51,868 nucleotides of DNA from positions 1 through 51,868 of the forward strand of contig JAHLWH010000122.1 in assembly GCA_019058015.1 (NCBI GenBank), in the 5' to 3' direction. The stretch comes from Promethearchaeota archaeon (GTDB taxonomy: Archaea; Asgardarchaeota; Lokiarchaeia; Sigyniarchaeales; SOKP01). A program made the translations under genes and the position numbers. Below the pieces are notes generated by a model. That model was not told the origin of the DNA. It worked only from the letters and a program-made list of their open reading frames with translations, and ran no database searches. Of this stretch, positions 1-51,868 are shown piece after piece (the stretch's first letter is position 1; the number at the start of each line of letters is the position of its first letter).

Positions 1-326
1 ACTTTACGTGCATCATTGGTTATATTTTGATAGATGGGCGGTCCTGGGTTTGTCGGGTCGGAAATATCAATGACCGCCAAGCCTGAGCTCGTAGCTCCCA
101 CATAAGCATAATCTCCGCTTACATAAACGTTATGTGCAGAACCGTTTGTGTATTCGTAATAAACAGAAGATTCTCTGGGGGGTTGTAGAGTAATAATCTC
201 CATGGTATTCTTTTCATCAAAGGAGACTTCAATATCTCTCTGATTACTTACTAATAGAATTGGGATTATGATTAAAGCTAAACTTAGTAATATAATCAAC
301 TTTACTTTTACTCGAATATAATTCAT
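1..326 (-). CDS. Secreted or membrane-anchored LVIVD-repeat protein (N-terminal part; runs off the window edge)
   Basis: Not in the ORF track. Manual translation from ATG at 326 gives MNYIRVKVKLIILLSLALIIIPILLVS (signal/TM segment) followed by AHNVYVSGDYAYVGATSSGLAVIDISDPTNP, a typical LVIVD repeat. Open to position 1. Confidence 0.8.
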   Translation of the reverse strand, partial: MNYIRVKVKLIILLSLALIIIPILLVSNQRDIEVSFDEKNTMEIITLQPPRESSVYYEYTNGSAHNVYVSGDYAYVGATSSGLAVIDISDPTNPGPPIYQNITNDARK

Positions 327-658
327 AGATTTTAACCACTCTATAGATTTTTTTAATATATATTTTTTAAATATAACCAGACCTTTATCTTTATAACTGA
401 GGTGTATCCATCTCAAATATCGTTGAGTCTTCCCAAAGTTGATTCCTTGAAGTGGAAAAGTTAATTAGAATTGACCTAATGCTATGAATTGCCATTAATA
501 TTACGAATAATGTTAATATTGAATAATTTAGATATTATTTTGGCATTATTTATCGCTTATATTTAAAATATGGGAGGATTTTTACTTAACTGTATGATTT
601 CATTTATAATAGTAATAATTAAAAAATAAAGTAAATATAAAAAAAATTGAATTTAGTC

Positions 659-2905
659 CTATAATTTTCCCCTCCAGATTAGATTATTATGGAATGTGAT
701 GTCAACATCAAGATCTTTCTCTTTTATTTCTACCATTTCTTTCTCTGATACCGGAAGTTCAATTTGATATGTTCCGTCTAATAAATCCTTGATTTTAATA
801 TCGAATTCTTTTTTCCCTACTTGTAGCTTCAATTCATAGCTATATCCCGGACCTAGCAATTGACCTTTTTTATTGCGAGGAGTGATATTAATAATCTTGC
901 CTTTCAGTTTGTCTGTTGAGGTTTCTATAAAATTAATTTTAGTTTGTTCGGGATCGGCTTTACCCGGTCCCACAATTAACGAAATCATATCTGTACGACA
1001 TATAGGACCGTTTTCTGGACTCTCATATCGAACTTTTATTTTGAAAGAATGCAATCCAGGTTGTTCCAGAGCTATTGGAATGAAAATTTCCTCCTTCTCA
1101 ATTTTGCATTCAAGATCTCCTCTTAGAAGAGAGAGATGTTTTGTATATGGTATTAAGTGTTTTTGGAAATGTGGATCAGAGGTCATAGCTTTAAGTTTCA
1201 GAATTAAAAGGTTCTTAGGAACTTTTTTTGTACTTATTTTTGATTTTTTCAATAATTCAAATGGTGAAACTTTATATTGAGCTAAAAGTTCAGGGAGTGG
1301 TACACGAAAATATTTCGTTTCTATCACAATCTCCTTAGGCATAATAAATACTGGTTTTTTCTTATTTAAAACAATAATTCTGATAGGTAATAAGTCTCCT
1401 ACTTCATAGAGTTTTTTCGGGAAATCAACTACGTGTTTAATCACTGTATCCTCCCCTATAACAAATGCATGATAATCAGCAGAAGTTCCAATTATCTCAC
1501 CACGAATAATCATACGCCACCCCCCTAGATACTCTAAACTTTCTCCATTTTGTCGTTTAGGTAAATAAATAGTTGCCATACAATGGTTTTCATATAGTCT
1601 CATCTCATTATGTAAATCTAAGAGAGTCCCATCAGGAGAGTACAACCAGAACATAAAATTACTCCTCTGTGATTTTTTCCAAGAAAGAATTACAGTTATT
1701 TTTCGGATAGATCTGTTAAGATAGAAGATCTCTGCTTTTTTATGCTCTTCTACAGATAAATTACTTGTGTTGTGATAGAGAATTGAGGGAGAGCCTCCAG
1801 CCATAATATTGCAGAGATCGATTAAATATAAAAAATCAAGGTCGGTTTCCGGGTCATTTGTTCCCTGATAAAAAGCACCTGTCTGGTTAGCTATCCCTTG
1901 TAGAAGAGTTTCATAATTTGCTGTAATACCAACACCAATGGTATGAACAGGAATATTATAGTTTGCAATATTATCTCCTGGATGTTCTGACACAATCTGA
2001 GAAGGATCTCCACACCAGTCATCACCATTTATGATTTCATAGTGGCCTGCTGGTACTTTTTTCACCAATGGATTTATATTTTGTATTCCGTCAGTGCATA
2101 ATATGACAAATGATTTCCGAGTAGGAGTACTAGGGGGTAAGGTATCAAATGCTGTCTGTAAACCCGCGCCCATAGCAGTACATGTACCTGTTACAAGGGC
2201 GTTAATCTTATCTTTTAGTCCATTTGTTATATCCCAATTAGCTTTAATTGGTAGTAATGTTTGATCTTCACTCACATCATCCGTAAACGAAATCAATCCC
2301 ATATTATCATCAATTTGTCCGTTTGTGTTTAAAAAGTTTCCGATTATTCTACAGGCTCGTTTCATCATTTCGAACTTCGAATCACCAGTTAAAGGCCAGT
2401 TCATACTGCCGGAGACATCCATAACCATTTCTAGATCTATAGGATCACGTATGTATATAGTATCCTTTAATAAACCTTCCAAAAAATCACGTCCAGGAAA
2501 ACCAAGAAATCTTTCTCTAATATGCATATTCCTATCAATGATAAAAGTATGGGGTACAACTCTATCATTAACAGGTATACCACCCATATACGAACTCCAA
2601 ATATCTTCGTTGTGGATAGCAGGGAAAGTAACAGTAACATCAAACTCCCCTGTTAACCATGTTTTAATGACAGATGTTGGAGTAGAATTTTCACGAACAA
2701 CCGCAACTATTTGAACACCATGACCAGAGTATGTATTCCATAAATTTACTAGACATTTTATTACATCTTCACAATCGGAATCATCATACTCAATAAAGGA
2801 AAGTAATATGATATCTCCTAAATGATCTCTTGTATCATATGTGATCATATCATGAATAAAATCATCTCCATCAAAATGGGGTGCAGGGTCACCAACTATT
2901 GGCAT
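659..2905 (-). CDS. Redoxin (TlpA/AhpC-like thioredoxin fold) fused to a VWA domain and C-terminal beta-sandwich domains
   Basis: N-terminus VGDPAPHF..GDIILLSF..GVQIVAV..PHTFIIDR is a redoxin signature. VWA MIDAS residues DVSGSM, TAMGAGL and ILCTDG are present. Confidence 0.75.
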   Translation of the reverse strand: MPIVGDPAPHFDGDDFIHDMITYDTRDHLGDIILLSFIEYDDSDCEDVIKCLVNLWNTYSGHGVQIVAVVRENSTPTSVIKTWLTGEFDVTVTFPAIHNEDIWSSYMGGIPVNDRVVPHTFIIDRNMHIRERFLGFPGRDFLEGLLKDTIYIRDPIDLEMVMDVSGSMNWPLTGDSKFEMMKRACRIIGNFLNTNGQIDDNMGLISFTDDVSEDQTLLPIKANWDITNGLKDKINALVTGTCTAMGAGLQTAFDTLPPSTPTRKSFVILCTDGIQNINPLVKKVPAGHYEIINGDDWCGDPSQIVSEHPGDNIANYNIPVHTIGVGITANYETLLQGIANQTGAFYQGTNDPETDLDFLYLIDLCNIMAGGSPSILYHNTSNLSVEEHKKAEIFYLNRSIRKITVILSWKKSQRSNFMFWLYSPDGTLLDLHNEMRLYENHCMATIYLPKRQNGESLEYLGGWRMIIRGEIIGTSADYHAFVIGEDTVIKHVVDFPKKLYEVGDLLPIRIIVLNKKKPVFIMPKEIVIETKYFRVPLPELLAQYKVSPFELLKKSKISTKKVPKNLLILKLKAMTSDPHFQKHLIPYTKHLSLLRGDLECKIEKEEIFIPIALEQPGLHSFKIKVRYESPENGPICRTDMISLIVGPGKADPEQTKINFIETSTDKLKGKIINITPRNKKGQLLGPGYSYELKLQVGKKEFDIKIKDLLDGTYQIELPVSEKEMVEIKEKDLDVDITFHNNLIWRGKL

Positions 2906-3003
2906 TTTAAATCATCTTGCTTTTTTTGTCGTTTTTACATAAATGTAATTTTACTACATTTAATATATGAATTTTATTTATTTTCGTTTTTCTTTTTTCC
3001 TAG

Positions 3004-3133
3004 CCACTTATTTGTTATTTATTGCACGATCTCCAATTATAGATGTCTTCTTGAAACCACTTATTTTATTATTTATTGCACGATCTCCAATTATAGATGT
3101 CTTCTTGAAACCACTTATTTTATTATTTATTGC
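3004..3133. repeat. 54-bp tandem repeat, about 2.4 copies, at the 3' end of the nuclease-like gene
   Basis: Unit ccacttattttattatttattgcacgatctccaattatagatgtcttcttgaaa occurs at 3004-3056 (53-bp variant), 3057-3110 and 3111-3133 (partial). It encodes repeats of AINNKISGFKKTSIIGDR. Confidence 0.95.
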
Positions 3134-4036
3134 TGAGTCTTTCAAATATTTTGTTATTGGTTGTTGAACCTTTTTATATTCTTTAGGTTCACAAGGTTCT
3201 TTAACAGCGCCGACAACTTCATGTAGGTCCTTTATTCCTTTATGATTGCTATTAAAATCAAAACAAGCGCGATCAAAATCAAAATATTGACCAGCAGGTC
3301 CTCTATAAATAACTAATGTACCTATAAGATCATACAAATCTCTAACTTTCCACTCTTTATATACCCAAAGACCATTCTCAGCTTTTACATAGAGAGAGAA
3401 AATAAAATGGTAAGCGTTCATTTTAATAGGTCTAGGTACTAAAATAGAAACATCAAAAACTTTATCACTATCTTTTATTTTACATCTATTGGATTTAATT
3501 TCTACATAGTAAATTTTCTTTTTGTATACAAATGCCGTATCAGGAAACTTTGTATCTTTAGAAGTTTTCCCAGAAGTATTTTTAAAATCAGTAGGTGGTC
3601 TTAATCCTTTACTTATCAATACTTCATTTACAATGGGTTCAAGTTTCTGACCTCTTTTTTTGGAATCAAGACTTTCATTAAACTTTTTCTTATCAAATTT
3701 CAAAGCAACTTCATTAAAAGTTTCTATTAATAATTTTTTAACATCGTTATCTATGTGGTAGTAGCGGAGAATTTTTTTTTTGACCTTTTCAGATTGTTTG
3801 ACCTCTTCTGTTTTTTCTGCTTTTTTTTTGAAGAATAGAAATTGATCAAAATTTAATTTAATAAATTTGTGATAAGGAAACTCTCGCAGCTTCCACATAT
3901 TTTTTTTTTGTTTATCTTCGTTTATAAATATATTACACTCAACCAAATCTTCCTTACAATCATCCAATGCCCATATATAATATTCTCCATTATACATAAG
4001 TTCTAACTCTAATCTATTTGGATTTTTATCGTTCAT
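3008..4036 (-). CDS. PD-(D/E)XK restriction-endonuclease-like protein
   Basis: Motif FPDTAFVYKKKIYYVEIKS, preceded by a helix with GQKLEPIVNE. No methyltransferase nearby. Confidence 0.55.
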   Translation of the reverse strand: MNDKNPNRLELELMYNGEYYIWALDDCKEDLVECNIFINEDKQKKNMWKLREFPYHKFIKLNFDQFLFFKKKAEKTEEVKQSEKVKKKILRYYHIDNDVKKLLIETFNEVALKFDKKKFNESLDSKKRGQKLEPIVNEVLISKGLRPPTDFKNTSGKTSKDTKFPDTAFVYKKKIYYVEIKSNRCKIKDSDKVFDVSILVPRPIKMNAYHFIFSLYVKAENGLWVYKEWKVRDLYDLIGTLVIYRGPAGQYFDFDRACFDFNSNHKGIKDLHEVVGAVKEPCEPKEYKKVQQPITKYLKDSAINNKISGFKKTSIIGDRAINNKISGFKKTSIIGDRAINNK

Positions 4037-4208
4037 AAGTATAATACATTTGACATTCTTTTTATAAAAAATTAAATATAATTTGTGTTATTTGATTAAT
4101 TTAAAATTCTAGCATCGGTTGAAAGAACCTGGTGTAAATTCTTTATCTTTCCACTATTTCCTTACTTGGAATTTCTATTTCTTTATTTATTTTATAATCA
4201 TAGAGTAT

Positions 4209-6944
4209 TTATTTCTCGGTCAAATTCTCTTTATTGGAAGACTCCTTTATTCTCTCTTGTTTATCTTTGGGTCCCTTTAGTGTTTTACTTAATATTTTAC
4301 TAGCAAGAGCTGAACTCATCTGGACGATTACTTTTTCTGAATCTTGCCAATTAAGGTCATCTAATTTCTCTTGGGATAATAGTGCTTTAAGTCTCTCATT
4401 TTCAAGTCTCAATTTCTCTTTTTCTTCTAATGCTTTTAAGACATCTATCTTTCTATGTGCTAATTTGAATGATTCTAGTGCTGTTCCAGTACCAGGTTCA
4501 ATGTCAATGATTAGATTTTGAGTGTCTAATAAAAATCTCCGAGAGCGTTCTTTTCTCAATAAATATTCTGGATAAATTTTTTTAAATAAATCATCATTAT
4601 TGAGAAATTCATCTAATTCTTCGTCACCTGACTCACTAGCAGCAGTGTATTGAGTTCTTAATTCGGGTACATAATCAATCATATCTATTCTATCATCGGT
4701 ATTAATATCTTCAGGAAGTAAATTTAAATTGTCTTGTGTAAAATGCTTTAGTTCAGGATCCATAAGAATTGGTTTTGCTCCCATATTAGGGTAATAAAGA
4801 TAGGGCGTCTTCATGATTTGTAGCATTGTAAATAACTCTGAACGAATAAATTCTGGTTTCAAGTAGTATATTGCATAATTACCATAATATCCAATTGGTC
4901 CGGCAGGATTTATTAGATCTGTTATATCAACGCAAGTGTCCCAATCTCCTATAAATTCTCCGTCTAGATCAAATAATGTCTCTTCTAATTCATCAGTTTC
5001 ATATTCTCGTACTTGTTCTAGTAAATTATCTATTGTTTTTCCTTCATCTATAGTTTCTCCAGCTTCCTCTCTACTTGTCTCACCTTCTTCTTCGCCACCT
5101 TCATCATTTAATGGATATTCAACTCCACCAAAGGTTCCATGAAAATCCCATTCGACAGGTACTTGTATTTTTAATTTTTTATATCTCAAGATCCTTTGTT
5201 GAGAGTCTTCTTGGGACCATATAGCTCTACAATAATGAAGAATGTTATCACGGATATGTTGATAAAGACGTTCACGTTTCACCTCAAGAAGCTCAATTTC
5301 TCGTTCAGTTTCGTATTTTTTTTGGAGAGCTTCTTGGTAATTCCTTTGTGCTTCTTGAATCATATCCACACCAGATAAGGATAGAGTGGTTAATTTTTCA
5401 GAGAATCTCTCAAGAAATCCTTCCTTCCCTTCTGAACCTATAATATCTCCTAACTTATCTTCCAAAGTGTTTTTAACTTCTGAATAATCGATTGGCCTTG
5501 GAACTTGACTGATAGATGTTAATGCATCCCGGAATGAATCATCTAAGAGAACTTTTGCTATGATCCAATCGTATCTTTTCACCCATTCAAAATTTACCTC
5601 AAATGAGTAAGGAATGGGTTCAGCAATCAAAATTACGTTTTGTATTTCTGCAACGCTAGTAAAAATCTCATACTGCCGCTGTAACTTGCTGTAAACATAT
5701 GTTATAGGGATTTCCTCATTGGGATTCACTATTTCAGATGCCGTTTCTACTTCAAAAGTAGACTCAGATTCTGTGCTAACTACAGTTTTGATTTCAGTCC
5801 TTATCTTGCTAGCAGTTTTCTGCATTGATTCAGAGAGATGAGTACTTGCCTTTTTTGATCTTTCCTCTGCCTCACCATGGGCTCCTGCAGAAGCACTTGC
5901 TGAAAATACAGAGAAATTTACTGATGCTTCTGCTTCTGCATTCCATCCCTGCGTGTTTGAAGCTTCATTGACAATCTCACTTGAATCCTTTGTTGTATCA
6001 GTTACCTCAGAGGATTCTTCAATGCTTTTAAGATGTTCTGCTGTCTTGGTAACTTTTATGCGACGTACTATTTTTGTTGATACCTTTTCCACTTGTTTTG
6101 GACCAAGTGGAATTGTTTTAACAATTTCACCTCGTTGATTTCCCAATGATCTCCATTCTTGGCGATATACAATCCTAAGACCTAAATTCCAACTATACGG
6201 TAAAAATGGATCAAATGTGAAAGGTGGGATGACTGTTTTCTCTCTTTTTCCTTTTTCAGCTTCCTTTTCTCTTTGCCTTTCCAATAGCTGCTCCAAATGT
6301 TCTTTCCAGTGATTCACTGTTAACCTAGCGATTACAGCCCATCGATTTTTAAGTTGATCATCAGTTTTTCTTTGCATATTAATAATTATCCAAAAAAGAA
6401 AAAAGACAAAATTTTGATAAACCGTAAAAAAGTATAGACAGGCATTTGTATTTTTTGGAACAATTGGTAGCCAATTGATAAATTCTTGTTCAGTTATAAT
6501 ATCAATCTCTTGTGCCAAACCATATAAGTAAAGAAGATTTTCATATGCTTCTATTTCAAGTAGGAGAGTGGAGATTAATCGTTCAATAATGTATTTTCGT
6601 ATGTCGTTATTAATAGGTGTAAGAAACCACCATCTAGAATTTTTTCTTATTAATTCATCTAATCTTGCTCTTAAATCTTGTAAAAATAATCTTTCATTAG
6701 GATCAATGATTGTTTCACTAATAAAAAGATCATCAATAGCGGCTTCAGAGGGCTCCAAAACCTCGGGTTCTAATACATAAAGATATTCTGAAAAGTCGTA
6801 AAAAGCAACATTTTCCAAATTAGCAGTACTTATTCCTAAAAAATTGCTTGTCTTTTTTCCTTCAAAGATACCATTAGCAAGGCTATTAATAAGGTGATCT
6901 CTATCATTCTGATTTCCAAGAGAATTATTTTCTTTACTTTTCAC
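4209..6944 (-). CDS. Large hypothetical protein with a Ser/Thr/Glu-rich segment and amphipathic hairpin (putative beta-pore-forming toxin-like)
   Basis: 911-aa ORF with GTG start overlapping the upstream stop (GTGA). Contains QEWRSLGNQRGEIVKTIPLGP..WNAEAEASVNFSVFSASASAGAHG..NPNEEIPITYVYSKLQRQY. The CDS is secure; the function is inferred. Confidence 0.55.
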   Translation of the reverse strand: MKSKENNSLGNQNDRDHLINSLANGIFEGKKTSNFLGISTANLENVAFYDFSEYLYVLEPEVLEPSEAAIDDLFISETIIDPNERLFLQDLRARLDELIRKNSRWWFLTPINNDIRKYIIERLISTLLLEIEAYENLLYLYGLAQEIDIITEQEFINWLPIVPKNTNACLYFFTVYQNFVFFLFWIIINMQRKTDDQLKNRWAVIARLTVNHWKEHLEQLLERQREKEAEKGKREKTVIPPFTFDPFLPYSWNLGLRIVYRQEWRSLGNQRGEIVKTIPLGPKQVEKVSTKIVRRIKVTKTAEHLKSIEESSEVTDTTKDSSEIVNEASNTQGWNAEAEASVNFSVFSASASAGAHGEAEERSKKASTHLSESMQKTASKIRTEIKTVVSTESESTFEVETASEIVNPNEEIPITYVYSKLQRQYEIFTSVAEIQNVILIAEPIPYSFEVNFEWVKRYDWIIAKVLLDDSFRDALTSISQVPRPIDYSEVKNTLEDKLGDIIGSEGKEGFLERFSEKLTTLSLSGVDMIQEAQRNYQEALQKKYETEREIELLEVKRERLYQHIRDNILHYCRAIWSQEDSQQRILRYKKLKIQVPVEWDFHGTFGGVEYPLNDEGGEEEGETSREEAGETIDEGKTIDNLLEQVREYETDELEETLFDLDGEFIGDWDTCVDITDLINPAGPIGYYGNYAIYYLKPEFIRSELFTMLQIMKTPYLYYPNMGAKPILMDPELKHFTQDNLNLLPEDINTDDRIDMIDYVPELRTQYTAASESGDEELDEFLNNDDLFKKIYPEYLLRKERSRRFLLDTQNLIIDIEPGTGTALESFKLAHRKIDVLKALEEKEKLRLENERLKALLSQEKLDDLNWQDSEKVIVQMSSALASKILSKTLKGPKDKQERIKESSNKENLTEK

Positions 6945-7423
6945 TTTCTCTTCGACCTCCTTCGTGATCTTATATTTCTATTTCTTTTCATTTTATTTAA
7001 AAGAACATCCTTATTTAGAGGCTCTTCAATCTTCATAGAGGGAGACGCAAGTGAAGTAGGAGTTTCTGGATCGCGTACATCCAAGACCTTCTTTTTACCC
7101 TTTTTCATTTTAACCTTCTCTTTCGAAATCACGATTTTAGCTCGACGAGCTGTTGGTTCTTTGAAATCAACAATTAAATTCACTTTTGCCTTTTCGTTGG
7201 TGTTTTTTTTCTGTCTTAGTTCTTTCTTCACTTCTGGGGAAATACTTACTGGTATTCTTGATCTGACTTTTAGTAAAGGTCGAAACTTAGGATCTTTATC
7301 TACTGCAATACTATCTTTTTCCTTTTCAAATTGATCATTTAGTCTTTTTAAAATTTCTTTTGCTTTCTCTTGCTTCTTTTTTAAGTTTTCTTGATTTTTA
7401 TTTTCACTGTTTAGTGATTCCAT
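6941..7423 (-). CDS. Highly basic hypothetical protein, translationally coupled to the 911-aa gene
   Basis: 160-aa K/R-rich ORF with a 4-bp overlap with the downstream start. Confidence 0.6.
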   Translation of the reverse strand: MESLNSENKNQENLKKKQEKAKEILKRLNDQFEKEKDSIAVDKDPKFRPLLKVRSRIPVSISPEVKKELRQKKNTNEKAKVNLIVDFKEPTARRAKIVISKEKVKMKKGKKKVLDVRDPETPTSLASPSMKIEEPLNKDVLLNKMKRNRNIRSRRRSKRK

Positions 7424-7974
7424 ACAATCACAACATTTTTTTTATTATATTTTTATCTTTACGGTTATATTAAAGATGATTTCGCTTTATTAATAGATAA
7501 ATTCCATACTACATAATATTGGAATCAAAAATGAATAAGACAGGGTAATATTTAATATTTATGTCCATTACGCTTCAAAAAATTCATCAGTTACAAATCC
7601 CTCAATTCAATATCTCACCAATTTTCTTACTAAAAAAGAAAATTCATTCTAATAAGAATCATGAGTTCAATCAATAAATTTATAGTAATTTTGATGATTC
7701 TATTTCCTTCATTTTGGTTTATTTCTACTTTATTTTTTTCTATTCTGGATTATATTTACGAATGATTGAAGTGGAAATTCCTTATTGATAAGATTCTTTT
7801 AGATCACGGTATTACAAATTATAAACTTTTCTAATTCTGTATTTTTGATGGAATTAAATTCTTTCTACGTTATTTAAATAATATGGAACGAAATATATTT
7901 ACTAAATTCCAAATTTATTAAAGATATGAATTGATAATAATTTTTGTTGATACAAATTTTAATATAATTTTAAT

Positions 7975-8139
7975 ATGGGGGTTTTAAAAATTAAATTTGA
8001 AATTGATTTACCTGAAAAAAAATATAAAAATTTGAAAACAATTTTTGAGATGTTCAATCAAGACTTAACTGAATCGTTAGAAAAAATAGCGATAAATTTC
8101 ATTAAAAGTTCTCTTAAAGAAATTGAATTTATGCTTTAG
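7975..8139 (+). CDS. Small ORF, possibly ribbon-helix-helix-like or a gene remnant (54 aa)
   Basis: Manual translation: MGVLKIKFEIDLPEKKYKNLKTIFEMFNQDLTESLEKIAINFIKSSLKEIEFML*. Pattern is an alternating beta-strand followed by two helices. Confidence 0.3.
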   Translation: MGVLKIKFEIDLPEKKYKNLKTIFEMFNQDLTESLEKIAINFIKSSLKEIEFML

Positions 8140-8934
8140 ATTATTCAAATAATCTTTTTAAAAATTTGTTCAGGAAATATTGATAAATCTTTTCTTGAAA
8201 AGGGAAAAGAAAAATCATGTGGCTCTAAATTTTCATAGGTATCTTAGAAATTATTTTAATATTTTTTTATTTATGAAAATTTTAGGCTTATAAGAAAGTT
8301 CTCTATGAAAATAGCTTATCATAAACGAAAATATTCGTATAACGTTATATTATTTCGAACAACTTTTTTTATTTAAGAGATTGGATTTTTTCATGGCTTC
8401 CATAGAAAGACAATTCTTTTTAAACTTAATTAAAATTTACCAGTATAAAGAAAAAGATTTGAAGGCTCACGTTGTTAAAAAAACTATTAAACTATAAAAC
8501 TATTAAACAATTCAATATTTTCACATATATAAGGAAGAATTAGGACCCTTGATGGTTGAAAAATCTTCCGGTTTGATTTTTCCTGATATATACTCGAGTA
8601 ATAAAGTTATACTATAAAAAACGCAATTAAACACTTTTCGAATGATTCTATAAAAGAAATCTTTTGAAACGGTGCCATCTTTCTCGAGATATATTCTATC
8701 AATAACGATATATCTGAAGTTTTTGAGATCAATTTGAAAAAAAACATTCTGGAGGAAGAATAATTTCCGAATATCAGTAAAAAAAATTTTTTTTTTTACA
8801 TCTTTTAAGGTTGGTGTCAAGCTCGACGGCTTTTTTAACGTATTTTTTAATTTTATTCAAATCAGGACAATAATCTGGAATATTTCTTCTTACTAGATAA
8901 CAGAACTAATTAAAAATAAAAAATAAAAAAATAA

Positions 8935-9885
8935 TTATATTGGTCTGAAATATTCAATATCCGTAATTCTCTTTCTTGGTTTATCTTTAAAAACAGCTTC
9001 AACTCTCATCCCTGGTTTCAACTTTTTTGGATCGCTTTCTTTTATTATGTGCACTATTTCTGTGTTAGAACCATCAAGTGTGATTAATGCATAAGCAAAG
9101 GGCGGTTCTAAAGGCATAACGGGGGTAGAATGCGTTACAACTGTAAAACCCTTAACTGAGCCTTGATTACTAACTTCAACCCACTCATCCATTTTTTCAA
9201 AGCAATTAAAGCATATCATCTTGGGCGGAACATAAACCTTTCCACACTTTGGGCACTTAACCCCCATGATTTTATTATTTTTTCCAATTTCAGTTATAAA
9301 TCTTTCAACATATGCTCCCGCCACATGCTTATAAGGAACCTTTATTCTGCCTCTAAAAACTTTCTCTTCAATATCTTCAACCATTTTTTCAACCTTTTTT
9401 GGTTTTGGTTCTTCTCTAATTATTTTATAATATGGAATATCTCCTAAATTACCTTCTCTCTCTTCTTTGAAAACTGCTTTAACTCGCATCCCAACCCTTA
9501 ATTTTGTATGATCTACCTCATCAATGAAATGCATGGTATAAGTATCGACACCATCTAATTTAAACAGTCCATATCCGTAAGGAAAAGGTCTTAATCCACC
9601 TGTTTGAGGATCTACAAATGGATAGTTAACCACAGTGAATCCTACAAGAGTCCCAGTGTCATATAATTCAATAAGTCGTGTCATTTCCACCATACAATCC
9701 GCACAGACTGCTCGAGGCGGGAAATATACTTTCCCACATTTTGGGCATTTACTTCCGTGTAATTTTTTATTCTCCTTTAGTTCTTTAAAAAATTGTACTG
9801 ATAATTTCCCCATAGAATATCTGTAAGGAAGGTCTGTTTTCCATTTAATTTGAAATACTTTTTCTTTATCTTTACCTCTACTCAT
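8935..9885 (-). CDS. Tandem DUF35 (Zn-ribbon/OB-fold) protein, partner of the thiolase-like aldolases
   Basis: Two copies of GxKCPKCGKVYxPP..CxxC plus OB fold. The true start is probably ATG at 9885, with SD GAGGTGA at 9897-9891. Confidence 0.9.
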   Translation of the reverse strand: MSRGKDKEKVFQIKWKTDLPYRYSMGKLSVQFFKELKENKKLHGSKCPKCGKVYFPPRAVCADCMVEMTRLIELYDTGTLVGFTVVNYPFVDPQTGGLRPFPYGYGLFKLDGVDTYTMHFIDEVDHTKLRVGMRVKAVFKEEREGNLGDIPYYKIIREEPKPKKVEKMVEDIEEKVFRGRIKVPYKHVAGAYVERFITEIGKNNKIMGVKCPKCGKVYVPPKMICFNCFEKMDEWVEVSNQGSVKGFTVVTHSTPVMPLEPPFAYALITLDGSNTEIVHIIKESDPKKLKPGMRVEAVFKDKPRKRITDIEYFRPI

Positions 9886-9890
9886 GATAA

Positions 9891-11057
9891 TCACCTCAAG
9901 GGTTCCTTTCCTAATATTAGAATTTCTGTCCATAGACTGCCTCCGAATCCCATAGCTAAGGATTTTTCTACATCAGGAATTTGTCGTTTATCTCCTCGCC
10001 CCATAACTTGGATTGCCGCCTCTGCAACACGAATTAATGCAGTAGCACCAATAGGATTAGTACTCAATACACCTCCTGATGGATTTACCGGTAATTCTCC
10101 ACTCATTTGAGTAATACCCTCATCCAGTAATTTTCCACCTTCTCCAAATTTACAAAAACCTAATGCTTCAGTCCAAGCAAGCTCACTCCAAGAAGTGGGT
10201 TCATATATTTCTGCAACATCTAAATCTTTTACCGGATCTGTAATTCCAACCTTTTTATAAGCTTTTCTAGATGCAATTGTTGCAGTTGGAAGATCAAACA
10301 TTGCATCATCAGTACCAAAGGTGTAATAATGGGCAGTTTCTACAGCTTGAATCCATGCTGGATTATCGGTTATATTTTTCGTTTCTCCTTCATTAGCATA
10401 AATAACTGCACATGCACCTTCGCTCTGCGGACAACAATCATGAAGCCTCAATGGATATGAAATAGTTTGGGATTTCATAACATCCTCAACTGTTAGATCA
10501 GGCATTTTTAAATGAGCAAATGGATTATTCGCAGCGTTTCGACGATTTTTTACGGTAACCCTTGCAGCTTGTCCAGGAGTAATTCCATATTTATGTTGAT
10601 ACATACTAGCCATAAGAGCGAGTGGTCCTAAAGCTCCTGCTAAAGAAGGTCTTTCCCATACTGGATCGAAAGCTGTGATAATACCAGTTGTGGCACCACC
10701 TTCTTGCAATTTTTCCCAACCTACGATTAAAACTTTATTATATATTCCTGATGCCACATTATGATACCCGCATATCGCTAACGAGGAGCCTGTAGTTCCT
10801 CCTGTGGCGACTTTAACAACTGGTTTTAGATATCCTGGTGCTGCATCTATTCCGCACCACATCTCAGAGAAATTAATTCCTTCGAAGTGATCCATATTTC
10901 CAATTATTATTGCATCAATATCATCAGGTGCGAGTTGAGCATCATCAAGAGCCATTTTTACAGCTTCATATATCATTTCGGGGATATTAACATCTCTTCT
11001 TTTGCTTCTATGCTTCGTTTGACCTATACCTACTATTGCAACATCATGTTTTGCCAT
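9891..11057 (-). CDS. ltp3: Thiolase-fold (SCP2-thiolase type) protein, Ltp3-like
   Basis: GIGQTKHRSKRRDV..DHFEG..KPVVKVATGGTTGSS..WEK..VNPSGGVLSTNPIGA. Lacks the catalytic Cys of true thiolases; resembles actinobacterial Ltp3. Confidence 0.75.
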   Translation of the reverse strand: MAKHDVAIVGIGQTKHRSKRRDVNIPEMIYEAVKMALDDAQLAPDDIDAIIIGNMDHFEGINFSEMWCGIDAAPGYLKPVVKVATGGTTGSSLAICGYHNVASGIYNKVLIVGWEKLQEGGATTGIITAFDPVWERPSLAGALGPLALMASMYQHKYGITPGQAARVTVKNRRNAANNPFAHLKMPDLTVEDVMKSQTISYPLRLHDCCPQSEGACAVIYANEGETKNITDNPAWIQAVETAHYYTFGTDDAMFDLPTATIASRKAYKKVGITDPVKDLDVAEIYEPTSWSELAWTEALGFCKFGEGGKLLDEGITQMSGELPVNPSGGVLSTNPIGATALIRVAEAAIQVMGRGDKRQIPDVEKSLAMGFGGSLWTEILILGKEPLR

Positions 11058-11060
11058 ATT

Positions 11061-12218
11061 CTATACACCTCCATCATTTCCAAATATAAGCACACAGTTT
11101 CCTTGGGAGCATATTCCATTCATTCCATTTGCTAAACCAATTTTAGCGTTGGGGATCTGTCTTTTATCTGCTTTACCCATTAATTGTAGAGCAATTTCTG
11201 CCACGCGAATTAAACCATTTGCCATGGTTGGATTACTTGATAGAACACCTCCCGAAGGATTAACGGGTATATTTCCGGTCATTTCTGTTTCACCATTTTC
11301 AATAAATTTTCCACCTTCACCTTTCCCACAGAATCCTAATGCTTCGTAACTCATTAATTCATGATATGAAAACAAATCATAAACTTCTGCTACATCAATT
11401 TCTCTGATTGGATCAGTAATTCCAGCCATTTTATAAGCTTCTTTAGCAGCTAATTCTAGTCCAATTAGATCCGTCATTGTTCTATGCCCTAAATAATAAG
11501 CATCAGTACAACTACCGTATCCCATAAGCCAAACAGGTGAGTCTGTGAATTTTTTAGCAATCTCTTCTTTTGTTAAGAGCATTGCAACTGCACCATCAGA
11601 GAGTGGTGGTAAATCAAGTTCCTTTAAAGGATATGCTATCATTGGAGAGAAAAGGATGTCCTCAATCGTAACTGCTTCTTGTAGATGTGCATATGGGTTA
11701 TTAAGTGCATTTTTTCGATTTTTTATAACAACCTTGGCTGCTTGCTCCTCTGTAATTCCATACTTATTCACATACATATTAGCCATTAAACCAGCAGTAG
11801 ATATTTGATCTAATCCTAAAGCTCTTTGATAAAAAGGATCAAAAATGGAGTTATTTATAAGATATTGATCTCCTTCAGAGCATTTGCAATGGGATACAAC
11901 CATTACTGTATCATAGTATTCTGATAAAATTCTCATAGCTCCATATATATATGCAAAGGCTCCATCTCCTGAAACTCTTGATTCTGATTTTCCAATAGAT
12001 CCCACTGCATCTTGGATTGCCATATCAGCGATCGTTCTTCCATCGTTAAAATCATTGGAACTAGTAATTACACATCCTATATCGTCATTTGTTATTCCCA
12101 AATCATTATAAAGCTTCTTAACAACCTCAAAAACAAGTTCTGAATATGTCTGATCGATTTTATCTGCTTCATATTTTGTTTGGGCTGTGGCAACAATGGC
12201 AACATTATGTTTTGGCAT
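11061..12218 (-). CDS. ltp4: Thiolase-fold protein, Ltp4-like
   Basis: LYNDLGITNDDIG..SSNDFNDGR..ESRVSGDGAFA..VNPSGG. No catalytic Cys; paired with the Ltp3-like gene. Confidence 0.7.
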   Translation of the reverse strand: MPKHNVAIVATAQTKYEADKIDQTYSELVFEVVKKLYNDLGITNDDIGCVITSSNDFNDGRTIADMAIQDAVGSIGKSESRVSGDGAFAYIYGAMRILSEYYDTVMVVSHCKCSEGDQYLINNSIFDPFYQRALGLDQISTAGLMANMYVNKYGITEEQAAKVVIKNRKNALNNPYAHLQEAVTIEDILFSPMIAYPLKELDLPPLSDGAVAMLLTKEEIAKKFTDSPVWLMGYGSCTDAYYLGHRTMTDLIGLELAAKEAYKMAGITDPIREIDVAEVYDLFSYHELMSYEALGFCGKGEGGKFIENGETEMTGNIPVNPSGGVLSSNPTMANGLIRVAEIALQLMGKADKRQIPNAKIGLANGMNGICSQGNCVLIFGNDGGV

Positions 12219-12469
12219 AATTTTTCTTTTTCTCTTTTTTATTATTATATTATAAACAGTGATTAGATAAGAGTTAAAAAATTTATAAAGTTTTCAACTA
12301 AAGCATAATGACTATTAAACGTTTTTAACATAACATCATCTTTAGAAGAAAAACAATCTAAATTTAGCCATTTATTCTATTATGGATGTTCTTAAAAAAA
12401 TGAAAAATATAAGATATGAAATATAAATTAGAAATAAGGAATTATGGATAAAATTTAGGTATATCTAAA

Positions 12470-13291
12470 ATGAGTGAATTTGATTTTCAGGATATCCTTT
12501 ATGAGAAGGAAGATAATGGTATTTGCACAATTACATTCAACAGACCTGAAAGAAGAAATGCAGTAACTTATTTAACCTTTTATGAAATTGGGCTGGTTCT
12601 AGAAGATATGGAAAAAGATAAAAATGCTAAAGTTTTAATAATTACTGGAAATCCAGAAGGGAGAGCCTTTTCATCAGGGGGTTATTTCAAGCCATCAATA
12701 TTGAATAATATAAGAGATGAAATTAAGCAAGAAATTGATTTAATGGATATCGCTCAAAAAAAAATCTGCATGAAATTTTGGAAATTTTATAAGCCTGTTA
12801 TTGTAGCCATTAATGGTTTGGCTATAGGCGGGGGAATAACAATGCCCTTATCAGGTGCAGATCTAATTTTTATGGCTGAAGATGCTTGGCTAGGATTTTA
12901 TTTTGGAAAGAGAGCCATTATACCAGAATTTGGTTCCTCTTTTATTTTGCCATTTTATGTAGGGTTTCAAAAAGCAAAAGAAATTGTATATTTTGGCGAA
13001 AAAATATATGCTCAAGAAGCTTATGAACTTGGACTTGTAAATAAAGTCTTGCCTAAGGACGAACTAATTCCATACGCTCGAGAACAAGCTTTACGGTTGA
13101 TTCCTCCTAAGGGTCCAAGTTTGTCAATAAAATTAATGAAAAAAACCATGCATGCTTATTTCCTTGAAATCATGGATAAAACTTTAGATTTGGAAAATAG
13201 AGGTCTTAGAAAAGCTTTTACTTCATACGATTTTAGAGAATCAATGAACGCACTTAAGGAAAAAAGAGACCCAGTATTTAAAGGGAAATAA
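12470..13291 (+). CDS. Enoyl-CoA hydratase/isomerase (crotonase) family protein
   Basis: ITFNRPERRNA, AFSSGG, KPVIVAINGLAIGGG, IPEFGSS, AQEAYELGLVNKV, EKRDPVFKGK. Confidence 0.93.
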   Translation: MSEFDFQDILYEKEDNGICTITFNRPERRNAVTYLTFYEIGLVLEDMEKDKNAKVLIITGNPEGRAFSSGGYFKPSILNNIRDEIKQEIDLMDIAQKKICMKFWKFYKPVIVAINGLAIGGGITMPLSGADLIFMAEDAWLGFYFGKRAIIPEFGSSFILPFYVGFQKAKEIVYFGEKIYAQEAYELGLVNKVLPKDELIPYAREQALRLIPPKGPSLSIKLMKKTMHAYFLEIMDKTLDLENRGLRKAFTSYDFRESMNALKEKRDPVFKGK

Positions 13292-13334
13292 ATTAATTCA
13301 ATCGATTTTTCAAAATTTTTATTTCTTATTATTA
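13136..13334 (+). repeat. Direct repeat copy 1: last 52 codons of the crotonase gene plus ~43 bp of 3' flank
   Basis: 13136-13291 aligns ungapped to 16472-16627 with 12 mismatches in 156 bp (manual count). Similarity continues past the stop codon. Confidence 0.95.
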
Positions 13335-13567
13335 CATTCAATTAAAATAATTAAAATTTTAGTTGAAATTATAATATCGATGTAAGAGACTTTTTTCAAT
13401 TCATACTTGAAGATTTACATGAAATAGAAAAAAAATAGAATTAAAAGTTTTTCCTCAGACATTTAAAAATTTCTATTAATTATCGCAGACTGGGGTTTTT
13501 TATTTATAAGGCAATATTAATATTTAAGATAAATGGTTAAATTTATTATATTCAAGGAGATATAGAA

Positions 13568-14632
13568 ATGAACATTAAATTAGATAAAATCAAGCATCCT
13601 TGGTACGATCCTAGAGAGGATGTTGACGACAAATATATTGAGGAATTAGCGGAAAGCATCAAAAAAGATGGCTTATTAAATCCTATAATAGTTAAAAGTA
13701 CAGAAGATGGAATGTACGAAATCATAGCAGGAGGTCATCGATTAAGAGCGGTTAAAAAATTGGAATGGACTGAAATTGAAGCTAAACTAATGGATATTGA
13801 GGAATCTGAAGCATCGATTCTCGCTATTAAAACGAATATACTACAAAAGAATTTGACAGACATTGAAGAGGGTAAGGCAATTAAAAGAATAATTGAAAAA
13901 TTCAGTTATACTCAAAGCGAGATTGCAGATAAATTAGGGAAGAGTCCAAGTTGGGTTAGTAATAGGTTAGCTTTGATTCTCAATGTTTCGCAAAGTGTTC
14001 AAAACGCCTTAAAGGAAGAGAAGATATCAACTTCTCATGCAGTACTTTTATCGAAACTCAGTAAGAGAGATCAAGATAATTTCTTAAAATATATTATATC
14101 GAAAAAATTGAATATAAACGATGCTAGAGATGCGTTGAAAAAATATGAAAATAAGACCATATACACCATAGGGTATCAAGGGAAAGATTTAGATACATTT
14201 ATTGAAATATTAAAAGATAATAAAATCGACCTACTTATCGATATAAGAGAATCTGGTAAGAGTACTAGAAAACCAGTATTCAATTCAGAAATTTTAAAGA
14301 GAGAATTTAGCAAAACTAACATAGAATACATTCATAAACAAAAATTAGGAGTAATTTACGAAAGCAGAGTCCCTTACATTAAAGGATATATTTCACACGA
14401 TTGTTTTAAAGGTTGGTATGAATGGCATTTAGACGATATCGACTTTAATATCGAAGAATTTGTGAATTTTCTCAAAAATAATGGAACATGCTGTTTAATG
14501 TGTATGGAAGAATTCTCTAAACCAAAAAAACAACAAAAATACTATTGCCATAGAGATTTTTTGGTAGAAAAGATTTTAAATTTTAAGTCAGAAGATCCAT
14601 TATATTCCTTTGACGAGAGAATAGACTTGTAG
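13568..14632 (+). CDS. ParB/Spo0J (CTPase domain plus HTH) fused to a C-terminal DUF488 domain
   Basis: ParB: ELAESIKKDGLLNPIIV..YEIIAGGHRLRA and HTH TQSEIADKLGKSPSWVSNRL. DUF488: IYTIGYQG..LIDIR..YIHKQKLG..CLMCME..CHR. Confidence 0.85.
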   Translation: MNIKLDKIKHPWYDPREDVDDKYIEELAESIKKDGLLNPIIVKSTEDGMYEIIAGGHRLRAVKKLEWTEIEAKLMDIEESEASILAIKTNILQKNLTDIEEGKAIKRIIEKFSYTQSEIADKLGKSPSWVSNRLALILNVSQSVQNALKEEKISTSHAVLLSKLSKRDQDNFLKYIISKKLNINDARDALKKYENKTIYTIGYQGKDLDTFIEILKDNKIDLLIDIRESGKSTRKPVFNSEILKREFSKTNIEYIHKQKLGVIYESRVPYIKGYISHDCFKGWYEWHLDDIDFNIEEFVNFLKNNGTCCLMCMEEFSKPKKQQKYYCHRDFLVEKILNFKSEDPLYSFDERIDL

Positions 14633-14722
14633 GATGCCAAAATAATTATTAAATTTATACACAGTCAGTTTTTATAAACATTAATTACTTCTTATTATAA
14701 AGATTGTATTTAGGGGATTTTA

Positions 14723-15547
14723 ATGAGTTGGGAAAAAAGAGAAATTCTTTTAATAGCTAAAACTTATCCAGAAAGAAGTCAAAAATACGGAAATACAGTT
14801 TGTACTGCGGGGATAATGGAAGATACAAATGAATGGGTTCGAGTTTATCCCATTAATTTAAATGTTTATCTTCGTAAAAAATTAAAGAAATTTGTTCGAT
14901 TTAAAGCAGAGATAAGAAAAAACAAAAGTGAAATGATAAAAAGAAAAGAATCATATAAAATTCGAGAGAAATCAATAAAAATAACCGACGATAGTCTAGT
15001 AGATCCGAAAGTAAAAGGTGTCTGGGAAGAAAGAACTAAAATATTAGAAAAAAGTCTTTCCGAATCTATGGAATTTTTAAAAAATCAATTTGAAATTAAA
15101 AGAATGTCATTAGGGATAATCAAGCCACATCAAAAATCAATAAAATTTTTAATAGAAAAACCCGTTGATAATGTAGAAATCGATGTTATTAAAGAAGTCC
15201 AATTAAATCTTTTTGGAGAACAAGTAAGAAAAGTAGATAAAATAGAACATGCATTTTCTTACCGATATAAATGCAATATAGAAAATTGTAAAGGTCACAA
15301 AATGATATGTATCGACTGGGAATTATTAGAATCATTTAGAAAGTGGAGAAAAACATACAAAACTCCACAAAAATTGGAATTTGCATTAATTAATAGATAT
15401 AACGACTGGATGATTAAAGAACGAGATCTATATCTTGTTGTTGGCACAATCTGGCGATATAAAACTTGGATTATAATTGGCCTATTTTATCCTCCAAAAA
15501 AAGGACAAAAAACGCAGAAAAAACTTAGTTCATTTTTTAAAAAATAG
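14723..15547 (+). CDS. Conserved hypothetical protein of the DUF488-associated 'KTYP..S.KY..TVCTAG..W.R.YP' type (dual-OB-like)
   Basis: N-terminus LLIAKTYPERSQKYGNTVCTAG..EWVRVYPI; C-terminus YRYKC..C..H..IDWE..DLYLVVGT..WIIIGLFYPP. Confidence 0.65.
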   Translation: MSWEKREILLIAKTYPERSQKYGNTVCTAGIMEDTNEWVRVYPINLNVYLRKKLKKFVRFKAEIRKNKSEMIKRKESYKIREKSIKITDDSLVDPKVKGVWEERTKILEKSLSESMEFLKNQFEIKRMSLGIIKPHQKSIKFLIEKPVDNVEIDVIKEVQLNLFGEQVRKVDKIEHAFSYRYKCNIENCKGHKMICIDWELLESFRKWRKTYKTPQKLEFALINRYNDWMIKERDLYLVVGTIWRYKTWIIIGLFYPPKKGQKTQKKLSSFFKK

Positions 15548-15589
15548 AAATGTGAGATGATAAAATAATAATGGGGAAGAATTTATATT

Positions 15590-16390
15590 ATGACCAACCG
15601 ATGTCTTAACTTAAATTATCGAAATCTAAGAAATGGGCAGAGATTATATTATTCTTTTAACCACGATGAAGCTTTACTCTCTTGGTATTATGAGAAAAAT
15701 AAATTAAATAAAGGTAATTTTTTCCTTATAACAATAGATGCCCACATAGATTGGACTGATCTGGCTAAAGAAGAATTAGTAGAACTAAAAAAATTTAAAG
15801 AACGACAAAAAAATCTTGATAATAATAATGAGGATTTAAGTGAATCAGATGACCCACACCTACAAAACTTATCTGAATTAAGGAAAATTATTGAAAATTC
15901 ATTTAGAGGGGATAATGTCTCATTTATTGTGGCTTCAATGGAATTAGGATTAATAGATGATGTATTAATTATATCTCCTAATATAAATGATCTTGAAATC
16001 CCAGAAACTTATGAAGATATGCAAGGAATTCAGCACAAAATTTATCATATACATTCTATTAGAAGTTTATGGTATCCATATGGGAGAGCAGTATTGAATG
16101 ATGATTTCAACAAAAGATGTCTGGAGATTCGGAATCATCTATATTCGAATCCATATATTGTAGACTTTGATTTAGATTATTTTACTTATTCTCGTGATAA
16201 TAAGGAATTTGTTATTAATGAAAAACACTTTAAAATAATTTTTAACGATTCAAATTTTTATAATTTATTATCTAAGGCAAGTGTTATCACAATTGCATTA
16301 GAGCCAGGTTGTTGTGGTGGTGTTCAAAATAGTGCGATTATTTTTCACAAAATAACCAGTTCTATTTCAAATCGATTAGGAAGTTTGTAA
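15590..16390 (+). CDS. UPF0489 family protein (arginase/deacetylase-like metallohydrolase fold)
   Basis: NHDEALLSW, TIDAHIDW, VDFDLDYF, ITIALEPGCCGG. Confidence 0.75.
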   Translation: MTNRCLNLNYRNLRNGQRLYYSFNHDEALLSWYYEKNKLNKGNFFLITIDAHIDWTDLAKEELVELKKFKERQKNLDNNNEDLSESDDPHLQNLSELRKIIENSFRGDNVSFIVASMELGLIDDVLIISPNINDLEIPETYEDMQGIQHKIYHIHSIRSLWYPYGRAVLNDDFNKRCLEIRNHLYSNPYIVDFDLDYFTYSRDNKEFVINEKHFKIIFNDSNFYNLLSKASVITIALEPGCCGGVQNSAIIFHKITSSISNRLGSL

Positions 16391-16471
16391 TTTTTTTTTG
16401 AAATTTTTTTTAAAAAATATTACTCACCCTTCTTAGATAAAGACCAGAATATTGTAAATTTTAATAAATCA

Positions 16472-16670
16472 ATGAAAAAAAACATGCATTCTTATATCCT
16501 TGAGATCCTAGAAAAAACTTTAGATTGGGAAAATAGAGGTCTTAGAAAAGCTTTTACTTCATATGATTTTAGAGAATCGATGAATGCACTTAAGGAAAAA
16601 AGAGACCCTGTATTTAAAGGGAAATAAATTAATTTAATTGAATTTCTAAAATCTTAATTTCTAATTATCA
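16472..16670 (+). pseudogene. Direct repeat copy 2: orphan crotonase 3' fragment (51 aa plus stop at 16627) and flank
   Basis: MKKNMHSYILEILEKTLDWENRGLRKAFTSYDFRESMNALKEKRDPVFKGK*, versus MKKTMHAYFLEIMDKTLDLENRG... in the intact gene. Confidence 0.92.
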
Positions 16671-16803
16671 AAATCATTTAATATAAATGAAATAATCCTC
16701 TAATTTTAAAAAAAAAATTCACCTATTTGATATTTTAAAAAAAAATATTAAAACGAGAATAAATTAATTATGACAAAAAATATATTACTGGTAATAAAAA
16801 AAA

Positions 16804-17214
16804 ATGACAAAGATTAAAATTTTATCGGAAGAATGGGTTGAAGCTTTTGGTAAAGCAATCAATGCGAATCCAAATTATAAGCCATCAGCGCTTACTTGGG
16901 AAGGGGATATGCTTCTCTTAATTGAACCTAGTGGGAAATTAGATCATGAAGTAAGGATCTTTATTGGCCTTTACCACGGTGAATGTACAGGAACTAGACT
17001 ATTAAAAGAAGGAGAAGAGGTTGACACTCCATATATTCTATCTGGTCCTTATGATAATTTTGTGAGAGTTATGAATAAAGAATTTGACCCTATTCAAGGA
17101 GTTATGTCTGGTAAGTTAAAACTGAGCGGTGATATGGCAAAATTGATGAGACATGTTCAAGCAGCTAAAGAAATTGTGAATAGTCTTCTAACGTTCGAAA
17201 CAGAATTTTTATAA
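16804..17214 (+). CDS. SCP2 sterol/lipid-binding domain protein
   Basis: SEEWVEAF..IN.NPNY..WEGD..GLYHGEC..DPIQGVMSGKLKLSGDMAKLMR. Confidence 0.88.
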   Translation: MTKIKILSEEWVEAFGKAINANPNYKPSALTWEGDMLLLIEPSGKLDHEVRIFIGLYHGECTGTRLLKEGEEVDTPYILSGPYDNFVRVMNKEFDPIQGVMSGKLKLSGDMAKLMRHVQAAKEIVNSLLTFETEFL

Positions 17215-17286
17215 AAAGCAAGAGAATTTTCATTTAGTTTTTTTTTTAATTTAATAGAACAATAAAAAACATCATAGGAAAAAAAA

Positions 17287-18486
17287 ATGTGGTACTTTTA
17301 TAGTCCTAATATTATATATGGTGAGGATGCACTAAATTTCTTAGAAAATATTCCGGGAGATAAATGTTTTATTGTCACTGATAAAGTAATGGAGGAGTTG
17401 GGTTATTTAAAAATTTTAACAGATAAACTGGAAAAATACGGAAAACAGTATAATGTATATAATGAAATACTCCCTAATCCTCGAGAAACTCATGTAGCAG
17501 AAGCAAGAGAAATGTGCAATTCTTACACTCCTGATTTAATTCTTGCTTTAGGAGGAGGTTCGGTTATGGATGCTGCAAAAATGGTTTGGTGTTTCTATGA
17601 ATTTCCAGAGCTTTCACTTGATGATATCCATCCATTTAGACCCGACCTTCATAATATGGGCAAAAAAGCAAAATTAGTAGCCATACCAACTACTTCAGGA
17701 ACTGGAGCAGAAACAACATACGCTGCAATTATATCAAAATTTGAAAATGATATCTGGAAAAAATTCCTATATGCTCATAAAGGAATAGTTCCTACATATG
17801 CTATAGTAGATCCAATATTCCCCGTAGGAATGCCTTCTAATTTAACTGCTGATACAGGTTTTGATGCATTAGCCCATGCGATTGAAGGAATGGGCTCTGA
17901 GTGGAGAAATGAGTTCAGTGATGCATTGGGGGTTAAAGCTATTGAATTAGTTTTTAAATATCTGCCAATTGCCATTAAAGAAGGTAAGAATATGGAAGCT
18001 AGAGATTACATGCATCAAGCAGCAACTATGGCTGGATTAGCTTTTGGTAATGGAAATGTTCATATAGGACATGGAATGGGTCATAGTTTGGGAGCAATCT
18101 TTCATATTCCTCATGGAAGGGCAGTTGGTGTTGTGCTTAGTTATGTTACACAATTCTGTTTAAATAATCCTGATGAAAAAGATAAATCTATAGAAATTTA
18201 TGCAAAATTAGCGAAACAATTAGGATGGGCAAACTGGGATGAAGATAATAAAAAGGCAGCCTTTACTGTAATCGAGAAAATCAAAGAGCTCCAAAAAGAG
18301 GTCGGAATTCCAAATAAGATTCAAGATTTAGGAATTTCTCGCGAAGATTTTGATAAGAATTTAGATATGCTAATAACTTTATGTTATGAAGATGCAACTA
18401 TTGGAATGGTCCCAAGAAGCGTAAATCCAGAGATATTTAAAAATTTATTTACATATGCTTATGACGGGAAAAATATCGATTTTTAA
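17287..18486 (+). CDS. Iron-containing alcohol dehydrogenase
   Basis: ALGGGSVMDAAK, IPTTSGTGAE, DALAHAIE, HGMGHSLG..HIPHG. Confidence 0.93.
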   Translation: MWYFYSPNIIYGEDALNFLENIPGDKCFIVTDKVMEELGYLKILTDKLEKYGKQYNVYNEILPNPRETHVAEAREMCNSYTPDLILALGGGSVMDAAKMVWCFYEFPELSLDDIHPFRPDLHNMGKKAKLVAIPTTSGTGAETTYAAIISKFENDIWKKFLYAHKGIVPTYAIVDPIFPVGMPSNLTADTGFDALAHAIEGMGSEWRNEFSDALGVKAIELVFKYLPIAIKEGKNMEARDYMHQAATMAGLAFGNGNVHIGHGMGHSLGAIFHIPHGRAVGVVLSYVTQFCLNNPDEKDKSIEIYAKLAKQLGWANWDEDNKKAAFTVIEKIKELQKEVGIPNKIQDLGISREDFDKNLDMLITLCYEDATIGMVPRSVNPEIFKNLFTYAYDGKNIDF

Positions 18487-18579
18487 ATAATTTTTTTTTA
18501 TTTTTTTCCTTTTTTATCCATAATTGTAAATTCCCATCAAAAAGACAAAAAATAAAAATCAAAACAGAAATATCTTTTT

Positions 18580-20133
18580 ATGCAAGAAAAAATTTTTGAT
18601 GAAAACCGAGATATTTCGACTTATGAAGTTATTGTCGTTGGTGCTGGGCTAGGAGGACTCGGAGCTGCTTGTCAGCTTGCTCTTTTAGGGAAAGAAGTTT
18701 TATTACTCGAAAAACACAACGTACCGGGTGGGTTTGCAACTTCTTTCGTTAGGGGGCGATTTGAGTTTGAAGGAGCTCTGCATGAATTAAGTGATATTGG
18801 GGATGAAACTAATAAAGGAGGTCTTTATAGATACTTAGAAAAAATTGGGATACTCCCCGATAAGCTTAAGTTCAATTATGTTCCAGAGTTTTATCGGAGT
18901 GTGTTTCACGATGGATATGATGTTACTATTCCATTTGGTTTTGAGGAATATACTAATAAATTGATAGAACAATTTCCTGCCGAAAAAAAGGGAATAGAAG
19001 AATTTATGGAAATGTGCAAAGCAATGTTAGCTGGGATTCAGTACATAGCATCTAAGGGCGGTAAATTTTCACCAGGTGAAATCCTTAAAGTACATCCGTG
19101 GCTTGCACGCGTCTCGGGAATCACGCTTCAAGAACTTTTTGATAAATTTTTCAAAGACCAAAAATTAATGTGTGTAATAGCTCAACTCTGGGGATATCTT
19201 GGTTTACCACCGAATAGATTGAATGCATATGCATATATTGCAATGTTAATATTTTACTTAAAATGGGGAGCAGCCTTTCCAATAGGACGATCTCATGCAT
19301 TTACAAGTGCAATGATAAAATCTTTTGAAGAATTAGGAGGGAAAGTAAGATTAAATGCCTTGGTGAATCGTATCCTTGTGGAAAACGGACGAGTTGCTGG
19401 TGTCGAACTTTTAAATGGCGATATTTATCGATGTGAGGCAGTCATATCAAATGTCAATCCAATATGTACGGCAATGAAAATGTTACCACAAGAAATTTTG
19501 CCAGAAAGTTATAAAAAGAGTATTTATGCTCCAGAAATTGGAGTTTCTGCATTTTCAGTCTATATAGGATTAAATGCATCACATAAAAAATTGGGATTTA
19601 ATGCTCATGAAACTTTTATTAATACAACTTACGATACATCCCATGCTTTCGAAACTTTCACAAAAATTGAAGCTCCAATGTATATGGTTGTAGCGTGTTA
19701 TAATCACATTGATGAAACTATATCTCCCCCAGGAACAACACAACTTGTTCTCACTACTCTACAAATGGGCAAACTTTGGCAAGGAGTTTCTCCTGATCAA
19801 TACCACAATATTAAAGATGATATTGCAGATAAAATGATTGCAATAGTTGAACAATATCTCTGCCCAGATTTACGCGATTATATAGAAGTAGCAGAAGCAG
19901 CAACCCCACTTACATATTATAGATACTCAAAAAATATGGAAGGCGCAATATACGGATACACCCAAGACGTCATGAATGGACCAATGCTTCGATTAAAAAG
20001 CCGGGGAGCCATTCCCGGATTATATCAAGTGGGAGCTTGGACTAATTTCGGCGGAGGATACTCAACCACAATCCTTGGTGGCCGAATCGCCGCAGGAATG
20101 TATTTAAAAGATATAAAGGAGGGGAAGTGGTAA
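18580..20133 (+). CDS. Phytoene dehydrogenase / retinol saturase-like FAD oxidoreductase
   Basis: VVGAGLGGL..LLEKHNVPGG.ATSF.RGRFEFE, ATPLT..RY..GAIYG, GLYQVG. Confidence 0.85.
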   Translation: MQEKIFDENRDISTYEVIVVGAGLGGLGAACQLALLGKEVLLLEKHNVPGGFATSFVRGRFEFEGALHELSDIGDETNKGGLYRYLEKIGILPDKLKFNYVPEFYRSVFHDGYDVTIPFGFEEYTNKLIEQFPAEKKGIEEFMEMCKAMLAGIQYIASKGGKFSPGEILKVHPWLARVSGITLQELFDKFFKDQKLMCVIAQLWGYLGLPPNRLNAYAYIAMLIFYLKWGAAFPIGRSHAFTSAMIKSFEELGGKVRLNALVNRILVENGRVAGVELLNGDIYRCEAVISNVNPICTAMKMLPQEILPESYKKSIYAPEIGVSAFSVYIGLNASHKKLGFNAHETFINTTYDTSHAFETFTKIEAPMYMVVACYNHIDETISPPGTTQLVLTTLQMGKLWQGVSPDQYHNIKDDIADKMIAIVEQYLCPDLRDYIEVAEAATPLTYYRYSKNMEGAIYGYTQDVMNGPMLRLKSRGAIPGLYQVGAWTNFGGGYSTTILGGRIAAGMYLKDIKEGKW

Positions 20134-20137
20134 AATC

Positions 20138-21325
20138 ATGATGGAAGATATTAAAAAATATCAAAAAGCCGAAAAATTAAAGAAATGGCGAGATCAAGTT
20201 GAACCAACACCTTGGTATTATGATGGGTTAGAAAACCTATGCAACCGACTCCATCCCCAGAATCAGTTGCTAAAAGTTACTGATATAGAACAACTCTCAA
20301 GAGATACTAAATTGTTTCGATTAGTTTCCGTAAAACCTAAGCAATTATTGGCACCATTCCGTGCCGGTCAATATATTGGCTTTACAATAGAAATAAATAA
20401 TGTCAGAACAAGTCGCCCTTATTCGCTTGTATCATCCCCGAATCAATTAGCGTACTATGAATTAGGCATCAAGAAAAAAGAAGGAGGATTTGTAAGCCCA
20501 TACCTCTTTGAAAACACAAAAGTTGGAGACATTATTGAAGCCACCGAACCCATGGGAAATCTTTACTATAATAGACTTTTCCATGGAAAAAACTTAGTAT
20601 TTATTGCAGGAGGTTCCGGTTGTACTCCATTTATCTCAATGTTGCGAGATATCTCAGAGCGGGATCTTCCCCTTAATGTCTGGATGTTATTCGGATGCTT
20701 AACTGAGGAAGATATTTTATTTCGAAATGTATTAAAAGATATCCAAAAACGACGGTCATATATCAAAGTTGTAAATATTCTCTCGGAAGCAGGTTCTGAA
20801 TGGACCGGAGAATCTGGATTTATTACAAAAGATAAAATTTTAAAAGTAATTGGCTCCATCGAGAAAAAATTCTTTTATATTGTCGGGAATCGACCAATGT
20901 ATCATTTTGTTTTAGATGAATTAAAAGAATTGGGTGTCCCACAACATCGTATCGCACATGAGGCTTTCGGAGTGCCAGATGACATAACTCAGATTATGGG
21001 ATGGCCAGTAGAGATTGATACATCTAAAAAAATTCAAATTACTATTGATTTTAGGCGATATGGAAAGATCGAACAAAAAGTAATTGAAGCATCATGTACA
21101 GAGCCCATATTAAACAGCCTCGAACGTGCAGAACTGAAAGAACTCGAAATTAAAAGTGGGTGTCGCTCTGGGGAATGTGCTCTCTGCAGGACGAAACTCG
21201 TATTCGGTAAAATTTTTATACCACCTGAAGTAACAACCAGAGAGGCCGATAAAAACTATAATTTTATCCACCCATGCATTTCTTATCCAATCACTGACAT
21301 TCACTTAAATTTAAATGAAACCTAA
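20138..21325 (+). CDS. FAD/NAD(P)-binding reductase with C-terminal 2Fe-2S ferredoxin domain (PaaE/KshB-type architecture)
   Basis: FRAGQY..RPYSL..GFVS..IAGGSGCTPFISM, then CRSGECALC..C. Confidence 0.88.
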   Translation: MMEDIKKYQKAEKLKKWRDQVEPTPWYYDGLENLCNRLHPQNQLLKVTDIEQLSRDTKLFRLVSVKPKQLLAPFRAGQYIGFTIEINNVRTSRPYSLVSSPNQLAYYELGIKKKEGGFVSPYLFENTKVGDIIEATEPMGNLYYNRLFHGKNLVFIAGGSGCTPFISMLRDISERDLPLNVWMLFGCLTEEDILFRNVLKDIQKRRSYIKVVNILSEAGSEWTGESGFITKDKILKVIGSIEKKFFYIVGNRPMYHFVLDELKELGVPQHRIAHEAFGVPDDITQIMGWPVEIDTSKKIQITIDFRRYGKIEQKVIEASCTEPILNSLERAELKELEIKSGCRSGECALCRTKLVFGKIFIPPEVTTREADKNYNFIHPCISYPITDIHLNLNET

Positions 21326-21479
21326 AGCTTTTCTTTTTTATTTCTTTTTTTAATCGTTTTTCAATTTAGATCAAAATTAAGAAAAGAGAGTCTGAAATTA
21401 TCAAGTTTTAAATTTAATTTGATCTAATATATAGTATTATCTTTTTTAATTATTAAAAATAAAAAATGATGATTTAAAA

Positions 21480-23177
21480 GTGAGTGTAGAAAAAATTTGG
21501 TTAAAATCATATGATAAACACGTCCCTGAAACCCTAACCTATTCAAATGATGATGTCGGAACCGCTATGAGTAAAGCGATGAATAGATTCCCAGATAGAA
21601 TTGCATTTCATTTCATGGATTATACGATGACTTATAAAGAACTATTTGAATTATGTCAAATATTTGCCTCGTTTTTGCAAAAAAATGGTTTAAAAAAGGG
21701 TGATGTCGTTTCTGTAAATCTTGCAAATATGCCCCAATACTTAATCGCTGTTTATGGGACTTATCTAGCAGGTGGTACTGTTGCTGGATGCTCTCCCCTC
21801 TTAAGTGCTGATGAGATGGCTTTTCAGTTAAATGATAGTAGTGCTAAATTTTTAGTTACTATGGATATTATTTACGCAAAAAGAATGCCCCAAATTCTGG
21901 ATAATTTACCAAAACTCGAAGTTATCATTCCTACAAATATTTCTGAATATATGGGGTTCTCTAGTTTTAAAGTATTTATGGGTAAGTTAATAAAAAAAAT
22001 TCCTAAGGGGAAAATAAAACCATGGCCAGGAAAAAAAGTAGTTCCTTTTCAAGAAGTAATGACCACTCCAATCGATATAAAAAAAGTTGAAATTGACCCT
22101 AAAAAAGATTTAGCATTAATTCAATATACAGGTGGAACCACTGGAACTCCCAAAGGAACTGAAATTACTCATTTTAATTGGATAGCGAATATGCATCAAT
22201 TTGATGTATGGCTTAAGAGAGAAATAGGAACTGATGTTGTTCTTTGTGCTTTTCCTTATTTCCACATCGCCGGATTCTTTGTTGGGTTATTCTTGACGTA
22301 TATTTCAGCCTCATCTATTATTATAGCAAATCCACGTGACACAGATCATATAATTCATGAAATGATCGATAAAAAAATTACTGTTTTTGGAAATGTGCCT
22401 ACTTTGTTTTTAATGGTTCAACGTAATCCAAAATCCAAGGAAATCCCAGATGAAATATTGGATAACATTACTTTATATGTTTCTGGAGCTGCACCCTTTC
22501 CAGCTGAAGCAGTTAGAGATTTTGAAAAAGATTTTCATTCGGCAAATAAGTTCGTAGAGGTTTATGGTATGACCGAAACAGCAGTTTTGGCTACGGTAAA
22601 TCCTGCATTTGGCAAGAAGAAGATTGGAAGTGTTGGTCTTCCATTACCCGATACAGAGATAAAACTTGTGGATGTAGAAACCGGAGAACAGGTTGAACTC
22701 GGTAAGCCTGGTGAAATATTGATAAAAGGGCCACAAGTAGTACGAGGATATCATAATAAACCTGATGCTACAGCAGTAACTTTTACTGAGGGATGGATAC
22801 ACACAGGAGATGTAGGTATTTTTGATGAAGAAGGATATTTAAGAATAGTTGACCGCACAAAAGACATGCTGAGTGTATCCGGATTTAAGGTTTATAGTGT
22901 GCATGTTGAAGATGTAATGACCAAACATCCAGACATACAATTAATGGCAATCATTGGACTCCCTGATAAAGACAGGCCGGGAAGCGAAATTGTGAAAGCT
23001 GTAATTCAATTAAAAGAAGGAATTGAAGCAACTGATAAAGTGAAAGAAAACATTAAGAAATTTGCGCAGGAGAATCTGGCAAAGTATGAAGTTCCAAAAC
23101 AATGGGATTTTCGTGATGAACTCCCATTAACAGCAATTGGTAAAGTGCTGAAAAGAGCACTTAGAGAAGAAAAGTAA
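21480..23177 (+). CDS. fadD: Long-chain acyl-CoA synthetase (AMP-forming)
   Basis: YTGGTTGTPKG, YGMTE, HTGD, DRTKDM, GKVLKR. Confidence 0.92.
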   Translation: MSVEKIWLKSYDKHVPETLTYSNDDVGTAMSKAMNRFPDRIAFHFMDYTMTYKELFELCQIFASFLQKNGLKKGDVVSVNLANMPQYLIAVYGTYLAGGTVAGCSPLLSADEMAFQLNDSSAKFLVTMDIIYAKRMPQILDNLPKLEVIIPTNISEYMGFSSFKVFMGKLIKKIPKGKIKPWPGKKVVPFQEVMTTPIDIKKVEIDPKKDLALIQYTGGTTGTPKGTEITHFNWIANMHQFDVWLKREIGTDVVLCAFPYFHIAGFFVGLFLTYISASSIIIANPRDTDHIIHEMIDKKITVFGNVPTLFLMVQRNPKSKEIPDEILDNITLYVSGAAPFPAEAVRDFEKDFHSANKFVEVYGMTETAVLATVNPAFGKKKIGSVGLPLPDTEIKLVDVETGEQVELGKPGEILIKGPQVVRGYHNKPDATAVTFTEGWIHTGDVGIFDEEGYLRIVDRTKDMLSVSGFKVYSVHVEDVMTKHPDIQLMAIIGLPDKDRPGSEIVKAVIQLKEGIEATDKVKENIKKFAQENLAKYEVPKQWDFRDELPLTAIGKVLKRALREEK

Positions 23178-23348
23178 TAATATTTTATTTCTTAAATTTC
23201 TATTTTTTATTTTTTTTAAATTCTTTATTTTGTTATTTACAAAGCAAATTTTTTTTATTTAGCACTCTTATACTATAAAAGAGAGAGAACTTATATGTAA
23301 TCATAAAATATTCAAAAATCTAGTAAATATACAATTATTTGAAAAATT

Positions 23349-23702
23349 TTGCTGAATCTTAAAGAAATCTTGAAAAAAAAAGCTGAAAGAAAAAGAAAAT
23401 TACTTTCATCTTTGGAGTCTCTAATAGATCAATTAAAAAATCTTGGAGCATTAAAAATCATTCTTTTTGGATCCCTTGTAAGAGATGAAATAGATATAGA
23501 TAGTGATCTCGATTTATTTGTAATCATGCCTTCAAATATGACCGGAAAGAAATGGTTGAATTTAATATACAGTGAAGTTGAAAGGGGAATTTCATCAGAT
23601 ATAATTGTGTTTAATCTTGAAGAATTTAACAAAAATTTGCCTTATAGTTCTTTTTTGAATAACATCGTTAACTCAGGAAGAGTTATATATGAAAAAACCT
23701 AA
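23349..23702 (+). CDS. Minimal nucleotidyltransferase (MNT), antitoxin of an MNT-HEPN pair
   Basis: ILFGSLVRDEIDIDSDLDL (GSx10DxD); overlaps the HEPN gene. Confidence 0.85.
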   Translation: MLNLKEILKKKAERKRKLLSSLESLIDQLKNLGALKIILFGSLVRDEIDIDSDLDLFVIMPSNMTGKKWLNLIYSEVERGISSDIIVFNLEEFNKNLPYSSFLNNIVNSGRVIYEKT

Positions 23703-24105
23703 TAAAGAAGAAGCATTGAGATGGTTTACTCAAGCACAGGATGAATTTCTCGATTCAGATGATTTAAGAAAAAGAGAGCGATTTTATCTTGCCTTATTTC
23801 ATTTCCAACAAGCCGCAATAAAAGCACTTAAAGCATTTTTATATTTAAAAGTGAAATCCATAGAAGTTTTTTTTACACATTCCATTAATGATTTACTAAA
23901 TGTGGCAATTGAAATCGATACAGAATTCAAGGAAATCGCATCCGTGAAGAAGTTAGACCAATATTATATTCCAACAAGATATCCAAACGGACTTCCCAGG
24001 GGAATACCTTCTAGATATTTCGATGATCCCAGAGAAGCAAAGGATGCAATGCTACTGGCTAAGAAATTGATTGATCTGGTTGAAAAAAAATTGAAACAAG
24101 AATAG
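23689..24105 (+). CDS. HEPN domain protein
   Basis: A.RW..QA..E, FHFQQAA.KALKA, THS, LDQYYIPTRYPN. Confidence 0.85.
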   Translation: MKKPNKEEALRWFTQAQDEFLDSDDLRKRERFYLALFHFQQAAIKALKAFLYLKVKSIEVFFTHSINDLLNVAIEIDTEFKEIASVKKLDQYYIPTRYPNGLPRGIPSRYFDDPREAKDAMLLAKKLIDLVEKKLKQE

Positions 24106-24191
24106 AGGGATATTTCGAATGTGTATTAATATTGATAAAAAGGAAAAAAAGAAATGATTAAATTAATAATCATTTAATGAATCTTTAAACT

Positions 24192-25631
24192 TTAACTATT
24201 AATTTCTTCTTGTTTTTTAGCAACAGGAGGTTTGAATCCTTCAGGAAATGGAGATTTATAGGGACTATCTTTAGTAGCTTCCTCAAATTCCAATTTTGCT
24301 CGATCAACTAATTCGAGATTGCTCATGAATTCTATAGCAGATAATGCTAATATTTTTGCTGCTGTTAACATACCTTTATGACCAATACTCATACCTGACG
24401 TGCATACATTTTGCCAAGAGTGCTGTGGAGATCCCATAATTTGACAAGTTGTAGCAAATTCACCCAATGGCGTGACTCTTGATACATCAGAAACATCTGA
24501 AGAGCCAGGCATAATTTTTCCTTTGCCGATTCCAGGAATTATAATTGTGTTTAAGGGTTGACTAAAAATTTGCTGAGCCATTTTTTGGAAATTAGGAGGA
24601 ATTAAACTTGTAAAAGCATCCAATGTACCAGGCGGTAAAGTTTTTTTGAGTCTCTCTGCAAATTCTCGATCTTTCTCATCAAATTTAGGACTACCAACCT
24701 TTTTCATTTTAGAAAGAATTACAGCTCCGATTACATCATTACGTAAAGGATTGTATGTTCCTCCTAAAAAATCTATTTCCATTTTGGTTTCTGTCATTAA
24801 TGTCGCACCTTCAGCTACTTTAATTACGCGTTTATAAAGTTTCTCAACCGAATGACGCTCAGGTGCTCTAATAAAGTAATACACTTCTGCTTCATCTGGT
24901 ACAACATTTGGGGCTTTACCACCATTTGTAATTACATAATGAATTCTAGCTTCAGGTATCATATGTTCTCGCATATAATTAACACCAATATTCATAAGTT
25001 CTACAGCATCTAATGCACTGCGTCCATTTTGTGGATCAAAAGCTGCATGAGCTGTACGACCATGGAATCTAAATTTCACATAATTTATTGCTAAAAGTGA
25101 CACATCAGCTAATGCATTCATAAAAGCAGGATGCCATGTTAGAGTAATATCTACGTCTTTAAATGATCCAGCTTTTATCATATAACCCTTACTGTTAAAT
25201 TTTTCCTCCGCGGGACAGCCATAATATCTAATAGTTCCATCAGTATCTCCAGCAATAATTGCATTTTTTACTGCTAAAACAGCTCCCAAAGAACCTGTTC
25301 CTAGTAAATTATGCCCACACCCATGTCCTGGCGCCCCTTCTTTTAATGGTTTTTTTATTGGTTCAGCTATTTGACTTAAACCTGGCAAGGCGTCATATTC
25401 GCCTAAAATGGCAATCACAGGCTTCTTATTACCATAGCTAGCATAAAATGCTGTAGGCATTCCTGCTACATTTTTTTCAACCGAAAAACCCTCCTCTTTT
25501 AATGTTTTAATTAAAAGATTTGTAGATTTGAATTCTTGAAATCCTACTTCTGCAAATTCCCAAATTTTATTACTAATATCTATTAATCTTTGCCGATTTT
25601 CTTTAATCCAATTTGCAAATTTTTTTGACAA
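24192..25631 (-). CDS. abgB: M20 amidohydrolase, p-aminobenzoyl-glutamate hydrolase subunit B-like
   Basis: GEYDALPGLSQ, GHGCGHNLLG, GCPAEE, GRSALDAVELMNIGVNYMREH, GSSDV, HSWQ. Confidence 0.85.
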   Translation of the reverse strand: MSKKFANWIKENRQRLIDISNKIWEFAEVGFQEFKSTNLLIKTLKEEGFSVEKNVAGMPTAFYASYGNKKPVIAILGEYDALPGLSQIAEPIKKPLKEGAPGHGCGHNLLGTGSLGAVLAVKNAIIAGDTDGTIRYYGCPAEEKFNSKGYMIKAGSFKDVDITLTWHPAFMNALADVSLLAINYVKFRFHGRTAHAAFDPQNGRSALDAVELMNIGVNYMREHMIPEARIHYVITNGGKAPNVVPDEAEVYYFIRAPERHSVEKLYKRVIKVAEGATLMTETKMEIDFLGGTYNPLRNDVIGAVILSKMKKVGSPKFDEKDREFAERLKKTLPPGTLDAFTSLIPPNFQKMAQQIFSQPLNTIIIPGIGKGKIMPGSSDVSDVSRVTPLGEFATTCQIMGSPQHSWQNVCTSGMSIGHKGMLTAAKILALSAIEFMSNLELVDRAKLEFEEATKDSPYKSPFPEGFKPPVAKKQEEINS

Positions 25632-25717
25632 ATTTATTCCCTTTTTTTAATAGGTGCGTTTCCAATAATAAAAATGATTAAAAAAAAATATATGTTTTAT
25701 ATTATAATTAAATTTTA

Positions 25718-27031
25718 CTATTGTTTCTTAGTTTTATGCTCATATGTTTTTGGATCGAGAGTCAAAAACGTTATTATACCTACATTTGAAAGAATTGCCA
25801 TAAATATAAAAACAACAGAATAAATAAGATATGTATCTGAAGTAATTTCTGACATTAATTCAAATATTATTCCAGTGAGAATTAATCCTAACATCGTCCC
25901 AAAATTAACAAATGAAGCACTTAGAGCAAAATAAGAACTGCGAACCTCATGATATTCTCTTGAATATCCACTAGCAATAGCACCAAAACTCGAGTGACTC
26001 CAACCACTCGCAGATCCTACTATGATTACAAAAATTAATAATATTACTACAGAAACAGGAATTAGTAATAAAAGTAAAGAACCTGTTATAAGAACTAGTG
26101 ACAAATAATAAGCAAATCTTCTTGATTTTAAATCTGCAAAGTAACCTCCGAGAATGGCACCTAATAGTATGCCTCCTCCTGCTATTGCTGATATAAAAGC
26201 TATTGGTTCATATAAATTAATTTCTGCTTCCAACATTTCAATAGTAGCACCTTCAGCCGCAATTATACCTGCACGGATCAAAATGTAAAGAGAAATAACT
26301 GAAAAAATGACTCCATCAATAATCGCAGTAAAAAAAGAAAAACTGAATAGTTTCCAGTTTTCACCTTTACCGATTATTAATTTAAGATTACTTAAGTAAT
26401 TTACTTTTCTTGGTTCTTCAATATCTTTAATATAAAGAATAAATGTCGCAAAGACTATAGTTAAGATTCCTAACATAATAAATATTAAATCTAATGGCAT
26501 TATATACATAAAAAGTAAAATTGCCGGACCACCAAGCACTATTCCTGCAGATCTAAATCCCCATGTTGCCCCTTGAATACGACCTAATTGATTTTTAGGA
26601 GTAATGTCGAGAATAAACCCATCTATCACAGTATCTGACATAGCCAATCCGAACATAGAAAAGAAACCCACTAAAATAATAATTGCAATAACTGCGCTAG
26701 GATTCGCATTAACTAGAATAGGTAAAAACATCACAACTAATCCACTAAAAATCAATGCTCCAAGAATCCACGGTTTTCTTCTTCCTAGTTTTTTAATACC
26801 ATACTTATCACTTAAAGCACCAAAAATTATTTTAATTATGAAGGGGATCATAATTATTGATCCTAAGAAGGCAATAGTAGAAGCTTCTACCGAACCTAGT
26901 ATTTCAAGTAAATAAATTGGTATAATAACCATAAACATACTTTGGGTTATTCCTTGTATTAAATAAAGCAGCGAGAAAATTAGAATATAAATATTTTTAA
27001 ATTGGTATTCTTGTTTTTCCATAATATACAC
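25718..27031 (-). CDS. MFS transporter, AmpG/acetyl-CoA transporter-like
   Basis: About 12 hydrophobic segments; LY..QG, PF.IK..FG.LSD..GRRKPWI, D..IDG. Confidence 0.85.
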   Translation of the reverse strand: MYIMEKQEYQFKNIYILIFSLLYLIQGITQSMFMVIIPIYLLEILGSVEASTIAFLGSIIMIPFIIKIIFGALSDKYGIKKLGRRKPWILGALIFSGLVVMFLPILVNANPSAVIAIIILVGFFSMFGLAMSDTVIDGFILDITPKNQLGRIQGATWGFRSAGIVLGGPAILLFMYIMPLDLIFIMLGILTIVFATFILYIKDIEEPRKVNYLSNLKLIIGKGENWKLFSFSFFTAIIDGVIFSVISLYILIRAGIIAAEGATIEMLEAEINLYEPIAFISAIAGGGILLGAILGGYFADLKSRRFAYYLSLVLITGSLLLLLIPVSVVILLIFVIIVGSASGWSHSSFGAIASGYSREYHEVRSSYFALSASFVNFGTMLGLILTGIIFELMSEITSDTYLIYSVVFIFMAILSNVGIITFLTLDPKTYEHKTKKQ

Positions 27032-27089
27032 TTATTTTTTTGATAAGAAATTCTAAAAGCCATATAACGCTCAACCTTACTATTAATAA

Positions 27090-27248
27090 ATCTTTCGAAA
27101 ATTAAAAAAAGGAATACTCTACTCTCCAGTAGAATATGAAAGTCAACCGTTTGACTACCCAATTGATGAGCCAGAACGCGCATATCGTCTCCCAGCTACA
27201 CGAAAACTATTAGATAAATTAGTTTCATATGAGACGTTTGAAATATAA
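27090..27248 (+). pseudogene. Start-less coding-like fragment, probably a 3' gene remnant
   Basis: Open frame ..GILYSPVEYESQPFDYPIDEPERAYRLPATRKLLDKLVSYETFEI*, richer in GC than its flanks, with no start codon. Confidence 0.3.
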
Positions 27249-27306
27249 TTAATTTATTGTAGATTTCCTTAATTAAATTTTAAAAATTACATGAATTTAA
27301 TCGTAT

Positions 27307-27540
27307 TTAGATTGTTTCTTCTTTCAATTTTACATTGAATAAACCTACAATTTTCTTTTTATCAAGGGCTAATTCTTTTGATTTTTTTTAGTAAAGTCGA
27401 TCATTTAATTTAAGGATCTTCTCTTGTAAGTGTTTTAAAACTCCATTTAATCCTGTTCCATGACTTACCTGATACGCAATTGTACGATAAATTCCAATTG
27501 CTCCTATTGCATCTAATTTATCTGCGTCGCTTAAAATTTT
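27307..27540 (-). pseudogene. HD-domain phosphohydrolase C-terminal remnant
   Basis: KILSDADKLDAIGAIGIYRT..HLQEKILKLNDRLY*KKSKELA..; 5'-truncated, with an internal TAA at 27390-27388. Confidence 0.8.
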
Positions 27541-27572
27541 AATTCACTTAAAAAGATATATTTTTAATTATT

Positions 27573-27941
27573 ATGTTATGTCGACATGGATTAGATAATA
27601 TCGCATGTCCAATTTGTAGGATTGGAAGTATTGTTACACCTCCTATCAATCTAGAAGTAGAAGATTCTCAATTGAAACTATTAGAACATACTAATCCGGT
27701 AATAAAAGAAATCCGAGATAAAAGAATTAAAATGTTAAACTTATTATCAGATAAAAAATCGAATTTGCGAGTTAATCCACATTTAATCCTTCCGGAACCA
27801 CCTTCAATCGGCAAAATTTCATTAATTGAACCCCCAATATATAAGAGATTGAAGGAGTTAGATGCCGAAATCCCAGAGGAATTCAATCCACAGCAAGAAG
27901 TTTCAATTAATTTACCAGATGGAAAAATTAAAAAAAATTGA
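27573..27941 (+). CDS. Hypothetical protein with N-terminal CxH..CxxC putative Zn-binding motif
   Basis: MLCRHGLDNIACPICR. Confidence 0.65.
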   Translation: MLCRHGLDNIACPICRIGSIVTPPINLEVEDSQLKLLEHTNPVIKEIRDKRIKMLNLLSDKKSNLRVNPHLILPEPPSIGKISLIEPPIYKRLKELDAEIPEEFNPQQEVSINLPDGKIKKN

Positions 27942-28042
27942 AAGTTGTGAATTAGTTTCTCATTTTTATTCAATGTTAAAATATATAATTATATTCAATC
28001 AATTTTTAGATAGTTTAATCAAAAAAAATTTGTGTAAATCTA

Positions 28043-29233
28043 ATGCAATATGCAGAAAGAATGAAATATTTGGGTACTGATACTGCTTTTCAAGTTCTTA
28101 AAAAAATTTCTGAGTTTCCAGAAGAGAGACACAAAAATATTATTTCTTTTGCAATTGGAGAACCTGATTTTGATACACCTGAGCATATAAAACAAGCGGG
28201 AATAAACGCGATAAAAGAGAATTATACGCATTACACACTCTCATCGGGATTTCCAGATCTTAGAAAAGCCATTGCAAATTATGTTACTAAAAACAAAAAG
28301 ATTCCGGTTGGACCAGAAAATATTATAATTTTACCCGCAGCCAAAATAGTAGCTTGTTATGCAATTCTCACCTGTACTAACCCTGGAGATGAGATAATCT
28401 ATCCTAATCCCGGATATCCAATTTATGAAAGCATAATTAACGTTTTTGGGTGCAAACCAGTTCCCGTTCAACTAAAAGAAGAAGAAGATTTTAATTTTAA
28501 TACTAATGAATTAGAGAGATTGATATCTGATAAAACCAAGATGATAATAATTAATAGTCCTCAAAATCCTACAGGTTCTATATTAACGGAGAGATCTCTT
28601 GACGTTATTTCTGAATTAGCACTCGAAAATGATATATGGATTCTTTCAGATGAAATATATTCTAACATAATTTATGATAATTTGAATTATAAATCCATTG
28701 CTCGTATTCCTAAAATGCAAGAAAGAACAATAATTCTTGATGGTTTTTCGAAATTTTTTGCGATGACTGGATGGAGGCTTGGTTATAGTATAACAAATCC
28801 AAAAGTAGCTGAAGAATTTGCTAAATGGTCAACAAATATTGTATCATGCCCTGCATCATTCACTCAACGGGCAGGATTAACTGCAATTTTAGAGGATAAA
28901 ACACCATCGTGGGAGATGGTTAAGGAATTTGAAAAACGTAGAAATCTAATTTGTAATAAACTTAACGCTATAGATGGAATTTCAGTTAGGAAGCCAAAAG
29001 GAGCATTTTACGTGTTTGCAAATGTAACTGAAGCGTGTAAAAAATTAAAATTAAAAGGATCTTTAGAATTTCAAGATTACTTGTTGGAAAAAGCAGATGT
29101 TGCGGTTTTAGCCAGAGAATATTTTGGAAATCGGCTACTGGAAGAAAATCAGGATTATGTAAGATTTTCTTACTGTATTTCACAAGAGGATATCATTGAA
29201 GGTATAGAGAGAATCCAGACAATCGTAGAATAA
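28043..29233 (+). CDS. Class I/II PLP-dependent (aspartate-type) aminotransferase
   Basis: IGEPDFDTP, NSPQNPTG, SDEIY, FSKFFAMTGWRLGY, PKGAFY. Confidence 0.93.
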   Translation: MQYAERMKYLGTDTAFQVLKKISEFPEERHKNIISFAIGEPDFDTPEHIKQAGINAIKENYTHYTLSSGFPDLRKAIANYVTKNKKIPVGPENIIILPAAKIVACYAILTCTNPGDEIIYPNPGYPIYESIINVFGCKPVPVQLKEEEDFNFNTNELERLISDKTKMIIINSPQNPTGSILTERSLDVISELALENDIWILSDEIYSNIIYDNLNYKSIARIPKMQERTIILDGFSKFFAMTGWRLGYSITNPKVAEEFAKWSTNIVSCPASFTQRAGLTAILEDKTPSWEMVKEFEKRRNLICNKLNAIDGISVRKPKGAFYVFANVTEACKKLKLKGSLEFQDYLLEKADVAVLAREYFGNRLLEENQDYVRFSYCISQEDIIEGIERIQTIVE

Positions 29234-29403
29234 AAAACATTACCGAAAAATTACATCCAAATAAAAAATTTAAATAAATGTGAAAAAACTTTCTAAAACT
29301 TCTGAATTATTATAAAATTTTTTTCAAATTAACCCAATAACTTTAATTTCAAATTTAAATATTTACACAATGCAATTCTATGTATTCTCTCTATAAATTT
29401 TTT

Positions 29404-30513
29404 TCAATCAATAATATTATTTATAACAAGATTTGATATATGCTGAATTTTTTTATCTAAATTCATTTTATGCGCTATATAGCGAAGATTAAAAATACAG
29501 AAAGGACAAGAAGATATGATATTTTCACTTTTTGATTCCTTAATGATTTCTGTACCAATTTTTCGAGATAATTCTTTATCAATTGATCGAACACCCGATC
29601 CTGCCCCACAACAATAGGCATTTTCTCGATTTTGGGAAAGTTCATCAATAATAATTCCGCATTCGCTTAAAATCTCTCTTGGCTCTCCGTATAGCCCAGC
29701 CTTTCTCCCCAATCGACAAGAATCATGAAAGGTAAAAGTGTGGCCAACCTTTTTTAATTTTATTTTACCTTCTTTTATGAGATCCCGAATTATCTGAGCT
29801 ATATGAAATACTTTAAAATCCGTTTCGCCAAACAATCTGGGATAATAGGTTGAAAAACAACGATAACAACCAGCACATGGTACAATAATTCTTTTTATTC
29901 CCAATTTTTTAAATTTGTTAATATTTTCCTCGAAAATTCTTTTTGCAATATCAATTTTCCCACAATTAAAAGGATAAATTCCACAACAGAACTCATCTTT
30001 TAATATCATAAAATCTACACCGGCTTTTTTCAACAACTTATAGGAAGCACTGGCACTCTCTTTAACCAAAAAAGAGGGAAGACAACCAACATATAAAAGT
30101 GTATCAGAAGGATGGTCCTCAAATTTTTCTGAATCTCTAAATTCCTCCGGTATCCAATCAAGTCGCTTCTCTGGATCTCCATTAACAGAATTTCCCTTCT
30201 CAAGGATTCCATTAATTATGACATTATGCTTAGCTAAAGGTCCTAAACCCTTATTTACCAGCTCGATTTTTGAATCGGCAATAATAGTAGAGATTTTTAT
30301 TTCCTCCGGACAAACCACTTCACACCTACCACATTCTGTACAGTAGTAAATGCTTTGGATTTCATCTTGGGTTATTTCCTTTTCATTAAGTAATTCATTG
30401 ATAATTTGGAGCCTTACTAATGGAGAATACAAGCGATTTTCAGTAGAATAATAAGTGCAACAAACATCTATACACGCTTCACACTCCGTACAGGTTGAAA
30501 TATCTTCTAACAT
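29404..30513 (-). CDS. Fe-S oxidoreductase, HdrD/GlpC-like (two 4Fe-4S motifs plus two CCG domains)
   Basis: CTECEACIDVC, CTECGRCEVVCP, EFCCG, HDSC.LGR, CCGAG, CPFC. Start is probably ATG at 30513, because the longer ORF overlaps phnN. Confidence 0.88.
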   Translation of the reverse strand: MLEDISTCTECEACIDVCCTYYSTENRLYSPLVRLQIINELLNEKEITQDEIQSIYYCTECGRCEVVCPEEIKISTIIADSKIELVNKGLGPLAKHNVIINGILEKGNSVNGDPEKRLDWIPEEFRDSEKFEDHPSDTLLYVGCLPSFLVKESASASYKLLKKAGVDFMILKDEFCCGIYPFNCGKIDIAKRIFEENINKFKKLGIKRIIVPCAGCYRCFSTYYPRLFGETDFKVFHIAQIIRDLIKEGKIKLKKVGHTFTFHDSCRLGRKAGLYGEPREILSECGIIIDELSQNRENAYCCGAGSGVRSIDKELSRKIGTEIIKESKSENIISSCPFCIFNLRYIAHKMNLDKKIQHISNLVINNIID

Positions 30514-30541
30514 CTGTTTTTTATTTATTATATTTTCCTTT

Positions 30542-31114
30542 TCAACGATTACTTTTAACCTCTTTAACAATATAATCCAAGAGTTTTTTTCCTGCTGTTT
30601 GTAATTCGCCTGAATTATCAACAGTAAAATCGGCTATATCTAAATATTGATTTTTCCGGGCTCTTTCAAGCCTTTCTTGAAGCTCTTTAGAATCCTCCCT
30701 CTCACGTTCCTTAATTCTCTGAGCAGTAATCTCAAAAGGAACATACACAAAAATAATCCTTAAAAATTCATAATTTTTTTTAGCCTCCTCCAAAATCCTC
30801 CGGCTAACATTCACAAGAACTGAATGTCCCGCTTCAATCTTCTCCATTATATCCTTTTGCACCCCATAAAACTTATGATATGTTCTCCAATGAAAAACAA
30901 ACTCCACTCTATTTAACATTTCTTTAAATTCATCCTCTGTTATTGAAATAAAATCTTCTGTATCGGGAGATGGAAGGCGAGTAATAAATCTCTTAGGAAC
31001 AATAAGTGGTGTTAATTCTTTTGGGTAATTATTCAACACCTCTCTTATTAAAGAATCTTTACCAGAACCAGAATTTCCAACTATAAAAAAGAGCTTACCG
31101 CCGATTTCACACAC
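30542..31114 (-). CDS. phnN: Ribose 1,5-bisphosphate phosphokinase PhnN-like (guanylate-kinase fold)
   Basis: VGNSGSGKDSL, RFITR, W..Y..FYG, VNVSR. Confidence 0.75.
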   Translation of the reverse strand: MCEIGGKLFFIVGNSGSGKDSLIREVLNNYPKELTPLIVPKRFITRLPSPDTEDFISITEDEFKEMLNRVEFVFHWRTYHKFYGVQKDIMEKIEAGHSVLVNVSRRILEEAKKNYEFLRIIFVYVPFEITAQRIKEREREDSKELQERLERARKNQYLDIADFTVDNSGELQTAGKKLLDYIVKEVKSNR

Positions 31115-31295
31115 CTATTTAATATTAATACAAGAAAATAATAATAATTTTTACAAAATATTAATGAACATTTATTATTTATATTTTCAAAATTCTTAAA
31201 AATATTTTTAAAAAATTAAACTTAAAAAGTTAATTAACAAATTATAATATTATTTTTATTTAATTTTACAAAAAAAAAGATGTTTAAAATAAAAA

Positions 31296-33014
31296 ATGAG
31301 CGAAAAAAAATTTTGGAAAAAATCATGGGATGATGGAATTACTGATTTTGACCCAGAATTGTGGGAAACAACCTATATTGACGCAATTAGACCAACCTTT
31401 GAAAATTTTCTAAATAAAATGGCTTTTGAATTTTTAGGCATAGAAATAACATTTGGAGAATTGGATAAATATTCTAATCAATTTGCAAATTTTTTAATCG
31501 ATTCTGGCTTTCAAAAAGGAGATATCGTTGGTCATAATTTACCAAATACACCACAATTTATGATTGCTTGGCTTGGTACATTAAAAGTAGGTTGTGTTTT
31601 CTCTGGAGTATCACCTTTACTTTCATCCGAACAAATGCAATATCAATTAAGCGATTTAGGCATAGGAGGAAAAAAAGTTGGGATAGTTACGCTCGATGCG
31701 ATCTTCGAGCATCGGCTTAAAGAAATTGCCCCAAAATTACCGCAACTAGAATTAATTATAACTACAAATATAGCTGACTTTTTACCGAAATTTAAACAGG
31801 TCCTAGGAAAATTATTAAAAAAAATTCCTACTGGAAAAGTAATTCCACTTGAAGGAAAAAAAGTAGTTAATTTTATGGACATTTTGAAAAATTACTCTAC
31901 AGAGTTACCTGATGTAGAATTAACTCCAGATGATTTGGCATACATAATATATACTGGTGGAACTACCGGACCTCCGAAAGGGGCAATGTTAACTCATCGT
32001 AGTGCGGTTGCTGATTTAACTATTGTTATGAGATGGCTCAACTGGGAGGAGAATAGAGGTGGTGGCACTGCTCTTTCAGGATTTCCCTTATTTCATATAG
32101 CAGGGCTATTCTTCTGCGAGAATTGTGTATTTCTAGGCTGGTCACAAATTTTAGTTCCTGATCCACGTGATACAAATCTTATTGTAAAAAAAATTGAAAA
32201 ATACAAACCAACAGCCTTGGTTAATGTTCCATCTTTGTTCCAGATGTTGATAAAACATCCAAAATTTAAGAAATTGGATCATTCTGAATTAGATGTCTGT
32301 ATTTCTTCAGCATCTCCTTTTCCACTTGAATCTAAAAAAGAATTAGAAAGTATTGTTGGTGAAGGTAAATTACTAGAAGTTTACGGCATGACTGAGACTT
32401 CTCCGCTTTCAGTTATGAACCCTTATAGAGGAACAAGGAAGTTAGGTTCTATTGGCCTTCCACTGCCAAATTGTGATATAAAATTAGTAGATCCAGTTAC
32501 GGGTAAAGAAGTTGGAATTGGGGAGCCGGGGGAAATCTGTGTAAAAGGAGCTATGGTTATGACGGGTTATTTAAACAAACCAGAAGAAACTAAAATGGCT
32601 ATAGATGGCGATGGATATATGCATAGTGGCGATGTGGGGATTTTTGATAAAGAAGGATACTTAAGGATTGTAGATCGCACAAAAGACATGATTATTGTAG
32701 GTGGTTTCAAAGTATTTTCGACAAAATTGGAAGATGTGTTGACCGCCCATCCTGCAATTGAAATGATAGCTACTATTGGCATTCCAAATCCTGACAGACC
32801 AGGCTCAGAACTGGTAAAAGCTTACATACAAATTGACCCTGATTATTCATATGATGGTAATGAGGAGGCATTGAAGGAAGATATAATTAAATTTGCAAAA
32901 GAGAAATGCGCACCTTATGAAGTCCCCAAAATTATTGAATTTGCTGAAGAATTACCGCTTACTCTCGTTGGAAAAGTTGATAAGAAACGATTGCGTAAAG
33001 AAGCAAGAGGATAA
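31296..33014 (+). CDS. fadD: Long-chain acyl-CoA synthetase
   Basis: YTGGTTGPPKG, YGMTETSP, HSGD, GKVDKK. Confidence 0.92.
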   Translation: MSEKKFWKKSWDDGITDFDPELWETTYIDAIRPTFENFLNKMAFEFLGIEITFGELDKYSNQFANFLIDSGFQKGDIVGHNLPNTPQFMIAWLGTLKVGCVFSGVSPLLSSEQMQYQLSDLGIGGKKVGIVTLDAIFEHRLKEIAPKLPQLELIITTNIADFLPKFKQVLGKLLKKIPTGKVIPLEGKKVVNFMDILKNYSTELPDVELTPDDLAYIIYTGGTTGPPKGAMLTHRSAVADLTIVMRWLNWEENRGGGTALSGFPLFHIAGLFFCENCVFLGWSQILVPDPRDTNLIVKKIEKYKPTALVNVPSLFQMLIKHPKFKKLDHSELDVCISSASPFPLESKKELESIVGEGKLLEVYGMTETSPLSVMNPYRGTRKLGSIGLPLPNCDIKLVDPVTGKEVGIGEPGEICVKGAMVMTGYLNKPEETKMAIDGDGYMHSGDVGIFDKEGYLRIVDRTKDMIIVGGFKVFSTKLEDVLTAHPAIEMIATIGIPNPDRPGSELVKAYIQIDPDYSYDGNEEALKEDIIKFAKEKCAPYEVPKIIEFAEELPLTLVGKVDKKRLRKEARG

Positions 33015-33348
33015 AAAGTAAAAAATTAAATTATTTTTTGAGAATTCCTTTTTTTCTCTTTTTACCATAGCTATAATTATTTTTATATAACTAAAATTTG
33101 ATATATTAAAATCTTTTTTTTTTTAATTTTAAAATTGACGGAAGGGGAAGGGTTTTTTCTTTAATAATATATCAGAAAAACTATTTTCGGAACATTTATG
33201 CTAAAGACATTGAGATTTTTATATTTTTAATGAAATATACCGTGAAAAATTAGTCCAAATATCACAAATATAAAGATTTATAAAATAATTTTGTTCAATA
33301 ATATTATCCAAAAAATTTAATAAAAAATATTATACAAAAGTGTTAAAG

Positions 33349-35073
33349 ATGTCAGAAACTTATAAATCGAGATTTTGGAAGAAAAATTGGGATCCTGGTA
33401 TGGAAGATATAGACCCCAAAGAATTTGAGACGACTTATGTTGATATGATTAAACCTGTATTTGATGATTATCCAGATAAAATTGCTTTAGGGTTTTTGGG
33501 AGTAGATATAACTTACAGAGAGTTAGATAAATACAGTAATCAATTTGCGAATATGTTAATTGAGAAAGGCTTTGAAAAAGGTGACGTTGTTGGTATAAAT
33601 TTGCCAAATACGCCAGAATATATGATAAGTTTACTTGGAACATTGAAAGCGGGATGTATCGTTTCTGGAGTATCCCCCCTCCTTTCAGCGGCGCAAATAC
33701 AATATCAGTTAAATGATTTGGGATCTGGTGGAAAAAAGGTAGCATTTGTTACACTAGACGCCATATTCGCTGGACATATAGTTAAAATTGCTTCACAAAT
33801 CTCGCAACTGAAACTGATTATAACAACAAGTGTGGCTGGGTTTTTACCAAAAATTAAGCAAGTATTAGGGAAATTGCTTGGTAAGATACCTAAAGGTAAG
33901 GTAATTCCTTTACCTGAAAAGGTTGTTATTGGAATGCATAAGGATGTTCTAAAGAATTATTCTACAGATCCAATAGATATTAAATTAACTCCTGATGATA
34001 TCGGGTGGATTCAATATACGGGCGGAACCACAGGTCCTCCAAAAGGAGCTGTATTAACTCATAGAAATTGCTGTTCGAATATTATGAGCATTGTAAGATG
34101 GCTAGATTGGGAGAGTGGAAAAGGAGTATTATTAAGTGGTTTTCCAATGTTTCATGCCGCCGGTCTTACAGTTGCTGAAGGTGCTATATATTATGGTTTT
34201 TCTCAAGTACTAATTCCGAATCCCAGAGACACAGGGCATATCGTAAAAGAAATAGAAAAATATAAACCAACTAACTTAGTAAATGTGCCTTCTTTATATC
34301 AGATGTTAATTAAAGATCCAGGTTTCAAAGAGTTAGATCATTCAGCTTTAGGGACTTGTGTATCTGCCGCTGCTCCCTTTCCTGCCGTTAGTGCGGAAGA
34401 ACTAGAAAAGGTTATTGGAAAAGGAAAGCTGCTTGAGCTTTATGGTATGACTGAAACTTCACCAGTTTCAACTATGAACCCCTCTAAAGGTAAAAAGAAA
34501 CTGGGGACTGTTGGACTACCGTTTTTGAATGTAGACTTAAAAATAGTAGATCCAGCAACTGGAGAGGAAGTTCCTTTGGGAGAACCCGGCGAGATTTGTG
34601 TTAAAGGTGTTTTAGTAATGAAAGAATATTACAACAAACCAGAAGAGACTAAAAAAGCAATTGATAAAGATGGATATATGCATACGGGAGATGTTGGATT
34701 AATGGATTCGGACGGTTATATTAGGATTGTTGATCGTACGAAAGATATGATCATTGTGGGTGGTTACAAAGTATTTTCTAGCAAAGTTGAGAGCGTATTG
34801 GTTAAACATCCGGCAATTAATGTTCTAGCGTTAATTGGAATGCCAAATCTGGAGCGACCCGGTTCAGAAATAGTCAAAGCATTTATTCAACTCAACCCAA
34901 ATTATTCGTATGATGGGAATGAAGAAAAATTAAAAGAGGAAATAACTGCATTTGCAAAAGAAAAATTAAGTCCCTATGAGGTCCCAAAAGTTATTGAAAT
35001 TTCCAAGGAATTACCGCTTACTGTTATTGGTAAGGTCGATAAAAAGCGATTGCGAAAAGAAGCAAAAGAATAG
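33349..35073 (+). CDS. fadD: Long-chain acyl-CoA synthetase (tandem paralog of 31296..33014)
   Basis: Same motifs as the upstream copy. Start is ATG at 33349 or GTG at 33340. Confidence 0.92.
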   Translation: MSETYKSRFWKKNWDPGMEDIDPKEFETTYVDMIKPVFDDYPDKIALGFLGVDITYRELDKYSNQFANMLIEKGFEKGDVVGINLPNTPEYMISLLGTLKAGCIVSGVSPLLSAAQIQYQLNDLGSGGKKVAFVTLDAIFAGHIVKIASQISQLKLIITTSVAGFLPKIKQVLGKLLGKIPKGKVIPLPEKVVIGMHKDVLKNYSTDPIDIKLTPDDIGWIQYTGGTTGPPKGAVLTHRNCCSNIMSIVRWLDWESGKGVLLSGFPMFHAAGLTVAEGAIYYGFSQVLIPNPRDTGHIVKEIEKYKPTNLVNVPSLYQMLIKDPGFKELDHSALGTCVSAAAPFPAVSAEELEKVIGKGKLLELYGMTETSPVSTMNPSKGKKKLGTVGLPFLNVDLKIVDPATGEEVPLGEPGEICVKGVLVMKEYYNKPEETKKAIDKDGYMHTGDVGLMDSDGYIRIVDRTKDMIIVGGYKVFSSKVESVLVKHPAINVLALIGMPNLERPGSEIVKAFIQLNPNYSYDGNEEKLKEEITAFAKEKLSPYEVPKVIEISKELPLTVIGKVDKKRLRKEAKE

Positions 35074-35151
35074 AAAATATAAAATTTAATTATTTTTTAA
35101 AAATTCTTTTTTTTTATTATTACCGAATTTTAATCAAAAATTGGTTTCACT

Positions 35152-36036
35152 CTATTTTATTTTCTCTAAAAGGTTTTCCGTATTATTATTCAAAATATCT
35201 TGTGTTTCCTCTTTAGAGATTGGGAGGGTTAATATTTTATCGATTTCGATTTGAATTGGGGAGGTTATGGGTGCGTCAGAGCCAAATAGAAGTCGTTTAT
35301 GACCAACTGTTCGAATTAAACTTAATATTGCAAAACTTACTGAACATGAAGTTTCAAAAAAGATATTTTTATATTGTTTTAAGCTTATACCTACATCTAT
35401 AGCATATTCCATGCAGAATCCGGCATGTCCAACGATAATTCTTAAATTTGGAAATTGTTTTGCAAGTTTTGCCATATCCCTAGTGGATATTCCGCTAAAA
35501 AAGGGTGTTTTGGGAGTGGAGTGAATATAAAAGATGAAATCTCTGTCATATTCTTGCATAAAAGAAACTAATTTAATTACATCTTTAGGGATCTTTATTG
35601 AGTGAATACCGGAATGTATTTTTACGCCACAAAACCCTTTTTTAAAATGGTCTTCTAAAATTTTATAATCAGTTTCTTCTTCTTCAGGTCGAATTTTTGG
35701 ATTGAACCAAAATACTTTATAAAATCTCTCTGGAGATTTCTTAGCAATGTCAATAATATCTTGATGATCTAATTGGCCTCCCATTGCAAGATTTTTGCGA
35801 AATTCAAGCATCTTCTCGAGTTTTTGTTCTTCATTTAATTCCTTTGATTCACTATCAGCTAATTTTAAGTGAGCTGTTGGTCTAGCTCTCCTATTAGTTG
35901 TTGTGATTAATGCTTTTTCCACTTGAAATCGATCCATATATTCAATTATATCCTTGCTAGGTTTCATAAATGTTCCGTAGCTATGGAGGTGTGCATCAAA
36001 TATTTTAAAGGATGTGGGATTTATCAAATAAAACAA
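35152..36036 (-). CDS. Amidohydrolase_2 family metallohydrolase
   Basis: DAHLH, GVKIH, YIHS, IVGHAG, FETS, LLFGSDAP, N..NLL. Confidence 0.85.
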   Translation of the reverse strand: MFYLINPTSFKIFDAHLHSYGTFMKPSKDIIEYMDRFQVEKALITTTNRRARPTAHLKLADSESKELNEEQKLEKMLEFRKNLAMGGQLDHQDIIDIAKKSPERFYKVFWFNPKIRPEEEETDYKILEDHFKKGFCGVKIHSGIHSIKIPKDVIKLVSFMQEYDRDFIFYIHSTPKTPFFSGISTRDMAKLAKQFPNLRIIVGHAGFCMEYAIDVGISLKQYKNIFFETSCSVSFAILSLIRTVGHKRLLFGSDAPITSPIQIEIDKILTLPISKEETQDILNNNTENLLEKIK

Positions 36037-36204
36037 CTTTTTCCTTAGATGATGTTATTTCTTAAAAATTAGCCTAGTTAATTAAATTTTTTGAACAATT
36101 AAGGAGATTTGAAAATTTATGATTTAATTAATTTTTTTTAATAATAAGTCTTTTATTTTAAATAGAAATTAATCAATGAAAAGTATGAATGAAGTTAAGT
36201 ATAA

Positions 36205-36321
36205 GACAATTACTTATCAATTAAACAGTTAGCGGATGGTGTTATGGAATTGCCTTTAAAGGAAGAGGTAAAAAAGAAATGGTTATATAACAATGCTACG
36301 AAACTTTTAGGCATTGAATAA
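36205..36321 (+). pseudogene. C-terminal remnant of another amidohydrolase_2 gene
   Basis: ..LSIKQLADGVMELPLKEEVKKKWLYNNATKLLGIE*, a typical family C-terminus, with no start codon. Confidence 0.6.
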
Positions 36322-36391
36322 TAAATTCTTTTAAAAATTTTTTTAAAAAAAATTAAAAATTATTAATAGAAAATTCAATTTAGAGTTTATT

Positions 36392-38437
36392 TTATCCTAG
36401 GTATTCAATTTCGGTTTGAAGGCGAATATCTCTGGATGAGCTTCCAATAAGAATTTTAAATATTCCTTTCTCTGCTTTCCAAGAGTTGTTTATCTCGTCA
36501 AAAAAAGAAAGAACTCTCTTTTCTAGTTCAAATATGATGGACTTTTTTTCCCCAGCTTCCAACAGAATTTTCTTAAATCCTTTTAGTTCTTTTAACGGTC
36601 TATCTACACTGCATTCAACATCTTGAACATATAATTGAACAACCTCTGCCCCAGCATGATCACCTGAGTTAGTAATATCGACTGACACCGTAAATTTATC
36701 GTCTTCTGATACCATTTTTTTATCGATCTTAAGATTATCATAGGTAAAAGTTGTATAGGATAGACCATGGCCAAAAGGAAAGCGGGGATCAATCTTTTTT
36801 GTATCAAAATGTCGGTATCCAACAAAGATTCCCTCATCATAATAAACTTTTTCATTGCCAGGATAAGTTCTTTTTGAAACATGTGCTGGGGAATCTGAAA
36901 GTTTCTTAGGGAACGTTATTGGAAGTTTTCCTGATGGATTAATATCTCCAAATATGATGTCTGCGATAACATTTCCTGCTTCTTGTCCTGCATACCAAGC
37001 CTCAACAATGGCAGGTACATTTTCTATCCAATCATCCATAGCGATAGGACTACCGTTAATAAGAATGACTATTGTTTTGGGATTTTCTTGAGCAATCTCA
37101 TTAATCAGTTCAATTTGTTCGGGAGGAAGATCAAGTTTTATTTTATCCTTATTTTCTCTATCTCCATATTTTTTGTGATTGAGCCCTGCAAAAACAATGG
37201 CTACATCTGCCTCTGACGGTATATCTATAATTTCCACTTTTTCACTACATTTTTCCTTCAATCCCTTAAGCGGTGTGATTTCATAAAAAGCTCGAATCAT
37301 TGAACTACCACCTCCAAAAGCCATTTTTTTATCTGCATTAGGTCCTAGAACAGCCAACTTTTTGATCTTTTCGATATCTAAGGGCAATAGATTTTTTTTG
37401 TTCTTTAGAAGCACTATTCCTTCTTCAGCTATTTTTCGGGCTACAATCTGATGTTCAGGGGTATTTCTACTGCCCGGTGGGATTGTTTTCTCATCATCTA
37501 AAAGACCGGTAAGAAACATTACCCTTAATAATCGTTTCACATTCTCATTAAGTGAATCTTCCGTAAAATATCCCGCTGTAAGCGCCTCTCTTAATCTTTT
37601 TACCTTATATTTGATGGGGTGTGGCATTTCGAGTGTCATTCCAGCGTTTATACAACTTTCAGTTTTTAAAATATGTCTAGTTGCAAACCAGTCACTTACT
37701 ACAAAACCCCTAAAACCCCATTCTTCCATTAGTCTTTCTTTTAATATGTTTTTGTTTTCACAGCCAAATATACCATTAACCTTGTTATAGCAAGCCATAA
37801 TAGACCATACATCCGCTTCTCGAACAACAGCCTCAAATGCGGGGAGATATATCTCTTGAAGAGCTCTTTCACTTACTTCAGCACTGACTTTAAATCTATT
37901 TAGTTCTTGATTATTACATACATAATGCTTCACACACGCCGCAATTCTCTGACTTTGAATTCCTTTAACAACAGGAACGGCCATTTTTATGTTTAAATGA
38001 GGATCTTCTGTTTGATATTCAAAAGTTCTTCCATTGAGCGGAGTTCTATCAATATTTATACCTGGAGCAAGGAGCATATTAGATCCAACATCTCTTACTT
38101 CTTGCGCTATGGCTACTCCGAATTGCTCAGATAACTCTGGGTTCCAAGTGGCAGTCCTACAAATAGCAGTAGGGAAGTAAGTAGTTTTTTTTATAAAAAA
38201 AGTCCCTAAAGCTCCCACGCCATGTGGACCATCAGTCATTTTGAATTTTAGGAGATTTAATCTTTTTATTTTTTTAGTAAAAAAAAGTCTTGTTCCAGAA
38301 CATATTTTGAATTTTTCTTCTAAAGTTAATCGTCTTAAGAGATCTTCTACTCTTTTTTCCAGATCCAGGTTGTTATCCATAAAAGGTAGTTTTGCAATAT
38401 CTCCTTTAGACAAATCTTTATCTATATTTATTTTCAC
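36392..38437 (-). CDS. GH3 beta-glucosidase with Fn3-like C-terminus
   Basis: MTDGPHG, GRTFEY..EDP, VKHY, FVVSDW (nucleophile), GIVLLKN, PFGHGLSYTTF, ELKGF. Confidence 0.93.
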   Translation of the reverse strand: MKINIDKDLSKGDIAKLPFMDNNLDLEKRVEDLLRRLTLEEKFKICSGTRLFFTKKIKRLNLLKFKMTDGPHGVGALGTFFIKKTTYFPTAICRTATWNPELSEQFGVAIAQEVRDVGSNMLLAPGINIDRTPLNGRTFEYQTEDPHLNIKMAVPVVKGIQSQRIAACVKHYVCNNQELNRFKVSAEVSERALQEIYLPAFEAVVREADVWSIMACYNKVNGIFGCENKNILKERLMEEWGFRGFVVSDWFATRHILKTESCINAGMTLEMPHPIKYKVKRLREALTAGYFTEDSLNENVKRLLRVMFLTGLLDDEKTIPPGSRNTPEHQIVARKIAEEGIVLLKNKKNLLPLDIEKIKKLAVLGPNADKKMAFGGGSSMIRAFYEITPLKGLKEKCSEKVEIIDIPSEADVAIVFAGLNHKKYGDRENKDKIKLDLPPEQIELINEIAQENPKTIVILINGSPIAMDDWIENVPAIVEAWYAGQEAGNVIADIIFGDINPSGKLPITFPKKLSDSPAHVSKRTYPGNEKVYYDEGIFVGYRHFDTKKIDPRFPFGHGLSYTTFTYDNLKIDKKMVSEDDKFTVSVDITNSGDHAGAEVVQLYVQDVECSVDRPLKELKGFKKILLEAGEKKSIIFELEKRVLSFFDEINNSWKAEKGIFKILIGSSSRDIRLQTEIEYLG

Positions 38438-38454
38438 CTAAATTTTAGATTTAT

Positions 38455-40485
38455 TTACTCTATATATTCAATTTCTCCTTTTTGATGGATATCTTTCGAT
38501 GAGCTTCCAACGAGAATATTAAAAGATCCATTCTCTGCTTTCCAACAGGAAGTTTTTTCATCAAAAAAAGAGAGATCTTTCTTTTCTAGTTCAAATACGA
38601 TGGTCTTTTTTTCACCAGAATCCAACTGAACTTTCTTAAAACCTTTTAATTCTTTTAATGGTCTTTCTACACTGCACTCAACATCTTGAACATATAATTG
38701 GACAACCTCTGCTCCAGCGCGATCACCGGAGTTTGTGATATCAACTGACACGGTAAATTTATCATCTCCGGATATTGTTTTCCTGTCGATTTTAAGATTA
38801 TCATATGAGAAAGTCGTATAGGATAAACCATGACCAAAAGGAAAGAGAGGTTCAATATTCTTCGTATCAAAATGGCGATATCCAACAAAAATACCTTCAT
38901 CATAATAAACTTTTTCATTACCGGGATAAGTTCTTGTTGACACATGCGCCGGCGAATCTGATAATTTCTTAGGAAATGTTATTGGTAATTTTCCTGATGG
39001 GTTTACATCTCCAAAAAGAATATCTGCAATAGCGTTTCCTGCTTCCTGTCCAGCATACCAGGCCTCAATAACTGCAGGTATATTTTCTATCCAACCAACC
39101 ATATTAATAGGGCTGCCACTAATAAGAATGACTATTGTTTTAGGATTTTCTTGCACAGTTTTTTTAATCAATTCAATTTGTTCTGAAGGAAGATCAAATG
39201 AATCCCTATCAGAATCTTCGCTATCCATCCCTTTCTCATGATTAAGTCCGGCAAATATAATAACTAAATCCGCTTCTGATGGTGAATTTACAATCTGAAC
39301 CTTATTTCTGCATTTATTTTTCAGTCCTTTAAGAGGTGTAATTTCATAAGGAGGTCGAACCTGTGAGCTGCCACCACCCTCTCCCATTTCTTTATCTGCA
39401 TTTGGTCCGATTACTTTAATTTTTTTAAATGTATCAATATTTAAAGGAAGTAGATTATCTTCATTTTTTAGAAGGACTATTCCTTCTTCAGCTATCTTGC
39501 GAGAGAGAGCTTGATGTTTGGGAGTATTTCTACTGCCAGGTGGGATTGCATTCTCATTATCAAAAAGACCGGTAAGAAACATTATCCTTAGTAATCTTTT
39601 TATGTTCTCATTAAGTGTTTCTTCGGTATATTTTCCTTCTAATAAAGCTTGATTTAATTTTTTTTTTTTATATTTTATTGGCATCGGCATCTCGAGAGTT
39701 AATCCGGCGTTTATGCAGCTTTCAGTGCTTGTCGTTTTAGCTGTTGCGATCCAATCTGAAACAACGAAACCTTTAAAACCCCATTCTTCCATTAACCTTT
39801 CTTTTATTAAATTTTTATGTTCACACCCGTAAATACCATTAACCTTGTTATAACAGCCCATAAAGGACCATGCATCAGCTTCGCGAACCGTCGCCTCAAA
39901 AGCAGGAAGATAGATCTCTTGAAGAGCTCTTTCACTTACTTCAGAACTGACTGTGAATCTATTTATCTCTTGATTATTGCATATATAATGCTTCACACAC
40001 GCCGCAATTTTCTGACTCTGAACACCTCGTACAACGGGAACTGCCATTTTTTTATTAAGATAGGGATCTTCAGTTTGATATTCAAAATTTCTTCCACAGA
40101 GTGGAGTTCTATGAATATTTACGCCAGGTCCGAGAATCATATGATATTCAATATCTCTTACTTCTTGAGCTAAAGCCACTCCGAATTGCTCAGATAACTC
40201 AGGGTTCCAGGTCGCAGTCCTACAAATGGCTGTAGGGAAATAGGTGCATTCTGCATTATTTGAACTGTGAGGTCCAATACCATGAGGTCCATCTGTCATT
40301 TTGAAAGATTTTATTCCAAGTCTCTTTATTGGCTTGGTATAAAAACTTCTTTTCCCTGAGCAGAGAGTGAATTTTTCTTTCAGTGTCAATCTTCTTAAAA
40401 GATCTTCTACTCTTTTTTCTAGATCCAGATTACTGTCCATAAAAGGCAGTGTTTTTATCTCATTATTAGAAAGTTTCTTGTTCAT
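38455..40485 (-). CDS. GH3 beta-glucosidase (tandem paralog)
   Basis: Same motifs: GRNFEY, KHY, SDW. Confidence 0.93.
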   Translation of the reverse strand: MNKKLSNNEIKTLPFMDSNLDLEKRVEDLLRRLTLKEKFTLCSGKRSFYTKPIKRLGIKSFKMTDGPHGIGPHSSNNAECTYFPTAICRTATWNPELSEQFGVALAQEVRDIEYHMILGPGVNIHRTPLCGRNFEYQTEDPYLNKKMAVPVVRGVQSQKIAACVKHYICNNQEINRFTVSSEVSERALQEIYLPAFEATVREADAWSFMGCYNKVNGIYGCEHKNLIKERLMEEWGFKGFVVSDWIATAKTTSTESCINAGLTLEMPMPIKYKKKKLNQALLEGKYTEETLNENIKRLLRIMFLTGLFDNENAIPPGSRNTPKHQALSRKIAEEGIVLLKNEDNLLPLNIDTFKKIKVIGPNADKEMGEGGGSSQVRPPYEITPLKGLKNKCRNKVQIVNSPSEADLVIIFAGLNHEKGMDSEDSDRDSFDLPSEQIELIKKTVQENPKTIVILISGSPINMVGWIENIPAVIEAWYAGQEAGNAIADILFGDVNPSGKLPITFPKKLSDSPAHVSTRTYPGNEKVYYDEGIFVGYRHFDTKNIEPLFPFGHGLSYTTFSYDNLKIDRKTISGDDKFTVSVDITNSGDRAGAEVVQLYVQDVECSVERPLKELKGFKKVQLDSGEKKTIVFELEKKDLSFFDEKTSCWKAENGSFNILVGSSSKDIHQKGEIEYIE

Positions 40486-40687
40486 GTAATTATCCTCAAA
40501 TCTCTAATATATATTAAATCAATAATATAGTTAATTCAATAAAACAAATAAATATTCTTAAATTGCATCTTTATCTTCAGTTTACCTGGTTTGTCATCAA
40601 ATTGGAAAAAAGAGATCTTAACAAAACCCAGAGATTATAGAAATTTCTGAGAAATTTGCAAATTTTATTTGATATTAATTATTTTAG

Positions 40688-42214
40688 TTGTATAATAAAA
40701 TAATAATGACTCCGTTTTCAAAAATGACTGTAAATAATATTGAAGATACATCCAAAGAACATTTTTTGCATTCAATTTTAAATCCGAAAAGTTTATGTTT
40801 TTTTGGTGCGAATAATAATTTACTTAAGACGATGGGCTCATTTCAATTATGGAATATTATTGCTGAAGGATTTAAGGGAAATATTTATCCGATTCATCTG
40901 AGAGAAGAGAAAGTTTTAGGATTTAAAGCATATAAATCAGTATTAGACTTACCAGAGATTCCAGATTTGGCAATAATTGTAATACCTACGAGGTATATTC
41001 CTAAAGTAATGGAAGAATGTGGTCAAAAAGGCATAAAGCGATTAATAATAACATCCGGAGGTTTTCGAGAAATTGGTCCCGAGGGGAAGAGGTTTTCTCA
41101 ACAAATAGATGAAATAGCTAGAAAATATAATATGAGGTTCATTGGTCCTAATTGTTTAGGAGTCTATAATGGTTGGTATCAACCAGAAAATGATAAAAAC
41201 AAACTTAATACATTTTGGGTTTATAAATTACCAGAAAGAGGAATTATTTCAATAGCCAGTCAATCCGGTACTGTAGCATCTCATTTGTTCTGGTATGCTG
41301 AAGATATTGGGACTAAAATAGGTAAATCAATTTCTTTAGGGAATTCAAATAATATTGATATAGTGGATTGTTTAGAATATTTCAAAAGCGACCCTCATAC
41401 AGATGTGATAGGGTTATATATTGAAGAAATAAAGCGTGGTAAAGAGTTTATAAGTATAGCAAAAGAAATAACTCCCAAAAAGCCGATTGTTGCAATTTAT
41501 GCGGGTGGGACTGAAGCAGCGTTTAGAGCGATTGGCAGTCATACGGGATCAATTGCCGGTAACGATACTATTTATAAGACTGTTTTCAATGAAACTGGAA
41601 TTATATCAACAACTTCGGTGACAAATTTCTTGCACTATTTAAGAGTGTTATCTCATGGTATCTTTCCGAAAGGGAATAAAATTGGGATTATCTCAGATTC
41701 TGGGGGTGCTAGTGCAATGATGGCAAAATCTACAGAAAAATATGGCTTACAAGTTCCTGAATTTTCGAAAAAATTACAATCTGAAATAAGCAAGGTTTTA
41801 AGTGATATCTCCTATCCAAATAATCCTGTTGATTTAACATTTAATTTAAATCAATATAATTTATACATCAAAGTTCCAAAATTACTGATGAAATCTGGAG
41901 AAATCGATGGGATTATGATTTACGGTGCATTTGGTGTTGATGAATTTATTGAAGTTATGGAAAAAGCGGGATTTAACACGGATTTTTTTTCGGAATTGGG
42001 AACTTCCATGTCAGGAGTTTATTTAAAACCAATTCGGAAATTATCTCGTAAATATTCTATTCCTATATTTTATGTGGGACCTCAAGGTTATTCCGACCCT
42101 TGGATAAGAGAATTTATTGCTTTAGATATGCCAATATTTGATTTATGGGATCTTCCTGCGAAGTGCATGAAAATTCTCTGTCAGTATTCTCAATATCGTA
42201 AAAAAATTGTGTAA
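40688..42214 (+). CDS. acdA: Acyl-CoA synthetase (ADP-forming) alpha subunit
   Basis: CoA-binding domain, GPNCLG, SQSG, SHTGS (phospho-His), SGG, NPVD. Exact start uncertain. Confidence 0.85.
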   Translation: MYNKIIMTPFSKMTVNNIEDTSKEHFLHSILNPKSLCFFGANNNLLKTMGSFQLWNIIAEGFKGNIYPIHLREEKVLGFKAYKSVLDLPEIPDLAIIVIPTRYIPKVMEECGQKGIKRLIITSGGFREIGPEGKRFSQQIDEIARKYNMRFIGPNCLGVYNGWYQPENDKNKLNTFWVYKLPERGIISIASQSGTVASHLFWYAEDIGTKIGKSISLGNSNNIDIVDCLEYFKSDPHTDVIGLYIEEIKRGKEFISIAKEITPKKPIVAIYAGGTEAAFRAIGSHTGSIAGNDTIYKTVFNETGIISTTSVTNFLHYLRVLSHGIFPKGNKIGIISDSGGASAMMAKSTEKYGLQVPEFSKKLQSEISKVLSDISYPNNPVDLTFNLNQYNLYIKVPKLLMKSGEIDGIMIYGAFGVDEFIEVMEKAGFNTDFFSELGTSMSGVYLKPIRKLSRKYSIPIFYVGPQGYSDPWIREFIALDMPIFDLWDLPAKCMKILCQYSQYRKKIV

Positions 42215-42328
42215 TTTAATTTTCCATTTTATTAACTCGGTTAACAATTGATTAAATCATTAAATTTTTAACTATAGTTGTGTAAAATTATTAATATTAA
42301 TTTTAATTATGAACAAATTTGATGAACA

Positions 42329-44122
42329 ATGAGTGATGAAATTAAAGAATATTGGATGGAAAATTGGCCAAAAGAAGTGCCAAGACACATAGATTATGAC
42401 GAGATTTCATTAGGAGAACTCCTACGAAGAACTTCTACTAAATATCCCGATTCAAATGCTATATATTTTGAAGGTTTCCGAATGACATACAAAGAACTTG
42501 ATGAGGCAGTTGATAAATTCGCAACTGGTTTATCTAAATTAAGTGTTAAGTAAGGTGATGTGGTGCTTATCGATTTGCCAAATATGCCCCAATTTGTGAT
42601 ATGTTTTTACGCAATTGCTCGTCTTGGTGCTATTGCAAATCCCATAATTCCATTAAACCGTTTTACAGAGATTTTACATCAAGCAAATGATTCTAAAGGA
42701 AAAATATTGATAATCCTTGATGTACTATTTGAAGAGCATCTACATGGTAAAGACTTAAGCAAAATGGAAAATTTAGAACACATAATTATCACTGGAATAG
42801 CTGAATATTTGCCAAAATTAAAGGCTAAACTAGGAACTATGTTGGGTAAGGTTCCAAGGATGAAAAATTGGCCTGAACAAATTGGAGATATTAAATGTCA
42901 TAAATTTCAGGACATTTTACAAAATGGTATTCCAATAAATGTACCCGCAGCAAAAATAAATCCAAAGGAAGATGTTGGTGTTTTAATTTATACTGGTGGA
43001 ACTACTGGTTTACCTAAAGGAGTGATGTTATCTCATTACAATCTTGTAGTAAATGAAAGGCAAGGACATATATGGGCGATAAAGCAATTACCTGAATTAG
43101 AAGATACAGCAGGTAAAGGCGGGATGGTTGTCGTTTTACCACTGGCACATCTTTTTGCTTTATCAGTTGCAATGAACTTAGGAATTTTTATGGGATACCA
43201 ATTAATTCTTTTCATAACGCCACCAAAGGAAAAGATGTCAAAGATATTAGATATTATCAAAAAAGAAAAAGCCACATTTATCCCGGGAGTCCCGACTCTT
43301 TGGAACGCAATAAATATAGACCCGAACTCTGGAAACTATAAAAATAAGCTCACCTCATTTATTGCATGTTTGAGTGGGGCAGCACCATTACCGGCTGAAG
43401 TTAAACATAAATTCGAAGAATTAACAGGTTCCTTAATAATTGAAGGATTCGGTATGAGTGAAACAAGCCCCATATTAACTGTTACCCCTTTTCCTCCGTT
43501 ATATCGTACGAATACAATCGGTTTTCCTGTAAGTGATACAATAATAAAGATTGTTGATGTTGAAACCGGCACTAAAATATTGCCTCAATGTCCTCATACT
43601 GAGCCATATTGTACAGAGAAGTGCGGAATTGAAGAATCAGAGAAATATATTGGTGAAATTTGTAGCAATGGTCCACAAGTTATGCTGGGTTATTATAACC
43701 GAGAAGAGACAAGTAAAAATGCACTTCGAAAAGATTCGAAGGATAGGGTGTGGTATTTCACTAGCGATATAGGTTGTATAGACGGAGAAGGACACCTACG
43801 CATTAAGGATCGAAAACGGGACATGATAAAATATAAAGGGCATGCTGTTTTCCCAAGAGAAGTAGAAGATATCCTTTATATGAATCCCGCCGTGAACGAA
43901 GTTGGAGTTGTTGGCGTTCCAGATCCTGATGTGGGAGAAAATATCAAGGCATTTATATCTTTAAAAGAAGAATATGTAGGCAAGGTTACAAAAGAAGATT
44001 TAATGGAATGGGCTAAGAAAAATATCTCAGCCTTTAAATATCCAAGAATCATAGAAGTTGTTGAAGAATTGCCAAAATCGGTAGTAGGTAAAATTCTCAG
44101 AAGAGAATTAAGAGAAGAATAG
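42329..44122 (+). pseudogene. fadD: Long-chain acyl-CoA synthetase interrupted by one in-frame TAA (42551-42553)
   Basis: The 74-aa and 520-aa ORFs are in the same frame and read LSVK*GDVV, where paralogs have LKKGDVV or FEKGDVV. Confidence 0.85.
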
Positions 44123-44399
44123 ATTTTTTTAACTTTTTATTTCTTTTTTTTATATTTTTAATAAGAATGTAAAATAAATAGTGTCTTTCAAAAAATTTTA
44201 TATTTTTCATATGTTTGAAGTCATTTATAATTAAGATTAAGTTAAGATAATACATAATGATTGGATAAAATTCATTAAAGAAAAACTCGAATTATTGATG
44301 TTCTTCAATAGTATTTAAACTTAAATTTTCGATAAAACATATCAATCTTGGAATTTTAACAAAAGATATTAATTTTAAATAAAGAGTTATGTTTTATTA

Positions 44400-44413
44400 T
44401 TAGATATAACTAA
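44400..44413. promoter_or_regulatory. Candidate DtxR/MntR-family operator upstream of feoA
   Basis: TTAGATATAACTAA is an imperfect palindrome of TTAG-N6-CTAA type, ~44 bp before feoA. The regulator is encoded in the same cluster. Confidence 0.5.
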
Positions 44414-44456
44414 AAATTTTAAATACTATAAAAATTAGATATTAAACGGGGATACG

Positions 44457-44696
44457 TTGAATAAGATGATTACATTAGATCTTTTACAAAATAATAAAGA
44501 ATTTATTGTTCGCAGGGTTCATGCTGGTTGGCGTGCAAAGACTAGATTGGCAAATCTCGGAATAGTCCCGGGTACAAAAGTGAAAAAATTAAGATCAGCG
44601 CCGTTATTTGGTCCCGTTCAAGTTAAAGTGAAAGGATCTGATTTAGTTATTGGAAGAGGATTAGCTAGAAAAATTTTAGGAGAACTGGTTACATAA
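44457..44696 (+). CDS. feoA: Ferrous iron transport protein A
   Basis: RLANLGIVPGT.V..SAPLFGPVQVKVKGS.LVIGRGLA.KI. Confidence 0.92.
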   Translation: MNKMITLDLLQNNKEFIVRRVHAGWRAKTRLANLGIVPGTKVKKLRSAPLFGPVQVKVKGSDLVIGRGLARKILGELVT

Positions 44697-44822
44697 ATTA
44701 ATGAGTATGATATTAAAAAATTACTCGATTTTTCCGTATCATATTTATAATATTAAATTAGTTATTTTCAAATTGATCTCCATTATATTGATAATTTGAA
44801 TATAAGTTAATTTTAGAGAAAA

Positions 44823-46817
44823 ATGACATATAAAGATCTAACAGAAAGAAAAACATTAAATATTGCATTAGCTGGAAATGCAAATATAGGAAAATCGGTA
44901 ATTTTTAATCAACTTACTGGAATGAACCAGTGTATTGGGAATTGGCCAGGAAAAACCGTAGCGAAATGTGAGGGTAGGGTAACATTTTTAAATTATGATT
45001 TTAATATTGTTGATCTCCCAGGCATTTATTCCTTATCTACGTATTCAATTGAGGAGATCATTTCAAGAGAATTTTTAATAGGTGAAAAAGTAGATTTAAT
45101 AATTAATGTAATAGATGGAACGAATTTAGAGAGGAATTTATTTTTTACGGTTCAGTTAATTGGTTTAAAGCTTCCAATGATCTTGGCAGTTAATCAATTA
45201 GATTTAGTTAGGAAAAGAAAAATAAAGATAAATCTTGATAAATTGGAAAAGATATTTAAAATCCCAGTTATACCTGTCATTGCAGTTCATGGGCGTGGAG
45301 TGCATGAGTTATTAGAAAAAACCATTGAAATGTTTGAAAATAAATTTCAAATACCTAATGAAGATTTCTTCAAGTTTGGTAAGGAAGTAGAAAATGGAAT
45401 TCAGAAGTTAATTGAGGAAATTAATAATTATACTGACGAGTTAAAAGATATCAAATATCCCAGCAGATTCCTTGCGATTAAGATTTTAGAAAAGGATGAT
45501 GAATTAATTGGAAAGATAAAGAAACTCAAACCAGAAATTGTAGATATTGCAGCAGAAATTAGAGAAGAGTTAGAAGAATTACATGGAGAGGATATTAATA
45601 CAATTATTTCAGCAGAAATATATAATCGAATCCATGAAATTATTAACCAGTCGGTTGTTTATGGAGAAAAGCAAAAAAAAGCAACTTGGGCAGATAAATT
45701 AGATCATTTAACAACCCACTCTATTTTTGGTTATGTTCTATTATTTATTATCCTATTTGGGGCATATTGGGTTGTATTTATAGTGGGTGATATTGTTGGG
45801 GGATGGCTAGATGAGATATATGAATTTTTCACGCCTATAGTCTTTAATATATTTGGTGACAATATTGGGACTAATATTTTTTGGAATGGAGCGATGGCGG
45901 GCTTGTTTGGTGGAGTTGGTGGAGTTTTAGTTTATGTTATTCCATTTTTTATAGTAATAGAAATTCTTCAAGATTCTGGTTATTTACCTAGAGCTGCTTT
46001 TATGATGGATAAATTTATGCATCAAGTTGGAGTTCATGGTAAAGCAATTATTCCATTAATTCTCGGCTTTGGCTGTAATGTACCGGGTTGCACTGCTTGT
46101 AAAATCATGGAAACAGAGAGAGAGAAAAAGATTACTGCTTTTTTAACGACATTAGTTCCTTGTGCAGCAGTTATGGCAGTAATAATGGGATTAGTAGCAA
46201 AGCATCTAGGATTTATATATGTTTTAATCTTATATGGTATTGATTTTGCAGTTATTATTTTATTTGGAAAACTTGCAACAAAATTTTCACATGAACCTCA
46301 AACAGAACTAATTATGGAAATGCATGAGTTTAGAAAACCAAATACAAGTGTAATTTTAAAACAAACTTGGTTTAGGAGTAAGGAATTTGTTTATAAAGCG
46401 ATGCCACTTATTATTATTATTGGAATGTTAATGGAAATTATGTTAATGTTTAATTTATTAGAACCAATTAATGTGCTTCTGCAGCCAATTACAGTACTAT
46501 GGTTAGGATTACCGGTAATAACTGGCATTTTTTTAATTTATGGAATATTAAGAAAAGAATTGACTTTAGTATTACTTGAGATTCTGGCAGTTGATATTTT
46601 AGGTATTGCATTAAGTGAATTTATGACACCGATTCAAATGTTTGTGTTTGCCTTGATAACAATGTTATATATCCCGTGTGCTGCAACAATTATTGTATTA
46701 AAGAATGAAACTGGTTGGAAATTTACATTAAAGGTTACTTTTATAGAAGTCGGATTTGCGCTTTTATTGGGAGGCATTGTTAATTGGGGATATATTTTTA
46801 TAACTGGAGGAGGTTAA
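44823..46817 (+). CDS. feoB: Ferrous iron transporter B
   Basis: GNANIGKS, GNWPGKTV, DLPGIYSL, DSGYLPRAAF, GFGCNVP, YIPC. Confidence 0.96.
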   Translation: MTYKDLTERKTLNIALAGNANIGKSVIFNQLTGMNQCIGNWPGKTVAKCEGRVTFLNYDFNIVDLPGIYSLSTYSIEEIISREFLIGEKVDLIINVIDGTNLERNLFFTVQLIGLKLPMILAVNQLDLVRKRKIKINLDKLEKIFKIPVIPVIAVHGRGVHELLEKTIEMFENKFQIPNEDFFKFGKEVENGIQKLIEEINNYTDELKDIKYPSRFLAIKILEKDDELIGKIKKLKPEIVDIAAEIREELEELHGEDINTIISAEIYNRIHEIINQSVVYGEKQKKATWADKLDHLTTHSIFGYVLLFIILFGAYWVVFIVGDIVGGWLDEIYEFFTPIVFNIFGDNIGTNIFWNGAMAGLFGGVGGVLVYVIPFFIVIEILQDSGYLPRAAFMMDKFMHQVGVHGKAIIPLILGFGCNVPGCTACKIMETEREKKITAFLTTLVPCAAVMAVIMGLVAKHLGFIYVLILYGIDFAVIILFGKLATKFSHEPQTELIMEMHEFRKPNTSVILKQTWFRSKEFVYKAMPLIIIIGMLMEIMLMFNLLEPINVLLQPITVLWLGLPVITGIFLIYGILRKELTLVLLEILAVDILGIALSEFMTPIQMFVFALITMLYIPCAATIIVLKNETGWKFTLKVTFIEVGFALLLGGIVNWGYIFITGGG

Positions 46818-46821
46818 TAAA

Positions 46822-47274
46822 TTGGAAACAGTTGATAACGAGTTAAAGAAAATCCCAGAGTCACAGCAAAAGTATCTCGACGCCATCTATTTGATTTCAA
46901 AAACTAAGAAGGCAGGGTGGGTTTCAAACAAAGAGATTAAAGAATTTTTAAAAGTCCAACCATCATCTGTAACAAATATGCTGCGCCAGTTAAAAGAAGG
47001 TGGATTTATATCATGGACACCAAGAAAAGGGATCAGACTTACTAAAGAGGGTAAAAAAGTCGCAACGAGATTAGAACAGATCGACTCTCTTTTAAGGGAT
47101 TTCTTTTCAATGATTTTAAAAATAAAAGATGAGGAATTAGTAACTTCTTTATCTTGCGCGGTTGAGCACCACATCTTTGAGCAGAAAGATGAAGTTTATC
47201 AAAATTTAAAAAAATTTGTAGGAAAGAGAGAAGATTTACTTAAATTTTTGGAAGAATTAGATGATTCGGAGTAG
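46822..47274 (+). CDS. DtxR/MntR-family metal-dependent repressor
   Basis: YL.AIY..SN.EI...L.V.PSSVT.ML..L...G..LT..G..C..EH; adjacent to feoAB. Confidence 0.88.
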   Translation: METVDNELKKIPESQQKYLDAIYLISKTKKAGWVSNKEIKEFLKVQPSSVTNMLRQLKEGGFISWTPRKGIRLTKEGKKVATRLEQIDSLLRDFFSMILKIKDEELVTSLSCAVEHHIFEQKDEVYQNLKKFVGKREDLLKFLEELDDSE

Positions 47275-47360
47275 TTCTTCTAAATTAGGATTTTATAAAA
47301 TTAAGATTTAAATATCATATTACAATTAAAATATTTATGAAATTATAAAGGAAGATCTAT

Positions 47361-48119
47361 ATGTCAGTAAATTTAGAAAAAAAGATTGAATATATAAAAG
47401 ATGCTTTTAAAAATTTTAAAAATTATATCGAGTTAGAAGATTTTAAGAATTATCTTTTTTTTACTCTAAATGCTCCAACAGCAATTATAATTACACCAAC
47501 TTTGAATTTTGGGAAAAGCCCGAATGTAACACTTGGGTATGATCCATTCAGAAAGATATATTTCACAAAACTCCAGACGAACTTATTTGTCAGTTCTGAT
47601 ATAATTATTTATTATGCAAGCAAACCACTAACAGATAAATTAATTCTGAAAAAAGATGACAAATTTTTTGATGATTATTTAACAGCAAATGAAAAAGAAA
47701 TAGCCTTTGCTGGGAGAGAAAAGTTTCTATTTATTAAGAAATCAATAGGAATAGAGAATGATAAAGAAAAAAGTAAAATTGAATTTAATATAAATAATTA
47801 CTTTAATGAAATGGAAAGTTTTATTAGCTCAACCTCCCTTCCTTTCATTTTTCTTTTAGAAGGAAGTGCCAAAGACGACCCAGATCTTTTATTTACATTT
47901 AATCTTAAACCTTCTCTAAATTTATCAAATACAATTATATATTATATCGATTGCTTTTTAGATAAAGAGCAAAAATTAAGAAGTATTAATTATATCAAAC
48001 AAGATGAGAATTTGGAATTAACATTTATGCAGGACTTTAAAGATATAGGGCACTCCGAGCTATTTAAATCTACATTTGATTTGTTGCTTAAAATCAAATC
48101 TTTTAATATTCCAAGTTAA
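47361..48119 (+). CDS. Hypothetical protein
   Basis: 252-aa ORF with a purine-rich leader and oligo-T downstream; no recognised motif. Confidence 0.7.
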   Translation: MSVNLEKKIEYIKDAFKNFKNYIELEDFKNYLFFTLNAPTAIIITPTLNFGKSPNVTLGYDPFRKIYFTKLQTNLFVSSDIIIYYASKPLTDKLILKKDDKFFDDYLTANEKEIAFAGREKFLFIKKSIGIENDKEKSKIEFNINNYFNEMESFISSTSLPFIFLLEGSAKDDPDLLFTFNLKPSLNLSNTIIYYIDCFLDKEQKLRSINYIKQDENLELTFMQDFKDIGHSELFKSTFDLLLKIKSFNIPS

Positions 48120-48359
48120 TTTTTATTTTCATCAATTTTTTTAAAAATTTTTTAATATATTAAAATGTTAATGCAGAAATGTTTATGTGTTATTTGTCAG
48201 ACATGATTTATTCTTTAAAATTAAGAATTTTATTATTAATTTCTCATCCTCTATTAACCAATTAAGGCATATCGACATAAATATTTATATTAAATAAGGA
48301 TTTTAATAATATTTATATCAATTTCATAACAATAGTCATTTAATTACAGAGGTATATGA

Positions 48360-48569
48360 ATGAGGATTATAACAATTAACCTTCCACACAGATATTTAGA
48401 TGCCATTCAATGTTTAATAGAGCTAGGTTATTATCCTTCTCGAAGTGAAGCTATAAGAATAGCTCTTCGTGAATTTTTAGGTAGCGAGATAGAAATGTTT
48501 TCGAAACTAGAGAAAGGATATTTTGAGAAGATTAAAAGATCTCAATTGAAATCGATGATTGCTCTCTAA
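48360..48569 (+). CDS. Ribbon-helix-helix (CopG/Arc/MetJ) protein
   Basis: IITINLP..YLDAI..L...G.YPSRSEAIR.ALREFL. Confidence 0.88.
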   Translation: MRIITINLPHRYLDAIQCLIELGYYPSRSEAIRIALREFLGSEIEMFSKLEKGYFEKIKRSQLKSMIAL

Positions 48570-48595
48570 ATATAAACCTTTTTTTTTCTCTTCTA

Positions 48596-49552
48596 TTATA
48601 ACTCTTTATTGTCTTCAGGCTCAGGCTTCTGACAGATCGCTAGATAAGAACCTCCCTCTACATAACACATCTCTAAACCCTCTCCTTCTAACTGACGGTC
48701 TATTTTTATAATATCTCTTGGCGAAAATTTCCTAGAGTCGAATACATCGATGGAATTAAGCCGCGGCACATCCTTTATCGGATGAATCCTGATTATGGGG
48801 TTATCATTGACTCTAACTTTATAAAGATTAATCAATTCGTCAATCCCTTTGAACTCGGTTATTTTATTTCTGGAAAGGTCAAGCTCAAATAGGGTTGTGA
48901 GATTTCCCAGCCCTTTGATTTCGGTAATATTATTATTTGACAAGTTAATTGTGTGAATGTTTTCGAGGTTGTTAAGTCCCTTGATCTCGGTTATTTGGTT
49001 ATTTTCTAAATATAAATCTCTTAGATTTTTGAGGGTATCTAATCCTTTAATCTCGGTTATTTGGTTATCAGATAATCTAAGGTAATCTAAATTAACTAAG
49101 TTATTTAGCCCTTTAATTTCTGAGATCTGGTTTTTATGCAATCTTAAGATTACTAAATTGTGGAGATCTTCCAAACCCTCAACTTCTTTTATATGATTAC
49201 CGGCTAGATCAAGGTCAGTTAATCTTTTAAGATTTTCAAGGCCTTCTATTCTTTTTATGTTATCGCTATTCATACTTAATTGTTGGAGCTTCTTGAGTGA
49301 ATCTACCCACTTCAAATCATGAATATGTGTTCCTGAAAGGGAGAATTTCGAAAGATGAGTAAAATTAGAAAATACAGATGGATTGGTAATATCTATGTTC
49401 GATATATATAAAGTCATTACCCTTCCTTGCCAATCCAAAAAAAAACTTAAAAAACTTCTCTTATAATTGTAATCCTCTGTAATATCGTAGAGTATTTTTC
49501 TTTCATAATCATCAGAAATTCTATTGATTTCTTTAATTATCTTTTCTCTCAC
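48596..49552 (-). CDS. Leucine-rich repeat protein (22-aa SDS22-type repeats)
   Basis: About 8 repeats of LxxLxLxxNxIxEIKGLxxLxN. Confidence 0.9.
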   Translation of the reverse strand: MREKIIKEINRISDDYERKILYDITEDYNYKRSFLSFFLDWQGRVMTLYISNIDITNPSVFSNFTHLSKFSLSGTHIHDLKWVDSLKKLQQLSMNSDNIKRIEGLENLKRLTDLDLAGNHIKEVEGLEDLHNLVILRLHKNQISEIKGLNNLVNLDYLRLSDNQITEIKGLDTLKNLRDLYLENNQITEIKGLNNLENIHTINLSNNNITEIKGLGNLTTLFELDLSRNKITEFKGIDELINLYKVRVNDNPIIRIHPIKDVPRLNSIDVFDSRKFSPRDIIKIDRQLEGEGLEMCYVEGGSYLAICQKPEPEDNKEL

Positions 49553-49692
49553 CCGTATTTTTTTTTATTTTTTTTCTATTAATTTTTCTCCTTGAACTCT
49601 TTAATTCAAACCACTTTTTTTAAAAATTTCTTCTAATAGATAAAAAAACGTTTAAATATTTAAAATCTTACACGCTGTATGTTTTATAATTA

Positions 49693-50010
49693 TTATATAT
49701 CTGCGAACTCCCGAACGTTTGGGAACCAATGTGGTAAAACCAAGAAATCAGAGGTAAACCAAGGCTGAAACTTAATGTCTATTGTCTCGAAATTATAATC
49801 ATCCGGATTCCTAAACCAATCATCAATTACGGCAATATGTTCATCAATCATTATACTTAGAAAAATTGTAATCCCTATTTTGTCTATATCATGGACATCT
49901 TTCTTAATAATATAATAATCATACCACCAATCCCAAAGTTCTTTTTTAGCAGGGGACAACTCCTTCAGTGCGACCTCTTTATTGAAATAATCAATTGATA
50001 TTATCTTCAA
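49693..50010 (-). CDS. Hypothetical protein
   Basis: 105-aa ORF with protein-like composition; TTG start uncertain. Confidence 0.45.
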   Translation of the reverse strand: MKIISIDYFNKEVALKELSPAKKELWDWWYDYYIIKKDVHDIDKIGITIFLSIMIDEHIAVIDDWFRNPDDYNFETIDIKFQPWFTSDFLVLPHWFPNVREFADI

Positions 50011-50227
50011 AATCTTAGGACACGGAATAGGAATTGGCTCTTTAGGTTTGTTAAATTGGTTTCTTTATAAAGCTAGAACAAATAAGGTTAATTATGGGAA
50101 AGTAACTATTAATTTCAATAACTATGGCGAATTGGATGCAGAAACAATTGGATTTGCAATCGGTCTTATATTCTTAACGGGCTATTCAATTTGGGATATA
50201 ATTAAATATTTAAAAGAACATTATTAA
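49994..50227 (+). CDS. Small two-TM membrane protein lacking a canonical start (ATT start or 5'-truncated)
   Basis: IDIIFKILGHGIGIGSLGLLNWFLY..ETIGFAIGLIFLTGYSIWDIIKYLKEHY*; the stop is 3 bp before the next ATG. Confidence 0.4.
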   Translation: MDIIFKILGHGIGIGSLGLLNWFLYKARTNKVNYGKVTINFNNYGELDAETIGFAIGLIFLTGYSIWDIIKYLKEHY

Positions 50228-50230
50228 GAA

Positions 50231-50329
50231 ATGAAAACCAAATCTGAAAGGAAAATCGAGAAATTAAGAAAAGCGATAATGAAAGAACTCAAACATTATT
50301 TCAAAAAGAGAGAGAAAAATGATAGATAA
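50231..50329 (+). CDS. Tiny basic ORF (32 aa)
   Basis: MKTKSERKIEKLRKAIMKELKHYFKKREKNDR*; overlaps the next start. Confidence 0.4.
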   Translation: MKTKSERKIEKLRKAIMKELKHYFKKREKNDR

Positions 50330-50543
50330 AAAAATTCTTGATTGGAAAATAAAGACCAAAGAGTTTAAGGATAAAACAGATTATTTAGATGCAAAAAGTA
50401 AGGGGAAGGATTGTTCTAAATGTAATGGCATTGGAGTTATACAATTGAAAAGGGTTAAACCTAATGATCTATATATTACTCAAATATGCTCTAAATGTAA
50501 TGGAAACGGTTTTATAGAAAAAAAGAGAGAAAATGATAGATAA
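50319..50543 (+). CDS. Small Zn-finger protein (DnaJ-type CxxCxGxG, two copies)
   Basis: CSKCNGIG and CSKCNGNG. Confidence 0.7.
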   Translation: MIDKKILDWKIKTKEFKDKTDYLDAKSKGKDCSKCNGIGVIQLKRVKPNDLYITQICSKCNGNGFIEKKRENDR

Positions 50544-50739
50544 TTCAATAATGGTTAGGGCTTGTGTTTTGCAATGCAAAGAGTATGTAATTATCGACCC
50601 GATAGACCCGAATAATCAAGATTTGATTAATATGTTTGAAATGAAACATTTTGGACATCCACTCGCCACAATTCCACTTTCAGAAGTTGAGGGCTATTGC
50701 AAGAATGTAGAAAATGAATTATTCACTTCAATTTATTAA
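50533..50739 (+). CDS. Small putative metal-binding protein (CxxxC...HxxH)
   Basis: ACVLQCKEY..FEMKHFGHP. Confidence 0.65.
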   Translation: MIDNSIMVRACVLQCKEYVIIDPIDPNNQDLINMFEMKHFGHPLATIPLSEVEGYCKNVENELFTSIY

Positions 50740-50818
50740 CCCAAAAAATTAAATATTTCGACAATATTATTATTTGTGGGATAAAATATGAGTAAAACTT
50801 AAAAATCTCGATTTTTAA

Positions 50819-51037
50819 ATGAATGCAAATAATTTAAAATATAATAAACAAATTAATCTAAGTTTTAGAACTTACAACATAATTCCAAATATAAGGAAAT
50901 TATCTGGAAAAATATATCCAGAGTTCGAAAATGCAATAAAATATCTTTCTAATAAGGAACTAAGCGAAATCAATAGTTTCTTAATGGAAATGAAATATAA
51001 AATAGATAAATTAGAGGAAATTCAAAACAAAAAATAA
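50819..51037 (+). CDS. Hypothetical protein
   Basis: 72-aa ORF; no recognised motif. Confidence 0.45.
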   Translation: MNANNLKYNKQINLSFRTYNIIPNIRKLSGKIYPEFENAIKYLSNKELSEINSFLMEMKYKIDKLEEIQNKK

Positions 51038-51310
51038 AATTAAAAAGAGATTGATTAAAAATAATTAAAATAAAGAAAAAACAACTAATTAAGATAATTG
51101 AAATAACTTTGGTTTGTGCTGTAGTATATATTATTGTTAGAATATTGTTCACAATATTGTTCAGATTGTTGTCGGGAGTTTTATGAATTTTGTGGTGAAA
51201 AACAATATTAAAGTTTATTTTTTTCAATCCCTAAATCGTTTCGGTTTATAGGAATTAAAATAAAAATAAAAAGGGATTCCTGCTACTCTGGATTTTTGTC
51301 TTTTGGTTGG

Positions 51311-51868
51311 GTGCGACGTGATGTTATATGATTGAATGCGAGACCTTGATTAGAATCAAGAAATCGCCTTTTAAGTTGGATAAATGTGCCTACCTGAATG
51401 TGCGTTGTTGGCAACGACAAGGTGCAAAGCTTCAGGGACAATGTATTGACAGCGGAAACTACATTCTGGCTGCAAGCTAGGCAAGACCCCTATGGTAAAC
51501 GGAAGTGAACTTGCGATAAACCTCGTAAAAGCAAAGAGGCGAAAAGTAGTGATACGCCTTGCCAAAATGGCAACACTGTCTGTAGATATTACTCTAACCT
51601 TAATATCTATCTAACCGATGTACAGTCGGGGGAAAGCAAGTACCTAAGGGGGTTGATGAAAGTCGATCATGTGGAACACGGTAAACCCGATAAACCCCAT
51701 ACATGGATATACATGGAATGGTATCCCGACCGCGAGGAAGGGGGAAGGTTTAGCGGGCAAAGGAACTAAGAGGAAGCGAATGCCAATCTATATTGGATTG
51801 GATAGGGTCTACTATATTAAATTTATAGTAGTAGATACCCAACTCGAAAGGGTGCTGACTTCGAAAGT
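51311..51868 (+). mobile_element. Group II intron, 5' portion (domain I onward; IIB/CL-like), truncated by the window end
   Basis: Begins GTGCG(ACGTG) with an abrupt rise in GC and many hairpins. Motifs ggaacacggtaaaccc, cgaccgcgaggaagggg, aagcgaatgcc..ggatagg and actcgaaagggtgctgac are typical of CL-type introns. Loop CTAACC (51594-51599) pairs with flank GGTTGG (51305-51310). Confidence 0.85.

Follow-up and report, generated by a model that had tools for sequence, protein, structure and literature searches.

A strain-variable gene islet between two copies of a crotonase gene end in a Promethearchaeota genome: a likely scar of homology-facilitated illegitimate recombination

Introduction

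How does a small block of foreign genes come to lie between two copies of the 3' end of a metabolic gene, with no integrase beside it? The question is raised by a locus in a Promethearchaeota metagenome-assembled genome (MAG; 283 contigs, 3.8 Mb), from a Loki-type Asgard archaeon. We refer to the 51,868-nt stretch that was analysed as "the window"; all positions are those of the window. In a preliminary description of this DNA, the duplicated gene end was read as the trace of a circular element that had integrated by a single crossover, using the coding sequence (CDS) of the gene as its attachment site. Here, we describe the islet and its repeats, related loci with and without the islet, and the same layout elsewhere in the genome, and we discuss how such a structure could arise.

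The islet and its bracketing repeat

The features of the locus, from left to right, are as follows.

12470..13291, + strand: enoyl-CoA hydratase (crotonase, ECH_1) anchor gene; intact, 273 aa; Pfam ECH_1 3.5e-48, residues 14-272; orthologous locus in G004 and G001
13130..13357, + strand: left repeat copy; final 162 nt of the crotonase CDS and the 66 nt of spacer that follow; gene-attached
13358..13466, no strand: AT-rich islet-specific stretch; absent from the G002 cassette (G002:C241 homology begins at 13467)
13467..13567, + strand: conserved non-coding cassette leader; 87-88% identity to G002:C241:336-440
13568..14632, + strand: gene A; 354 aa; ParB N-terminal CTPase fold, ParB HTH and DUF488
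14723..15547, + strand: gene B; 274 aa; conserved Cys/His residues; predicted tandem OB fold
15590..16390, + strand: gene 3; 266 aa; UPF0489-like lead only
16404..16461, no strand: cassette right end; 77.6% identity to L025:2461-2518; common to the G002 copy at another locus
16466..16693, + strand: right repeat copy; orphaned, decaying crotonase 3' end plus native downstream spacer
16804..17214, + strand: SCP2 gene, native right flank; Pfam SCP2; synteny with G004 and G001

A repeat search and alignment define the two copies as a 228-nt direct repeat with 88% identity and a spacing of 3336 nt, the only such pair reported for the window by the repeat search. The match to the second copy is far beyond chance (BLAST E-value 3.4e-77). 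The preliminary description had counted 12 mismatches over the last 156 bp of the crotonase CDS (13136-13291), and our recount gives exactly that number; the full coding part of the repeat (13130-13291, 162 nt) has 13 differences. Similarity does continue into the downstream flank, as had also been noted, for ~66 nt (13292-13357) rather than the ~43 bp first given. The longest identical blocks shared by the two copies are 36, 25, and 23 nt. Because in-frame stop codons precede the right copy, it has no gene body upstream; on its other side, it runs through the native spacer, continuous with SCP2. The arrangement is therefore the direct-repeat geometry originally proposed, in which the host crotonase gene is intact and a copy of its end lies downstream.

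Both islet junctions are present in Logan contigs of three sequencing runs (X1, X3, and X5) from two studies, and an independent metagenome contig, L140, covers 13615-16798 with 95.6% identity. The observation of the repeat and the islet is thus confirmed. Immediately upstream of the repeat, the X1 contig and the window disagree at 13060, 13072, and 13102.

Cargo genes

Three ORFs lie between the repeat copies. The preliminary description had reported no integrase or transposase among them, and profile searches of the three proteins likewise returned no recombinase or transposase family, the predicted fold of gene B being OB-like. No recombinase was found in or beside the islet; the genome-wide search, made for tyrosine recombinases with PF00589, gave two matches, one of them full length (318 aa).

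Gene A has a ParB N-terminal domain followed by an HTH and a DUF488 domain (Pfam ParB_N 2.2e-19, HTH_ParB 1.2e-21, DUF488 4.3e-13). Residues 3-192 match the Noc structure 7ng0 in the PDB (2.9e-41), and the DUF488 part, but no other, matches PADLOC PDC-M19A (1e-20). Gene A may encode a CTP-switch ParB/HTH/DUF488 protein that binds CTP. Gene B matches PADLOC PDC-M19B nearly end to end (4.7e-47), as well as phrog_25907 (2.4e-41). With its AF2 model (pLDDT 78), the best Foldseek matches are to dual-OB proteins of the RPA and HIN-200 kinds, with low TM values of 0.2-0.34, and the modelled product is a probable dual-OB DNA-binding protein. Gene 3 has an Atlas score of 0.94 to UPF0489 clusters, with a Pfam UPF0489 match below cut-off (E 0.036). 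Adjacent homologues of M19A and M19B are therefore present, the M19A match being to the DUF488 part only. The cargo combines a UPF0489-like gene with a PDC-M19-like pair, for which family membership and context suggest a candidate role in defence.

The G+C content of the cargo is 0.276, versus 0.325-0.357. Another genome of the genus, G002, carries genes A and B at 81% identity at a different locus (G002:C241). Gene 3 is absent from that cassette and present in L140 at 93.6%. Homology to G002 ends at 16461, 4 nt before the right repeat copy, and by this measure, the cassette appears to be a unit defined by its breakpoints; its leader is probably the promoter region. One contig in X1 and X3 joins the sequence from 13343 onward to other sequence.

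The cassette is found in at least three contexts. In G022, which belongs to another genus, genes A and B lie between two copies of the 3' end of a GH3 gene (512 nt, 86.7%). Repeats bracket the cassette in the window and in 5 of the 70 loci examined, namely, G022 and four loci of other phyla (L060, L076, L080, and L086).

Empty sites and population variability

If the islet is an insertion, relatives could be expected to have crotonase followed directly by SCP2, as the preliminary description predicted. This is the arrangement in G004 and G001, the two closest genomes, both of the same genus as the window genome. Each has a single copy of the repeated segment, and alignments from the left and right of the islet overlap by 228 and 221 nt, respectively. 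Two full tandem crotonase genes at the site, which would have spoken for simple decay of a paralog, are absent from the congeneric genomes. The islet occurs in two of the five genomes of the genus (G000 and G002, the G002 copy being at another locus). Both forms occur in X5, a run from one sediment metagenome, where contigs of the empty type have a depth of ~150 and islet contigs ~10. We conclude that the islet is a real, strain-variable insertion. The suggestion that it is a population-variable module is borne out in its first part, by the genus comparison and by X5; the second part, use of the CDS as an attachment site, is not the best reading.

Two observations bear on whether the islet can leave. 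Deletion between the repeats would also yield the exact empty sites of G004 and G001, such that these sites are compatible with loss as well as gain. In X5, the contig with the repeat core (depth 164.7) abuts flank contigs (157 and 143) and an islet contig (10.5), a graph topology compatible with either a circle or an integrated minority. The 88% identical repeats could recombine to excise the islet; among the contigs of four runs, no circle junction, 3336-nt skip, or back-joint was seen.

Origin of the two copies

Comparison of the left (L) and right (R) copies with the single copies of G004 and G001 gives the following site patterns: L-only 11, R-only 10, G001-only 12, G004-only 3, and 1 site that groups L and R against G004 and G001. 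Since these patterns do not unite L with R, the repeat is not a recent in-place duplication. Of the 11 changes private to the left copy, 7 fall in the 65-nt spacer and 4 in the CDS, where 3 are synonymous; of the 10 changes private to the right copy, 7 are in the former CDS. Over the last 33 codons, the copies differ at five sites, all of them synonymous, as would be expected of two alleles that had both been functional during their divergence.

L140 is informative about the earlier state of the orphan. Its orphan copy has the same islet junction as the window, is 95.2% identical to the single copy of G004, and has the host state at the 9-10 sites that are private to the window's orphan copy; no site groups the window and L140 orphan copies against the hosts. 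On the evidence of L140, the orphan copy started out host-like from end to end and is the resident allele. The locus thus has the layout of an intact gene, foreign cargo, and an orphan 3' fragment continuous with native downstream DNA.

The left copy probably arrived with the incoming DNA. Left and right copies are about equally similar to G004 (91.2% and 92.1%, respectively). Sliding identity to G004 reveals no clear foreign tract in the crotonase gene, with values of 93-95% in the repeat versus 91-99% upstream. The right-hand junction, placed by the end of G002 homology, is at ~16462-16466, in A/T-rich sequence where microhomology is ambiguous. No donor genome with crotonase followed by the cassette, and without the orphan, was found.

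The same layout elsewhere in the genome

A genome-wide scan for repeat pairs of at least 90 nt, with at least 79% identity and a spacing of 1-8 kb, gave 33 pairs with identities from 79% to 99.3%. In 10 of these, namely, the window islet and nine other places, exactly one copy is on the 3' end of a gene, giving the same succession of intact gene, cargo, and orphan. The cargo of the sister islets is unrelated to that in the window: TA modules, a glycyl-radical enzyme set, and oxidoreductases. The ten also include C10, which is nested and complex, C240, whose geometry is odd, and C139 and C110.

Among the 10 cases, comparison with relatives is clear for three besides the window. In C228, the best resolved, identity to G001 and G002 is 96-98% for the orphan and 85-90% for the entire 750-nt SDR gene, with a jump to 96-100% at the 5' end of the gene. 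By these identities, the orphan is native, and the foreign tract, which starts at a homologous crossover, comprises the cargo and a whole foreign allele, much longer than the repeat. In C264, the cargo is present without the orphan in G001 and together with it in G000, and the site is empty in G004. In C272, the sites of G004 and G001 are empty, and identity to these two genomes is higher for the orphan (96.5% and 95.9%, respectively) than for the gene-attached copy (94.8% and 94.2%). The layout is most likely an ordinary recombination scar that is common in this genome, rather than a dedicated attachment site.

Possible mechanisms

We consider it reasonably probable that the repeat is the scar of homology-facilitated illegitimate recombination (HFIR), also described as 3'-end (C-terminal) displacement, rather than a pair of attachment sites. 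This reading builds on the observed geometry, the empty sites, the orphan's host-like original state, and the scars of the same type elsewhere in the genome. We postulate a related strain as the donor, in whose DNA the cassette stood behind a crotonase allele. A homologous crossover within the 3' end of the crotonase gene, or just upstream of it, would have taken in one end of this DNA; the other, which had no homology, would have been joined illegitimately at ~16462-16466, the joining chemistry being our supposition. The gene would now end in the incoming allele, which is the left copy, and the resident 3' end, displaced 3.3 kb downstream, would have become the decaying orphan, which is the right copy. 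The insertion is older than the split of the window strain from the L140 strain. Since then, the islet may have been spread or removed by ordinary homologous recombination, either in its flanks or from one copy to the other.

The main alternative is Campbell-type integration, in which a circle bearing its own 228-nt crotonase end entered by a single crossover, made by a recombinase acting in trans or by RadA, and could leave again as a 3336-nt circle. The direct repeats and precise empty sites fit this model, as do the occurrence of the cassette in several contexts and the topology around the X5 repeat core. In addition, resemblance to the host is mainly in the 5' part for the left copy and in the 3' part for the right copy. 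The model nevertheless predicts that the 5' part of the right copy is derived from the element, whereas the ancestral right copy was host-like throughout. The observed site pattern would also result if the single crossover had taken place at the far left edge of the homology carried by the element. Beyond this, the G002 cassette has no strong crotonase homology and stops just short of the orphan; a single full-length tyrosine recombinase would have to serve at least 10 different targets; the foreign tract of the resolved sister islet spans a whole gene beyond the repeat, which is not predicted; and the contigs of the four runs hold neither skip nor back-joint. With the unrelated cargo of the sister islets, these points mean that a circular element using the CDS as its attachment site is not the best reading of the locus, and we regard it as unlikely.

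In-place duplication, by the filling-in of a staggered cut of ~228 nt or by repair that copied the target, followed by drift of the copies, appears quite unlikely. It would account for the near-equal numbers of private changes, for their concentration where each copy is unconstrained, and for the range of repeat identities across the genome, as scars of different ages; an old duplication with drift and unequal constraint could also give 11 versus 10 private changes. Yet only one site groups the copies against the relatives, the 12% divergence between the copies exceeds that of either copy from G004 (~8-9%) although G004 is empty, the differences in the last 33 codons are exclusively synonymous, there is no transposase, and the sister islets C228 and C264 carry an allele of foreign origin instead of a copy of their own. 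A further possibility is that a second, tandem crotonase gene decayed when cargo overwrote its 5' part; tandem crotonase homologues do exist in other genera of the family (G016:C125, G020:C19, G009:C47, and G013:C45). These match the query at ~70-74%, compared with 88% between the copies here; only one gene, at a precise single-copy site, is present in the two closest genomes, the right copy carries the native spacer running into SCP2, and the cargo is lower in G+C and found elsewhere in G002. This explanation is close to refuted. An assembly artefact in a mixed-strain MAG might be suspected from the 283 contigs and the differences in the X1 contig, but it is scarcely credible, given that Logan contigs from two studies and an independent metagenome contig span both junctions and that another MAG, G022, has the same layout.

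Implications

The islet and its sister scars are testable examples of the way in which small gene blocks come and go, without integrases, in an uncultured Asgard archaeon. Scars of the favoured kind record both donor and recipient alleles and can therefore serve to quantify gene flow among Asgard lineages, a matter relevant to the growth of their genomes. They also call for caution, in that the duplication of a gene end does not always mark an attachment site. As a speculation that we hold to be doubtful, integrase-free, homology-anchored end displacement could be a main route by which Loki-type Asgard archaea gain small defence, toxin-antitoxin, and metabolic islets, with conserved gene 3' ends as de facto landing sites and homeologous repeats that let islets drop out by RadA recombination. 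Such a route would account for 10-14 scars in a 3.8-Mb genome, and also for a single sediment sample in which sites with and without the islet are mixed. Bolder still, and less probable, is the idea that the ParB-DUF488/dual-OB cassette promotes its own insertion.

Comparison with known systems

The cargo is a natural, strain-variable example of a ParB-CTPase/DUF488 protein paired with a predicted dual-OB protein. Residues 2-196 of gene A correspond to the canonical Noc/ParB CTPase and HTH. In contrast to partition ParB, DUF488 replaces the C-terminal dimerisation domain, and there is no ParA partner or parS evidence. An archaeal ParB-CTPase/HTH/DUF488 fusion is reported to bind CTP (10.1101/2025.10.10.680097); it may or may not be a member of the same family as gene A. 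The pair resembles PADLOC PDC-M19 (a DUF488 protein plus M19B) in that gene B corresponds to M19B and the DUF488 part of gene A to M19A. It differs in that the N-terminal two thirds of gene A, the ParB CTPase and HTH, are outside the M19A profile, and in that the islet adds a third gene. The A/B pairing is kept in six Asgard loci, with the order A-B in the window and G002 and B-A in the other Asgard loci, and probably also in Gordonia phages, where gp43 adjoins gp44 in the lysogeny module. A literature search found no paper that names PDC-M19, and its defence activity is that of a candidate.

Integrase-borne genomic islands and integrase-less, att-flanked elements, the latter known as CIME-type, share with the islet the direct repeats of a gene 3' end, the intact target gene, and the empty sites in relatives. 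The islet differs from them in three respects: (i) it has no recombinase within it or adjoining it, in a genome with one full tyrosine recombinase; (ii) its repeats are 88% alike, without a long identical core (longest block, 36 nt); (iii) a hybrid attR is expected of such elements, whereas the orphan copy was host-like throughout at first, a crossover at the extreme edge being possible.

The closest parallel to our preferred reading is HFIR or C-terminal displacement at rhs, CDI, and T6SS effector loci. Displacement of the HFIR type is proposed for Vibrio T6SS arrays in PMC5361080, which cites cases from rhs and CDI loci and experimental work in Acinetobacter, Pseudomonas, and Streptococcus. 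Among the matches listed in a literature search for HFIR and archaea, the titles and abstract openings describe no such scars in an archaeal genome. Like those loci, the islet combines an intact gene, with what would be an incoming end, new cargo, and an orphaned old 3' end, and it would call for one homologous anchor and one non-homologous joint, without a dedicated recombinase. Unlike them, it is anchored on an ordinary metabolic gene and would have a near-identical allele, not a new toxin domain, as its incoming end; moreover, its host is an Asgard archaeon, a group in which DNA uptake and end joining are unstudied, and at least 10 scars occur in a single 3.8-Mb genome.

Structure of the islet

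The 3′ end of a crotonase (ECH_1) gene is present twice in the window. Repeat search, alignment, and BLAST all place a copy of positions 13130–13357 at 16466–16693, with 88% identity over 228 nt, a spacing of 3336 nt, and an E-value of 3.4e-77. The preliminary description had claimed 12 mismatches within 13136–13291, and a recount of the aligned copies gives exactly that number. Similarity extends ~66 nt past the crotonase stop codon, and the longest identical blocks shared by the copies are 36, 25, and 23 nt. The intact ECH_1 gene (273 aa) ends in the left copy. The right copy, which we refer to as the “orphan”, has stop codons in frame immediately upstream and lacks a gene body. The copies bracket three ORFs, with a G+C content of 0.276, as against 0.325–0.357 in the adjoining genes:

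13568–14632: gene A, ParB N-terminal CTPase fold, ParB HTH, and DUF488
14723–15547: gene B, PDC-M19B by PADLOC (4.7e-47)
15590–16390: gene 3, UPF0489 as a lead only

The left and right junctions are crossed by Logan contigs from three sequencing runs (X1, X3, and X5, representing two studies), together with an independent metagenome contig, L140, that covers 13615–16798; the islet is therefore not an assembly artefact. DGR-like mutagenic copying was also rejected: the left and right copies do not differ specifically at adenines, and a reverse transcriptase is lacking. Neither RNA genes nor tRNA targets turned up, whether by ARAGORN across the window or by Rfam across 12000–17500.

Just 5′ of the repeat, at 13060, 13072, and 13102, runs X5, X8, and X1, the last probably the source sample, differ from the window, while X3 matches it; recombination may have left a mosaic here, where the crossover is presumed. 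In X1 and X3, one contig links 13343 onward to unrelated upstream sequence that was not found in G000, the assembly containing the window. The break at 13343 indicates that, in these samples, the left part of the cassette has a second context as well. Elsewhere in the window, two tandem paralogous gene pairs (31310–35124 and 36379–40453; 68.6% and 77.9% identity over ~1.8 and 2.0 kb) are ordinary tandem duplicates, outside the islet finding.

Cargo genes

Residues 3–192 of the gene A product match Noc structures (2.9e-41). A 2025 preprint (10.1101/2025.10.10.680097) reports CTP binding by an archaeal fusion of the ParB-CTPase/HTH/DUF488 type. A PADLOC match to PDC-M19A (1e-20) is confined to the DUF488 part of A, and the DUF488 papers among those listed state no function. 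Gene B also matches phrog_25907. Its sequence gave no meaningful match to PDB chains. An AF2 model (pLDDT 78) used as a Foldseek query returned, at low TM-scores of 0.19–0.34, proteins with tandem OB folds, RPA and HIN-200 among them. A phage homologue of B weakly matches DuOB (E 0.002), and an Atlas score of 0.86 is a further lead in that direction. Given the low TM-scores, and with the weak DuOB matches agreeing, we treat a dual-OB fold for gene B as a lead from modelling. A literature search returned no paper naming PDC-M19, or DuOB in the sense used here.

None of the three cargo proteins resembles a recombinase. Within gene 3, at 15797–15874, contigs of X1, X3, and X5 (depth 4.5–7.9) drop 76 nt and gain 7 other letters; the net loss of 69 nt yields an in-frame, shorter allele of this UPF0489-like gene.

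Empty and occupied sites

If the islet is an insertion, related genomes should include sites at which crotonase is followed directly by the native right flank, SCP2. This prediction was borne out in two congeners, G004 and G001, where the left-flank and right-flank alignments share 228 and 221 nt, respectively, meaning that each genome has a single copy of the segment. Decay of a paralog was rejected on the same grounds: tandem crotonases do occur in other genera, but these two congeners carry a single crotonase gene and an exact empty site. G004 and G001 may have lost the islet between the repeats or may never have had it. Islet DNA was matched in 10 of the 41 genomes searched, G000 included, and most of A and B was matched only in a third congener, G002 (81%), at another locus that lacks gene 3.

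Runs containing the stretch derive from marine sediment, cold-seep, and subsurface metagenomes. In X5, the flank contigs have a depth of 143–165, the islet contig (13264–16540) has a depth of 10.5, and a repeat-core contig with a depth of 164.7 abuts both, contig depth not being equivalent to cell share and minor-strain flanks perhaps having been dropped. Hence both topologies, occupied and empty, are present in one sample, as expected from the earlier proposal of a population-variable module. Neither a 3336-nt skip nor a back-joint is listed in four runs; these are contigs only, which drop rare variants, so this is not evidence of absence.

Origin of the two copies

The preliminary description attributed the islet to a circular element that carried its own copy of the crotonase 3′ end, integrated by a single crossover, and could be excised as a 3336-nt circle. 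Several observations oppose an element-borne attachment site. L140 has the same islet-to-orphan junction (95.6% identity overall), and its orphan is 95.2% identical to the single copy in G004. Where the window's orphan is private, the L140 orphan has the host state, and this extends to the 5′ part, which a Campbell event would have drawn from the element. Relative to G004 and G001, the left and right copies have only one derived site in common, with 11 private changes on the left, 10 on the right, and 12 in the separate species G001. The last 33 codons contain five differences between the copies, all synonymous; a dN/dS-type test is suggestive for these codons only, there being seven amino-acid changes in 12 differing codons overall. 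Homology between the G002 cassette and the window stops at 16461, 4 nt short of the orphan, a position that probably marks a breakpoint rather than a shared att arm. Finally, a PF00589 search of the genome found one full tyrosine recombinase.

The best account, by analogy and from the orphan-copy comparison, is homology-anchored illegitimate recombination, i.e., displacement of the gene's 3′ end. Incoming DNA would recombine within the crotonase end and bring the cassette with it; its other end would be joined without homology at ~16462–16466, leaving the resident gene end stranded as the orphan. Sliding identity along crotonase has no clear step that would delimit a foreign tract, and no donor genome for the islet was found. 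Two other histories are less probable: a single crossover at the extreme edge of element-borne homology would give the same islet, and an old in-place duplication could have given the two copies.

Similar layouts elsewhere in the genome

A self-comparison of G000 identified 33 repeat pairs with a length of 90 nt or more, an identity of 79% or more, and a spacing of 1–8 kb. In 10, including that of the window, exactly one copy lies on a gene 3′ end; in four, both copies lie on gene ends; and in 19, neither does. Cargo is unrelated between cases, ranging from VapBC and MNT-HEPN modules to a glycyl-radical enzyme with its activase and a transporter, and oxidoreductases.

On contig C228, G001 and G002 are empty, and the orphan fragment is 96–98% identical to both. 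The attached SDR gene is 85–90% identical over the whole gene, jumping to 96–100% at the 5′ end. This pattern indicates that the foreign tract comprises the cargo and an entire foreign allele, brought in through a single homologous crossover and a single illegitimate joint. For C264, G004 is empty, G001 has the cargo without the orphan, and G000 has both. At C272, the site is empty in G004 and G001 and occupied in G002; the empty-site copy is slightly more similar to the orphan than to the gene-attached copy. C10 is a nested insertion hot spot (locus L112, G000:C10:13100-21800): in locus coordinates, G001 lacks 2258–5352, G004 lacks only 2242–3376 (an MNT-HepT pair and a repeat copy), and G002 is fully occupied. 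C240 has an odd geometry, and comparisons of C110 and C139 with relatives gave no clear result. On C110, ~355 nt between MazE-like and MNT-like genes (L115:5892-6249) recur at multiple sites in G004 and G002 (74–91% identity); the stretch is a small dispersed repeat or else a small gene that is conserved.

Relatives of the cassette

A metagenome scan with protein A returned a single locus. The lysogeny module of Gordonia phage Nymphadora has a homologue of B immediately after the annotated immunity repressor (L144:2033-3837, gp44-gp43). A family about as long as gp44, phrog_14939, is matched by the DUF488 part of A. Together, this position and match suggest that the pair may be a prophage-expressed module.

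In G022, from another genus, A and B lie between two copies of a GH3 gene 3′ end (512 nt, 86.7%); the empty-site comparison was uninformative, its sole congener, G012, being ~70% identical with different synteny. Ahead of the cassette in G002 (contig C241, L025:1-291) stands the 3′ end of a 262-aa PLD-like gene, copied at 92% together with 79 nt of spacer, the full gene being on another contig (C143, L109:4733-5023). This left junction is of the same kind as that of the window, with the right side lost at the contig end.

An Altiarchaeota MAG (L057:8894-12664) carries the entire DUF488 and B cassette twice in tandem (1841 nt, 86.7%, spacing 1932). Short direct repeats (62–141 nt, 77–92%) surround DUF488 and B cassettes at four phyla-distant loci among the 70 examined (L080, L076, L060, and L086, from Planctomycetota, Coriobacteriia, and an archaeon); the left copy in L076 lies within the 3′ part of a Type ISP restriction-modification gene.

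Comparison with known systems

Two points stand out: how many probable displacement scars a single Asgard genome contains, and a ParB-DUF488/dual-OB cassette that varies between strains, dual-OB being a lead. Among the papers listed by a literature search, judged by title and opening of the abstract, none describes such scars in archaeal genomes. Homology-anchored illegitimate recombination has been described in transformable bacteria, and it has been invoked for rhs, CDI, and T6SS arrays (PMC5361080). By analogy, the islet would resemble these arrays in combining a homologous anchor with a non-homologous joint, leaving the old gene end stranded.

Follow-up and report, generated by a model that had tools for sequence, protein, structure and literature searches.

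A predicted archaeal form of the candidate defence pair PDC-M19, with a ParB-type domain, on a small islet of an Asgard-type archaeon

The islet described here is a small, integrase-less insertion in a low-GC Asgard-type archaeon and was found in a stretch of DNA of 51,868 nt (the window). It carries three genes (g1, g2, and g3; Table 1) and the ORF list contained no integrase gene within it. As judged from profile matches, g1 and g2 are the archaeal form of a module, consisting of a DUF488 protein and a dual-OB protein, that is listed as candidate defence system PDC-M19. The islet probably holds two independent cargo modules, namely this archaeal PDC-M19 pair and a stand-alone hydrolase encoded by g3, a reading that we favor with some reserve. 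Because g1 and g2 are a known candidate pair and g3 appears to be an unrelated passenger, the islet is real but largely catalogued already; the candidate pair is joined here to a ParB-type switch domain. The DUF488 and dual-OB pair is catalogued without a known activity or phenotype. Since its archaeal form is joined to a ParB nucleotide switch, it would provide a tractable test of CTP-gated clamps outside chromosome segregation, and examples are present in cultivable hosts (Saccharolobus, Sulfolobus, and Haloquadratum plasmids) as well as in Asgard lineages.

Table 1. Features of the islet and its insertion site (positions in the window).
Feature	Position	Strand	Description or evidence
Enoyl-CoA hydratase gene, intact	12470-13291	+	Pfam ECH_1, E = 3.5e-48
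Left direct-repeat copy, att-like boundary	13130-13357	.	Repeat search, pairwise alignment
g1	13568-14632	+	ORF of 354 aa
g2	14723-15547	+	ORF of 274 aa
g3	15590-16390	+	ORF of 266 aa
Right direct-repeat copy	16466-16693	.	Repeat search, pairwise alignment; holds displaced ECH 3' fragment

The ORF coordinates agreed with the initial annotation, which had described three co-oriented genes as the entire cargo of the islet. The intergenic gaps are 90 nt between g1 and g2 (14633-14722) and 42 nt between g2 and g3 (15548-15589), and the three ORFs fill the insert of about 3.1 kb, with no further plus-strand ORF of at least 50 aa on the ORF list between the repeats. The genes are bracketed by a direct repeat of 228 nt, the copies of which are 88% identical and share an exact core of 24 nt. 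The left copy includes the last ~160 nt of the enoyl-CoA hydratase gene, and a 51-aa ECH_1 fragment was detected by Pfam inside the right copy (16472-16627). The enoyl-CoA hydratase gene is the integration target and its 3' end is duplicated by the repeat. No tRNA genes were detected in the window, so there is no tRNA att site. A scan with a sigma-70 promoter model, which is not applicable to archaea, gave 21 sites compared with 23.8 expected.

The g1 gene product consists of a ParB-type NTPase fold (residues 2-91), a ParB HTH (residues 95-194) and a DUF488 enzyme domain (residues 208-334). The ParB-DUF488 fusion recognized in the initial annotation was confirmed by Pfam matches to ParB_N (E = 2.2e-19), HTH_ParB (E = 1.2e-21), and DUF488 (PF04343; E = 4.3e-13, 50.4 bits against a cut-off of 22.2). 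All three domains were present in 42 of the 44 top relatives, whose source names include Promethearchaeota, Lokiarchaeota, Helarchaeota, Heimdallarchaeota, and Thermoplasmatota. The ParB half matched Noc and ParB sequences in the PDB down to E = 3.6e-32 (Noc, 7ng0), the alignment to structures of Noc and ParB extends over the N-terminal fold and the HTH, and the PR, GxxRxxA, and N..IEE motifs are present. Several features set g1 apart from the ParB and Noc clamps. The DUF488 domain stands where the ParB C-terminal dimerization domain would be, no ParA-like ORF was found in the islet (ORFs, Pfam), and there is no evident parS; no parS-like palindrome in the islet stood out among short, AT-rich ones of the kind expected at 28% GC. 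In addition, the GERRWR sequence of Noc is aligned with GGHRLR in g1. Only G55, R58, and A61 are invariant across 22 relatives in the region of the GERRxR patch, which leaves R58 as the sole invariant arginine of the patch in the family, so CTP binding by g1 is not assured. For another ParB-fold protein, an archaeal "DUF488-HTH" fusion, CTP binding in a DRaCALA assay is reported in a preprint (10.1101/2025.10.10.680097).

The C-terminal half of g1 resembles PF04343 proteins in its Pfam match, an invariant cysteine and a CHR motif (C312, E314, and C327-H328-R329 are invariant in the family alignment), and differs from them in its fusion to ParB. A sequence search with this half detected no PDB chain. 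The bacterial and phage DUF488 partners of g2 homologues match the Pfam family "Active DUF488-N3 subclade" (PF22751), unlike g1, which had no match to it at E ≤ 0.01.

The g2 gene product is predicted to be a tandem-OB (DuOB-like) protein of the PDC-M19B family. Its AF2 model (pLDDT 88.8) contains two OB-like barrels, as do the tandem-OB binders of the DuOB, RPA, and HIN-200 type. Foldseek matched the model to RPA (8oej, E = 8.1e-6) and to HIN-200 domains, with probabilities of 0.97-1.00 for RPA, HIN-200, CST, and LEF-3 and low TM-scores (0.21-0.46). These matches uphold the dual-OB fold that had been proposed for g2, as does the one relative out of 39 that matched Pfam DuOB (PF22557; 6.5e-5). 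An Atlas neighbor cluster also carries DuOB; g2 itself had no match to this family at E ≤ 10. Sequence searches with g2 detected 327 homologues and no PDB chain, neither g2 nor g3 matched an NCBIfam family, and literature searches for "DuOB" and "dual OB" returned nothing relevant. The start motif quoted for g2 in the initial annotation is present, the protein beginning AKTYPERSQKYGNTVCTAG...WVRVYP, and so is the C-x4-C-x2-H sequence that had been put forward as a putative Zn site. The histidine of this sequence is at least 90% conserved in a 39-row alignment. Both cysteines are retained in only about 22 of the 39 relatives (alignment read by eye), and the putative Zn site therefore does not characterize the family. 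What distinguishes the g2 family from the DuOB, RPA, and HIN-200 proteins is a set of invariant residues of its own (C27, R74, and D198-W199-E200), which hint at more than passive binding.

The PADLOC comparison matched g1 and g2 to an already named candidate pair, PDC-M19A/B. The g2 protein matched PDC-M19B almost from end to end (PDLC04508, E = 4.7e-47; residues 5-263 on profile positions 3-266 of 269), and the DUF488 half of g1 matched PDC-M19A (PDLC04505, E = 1e-20; residues 182-340 on profile positions 135-285 of 294), with the N-terminal third of the M19A model left unmatched by g1. The two genes are adjacent here as in PDC-M19. The pair on the islet differs in that the N-terminal 190 residues of g1 are a ParB NTPase fold and HTH, and in that its genes are co-directional, those of the bacterial plasmids and phage examined being convergent. 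The term PDC-M19 was absent from the literature searched, where no published experiment on the system was found.

The g1-g2 pair recurs on Asgard contigs and on plasmids of Sulfolobales, Haloquadratum, and bacteria, as well as in the immunity regions of Gordonia prophages. The pairs from the Gordonia phage and from archaeal plasmids likewise match the PDC-M19 models. Relatives of g1 and g2 share 11 contigs of identical size (4321, 32318, 6284, 9397, 20542, 9324, 7829, 18410, 3188, 2386, and 4427 nt), each size being read as the same contig, a proxy that covers only the longest contig per cluster and the best 120 matches per search. Among 22 plasmid records with a g2 homologue, a DUF488 gene directly adjoins it in 18 and is absent in one, the other three falling outside the count. 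The complete ParB_N, HTH_ParB, and DUF488 fusion adjoins the g2 homologue on Saccharolobus pBEU9E1, Sulfolobus pSOG1, and Haloquadratum PL100. Such a patchy spread across archaea, bacteria, plasmids, and phages is typical of accessory rather than core genes. It speaks against the view that these are housekeeping DNA-repair or adduct-removal genes brought together by chance, as does the position of the locus, which was inserted into a cluster for lipid/acyl-CoA metabolism with duplication of the target ends. In favor of that view, nucleic-acid repair would suit both the DUF488 and the OB fold, and most of the 86 plasmid records on which DUF488 genes were found lack g2; we nevertheless consider a chance assembly of housekeeping genes very improbable. 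No support was obtained for DNA-adduct removal, which the initial annotation had offered as one possible function.

The genes surrounding the pair bear on whether it defends the host or serves the element that carries it. The pair lies near DNA methyltransferases and a DUF262 gene on Haloquadratum PL100, beside a HEPN/Toprim gene on a Pseudomonas plasmid, and, in Gordonia phage Eviarto, with the immunity repressor on one side and the integrase on the other. These contexts and the PADLOC listing make an anti-MGE reading plausible for the pair; the same function had been proposed for all three genes. A maintenance, establishment, or anti-defence module of ParB-like character, which handles the DNA of its own mobile element (for example, by protecting or processing incoming single strands or DNA ends), would account for other observations. 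The pair is found among regulators and adjoining an integrase on pSOG1 and pBEU9E1. On Rhizobium pRL8, genes for a toprim/DUF3991 protein and a large helicase are close by, and on Burkholderia pYS1 the pair adjoins the genes of a KfrA_N protein and an integrase. Public records label g1 as a partition protein, and 11 of the 22 plasmids with g2 were typed as conjugative, a proportion that fits a role in benefiting the plasmid as well as it fits defence. Against a role in serving the element, g1 has neither a ParA partner nor the dimerization domain of ParB, the bacterial versions of the pair have a DUF488 partner without ParB altogether, and the islet contains no replication, transfer or integration gene (ORFs, Pfam) that could be served. 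The Gordonia phage pair, moreover, adjoins the repressor within the lysogeny region, a location where actinobacteriophages commonly have their prophage defence genes. We regard the element-serving role as rather unlikely.

On our reading, the DUF488 enzyme has in archaea taken the place of the C-terminal dimerization domain in a ParB-type nucleotide-switch protein. For a defence role of the pair, the following mechanism may be envisaged. The ParB/HTH half of g1 would bind DNA and, upon binding CTP, close into a clamp that slides along the DNA and so brings the cysteine-dependent DUF488 domain to a DNA end or another lesion for processing by this domain. The tandem-OB protein g2 would bind to an invading or replicating element wherever its DNA is damaged or exposed as single strands, and would recruit or license the DUF488 enzyme. 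The analysis shows the domain identities, the folds, the linkage of g1 to g2 across phyla, and the absence of such linkage for g3. We infer for the pair CTP dependence, a DNA-end substrate, single-stranded DNA binding, and an anti-virus role, and hence a function in defence. A more ambitious reading, which we put forward as speculative and doubtful, is that a ParB-type, CTP-gated sliding clamp surveys DNA for an immune system found widely among archaea, Asgard lineages included. This clamp would take a rhodanese-phosphatase-like DUF488 enzyme to invader DNA ends marked by its tandem-OB partner, with an arginase-fold hydrolase as a third arm of the system. Recruitment of that third arm in this lineage, considered separately, is distinctly improbable.

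The g3 gene product is predicted to be a divergent, UPF0489-like protein of the arginase fold with intact metal-ligand motifs. Its own match to Pfam UPF0489 (PF12640) covered residues 24-56 only and was below the cut-off (E = 0.036; 14.9 bits against 27), and nine of 11 members of its family matched PF12640 at E ≤ 0.01, the best at 4.7e-7. The top Foldseek hit of the AF2 model (pLDDT 85.6) was the peptide arginase 8brp (E = 1.7e-7), followed by arginases and agmatinases, in line with the arginase-like metallohydrolase fold proposed in the initial annotation. The metal-ligand motifs noted there are indeed kept: IDAHID and DFDLDYF are invariant in the 11-member family, in which H25-D26, D50-x-H52-x-D54, and D192-x-D194-x-D196 are invariant. 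With the ureohydrolases, OspR, and UPF0489 proteins, g3 shares the fold and the H-D, DxHxD, and DxDxD ligand motifs; it is only 9-14% identical to the solved ureohydrolase and OspR structures, with a TM-score of 0.55 at best. It differs from the peptide arginase OspR in that RiPP precursor or maturation genes were found neither in the islet nor in the window, and no RiPP genes were detected among the neighbors of g3 relatives at 41 loci scanned. No polyamine genes were found near g3.

The initial annotation had joined g3 to the pair in a three-gene system. In a system of this kind, DNA would be tracked by the ParB-DUF488 protein and bound by its dual-OB partner, and the arginase-fold hydrolase would act as effector or reset enzyme. 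The arrangement at this locus is compatible with such a system. The three genes are closely spaced, co-oriented, and the sole cargo between the repeats. Because g3 begins 42 nt past g2 and no terminator-like site was found between them, g2 and g3 are probably co-expressed; conservation of all the metal-ligand motifs suggests that g3 is probably active. The distribution of relatives argues against a three-component system. No relative of g1 or g2 was present within 10 kb at any of 43 loci of distant g3 relatives (24-43% identity), and no g3 relative was present at the 11 plasmid and phage loci of the pair that were fetched. The closest g3 relatives (42-90% identity) come from Asgard metagenomes and lie outside the count of 43, which leaves some room for a trio specific to this lineage. 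A tblastn search of plasmids and phages with g3 gave no match. None of 10 g3 relatives is on a contig of the same size as those of the listed g1 and g2 relatives, by the same proxy, and seven of the contigs shared by g1 and g2 are at least 6 kb long and had room for a g3 relative. On the archaeal plasmids, the pair is accompanied by a different third gene (163-168 aa, no family). Complex prediction for g1 and g2 with g3 as partner scored 0.05, which gives no verdict and counts neither way. A three-component system is therefore quite unlikely, and g3 is probably independent cargo. As such it would be a stand-alone, binuclear-metal hydrolase of the arginase fold, probably co-transcribed with its neighbors here and without a conserved partner. 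The g3 family is absent from PADLOC and small (523 representatives at E ≤ 1e-3), and we consider g3 a separate lead, a candidate for a stand-alone function. Its relatives are solo genes that are often located beside restriction-modification or Abi genes or on mobile elements, by raw count.

The initial annotation described three co-oriented genes, encoding a ParB-DUF488 protein (g1), a dual-OB-like protein (g2) and a UPF0489-like arginase-fold protein (g3), and their coordinates, with gaps of 90 nt (g1-g2) and 42 nt (g2-g3), were reproduced exactly. The genes are bracketed by an att-like 228-nt direct repeat (88% identity), which delimits an islet of about 3.1 kb; a 24-nt exact core of the repeat spans the region of the stop codon. 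In the left copy lies the 3' end of an intact enoyl-CoA hydratase (ECH) gene, in the right copy a displaced ECH fragment. Such an arrangement is characteristic of an element that has inserted into the 3' end of a gene and carried in a diverged version of this end. No integrase or replication gene was detected among the islet ORFs and no tRNA in the window. The islet has a GC content of 27-29%, the neighbouring region mostly 26-39%.

Coordinates of the islet, its borders and nearby features in the window
Feature	Position	Strand	Details
ECH gene, intact; 3' end is the left repeat copy	12470-13291		Pfam ECH_1, E=3.5e-48
Left repeat copy	13130-13357		228 nt
g1	13568-14632	+	ORF, 354 aa
g2	14723-15547	+	ORF, 274 aa
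g3	15590-16390	+	ORF, 266 aa
Right repeat copy	16466-16693		228 nt
Displaced ECH fragment in right repeat copy	16472-16627		ECH_1, 51 aa
Lipid/acyl-CoA cluster, left part	8935-12218	-
Lipid/acyl-CoA cluster, right part	16804-23177	+
MNT/HEPN-like pair	23349-24105	+	117 aa and 138 aa; 14-nt overlap

Annotation of the window's proteins showed no defence island around the islet. Lipid and acyl-CoA metabolism is encoded there, including two thiolase-like proteins, a ChsH2-type OB/zinc-ribbon protein, SCP2, an Fe-alcohol dehydrogenase and four acyl-CoA synthetases. The cluster split by the islet contains two thiolase-like genes and the SCP2 and Fe-alcohol dehydrogenase genes, together with ECH, a duplicated ChsH2-type protein, an FAD oxidoreductase and an acyl-CoA synthetase. 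Relatives of g1 (P0132, 99% identical) and g3 (P0002, 90% identical) lie on contigs of 3072 and 3184 nt, both near the islet size. Such lengths would be expected from assembly breaks at the repeats or from an additional free circular form of the element. Source names of close relatives indicate Promethearchaeota/Lokiarchaeota. Further along the window is a toxin-antitoxin-like MNT/HEPN pair, whose nucleotidyltransferase (Polbeta / NTP_transf_2) matches the PADLOC models PDC-S09 (5e-9) and PDC-M05A (5.8e-6).

Pfam analysis of g1 detected ParB_N (residues 2-91), HTH_ParB (95-194) and DUF488 (208-334), and all three domains were present in 42 of the best 44 relatives, the remaining two being short; the source names of these relatives span Thermoplasmatota and four Asgard groups. 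Residues 1-192 of g1 align with Noc and ParB, which are CTP-binding clamps (E=3.6e-32). GERRWR of Noc is GGHRLR in g1, a stretch in which only G55, R58 and A61 are invariant among 22 relatives, and DUF488 takes the place of the usual C-terminal dimerisation domain. Within the DUF488 domain, D225, R227, S229, C312, E314 and C327-H328-R329 are invariant in the family and look like an active site. According to a 2025 survey of ParB-fold fusions, published as a preprint, CTP was bound by an archaeal 'DUF488-HTH' fusion when assayed by DRaCALA (10.1101/2025.10.10.680097).

The g2 protein had no Pfam or NCBIfam family match, and 327 homologues were found in archaea and bacteria. Its confidently predicted model (pLDDT 88.8) resembles the tandem-OB DNA binders Pyrococcus RPA, HIN-200 domains, CST and LEF-3 with probabilities of 0.97-1.00 and low TM-scores. 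Pfam DuOB matched one of 39 relatives (6.5e-5) and is also carried by an Atlas neighbour cluster; together, these matches show that the description as dual-OB-like was correct. Only about 22 of the 39 relatives retain the putative C-x4-C-x2-H Zn site. Across archaea, bacteria and phages, C27 (in TVCTAG), R74, W101 and D198-W199-E200 are invariant in these relatives; such invariant residues beside OB folds exceed what is expected of a passive DNA binder.

The absence of a PADLOC match had been proposed as support for novelty, but both proteins of the pair have one: the DUF488 half of g1 to PDC-M19A (E=1e-20) and g2, over its full length, to PDC-M19B (E=4.7e-47). The pair is an archaeal, ParB-fused member of an already named candidate module, PDC-M19, and this two-gene core is a further member of a known candidate kind. 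Burroughs and Aravind reportedly discussed the pair in 2023 as a DUF488-based DNA-end-processing conflict system. No paper in the literature collection searched uses the name PDC-M19, and a cold-seep study tested PDCs other than this one (10.1101/2024.09.26.614923).

Linkage of g1 and g2 recurs widely. Among the matches listed from Asgard metagenomes, eleven g1 and eleven g2 relatives lie on contigs matching exactly in size. Of 22 plasmid records with a g2 homologue, 19 were examined (all but Calothrix AP018292, Streptomyces NZ_CP107767 and Gloeocapsa NC_020051); in 18 of these a DUF488 gene directly adjoins the homologue, and pSOG2 is the exception. The ParB-HTH-DUF488 fusion adjoins the g2 homologue on three archaeal plasmids, Saccharolobus shibatae pBEU9E1, Sulfolobus islandicus pSOG1 and Haloquadratum walsbyi PL100, on the last of which the g2 homologue is upstream and divergent (A2 profile E=2.5e-22). 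The third gene on archaeal plasmids differs from g3 (163-168 aa, without a family). In bacteria and Gordonia phages, DUF488 forms a protein of its own (140-230 aa), in most cases convergent with g2. Phage Eviarto has the pair flanked by the immunity repressor on one side and by the integrase on the other. The Sulfolobus plasmids pSOG1 and pSOG2 carry an identical g2-family protein (WP_012386971.1). In pSOG2 both the ParB-DUF488 gene and the regulators upstream of it are missing, and the integrase gene is directly upstream instead. Plasmid pSOG2 is a natural deletion variant, useful to ask whether g2 acts alone.

A word-indexed search returned only 10 non-self relatives of g3, and an exhaustive profile search 523 representatives at E<=1e-3. 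The protein itself fell below the UPF0489 match level (E=0.036), and 9 of 11 family members matched. Its predicted model (pLDDT 85.6) best matched the peptide arginase OspR (8brp, E=1.7e-7, TM 0.55), followed by arginases and agmatinases, and 8brp was also found by sequence with the g3 family profile (E=0.0084). H25-D26, D50-x-H52-x-D54 and D192-x-D194-x-D196 are invariant in the family, a set that corresponds to the ligand pattern of binuclear ureohydrolases. The arginase-like fold and metal-ligand motifs noticed initially agree with these results, and the observation and structural guesses of the initial annotation are confirmed.

Membership of g3 in a three-gene system is not supported. A genome scan with the g3 alignment yielded 43 loci in bacteria and archaea, all with distant relatives (24-43% identity); tblastn detected neither g1 nor g2 in them, and among their 1,989 ORFs neither the g2 profile nor phmmer searches with g1 and g2 gave a match at E<=1. 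Conversely, the g3 profile had no match in 11 plasmid and phage loci bearing the pair, and g3 tblastn had none in the plasmid or phage collections. No contig matched in size between any of the 10 g3 relatives and the listed g1/g2 relatives, and seven g1+g2 contigs, of 6-32 kb, are roomy enough for a g3 relative. For P0002, one of the close Asgard relatives of g3, a g2 gene on its 3184-nt contig could lie hidden within the window's own 90% cluster. Of the proposed trio, the g1-g2 association stands, on plasmids, Asgard contigs and phages, and no g3 relative lay beside the pair in the 43 loci of distant relatives or the 11 pair-bearing loci covered.

Two ORFs per side were examined in 41 loci of g3 relatives (141 proteins), leaving out L015 (layout as L014), L042 (no ORF-level match) and one 2314-aa protein (size limit). 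The surroundings fell into defence-type, plasmid-type and non-defence groups. Ten of the 41 loci, all of distant relatives, had a PADLOC defence-model neighbour at E<=1e-10: type I methyltransferase and specificity subunit (L002), AbiJ (L010), type I restriction enzyme (L021), type II methyltransferase (L027), HEC-06 and type I methyltransferase (L028), type I restriction enzyme and PDC-M24B (L030), PD-T4-6-like kinase (L033), HEC-05 (L035), Ppl/mad3-like ATPase (L037) and Schlafen-type protein (L039). Matching neighbours in L018 (cysteine desulfurase beside NifU) and in L031 and L036 (desaturase, TatD) were excluded. This leaning towards defence islands, an uncontrolled count, is a lead, suggesting that g3 relatives in the ten loci are a solo defence-island gene absent from the PADLOC list.

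Eight betaproteobacterial loci (L011, L013, L014, L015, L016, L018, L021 and L024) share an upstream gene of about 358 aa, a plasmid-type neighbour identified as KfrA_N in the six scanned. On Burkholderia plasmid pYS1, a KfrA_N protein (L052:6323-7369) likewise lies next to the pair of DUF488 and g2 genes, and the two types of cargo may use a common slot in a plasmid or ICE backbone. Eight non-defence loci (L003-L006, L012, L020, L023 and L025) have SH3_3-domain neighbours, and their g3 relatives form a separate clade from Wallbacteria and other uncultured bacteria. Downstream of the g3 relative come one or two proteins with SH3_3 domains and a protein of about 700 aa without a family, a conserved context that may hint at a substrate of the fold in the cell envelope.

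Follow-up and report, generated by a model that had tools for sequence, protein, structure and literature searches.

Genomic context and assembly of the locus

The window analyzed here, a stretch of 51,868 bp, is contig C117 of an archaeal genome (G000) comprising 3.84 Mb in 283 contigs. The Asgard origin suspected in an initial annotation, which was made from the letters alone, was confirmed by a look-up of host proteins: seven of the ten were present in the collection used, and one protein encoded in the window and one encoded on a second contig, C80, clustered at 90% identity with Candidatus Lokiarchaeota sequences. The end of the window is occupied by the 5' part (558 nt) of a group IIB intron (51311..51868, + strand), which covers domains I-III and the start of domain IV, with inferred boundaries for domains II and III. 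The rest of the intron corresponds to bases 143-1833 of C80, for a joined length of ~2,249 nt. Directly upstream lies the 5' half of a small-RNA-like element of ~120 nt (51274..51310, + strand), which was delimited using empty copies, family distribution, covariation and strand bias, and whose 3' half resumes after the intron at base 1834 of C80. Farther upstream are two tandem paralogous ORFs of ~680 aa (36392-40485), presumably GH3 glycosidase-like, and a run of genes (44457-47274) that we take to be FeoA-FeoB-metal regulator-like.

The intron and the RNA gene form part of an island of ~5.5 kb (left part 48562..51868, with no strand assigned; end at C80:2357), which was defined by the adjacency of its flanks in congeners and by Pfam matches and also contains an LRR gene, a 105-aa ORF and four small + strand ORFs. 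The array of ORFs resembling a mobile element that had been pointed out beside the intron corresponds to an island of small ORFs missing from relatives. The island-flanking genes are 33 bases apart in G001, G002 and G004 according to the junction sequence, and in G003 according to match coordinates. An 8-bp direct repeat bounds the island (window 48554-48561 and C80 ~2328-2335). The island alters the last codons of an RHH gene and interrupts a small ORF whose reading frame runs on in G002. No integrase gene was found on C117 or C80, and comparison of six island ORFs with PHROGs returned weak zinc-finger-type matches only.

The last 142 bp of the window (51727..51868, + strand) overlap the start of C80 with 7 mismatches, all of them transversions, two of which compensate each other (A-T/T-A). 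L131, a relative of full length (2,244 nt) found in a different metagenome, is colinear with the joined sequence, with identities of 95% to the window part and 94% to the C80 part. Since this relative agrees with the window and not with C80 at all 7 mismatch positions, the mismatches do not prove two intron variants; the first bases of C80 probably contain errors, and the two contigs are most simply read as one intron of ~2,249 nt. Synteny in four congeners and the full-length relative also show that C117 and C80 flank one island. The number of copies in the genome, which the initial annotation had proposed to count, is probably one. C80 holds the sole RVT_1 match and the sole RF00029 match of the genome. 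A chimeric contig end, which would have undermined the initial proposal, is ruled out by contigs of three studies that cross the 5' junction, one of which may be the source sample (run X1).

It is rather unlikely that C117 and C80 are instead the ends of two intron copies, inserted in a type-A and a type-B paralog and separated by unassembled DNA in a larger island. Such an arrangement would account for the 7 mismatches with their compensatory pair, for the different paralog types of the 5' RNA half in the window and the 3' half on C80, and for a contig (C273) that stops one base short of the insertion site. However, besides the agreement of the full-length relative with the window, run X1 is without G>T changes and gives a rough depth of 7.3 on the intron contig versus ~10 on the flank, and neither a type-A 3' half nor a type-B 5' half beside a core was found in the genome. 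C273 is disfavored as a second intron copy because the base at -1 differs in its G004 orthologue, and this accounts for the contig break with no need for an intron.

Intron boundaries, domains and encoded protein

The GTGCG sequence at 51311, taken as the intron start from the outset, was verified independently by two empty copies of the element in the same genome (C135 and C221), in which the end of the window exon is joined directly to the sequence that follows the intron on C80. The 3' end of the intron is ACTCGAC, at base 1833 of C80, and both the 5' GUGYG and the 3' AXX(X)XRAY consensus boundaries (PMC7923331) are therefore present. As the initial annotation had suggested, Rfam covariance models were applied and the sequence beyond the contig end was examined for a reverse transcriptase (RT)/maturase ORF and for domains V-VI; both support its identification of a group II intron. 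The window contains a match to group-II-D1D4-7 (RF02012; 51367..51546, + strand; 61.4 bits against a cut-off of 34, E 2.7e-10), which corresponds to the domain I fold of class IIB. The overlapping contig C80 contains the RT ORF and a match of 71.6 bits to RF00029 (C80:1757-1833, outside the window) that represents domains V-VI with the AGC triad. The triad and the branch-site helix are intact in the C80 part.

The intron-encoded ORF on C80 is intact and specifies a protein of 486 aa with RVT_N, RVT_1 and GIIM matches over cut-off and a YADD motif. No profile match to an endonuclease (HNH) was detected in this ORF, and its score for TIGR04416 was 261.7 bits, under the cut-off of 300 for that model. 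The best solved structure for the protein is the 6ME0 maturase (E 7.7e-78), which we take to be that of T.el4h from Thermosynechococcus, of the CL class. Among plasmid-borne bacterial proteins, the best match has ~40% identity. Some 110 proteins with at least 50% identity rank ahead of the first endonuclease-bearing relatives, and HNH occurs among the relatives only in those of ~42% identity. The protein thus appears to be of the chloroplast-like (CL) type, as judged from RVT_N and the best matches; the C-terminal endonuclease and ~600-aa length of CL1 proteins are not present. Membership in the IIC or IIC-attC introns, which have an EBS1 of 3-4 bp, no EBS2 and an upstream hairpin, is contradicted by an EBS1 of 6 bp and a covarying EBS2. 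The RT is under purifying selection, because the dN/dS of its gene was 0.14-0.17 in three pairwise comparisons.

Exon recognition

The pairings between intron and exon were evaluated with related introns from 16 other genomes of the family (120 searched), which are inserted at varied sites. In a set of 16 introns, the loop of each was compared with its own exon and with permuted targets. Intron L071/L151, in which a nested intron replaces the EBS1 region, was left out, and L141 was additionally left out for the loop that had been proposed as EBS2 (n=15).

The stem at 51583..51609 (+ strand), which had been described as presenting CTAACC for pairing with the exon, does fold, and the loop (51594-51599) pairs at 6 of 6 positions, with one G-U, with GGTTGG at the exon end (IBS1; 51305..51310, + strand), a junction that is seen directly in the empty copies C135 and C221. 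The homologous loops formed 89 of 96 possible pairs with their own exon ends, compared to 46.8 with permuted targets (p<1e-4), and 45 of 48 compared to 21.1 when one intron per target type was used (n=8). CTAACC is therefore the true EBS1. The EBS1 of L141 pairs at only 5 of 6 positions.

The assignment of EBS2 had to be revised. The AAGAC at 51483-51487, presented by a hairpin at 51478..51492 (+ strand), is complementary to GTCTT at 51298-51302 as had been reported, yet the homologous loop ignores the target (45 of 75 pairs against 45.4 with permuted targets, p=0.71; n=15) and reads CAAAACC and CAAGATC in the two same-target introns L131 and L141. Domain I contains six perfect 5-mer complements to exon positions -15 to -7, so one match of this kind is expected by chance, and the hairpin is a conserved intron element that does not read the target. 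The true EBS2 is instead the loop at 51525-51535 of the hairpin 51521..51539 (+ strand), with pairing bases from 51527, for which 78 of 80 pairs were formed against 59.8 with permuted targets (p<1e-4; 16 introns). This tracking of the target persists when each target type is represented by a single intron (n=8). The loop is identical in the three same-target introns for which the 5' part is available (the window, L131 and L141). Its counterpart, IBS2, is the second U-tract of the target core (51296..51304, + strand), with which the window loop forms 7 of 9 pairs in the family register, five of them contiguous and with two central mismatches.

The A at 51634 (51634..51634, + strand) was identified as EBS3 by column comparison and is complementary to the first base of the 3' exon (T). 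Bases in this column are complementary in all seven introns with both ends known, as A-T in four and G-C in three, which indicates EBS3-IBS3 rather than delta-delta'. Target recognition is hence of the IIB type (PMC7923331), with EBS1, EBS2 and EBS3.

The target element

The interrupted element is ~100-135 bases long and consists of a closing stem (5' strand at 51274-51285), a U-rich core (51288-51307, invariant), a hairpin, a C/U-rich strand and a U-run, with a second hairpin in most genera. The intron is inserted in the hairpin after the core, one nucleotide into the 5' arm. The exact 20-mer of the core gave 338 matches in 124 of 135 genomes of the family, whereas the reversed 20-mer gave none in the genus of the window genome or throughout the family table. 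Copies number 1-12 per genome, and BLAST located the element in 35 of 36 other family genomes as against 1 of 24 outside the family. Five non-RNA matches were dropped from the copy set, and 65 empty copies were analyzed for reading frames and upstream words; part of the core's invariance is built in, because the core itself was used to select the copies. Partial or hybrid copies that break at the core also occur in the window genome, namely C76:748-776 (5' part only), C221 (3' part without its stem partner) and C273 (contig end at -1).

In a structure test with 28 copies, 92.4% of cells were paired and two-sided changes occurred at 11 of 20 pairs. None of 500 shuffles scored as high, a control that related sequences can beat, and slid controls reached 34-55%. 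Non-canonical pairs inside helices selected for Watson-Crick pairing comprised 21 G-U against 4 A-C (a cruder first count, at 5 against 4, was uninformative) and favor the U-rich strand, which is also the strand of the intron. Searching 10 element loci against Rfam to an E value of 5 returned three weak matches, all far under cut-offs, and no family. The genome was also searched for an antisense partner of the core, and none was present besides the copies themselves and one match with 3 mismatches. Considered together, the conserved sequence and folding suggest that the target is an RNA gene, that is, an RNA-like structured element with a near-invariant U-rich core.

The initial annotation had tentatively placed the target on the antisense strand of the end of a protein gene, from a minus-strand frame ending in QPKDKNPE. 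The frame is indeed readable through the core, but this interpretation does not hold and is extremely improbable: in the set of 65 empty copies, the upstream open stretch of this frame never exceeds 47 codons and is 0 codons long in 19, an ATG is present in the frame in only 3, third codon positions are invariant, and changes in hairpin length shift the frame.

We also regard it as quite unlikely that the target is a DNA element, either an attachment site or a small mobile element, non-autonomous and folded in single-stranded form, with an intron comparable to those targeting attC sites (IIC-attC) or IS elements. The range of 1 to 12 copies, the half copies and hybrids with breaks at the core (C76, C221 and the window) and the location of the own-genus copies in patchwork regions would be consistent with such an element. 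An RNA, on the other hand, is favored by the 21 to 4 bias of wobble pairs toward one strand, freely varying hairpin loop lengths, the covarying closing stem and the U-run after the stem, and no tyrosine recombinase gene was found on the G000 contigs with examined copies or beside the G004 copies.

A AAAATAGG(G) word recurs 10-40 bases ahead of the closing stem, for example in the window (51247-51253), L024 and L031, and may be a promoter element or provide an alternative pairing. AAAATAGG is complementary to an internal CCTATTT in 17 of 65 copies, compared to 4.9 in shuffles and 14.5 when permuted among copies; the pairing was not counted as structure given the lack of enrichment over the permutation. 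In viral collections the core 20-mer had three matches, of which one was RNA-like and two were chance. A copy comprising the core, hairpin and C-rich strand is located on L148, an IMG/VR contig of 224,826 bases filed as viral.

Recurrence of insertion at the same base

The same base of the element is occupied in three other cases. In G002, another species of the genus, occupancy is seen at the 3' junction, and the intron there is 86% identical, with an RT gene interrupted by a stop. The RT of L131 is intact, and the 5' half of its RNA is complementary to the 3' half. In L141 the 5' part is 85% identical and the exon ends in a GGTTAG variant. These same-site relatives are 5-15% diverged, and the introns of the window, L131 and L141 form one clade (support 95/99) in a tree of 17 introns. 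The upstream flanks differ between the same-site introns, which indicates that different paralogs were hit, and the junction contigs come from three studies. Introns of one lineage thus recur at the exact base in different paralogs and hosts.

Occupied sites are few: of 135 genomes in the family, one has the 5' junction, and of 154 in the order, two have the 3' junction; fragmented assemblies would hide some cases. The order-wide pattern for the 3' junction had 15 matches, 13 of which were chance. A pattern scan of metagenomes, whose set is biased towards one RNA variant (hairpin starting GTGCG), yielded at least 50 stretches, comprising 2 intron junctions, 3 chance matches and otherwise RNA copies with a hairpin of that kind. 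Viral collections contained no intron junction and no relative of the intron-encoded protein. Two perfect targets in the window genome are still empty, so homing is not saturating. Outside the same-site clade, the nearest relatives have unrelated targets; the specialization is therefore shallow, and the number of occurrences is inflated by common descent. The retained pairing between intron and exon had been read as a sign of a recent, splicing-competent insertion; as the target core is near-invariant in the host family and hardly changes, the pairing is uninformative on age. The divergence of the same-site relatives and the stop in one RT gene likewise weaken that reading.

Proposed mode of propagation

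We consider it probable that the window carries an endonuclease-less, CL-like group IIB intron from a predominantly Asgard clade, one sub-lineage of which has its three EBS tuned to the near-invariant U-rich core of a multi-copy structured RNA gene, ~120 nt in length, of one Lokiarchaeia family. By analogy with the known biology of IIB introns, the intron would be transcribed from the promoter of the RNA gene or by read-through from the small ORFs, and the maturase would help it splice. The RNP would then reverse-splice into single-stranded DNA of an empty paralog at the replication fork without an endonuclease, and reverse transcription would be primed by the nascent strand. Reverse splicing of an En-minus intron into single-stranded DNA at forks is described for RmInt1 (PMC8914252, PMC8632793), and the mechanism of En-minus introns is also treated in PMC7923331. 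The intron would gain a target that rarely mutates and is present in 1-12 copies per genome, sometimes on variable islands, and empty paralogs, together with the restored RNA if splicing works, would buffer the host.

The 5' RNA half in the window and the 3' half on C80 are of different paralog types, so the spliced RNA of this copy would have no matching closing stem. The hybrid most simply reflects recombination through intron copies or the shared core, and this intron copy may not give a normal RNA. The intron could also be mobile in origin but without useful splicing here, as a parasite in a dispensable, already broken paralog comparable to RmInt1. We hold this to be possible but on the whole somewhat unlikely. 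It would agree with the unmatched halves and the stop in the RT of the G002 copy, as well as with the absence of an intron from C135, a copy that is fixed by synteny and shared at 99% identity by three congeners; RmInt1 is likewise described as barely splicing from its IS target (PMC8632793). The intact RT and mutually complementary RNA halves of L131 argue against it, as do the intact EBS1-3, AGC triad and branch-site helix of the present copy and the dN/dS of ~0.15.

Comparison with known introns

Repeated targets are known for group II introns and include IS elements, other introns, terminators and attC sites. The target class observed here, the invariant core of a small orphan RNA and not an IS, terminator, attC or tRNA, is unusual. 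No description of the element or of an intron within it was found in a literature search that covered few subscription journals; the intron class itself is known, and what sets this case apart is its precisely defined target. The sparseness of group II introns in archaea, to which the initial annotation appealed, carries less weight than was implied, as cases from Lokiarchaeia and other Asgard archaea have been published (Vosseberg et al. 2023, PMC9887622; Mattick et al. 2024, bioRxiv 10.1101/2024.12.10.627823). The published Asgard introns resemble the window intron in host group, in having one or two copies per genome and in the mention of 'a separate CL type' among them; in the available portions of these reports they are described by proteins and Rfam hits and not by insertion sites, and the window intron may already figure in those sets.

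Archaeal classes of intron-encoded proteins, including those of the CL1A/CL1B introns of Methanosarcina, are surveyed in PMC8919778. The CL IIB introns (that of the 6ME0 maturase and Methanosarcina CL1A/CL1B) share with the window intron the GUGYG start, the AXXXRAY end, EBS1/EBS2/EBS3, the RVT_N, RVT_1 and GIIM protein and the match to domains V-VI. The window intron differs from CL1 in the lack of an endonuclease, in a protein of 486 aa instead of ~600 and in a small RNA gene as target. RmInt1 of Sinorhizobium meliloti is an En-minus intron that retrohomes into a target repeated within the genome (ISRm2011-2), as the window intron is predicted to do, but its target is a transposase gene and not a non-coding structured element with strong host conservation. 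The IIC and IIC-attC introns, and IIB introns beside attC (PMC7923331), likewise have a repeated, structured, non-coding landing site; IIC introns, however, read an upstream hairpin with an EBS1 of 3-4 bp and no EBS2, whereas the window intron reads sequence and has the hairpin downstream.

Group II introns within plastid tRNA genes (PMC3607583) are likewise situated at a fixed base of a small structured RNA gene, but they are organellar, vertically stable and in an essential tRNA, in contrast to the patchy, mobile lineage of the window in an orphan archaeal RNA. The spliceosomal introns in fungal U6, U2, U5 and U1 snRNA genes (PMC5855946) likewise interrupt a small U-rich RNA where it is most conserved. 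This is an analogy only, as those introns are spliceosomal and in proven snRNAs, while that of the window is a group II intron in an RNA-like element.

Possible relation to Sm-bound RNAs

The core contains AUUUUUG, the canonical (U2-type) Sm site (PMC12359035). Because this 7-mer occurs 3,757 times in the window genome, only its invariance in the element is notable. A covarying hairpin follows the Sm-like site, and in RNAalifold the core itself also forms a weak hairpin, one without two-sided changes. Three genes with LSM domains are present in the genome, which means that partners are available and nothing more; archaeal Sm proteins are described as binding U-rich RNA (PMC3710371). On a speculative and improbable reading, the target would be an expressed small RNA of Asgard archaea bound by Sm/Lsm proteins, a functional counterpart or forerunner of the U-rich snRNAs of eukaryotes, and the intron lineage would read its Sm-like site and splice out. 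A single RNA-processing event would then bring together an active group II ribozyme, an RNA of the Sm class and Sm proteins in the prokaryotes most closely related to eukaryotes, and in vitro experiments could test a step on the way to the spliceosome.

The intron provides indirect evidence on the RNA because it lies on the strand favored by the wobble pairs. If the RNA is bound by Sm proteins, the insertion would be a striking link to snRNP evolution; if it is not, the intron would be a selfish ribozyme that exploits a host-conserved multi-copy site. Because the exact target, both empty and filled alleles, and the entire intron along with its EBS set are known, this case lends itself to direct assays of how an Asgard intron splices and homes.

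Other introns of the clade

Five close relatives of the intron-encoded protein are from named genomes, two labeled Promethearchaeota, two uncultured archaeon and one Patescibacteria. The last is a 65%-identical intron (L040) on a 3.5-kb contig, for which either mis-binning or transfer may be responsible. A sister clade (8 introns in the tree, support 100/100) inserts just 3' of TATA-box-like words (TTTAAA/TATAAA followed by an A-run), with EBS2 reading the TATA-like word and EBS1 the A-run, and may consist of promoter-targeting group II introns. Its loci are L150 and L154-L160, and also L067, and the genomes are G009, G127, G075, G123, G121, G024, G136, G083 and G092. Two related introns with different EBS sets (L039:2341 and L043:2342) are located 45 bases apart in one gene that is putatively transposase-like. 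Twintrons, in which one intron is nested in another, are common in the clade (L153:1427-1443, L150, L151 and L041).
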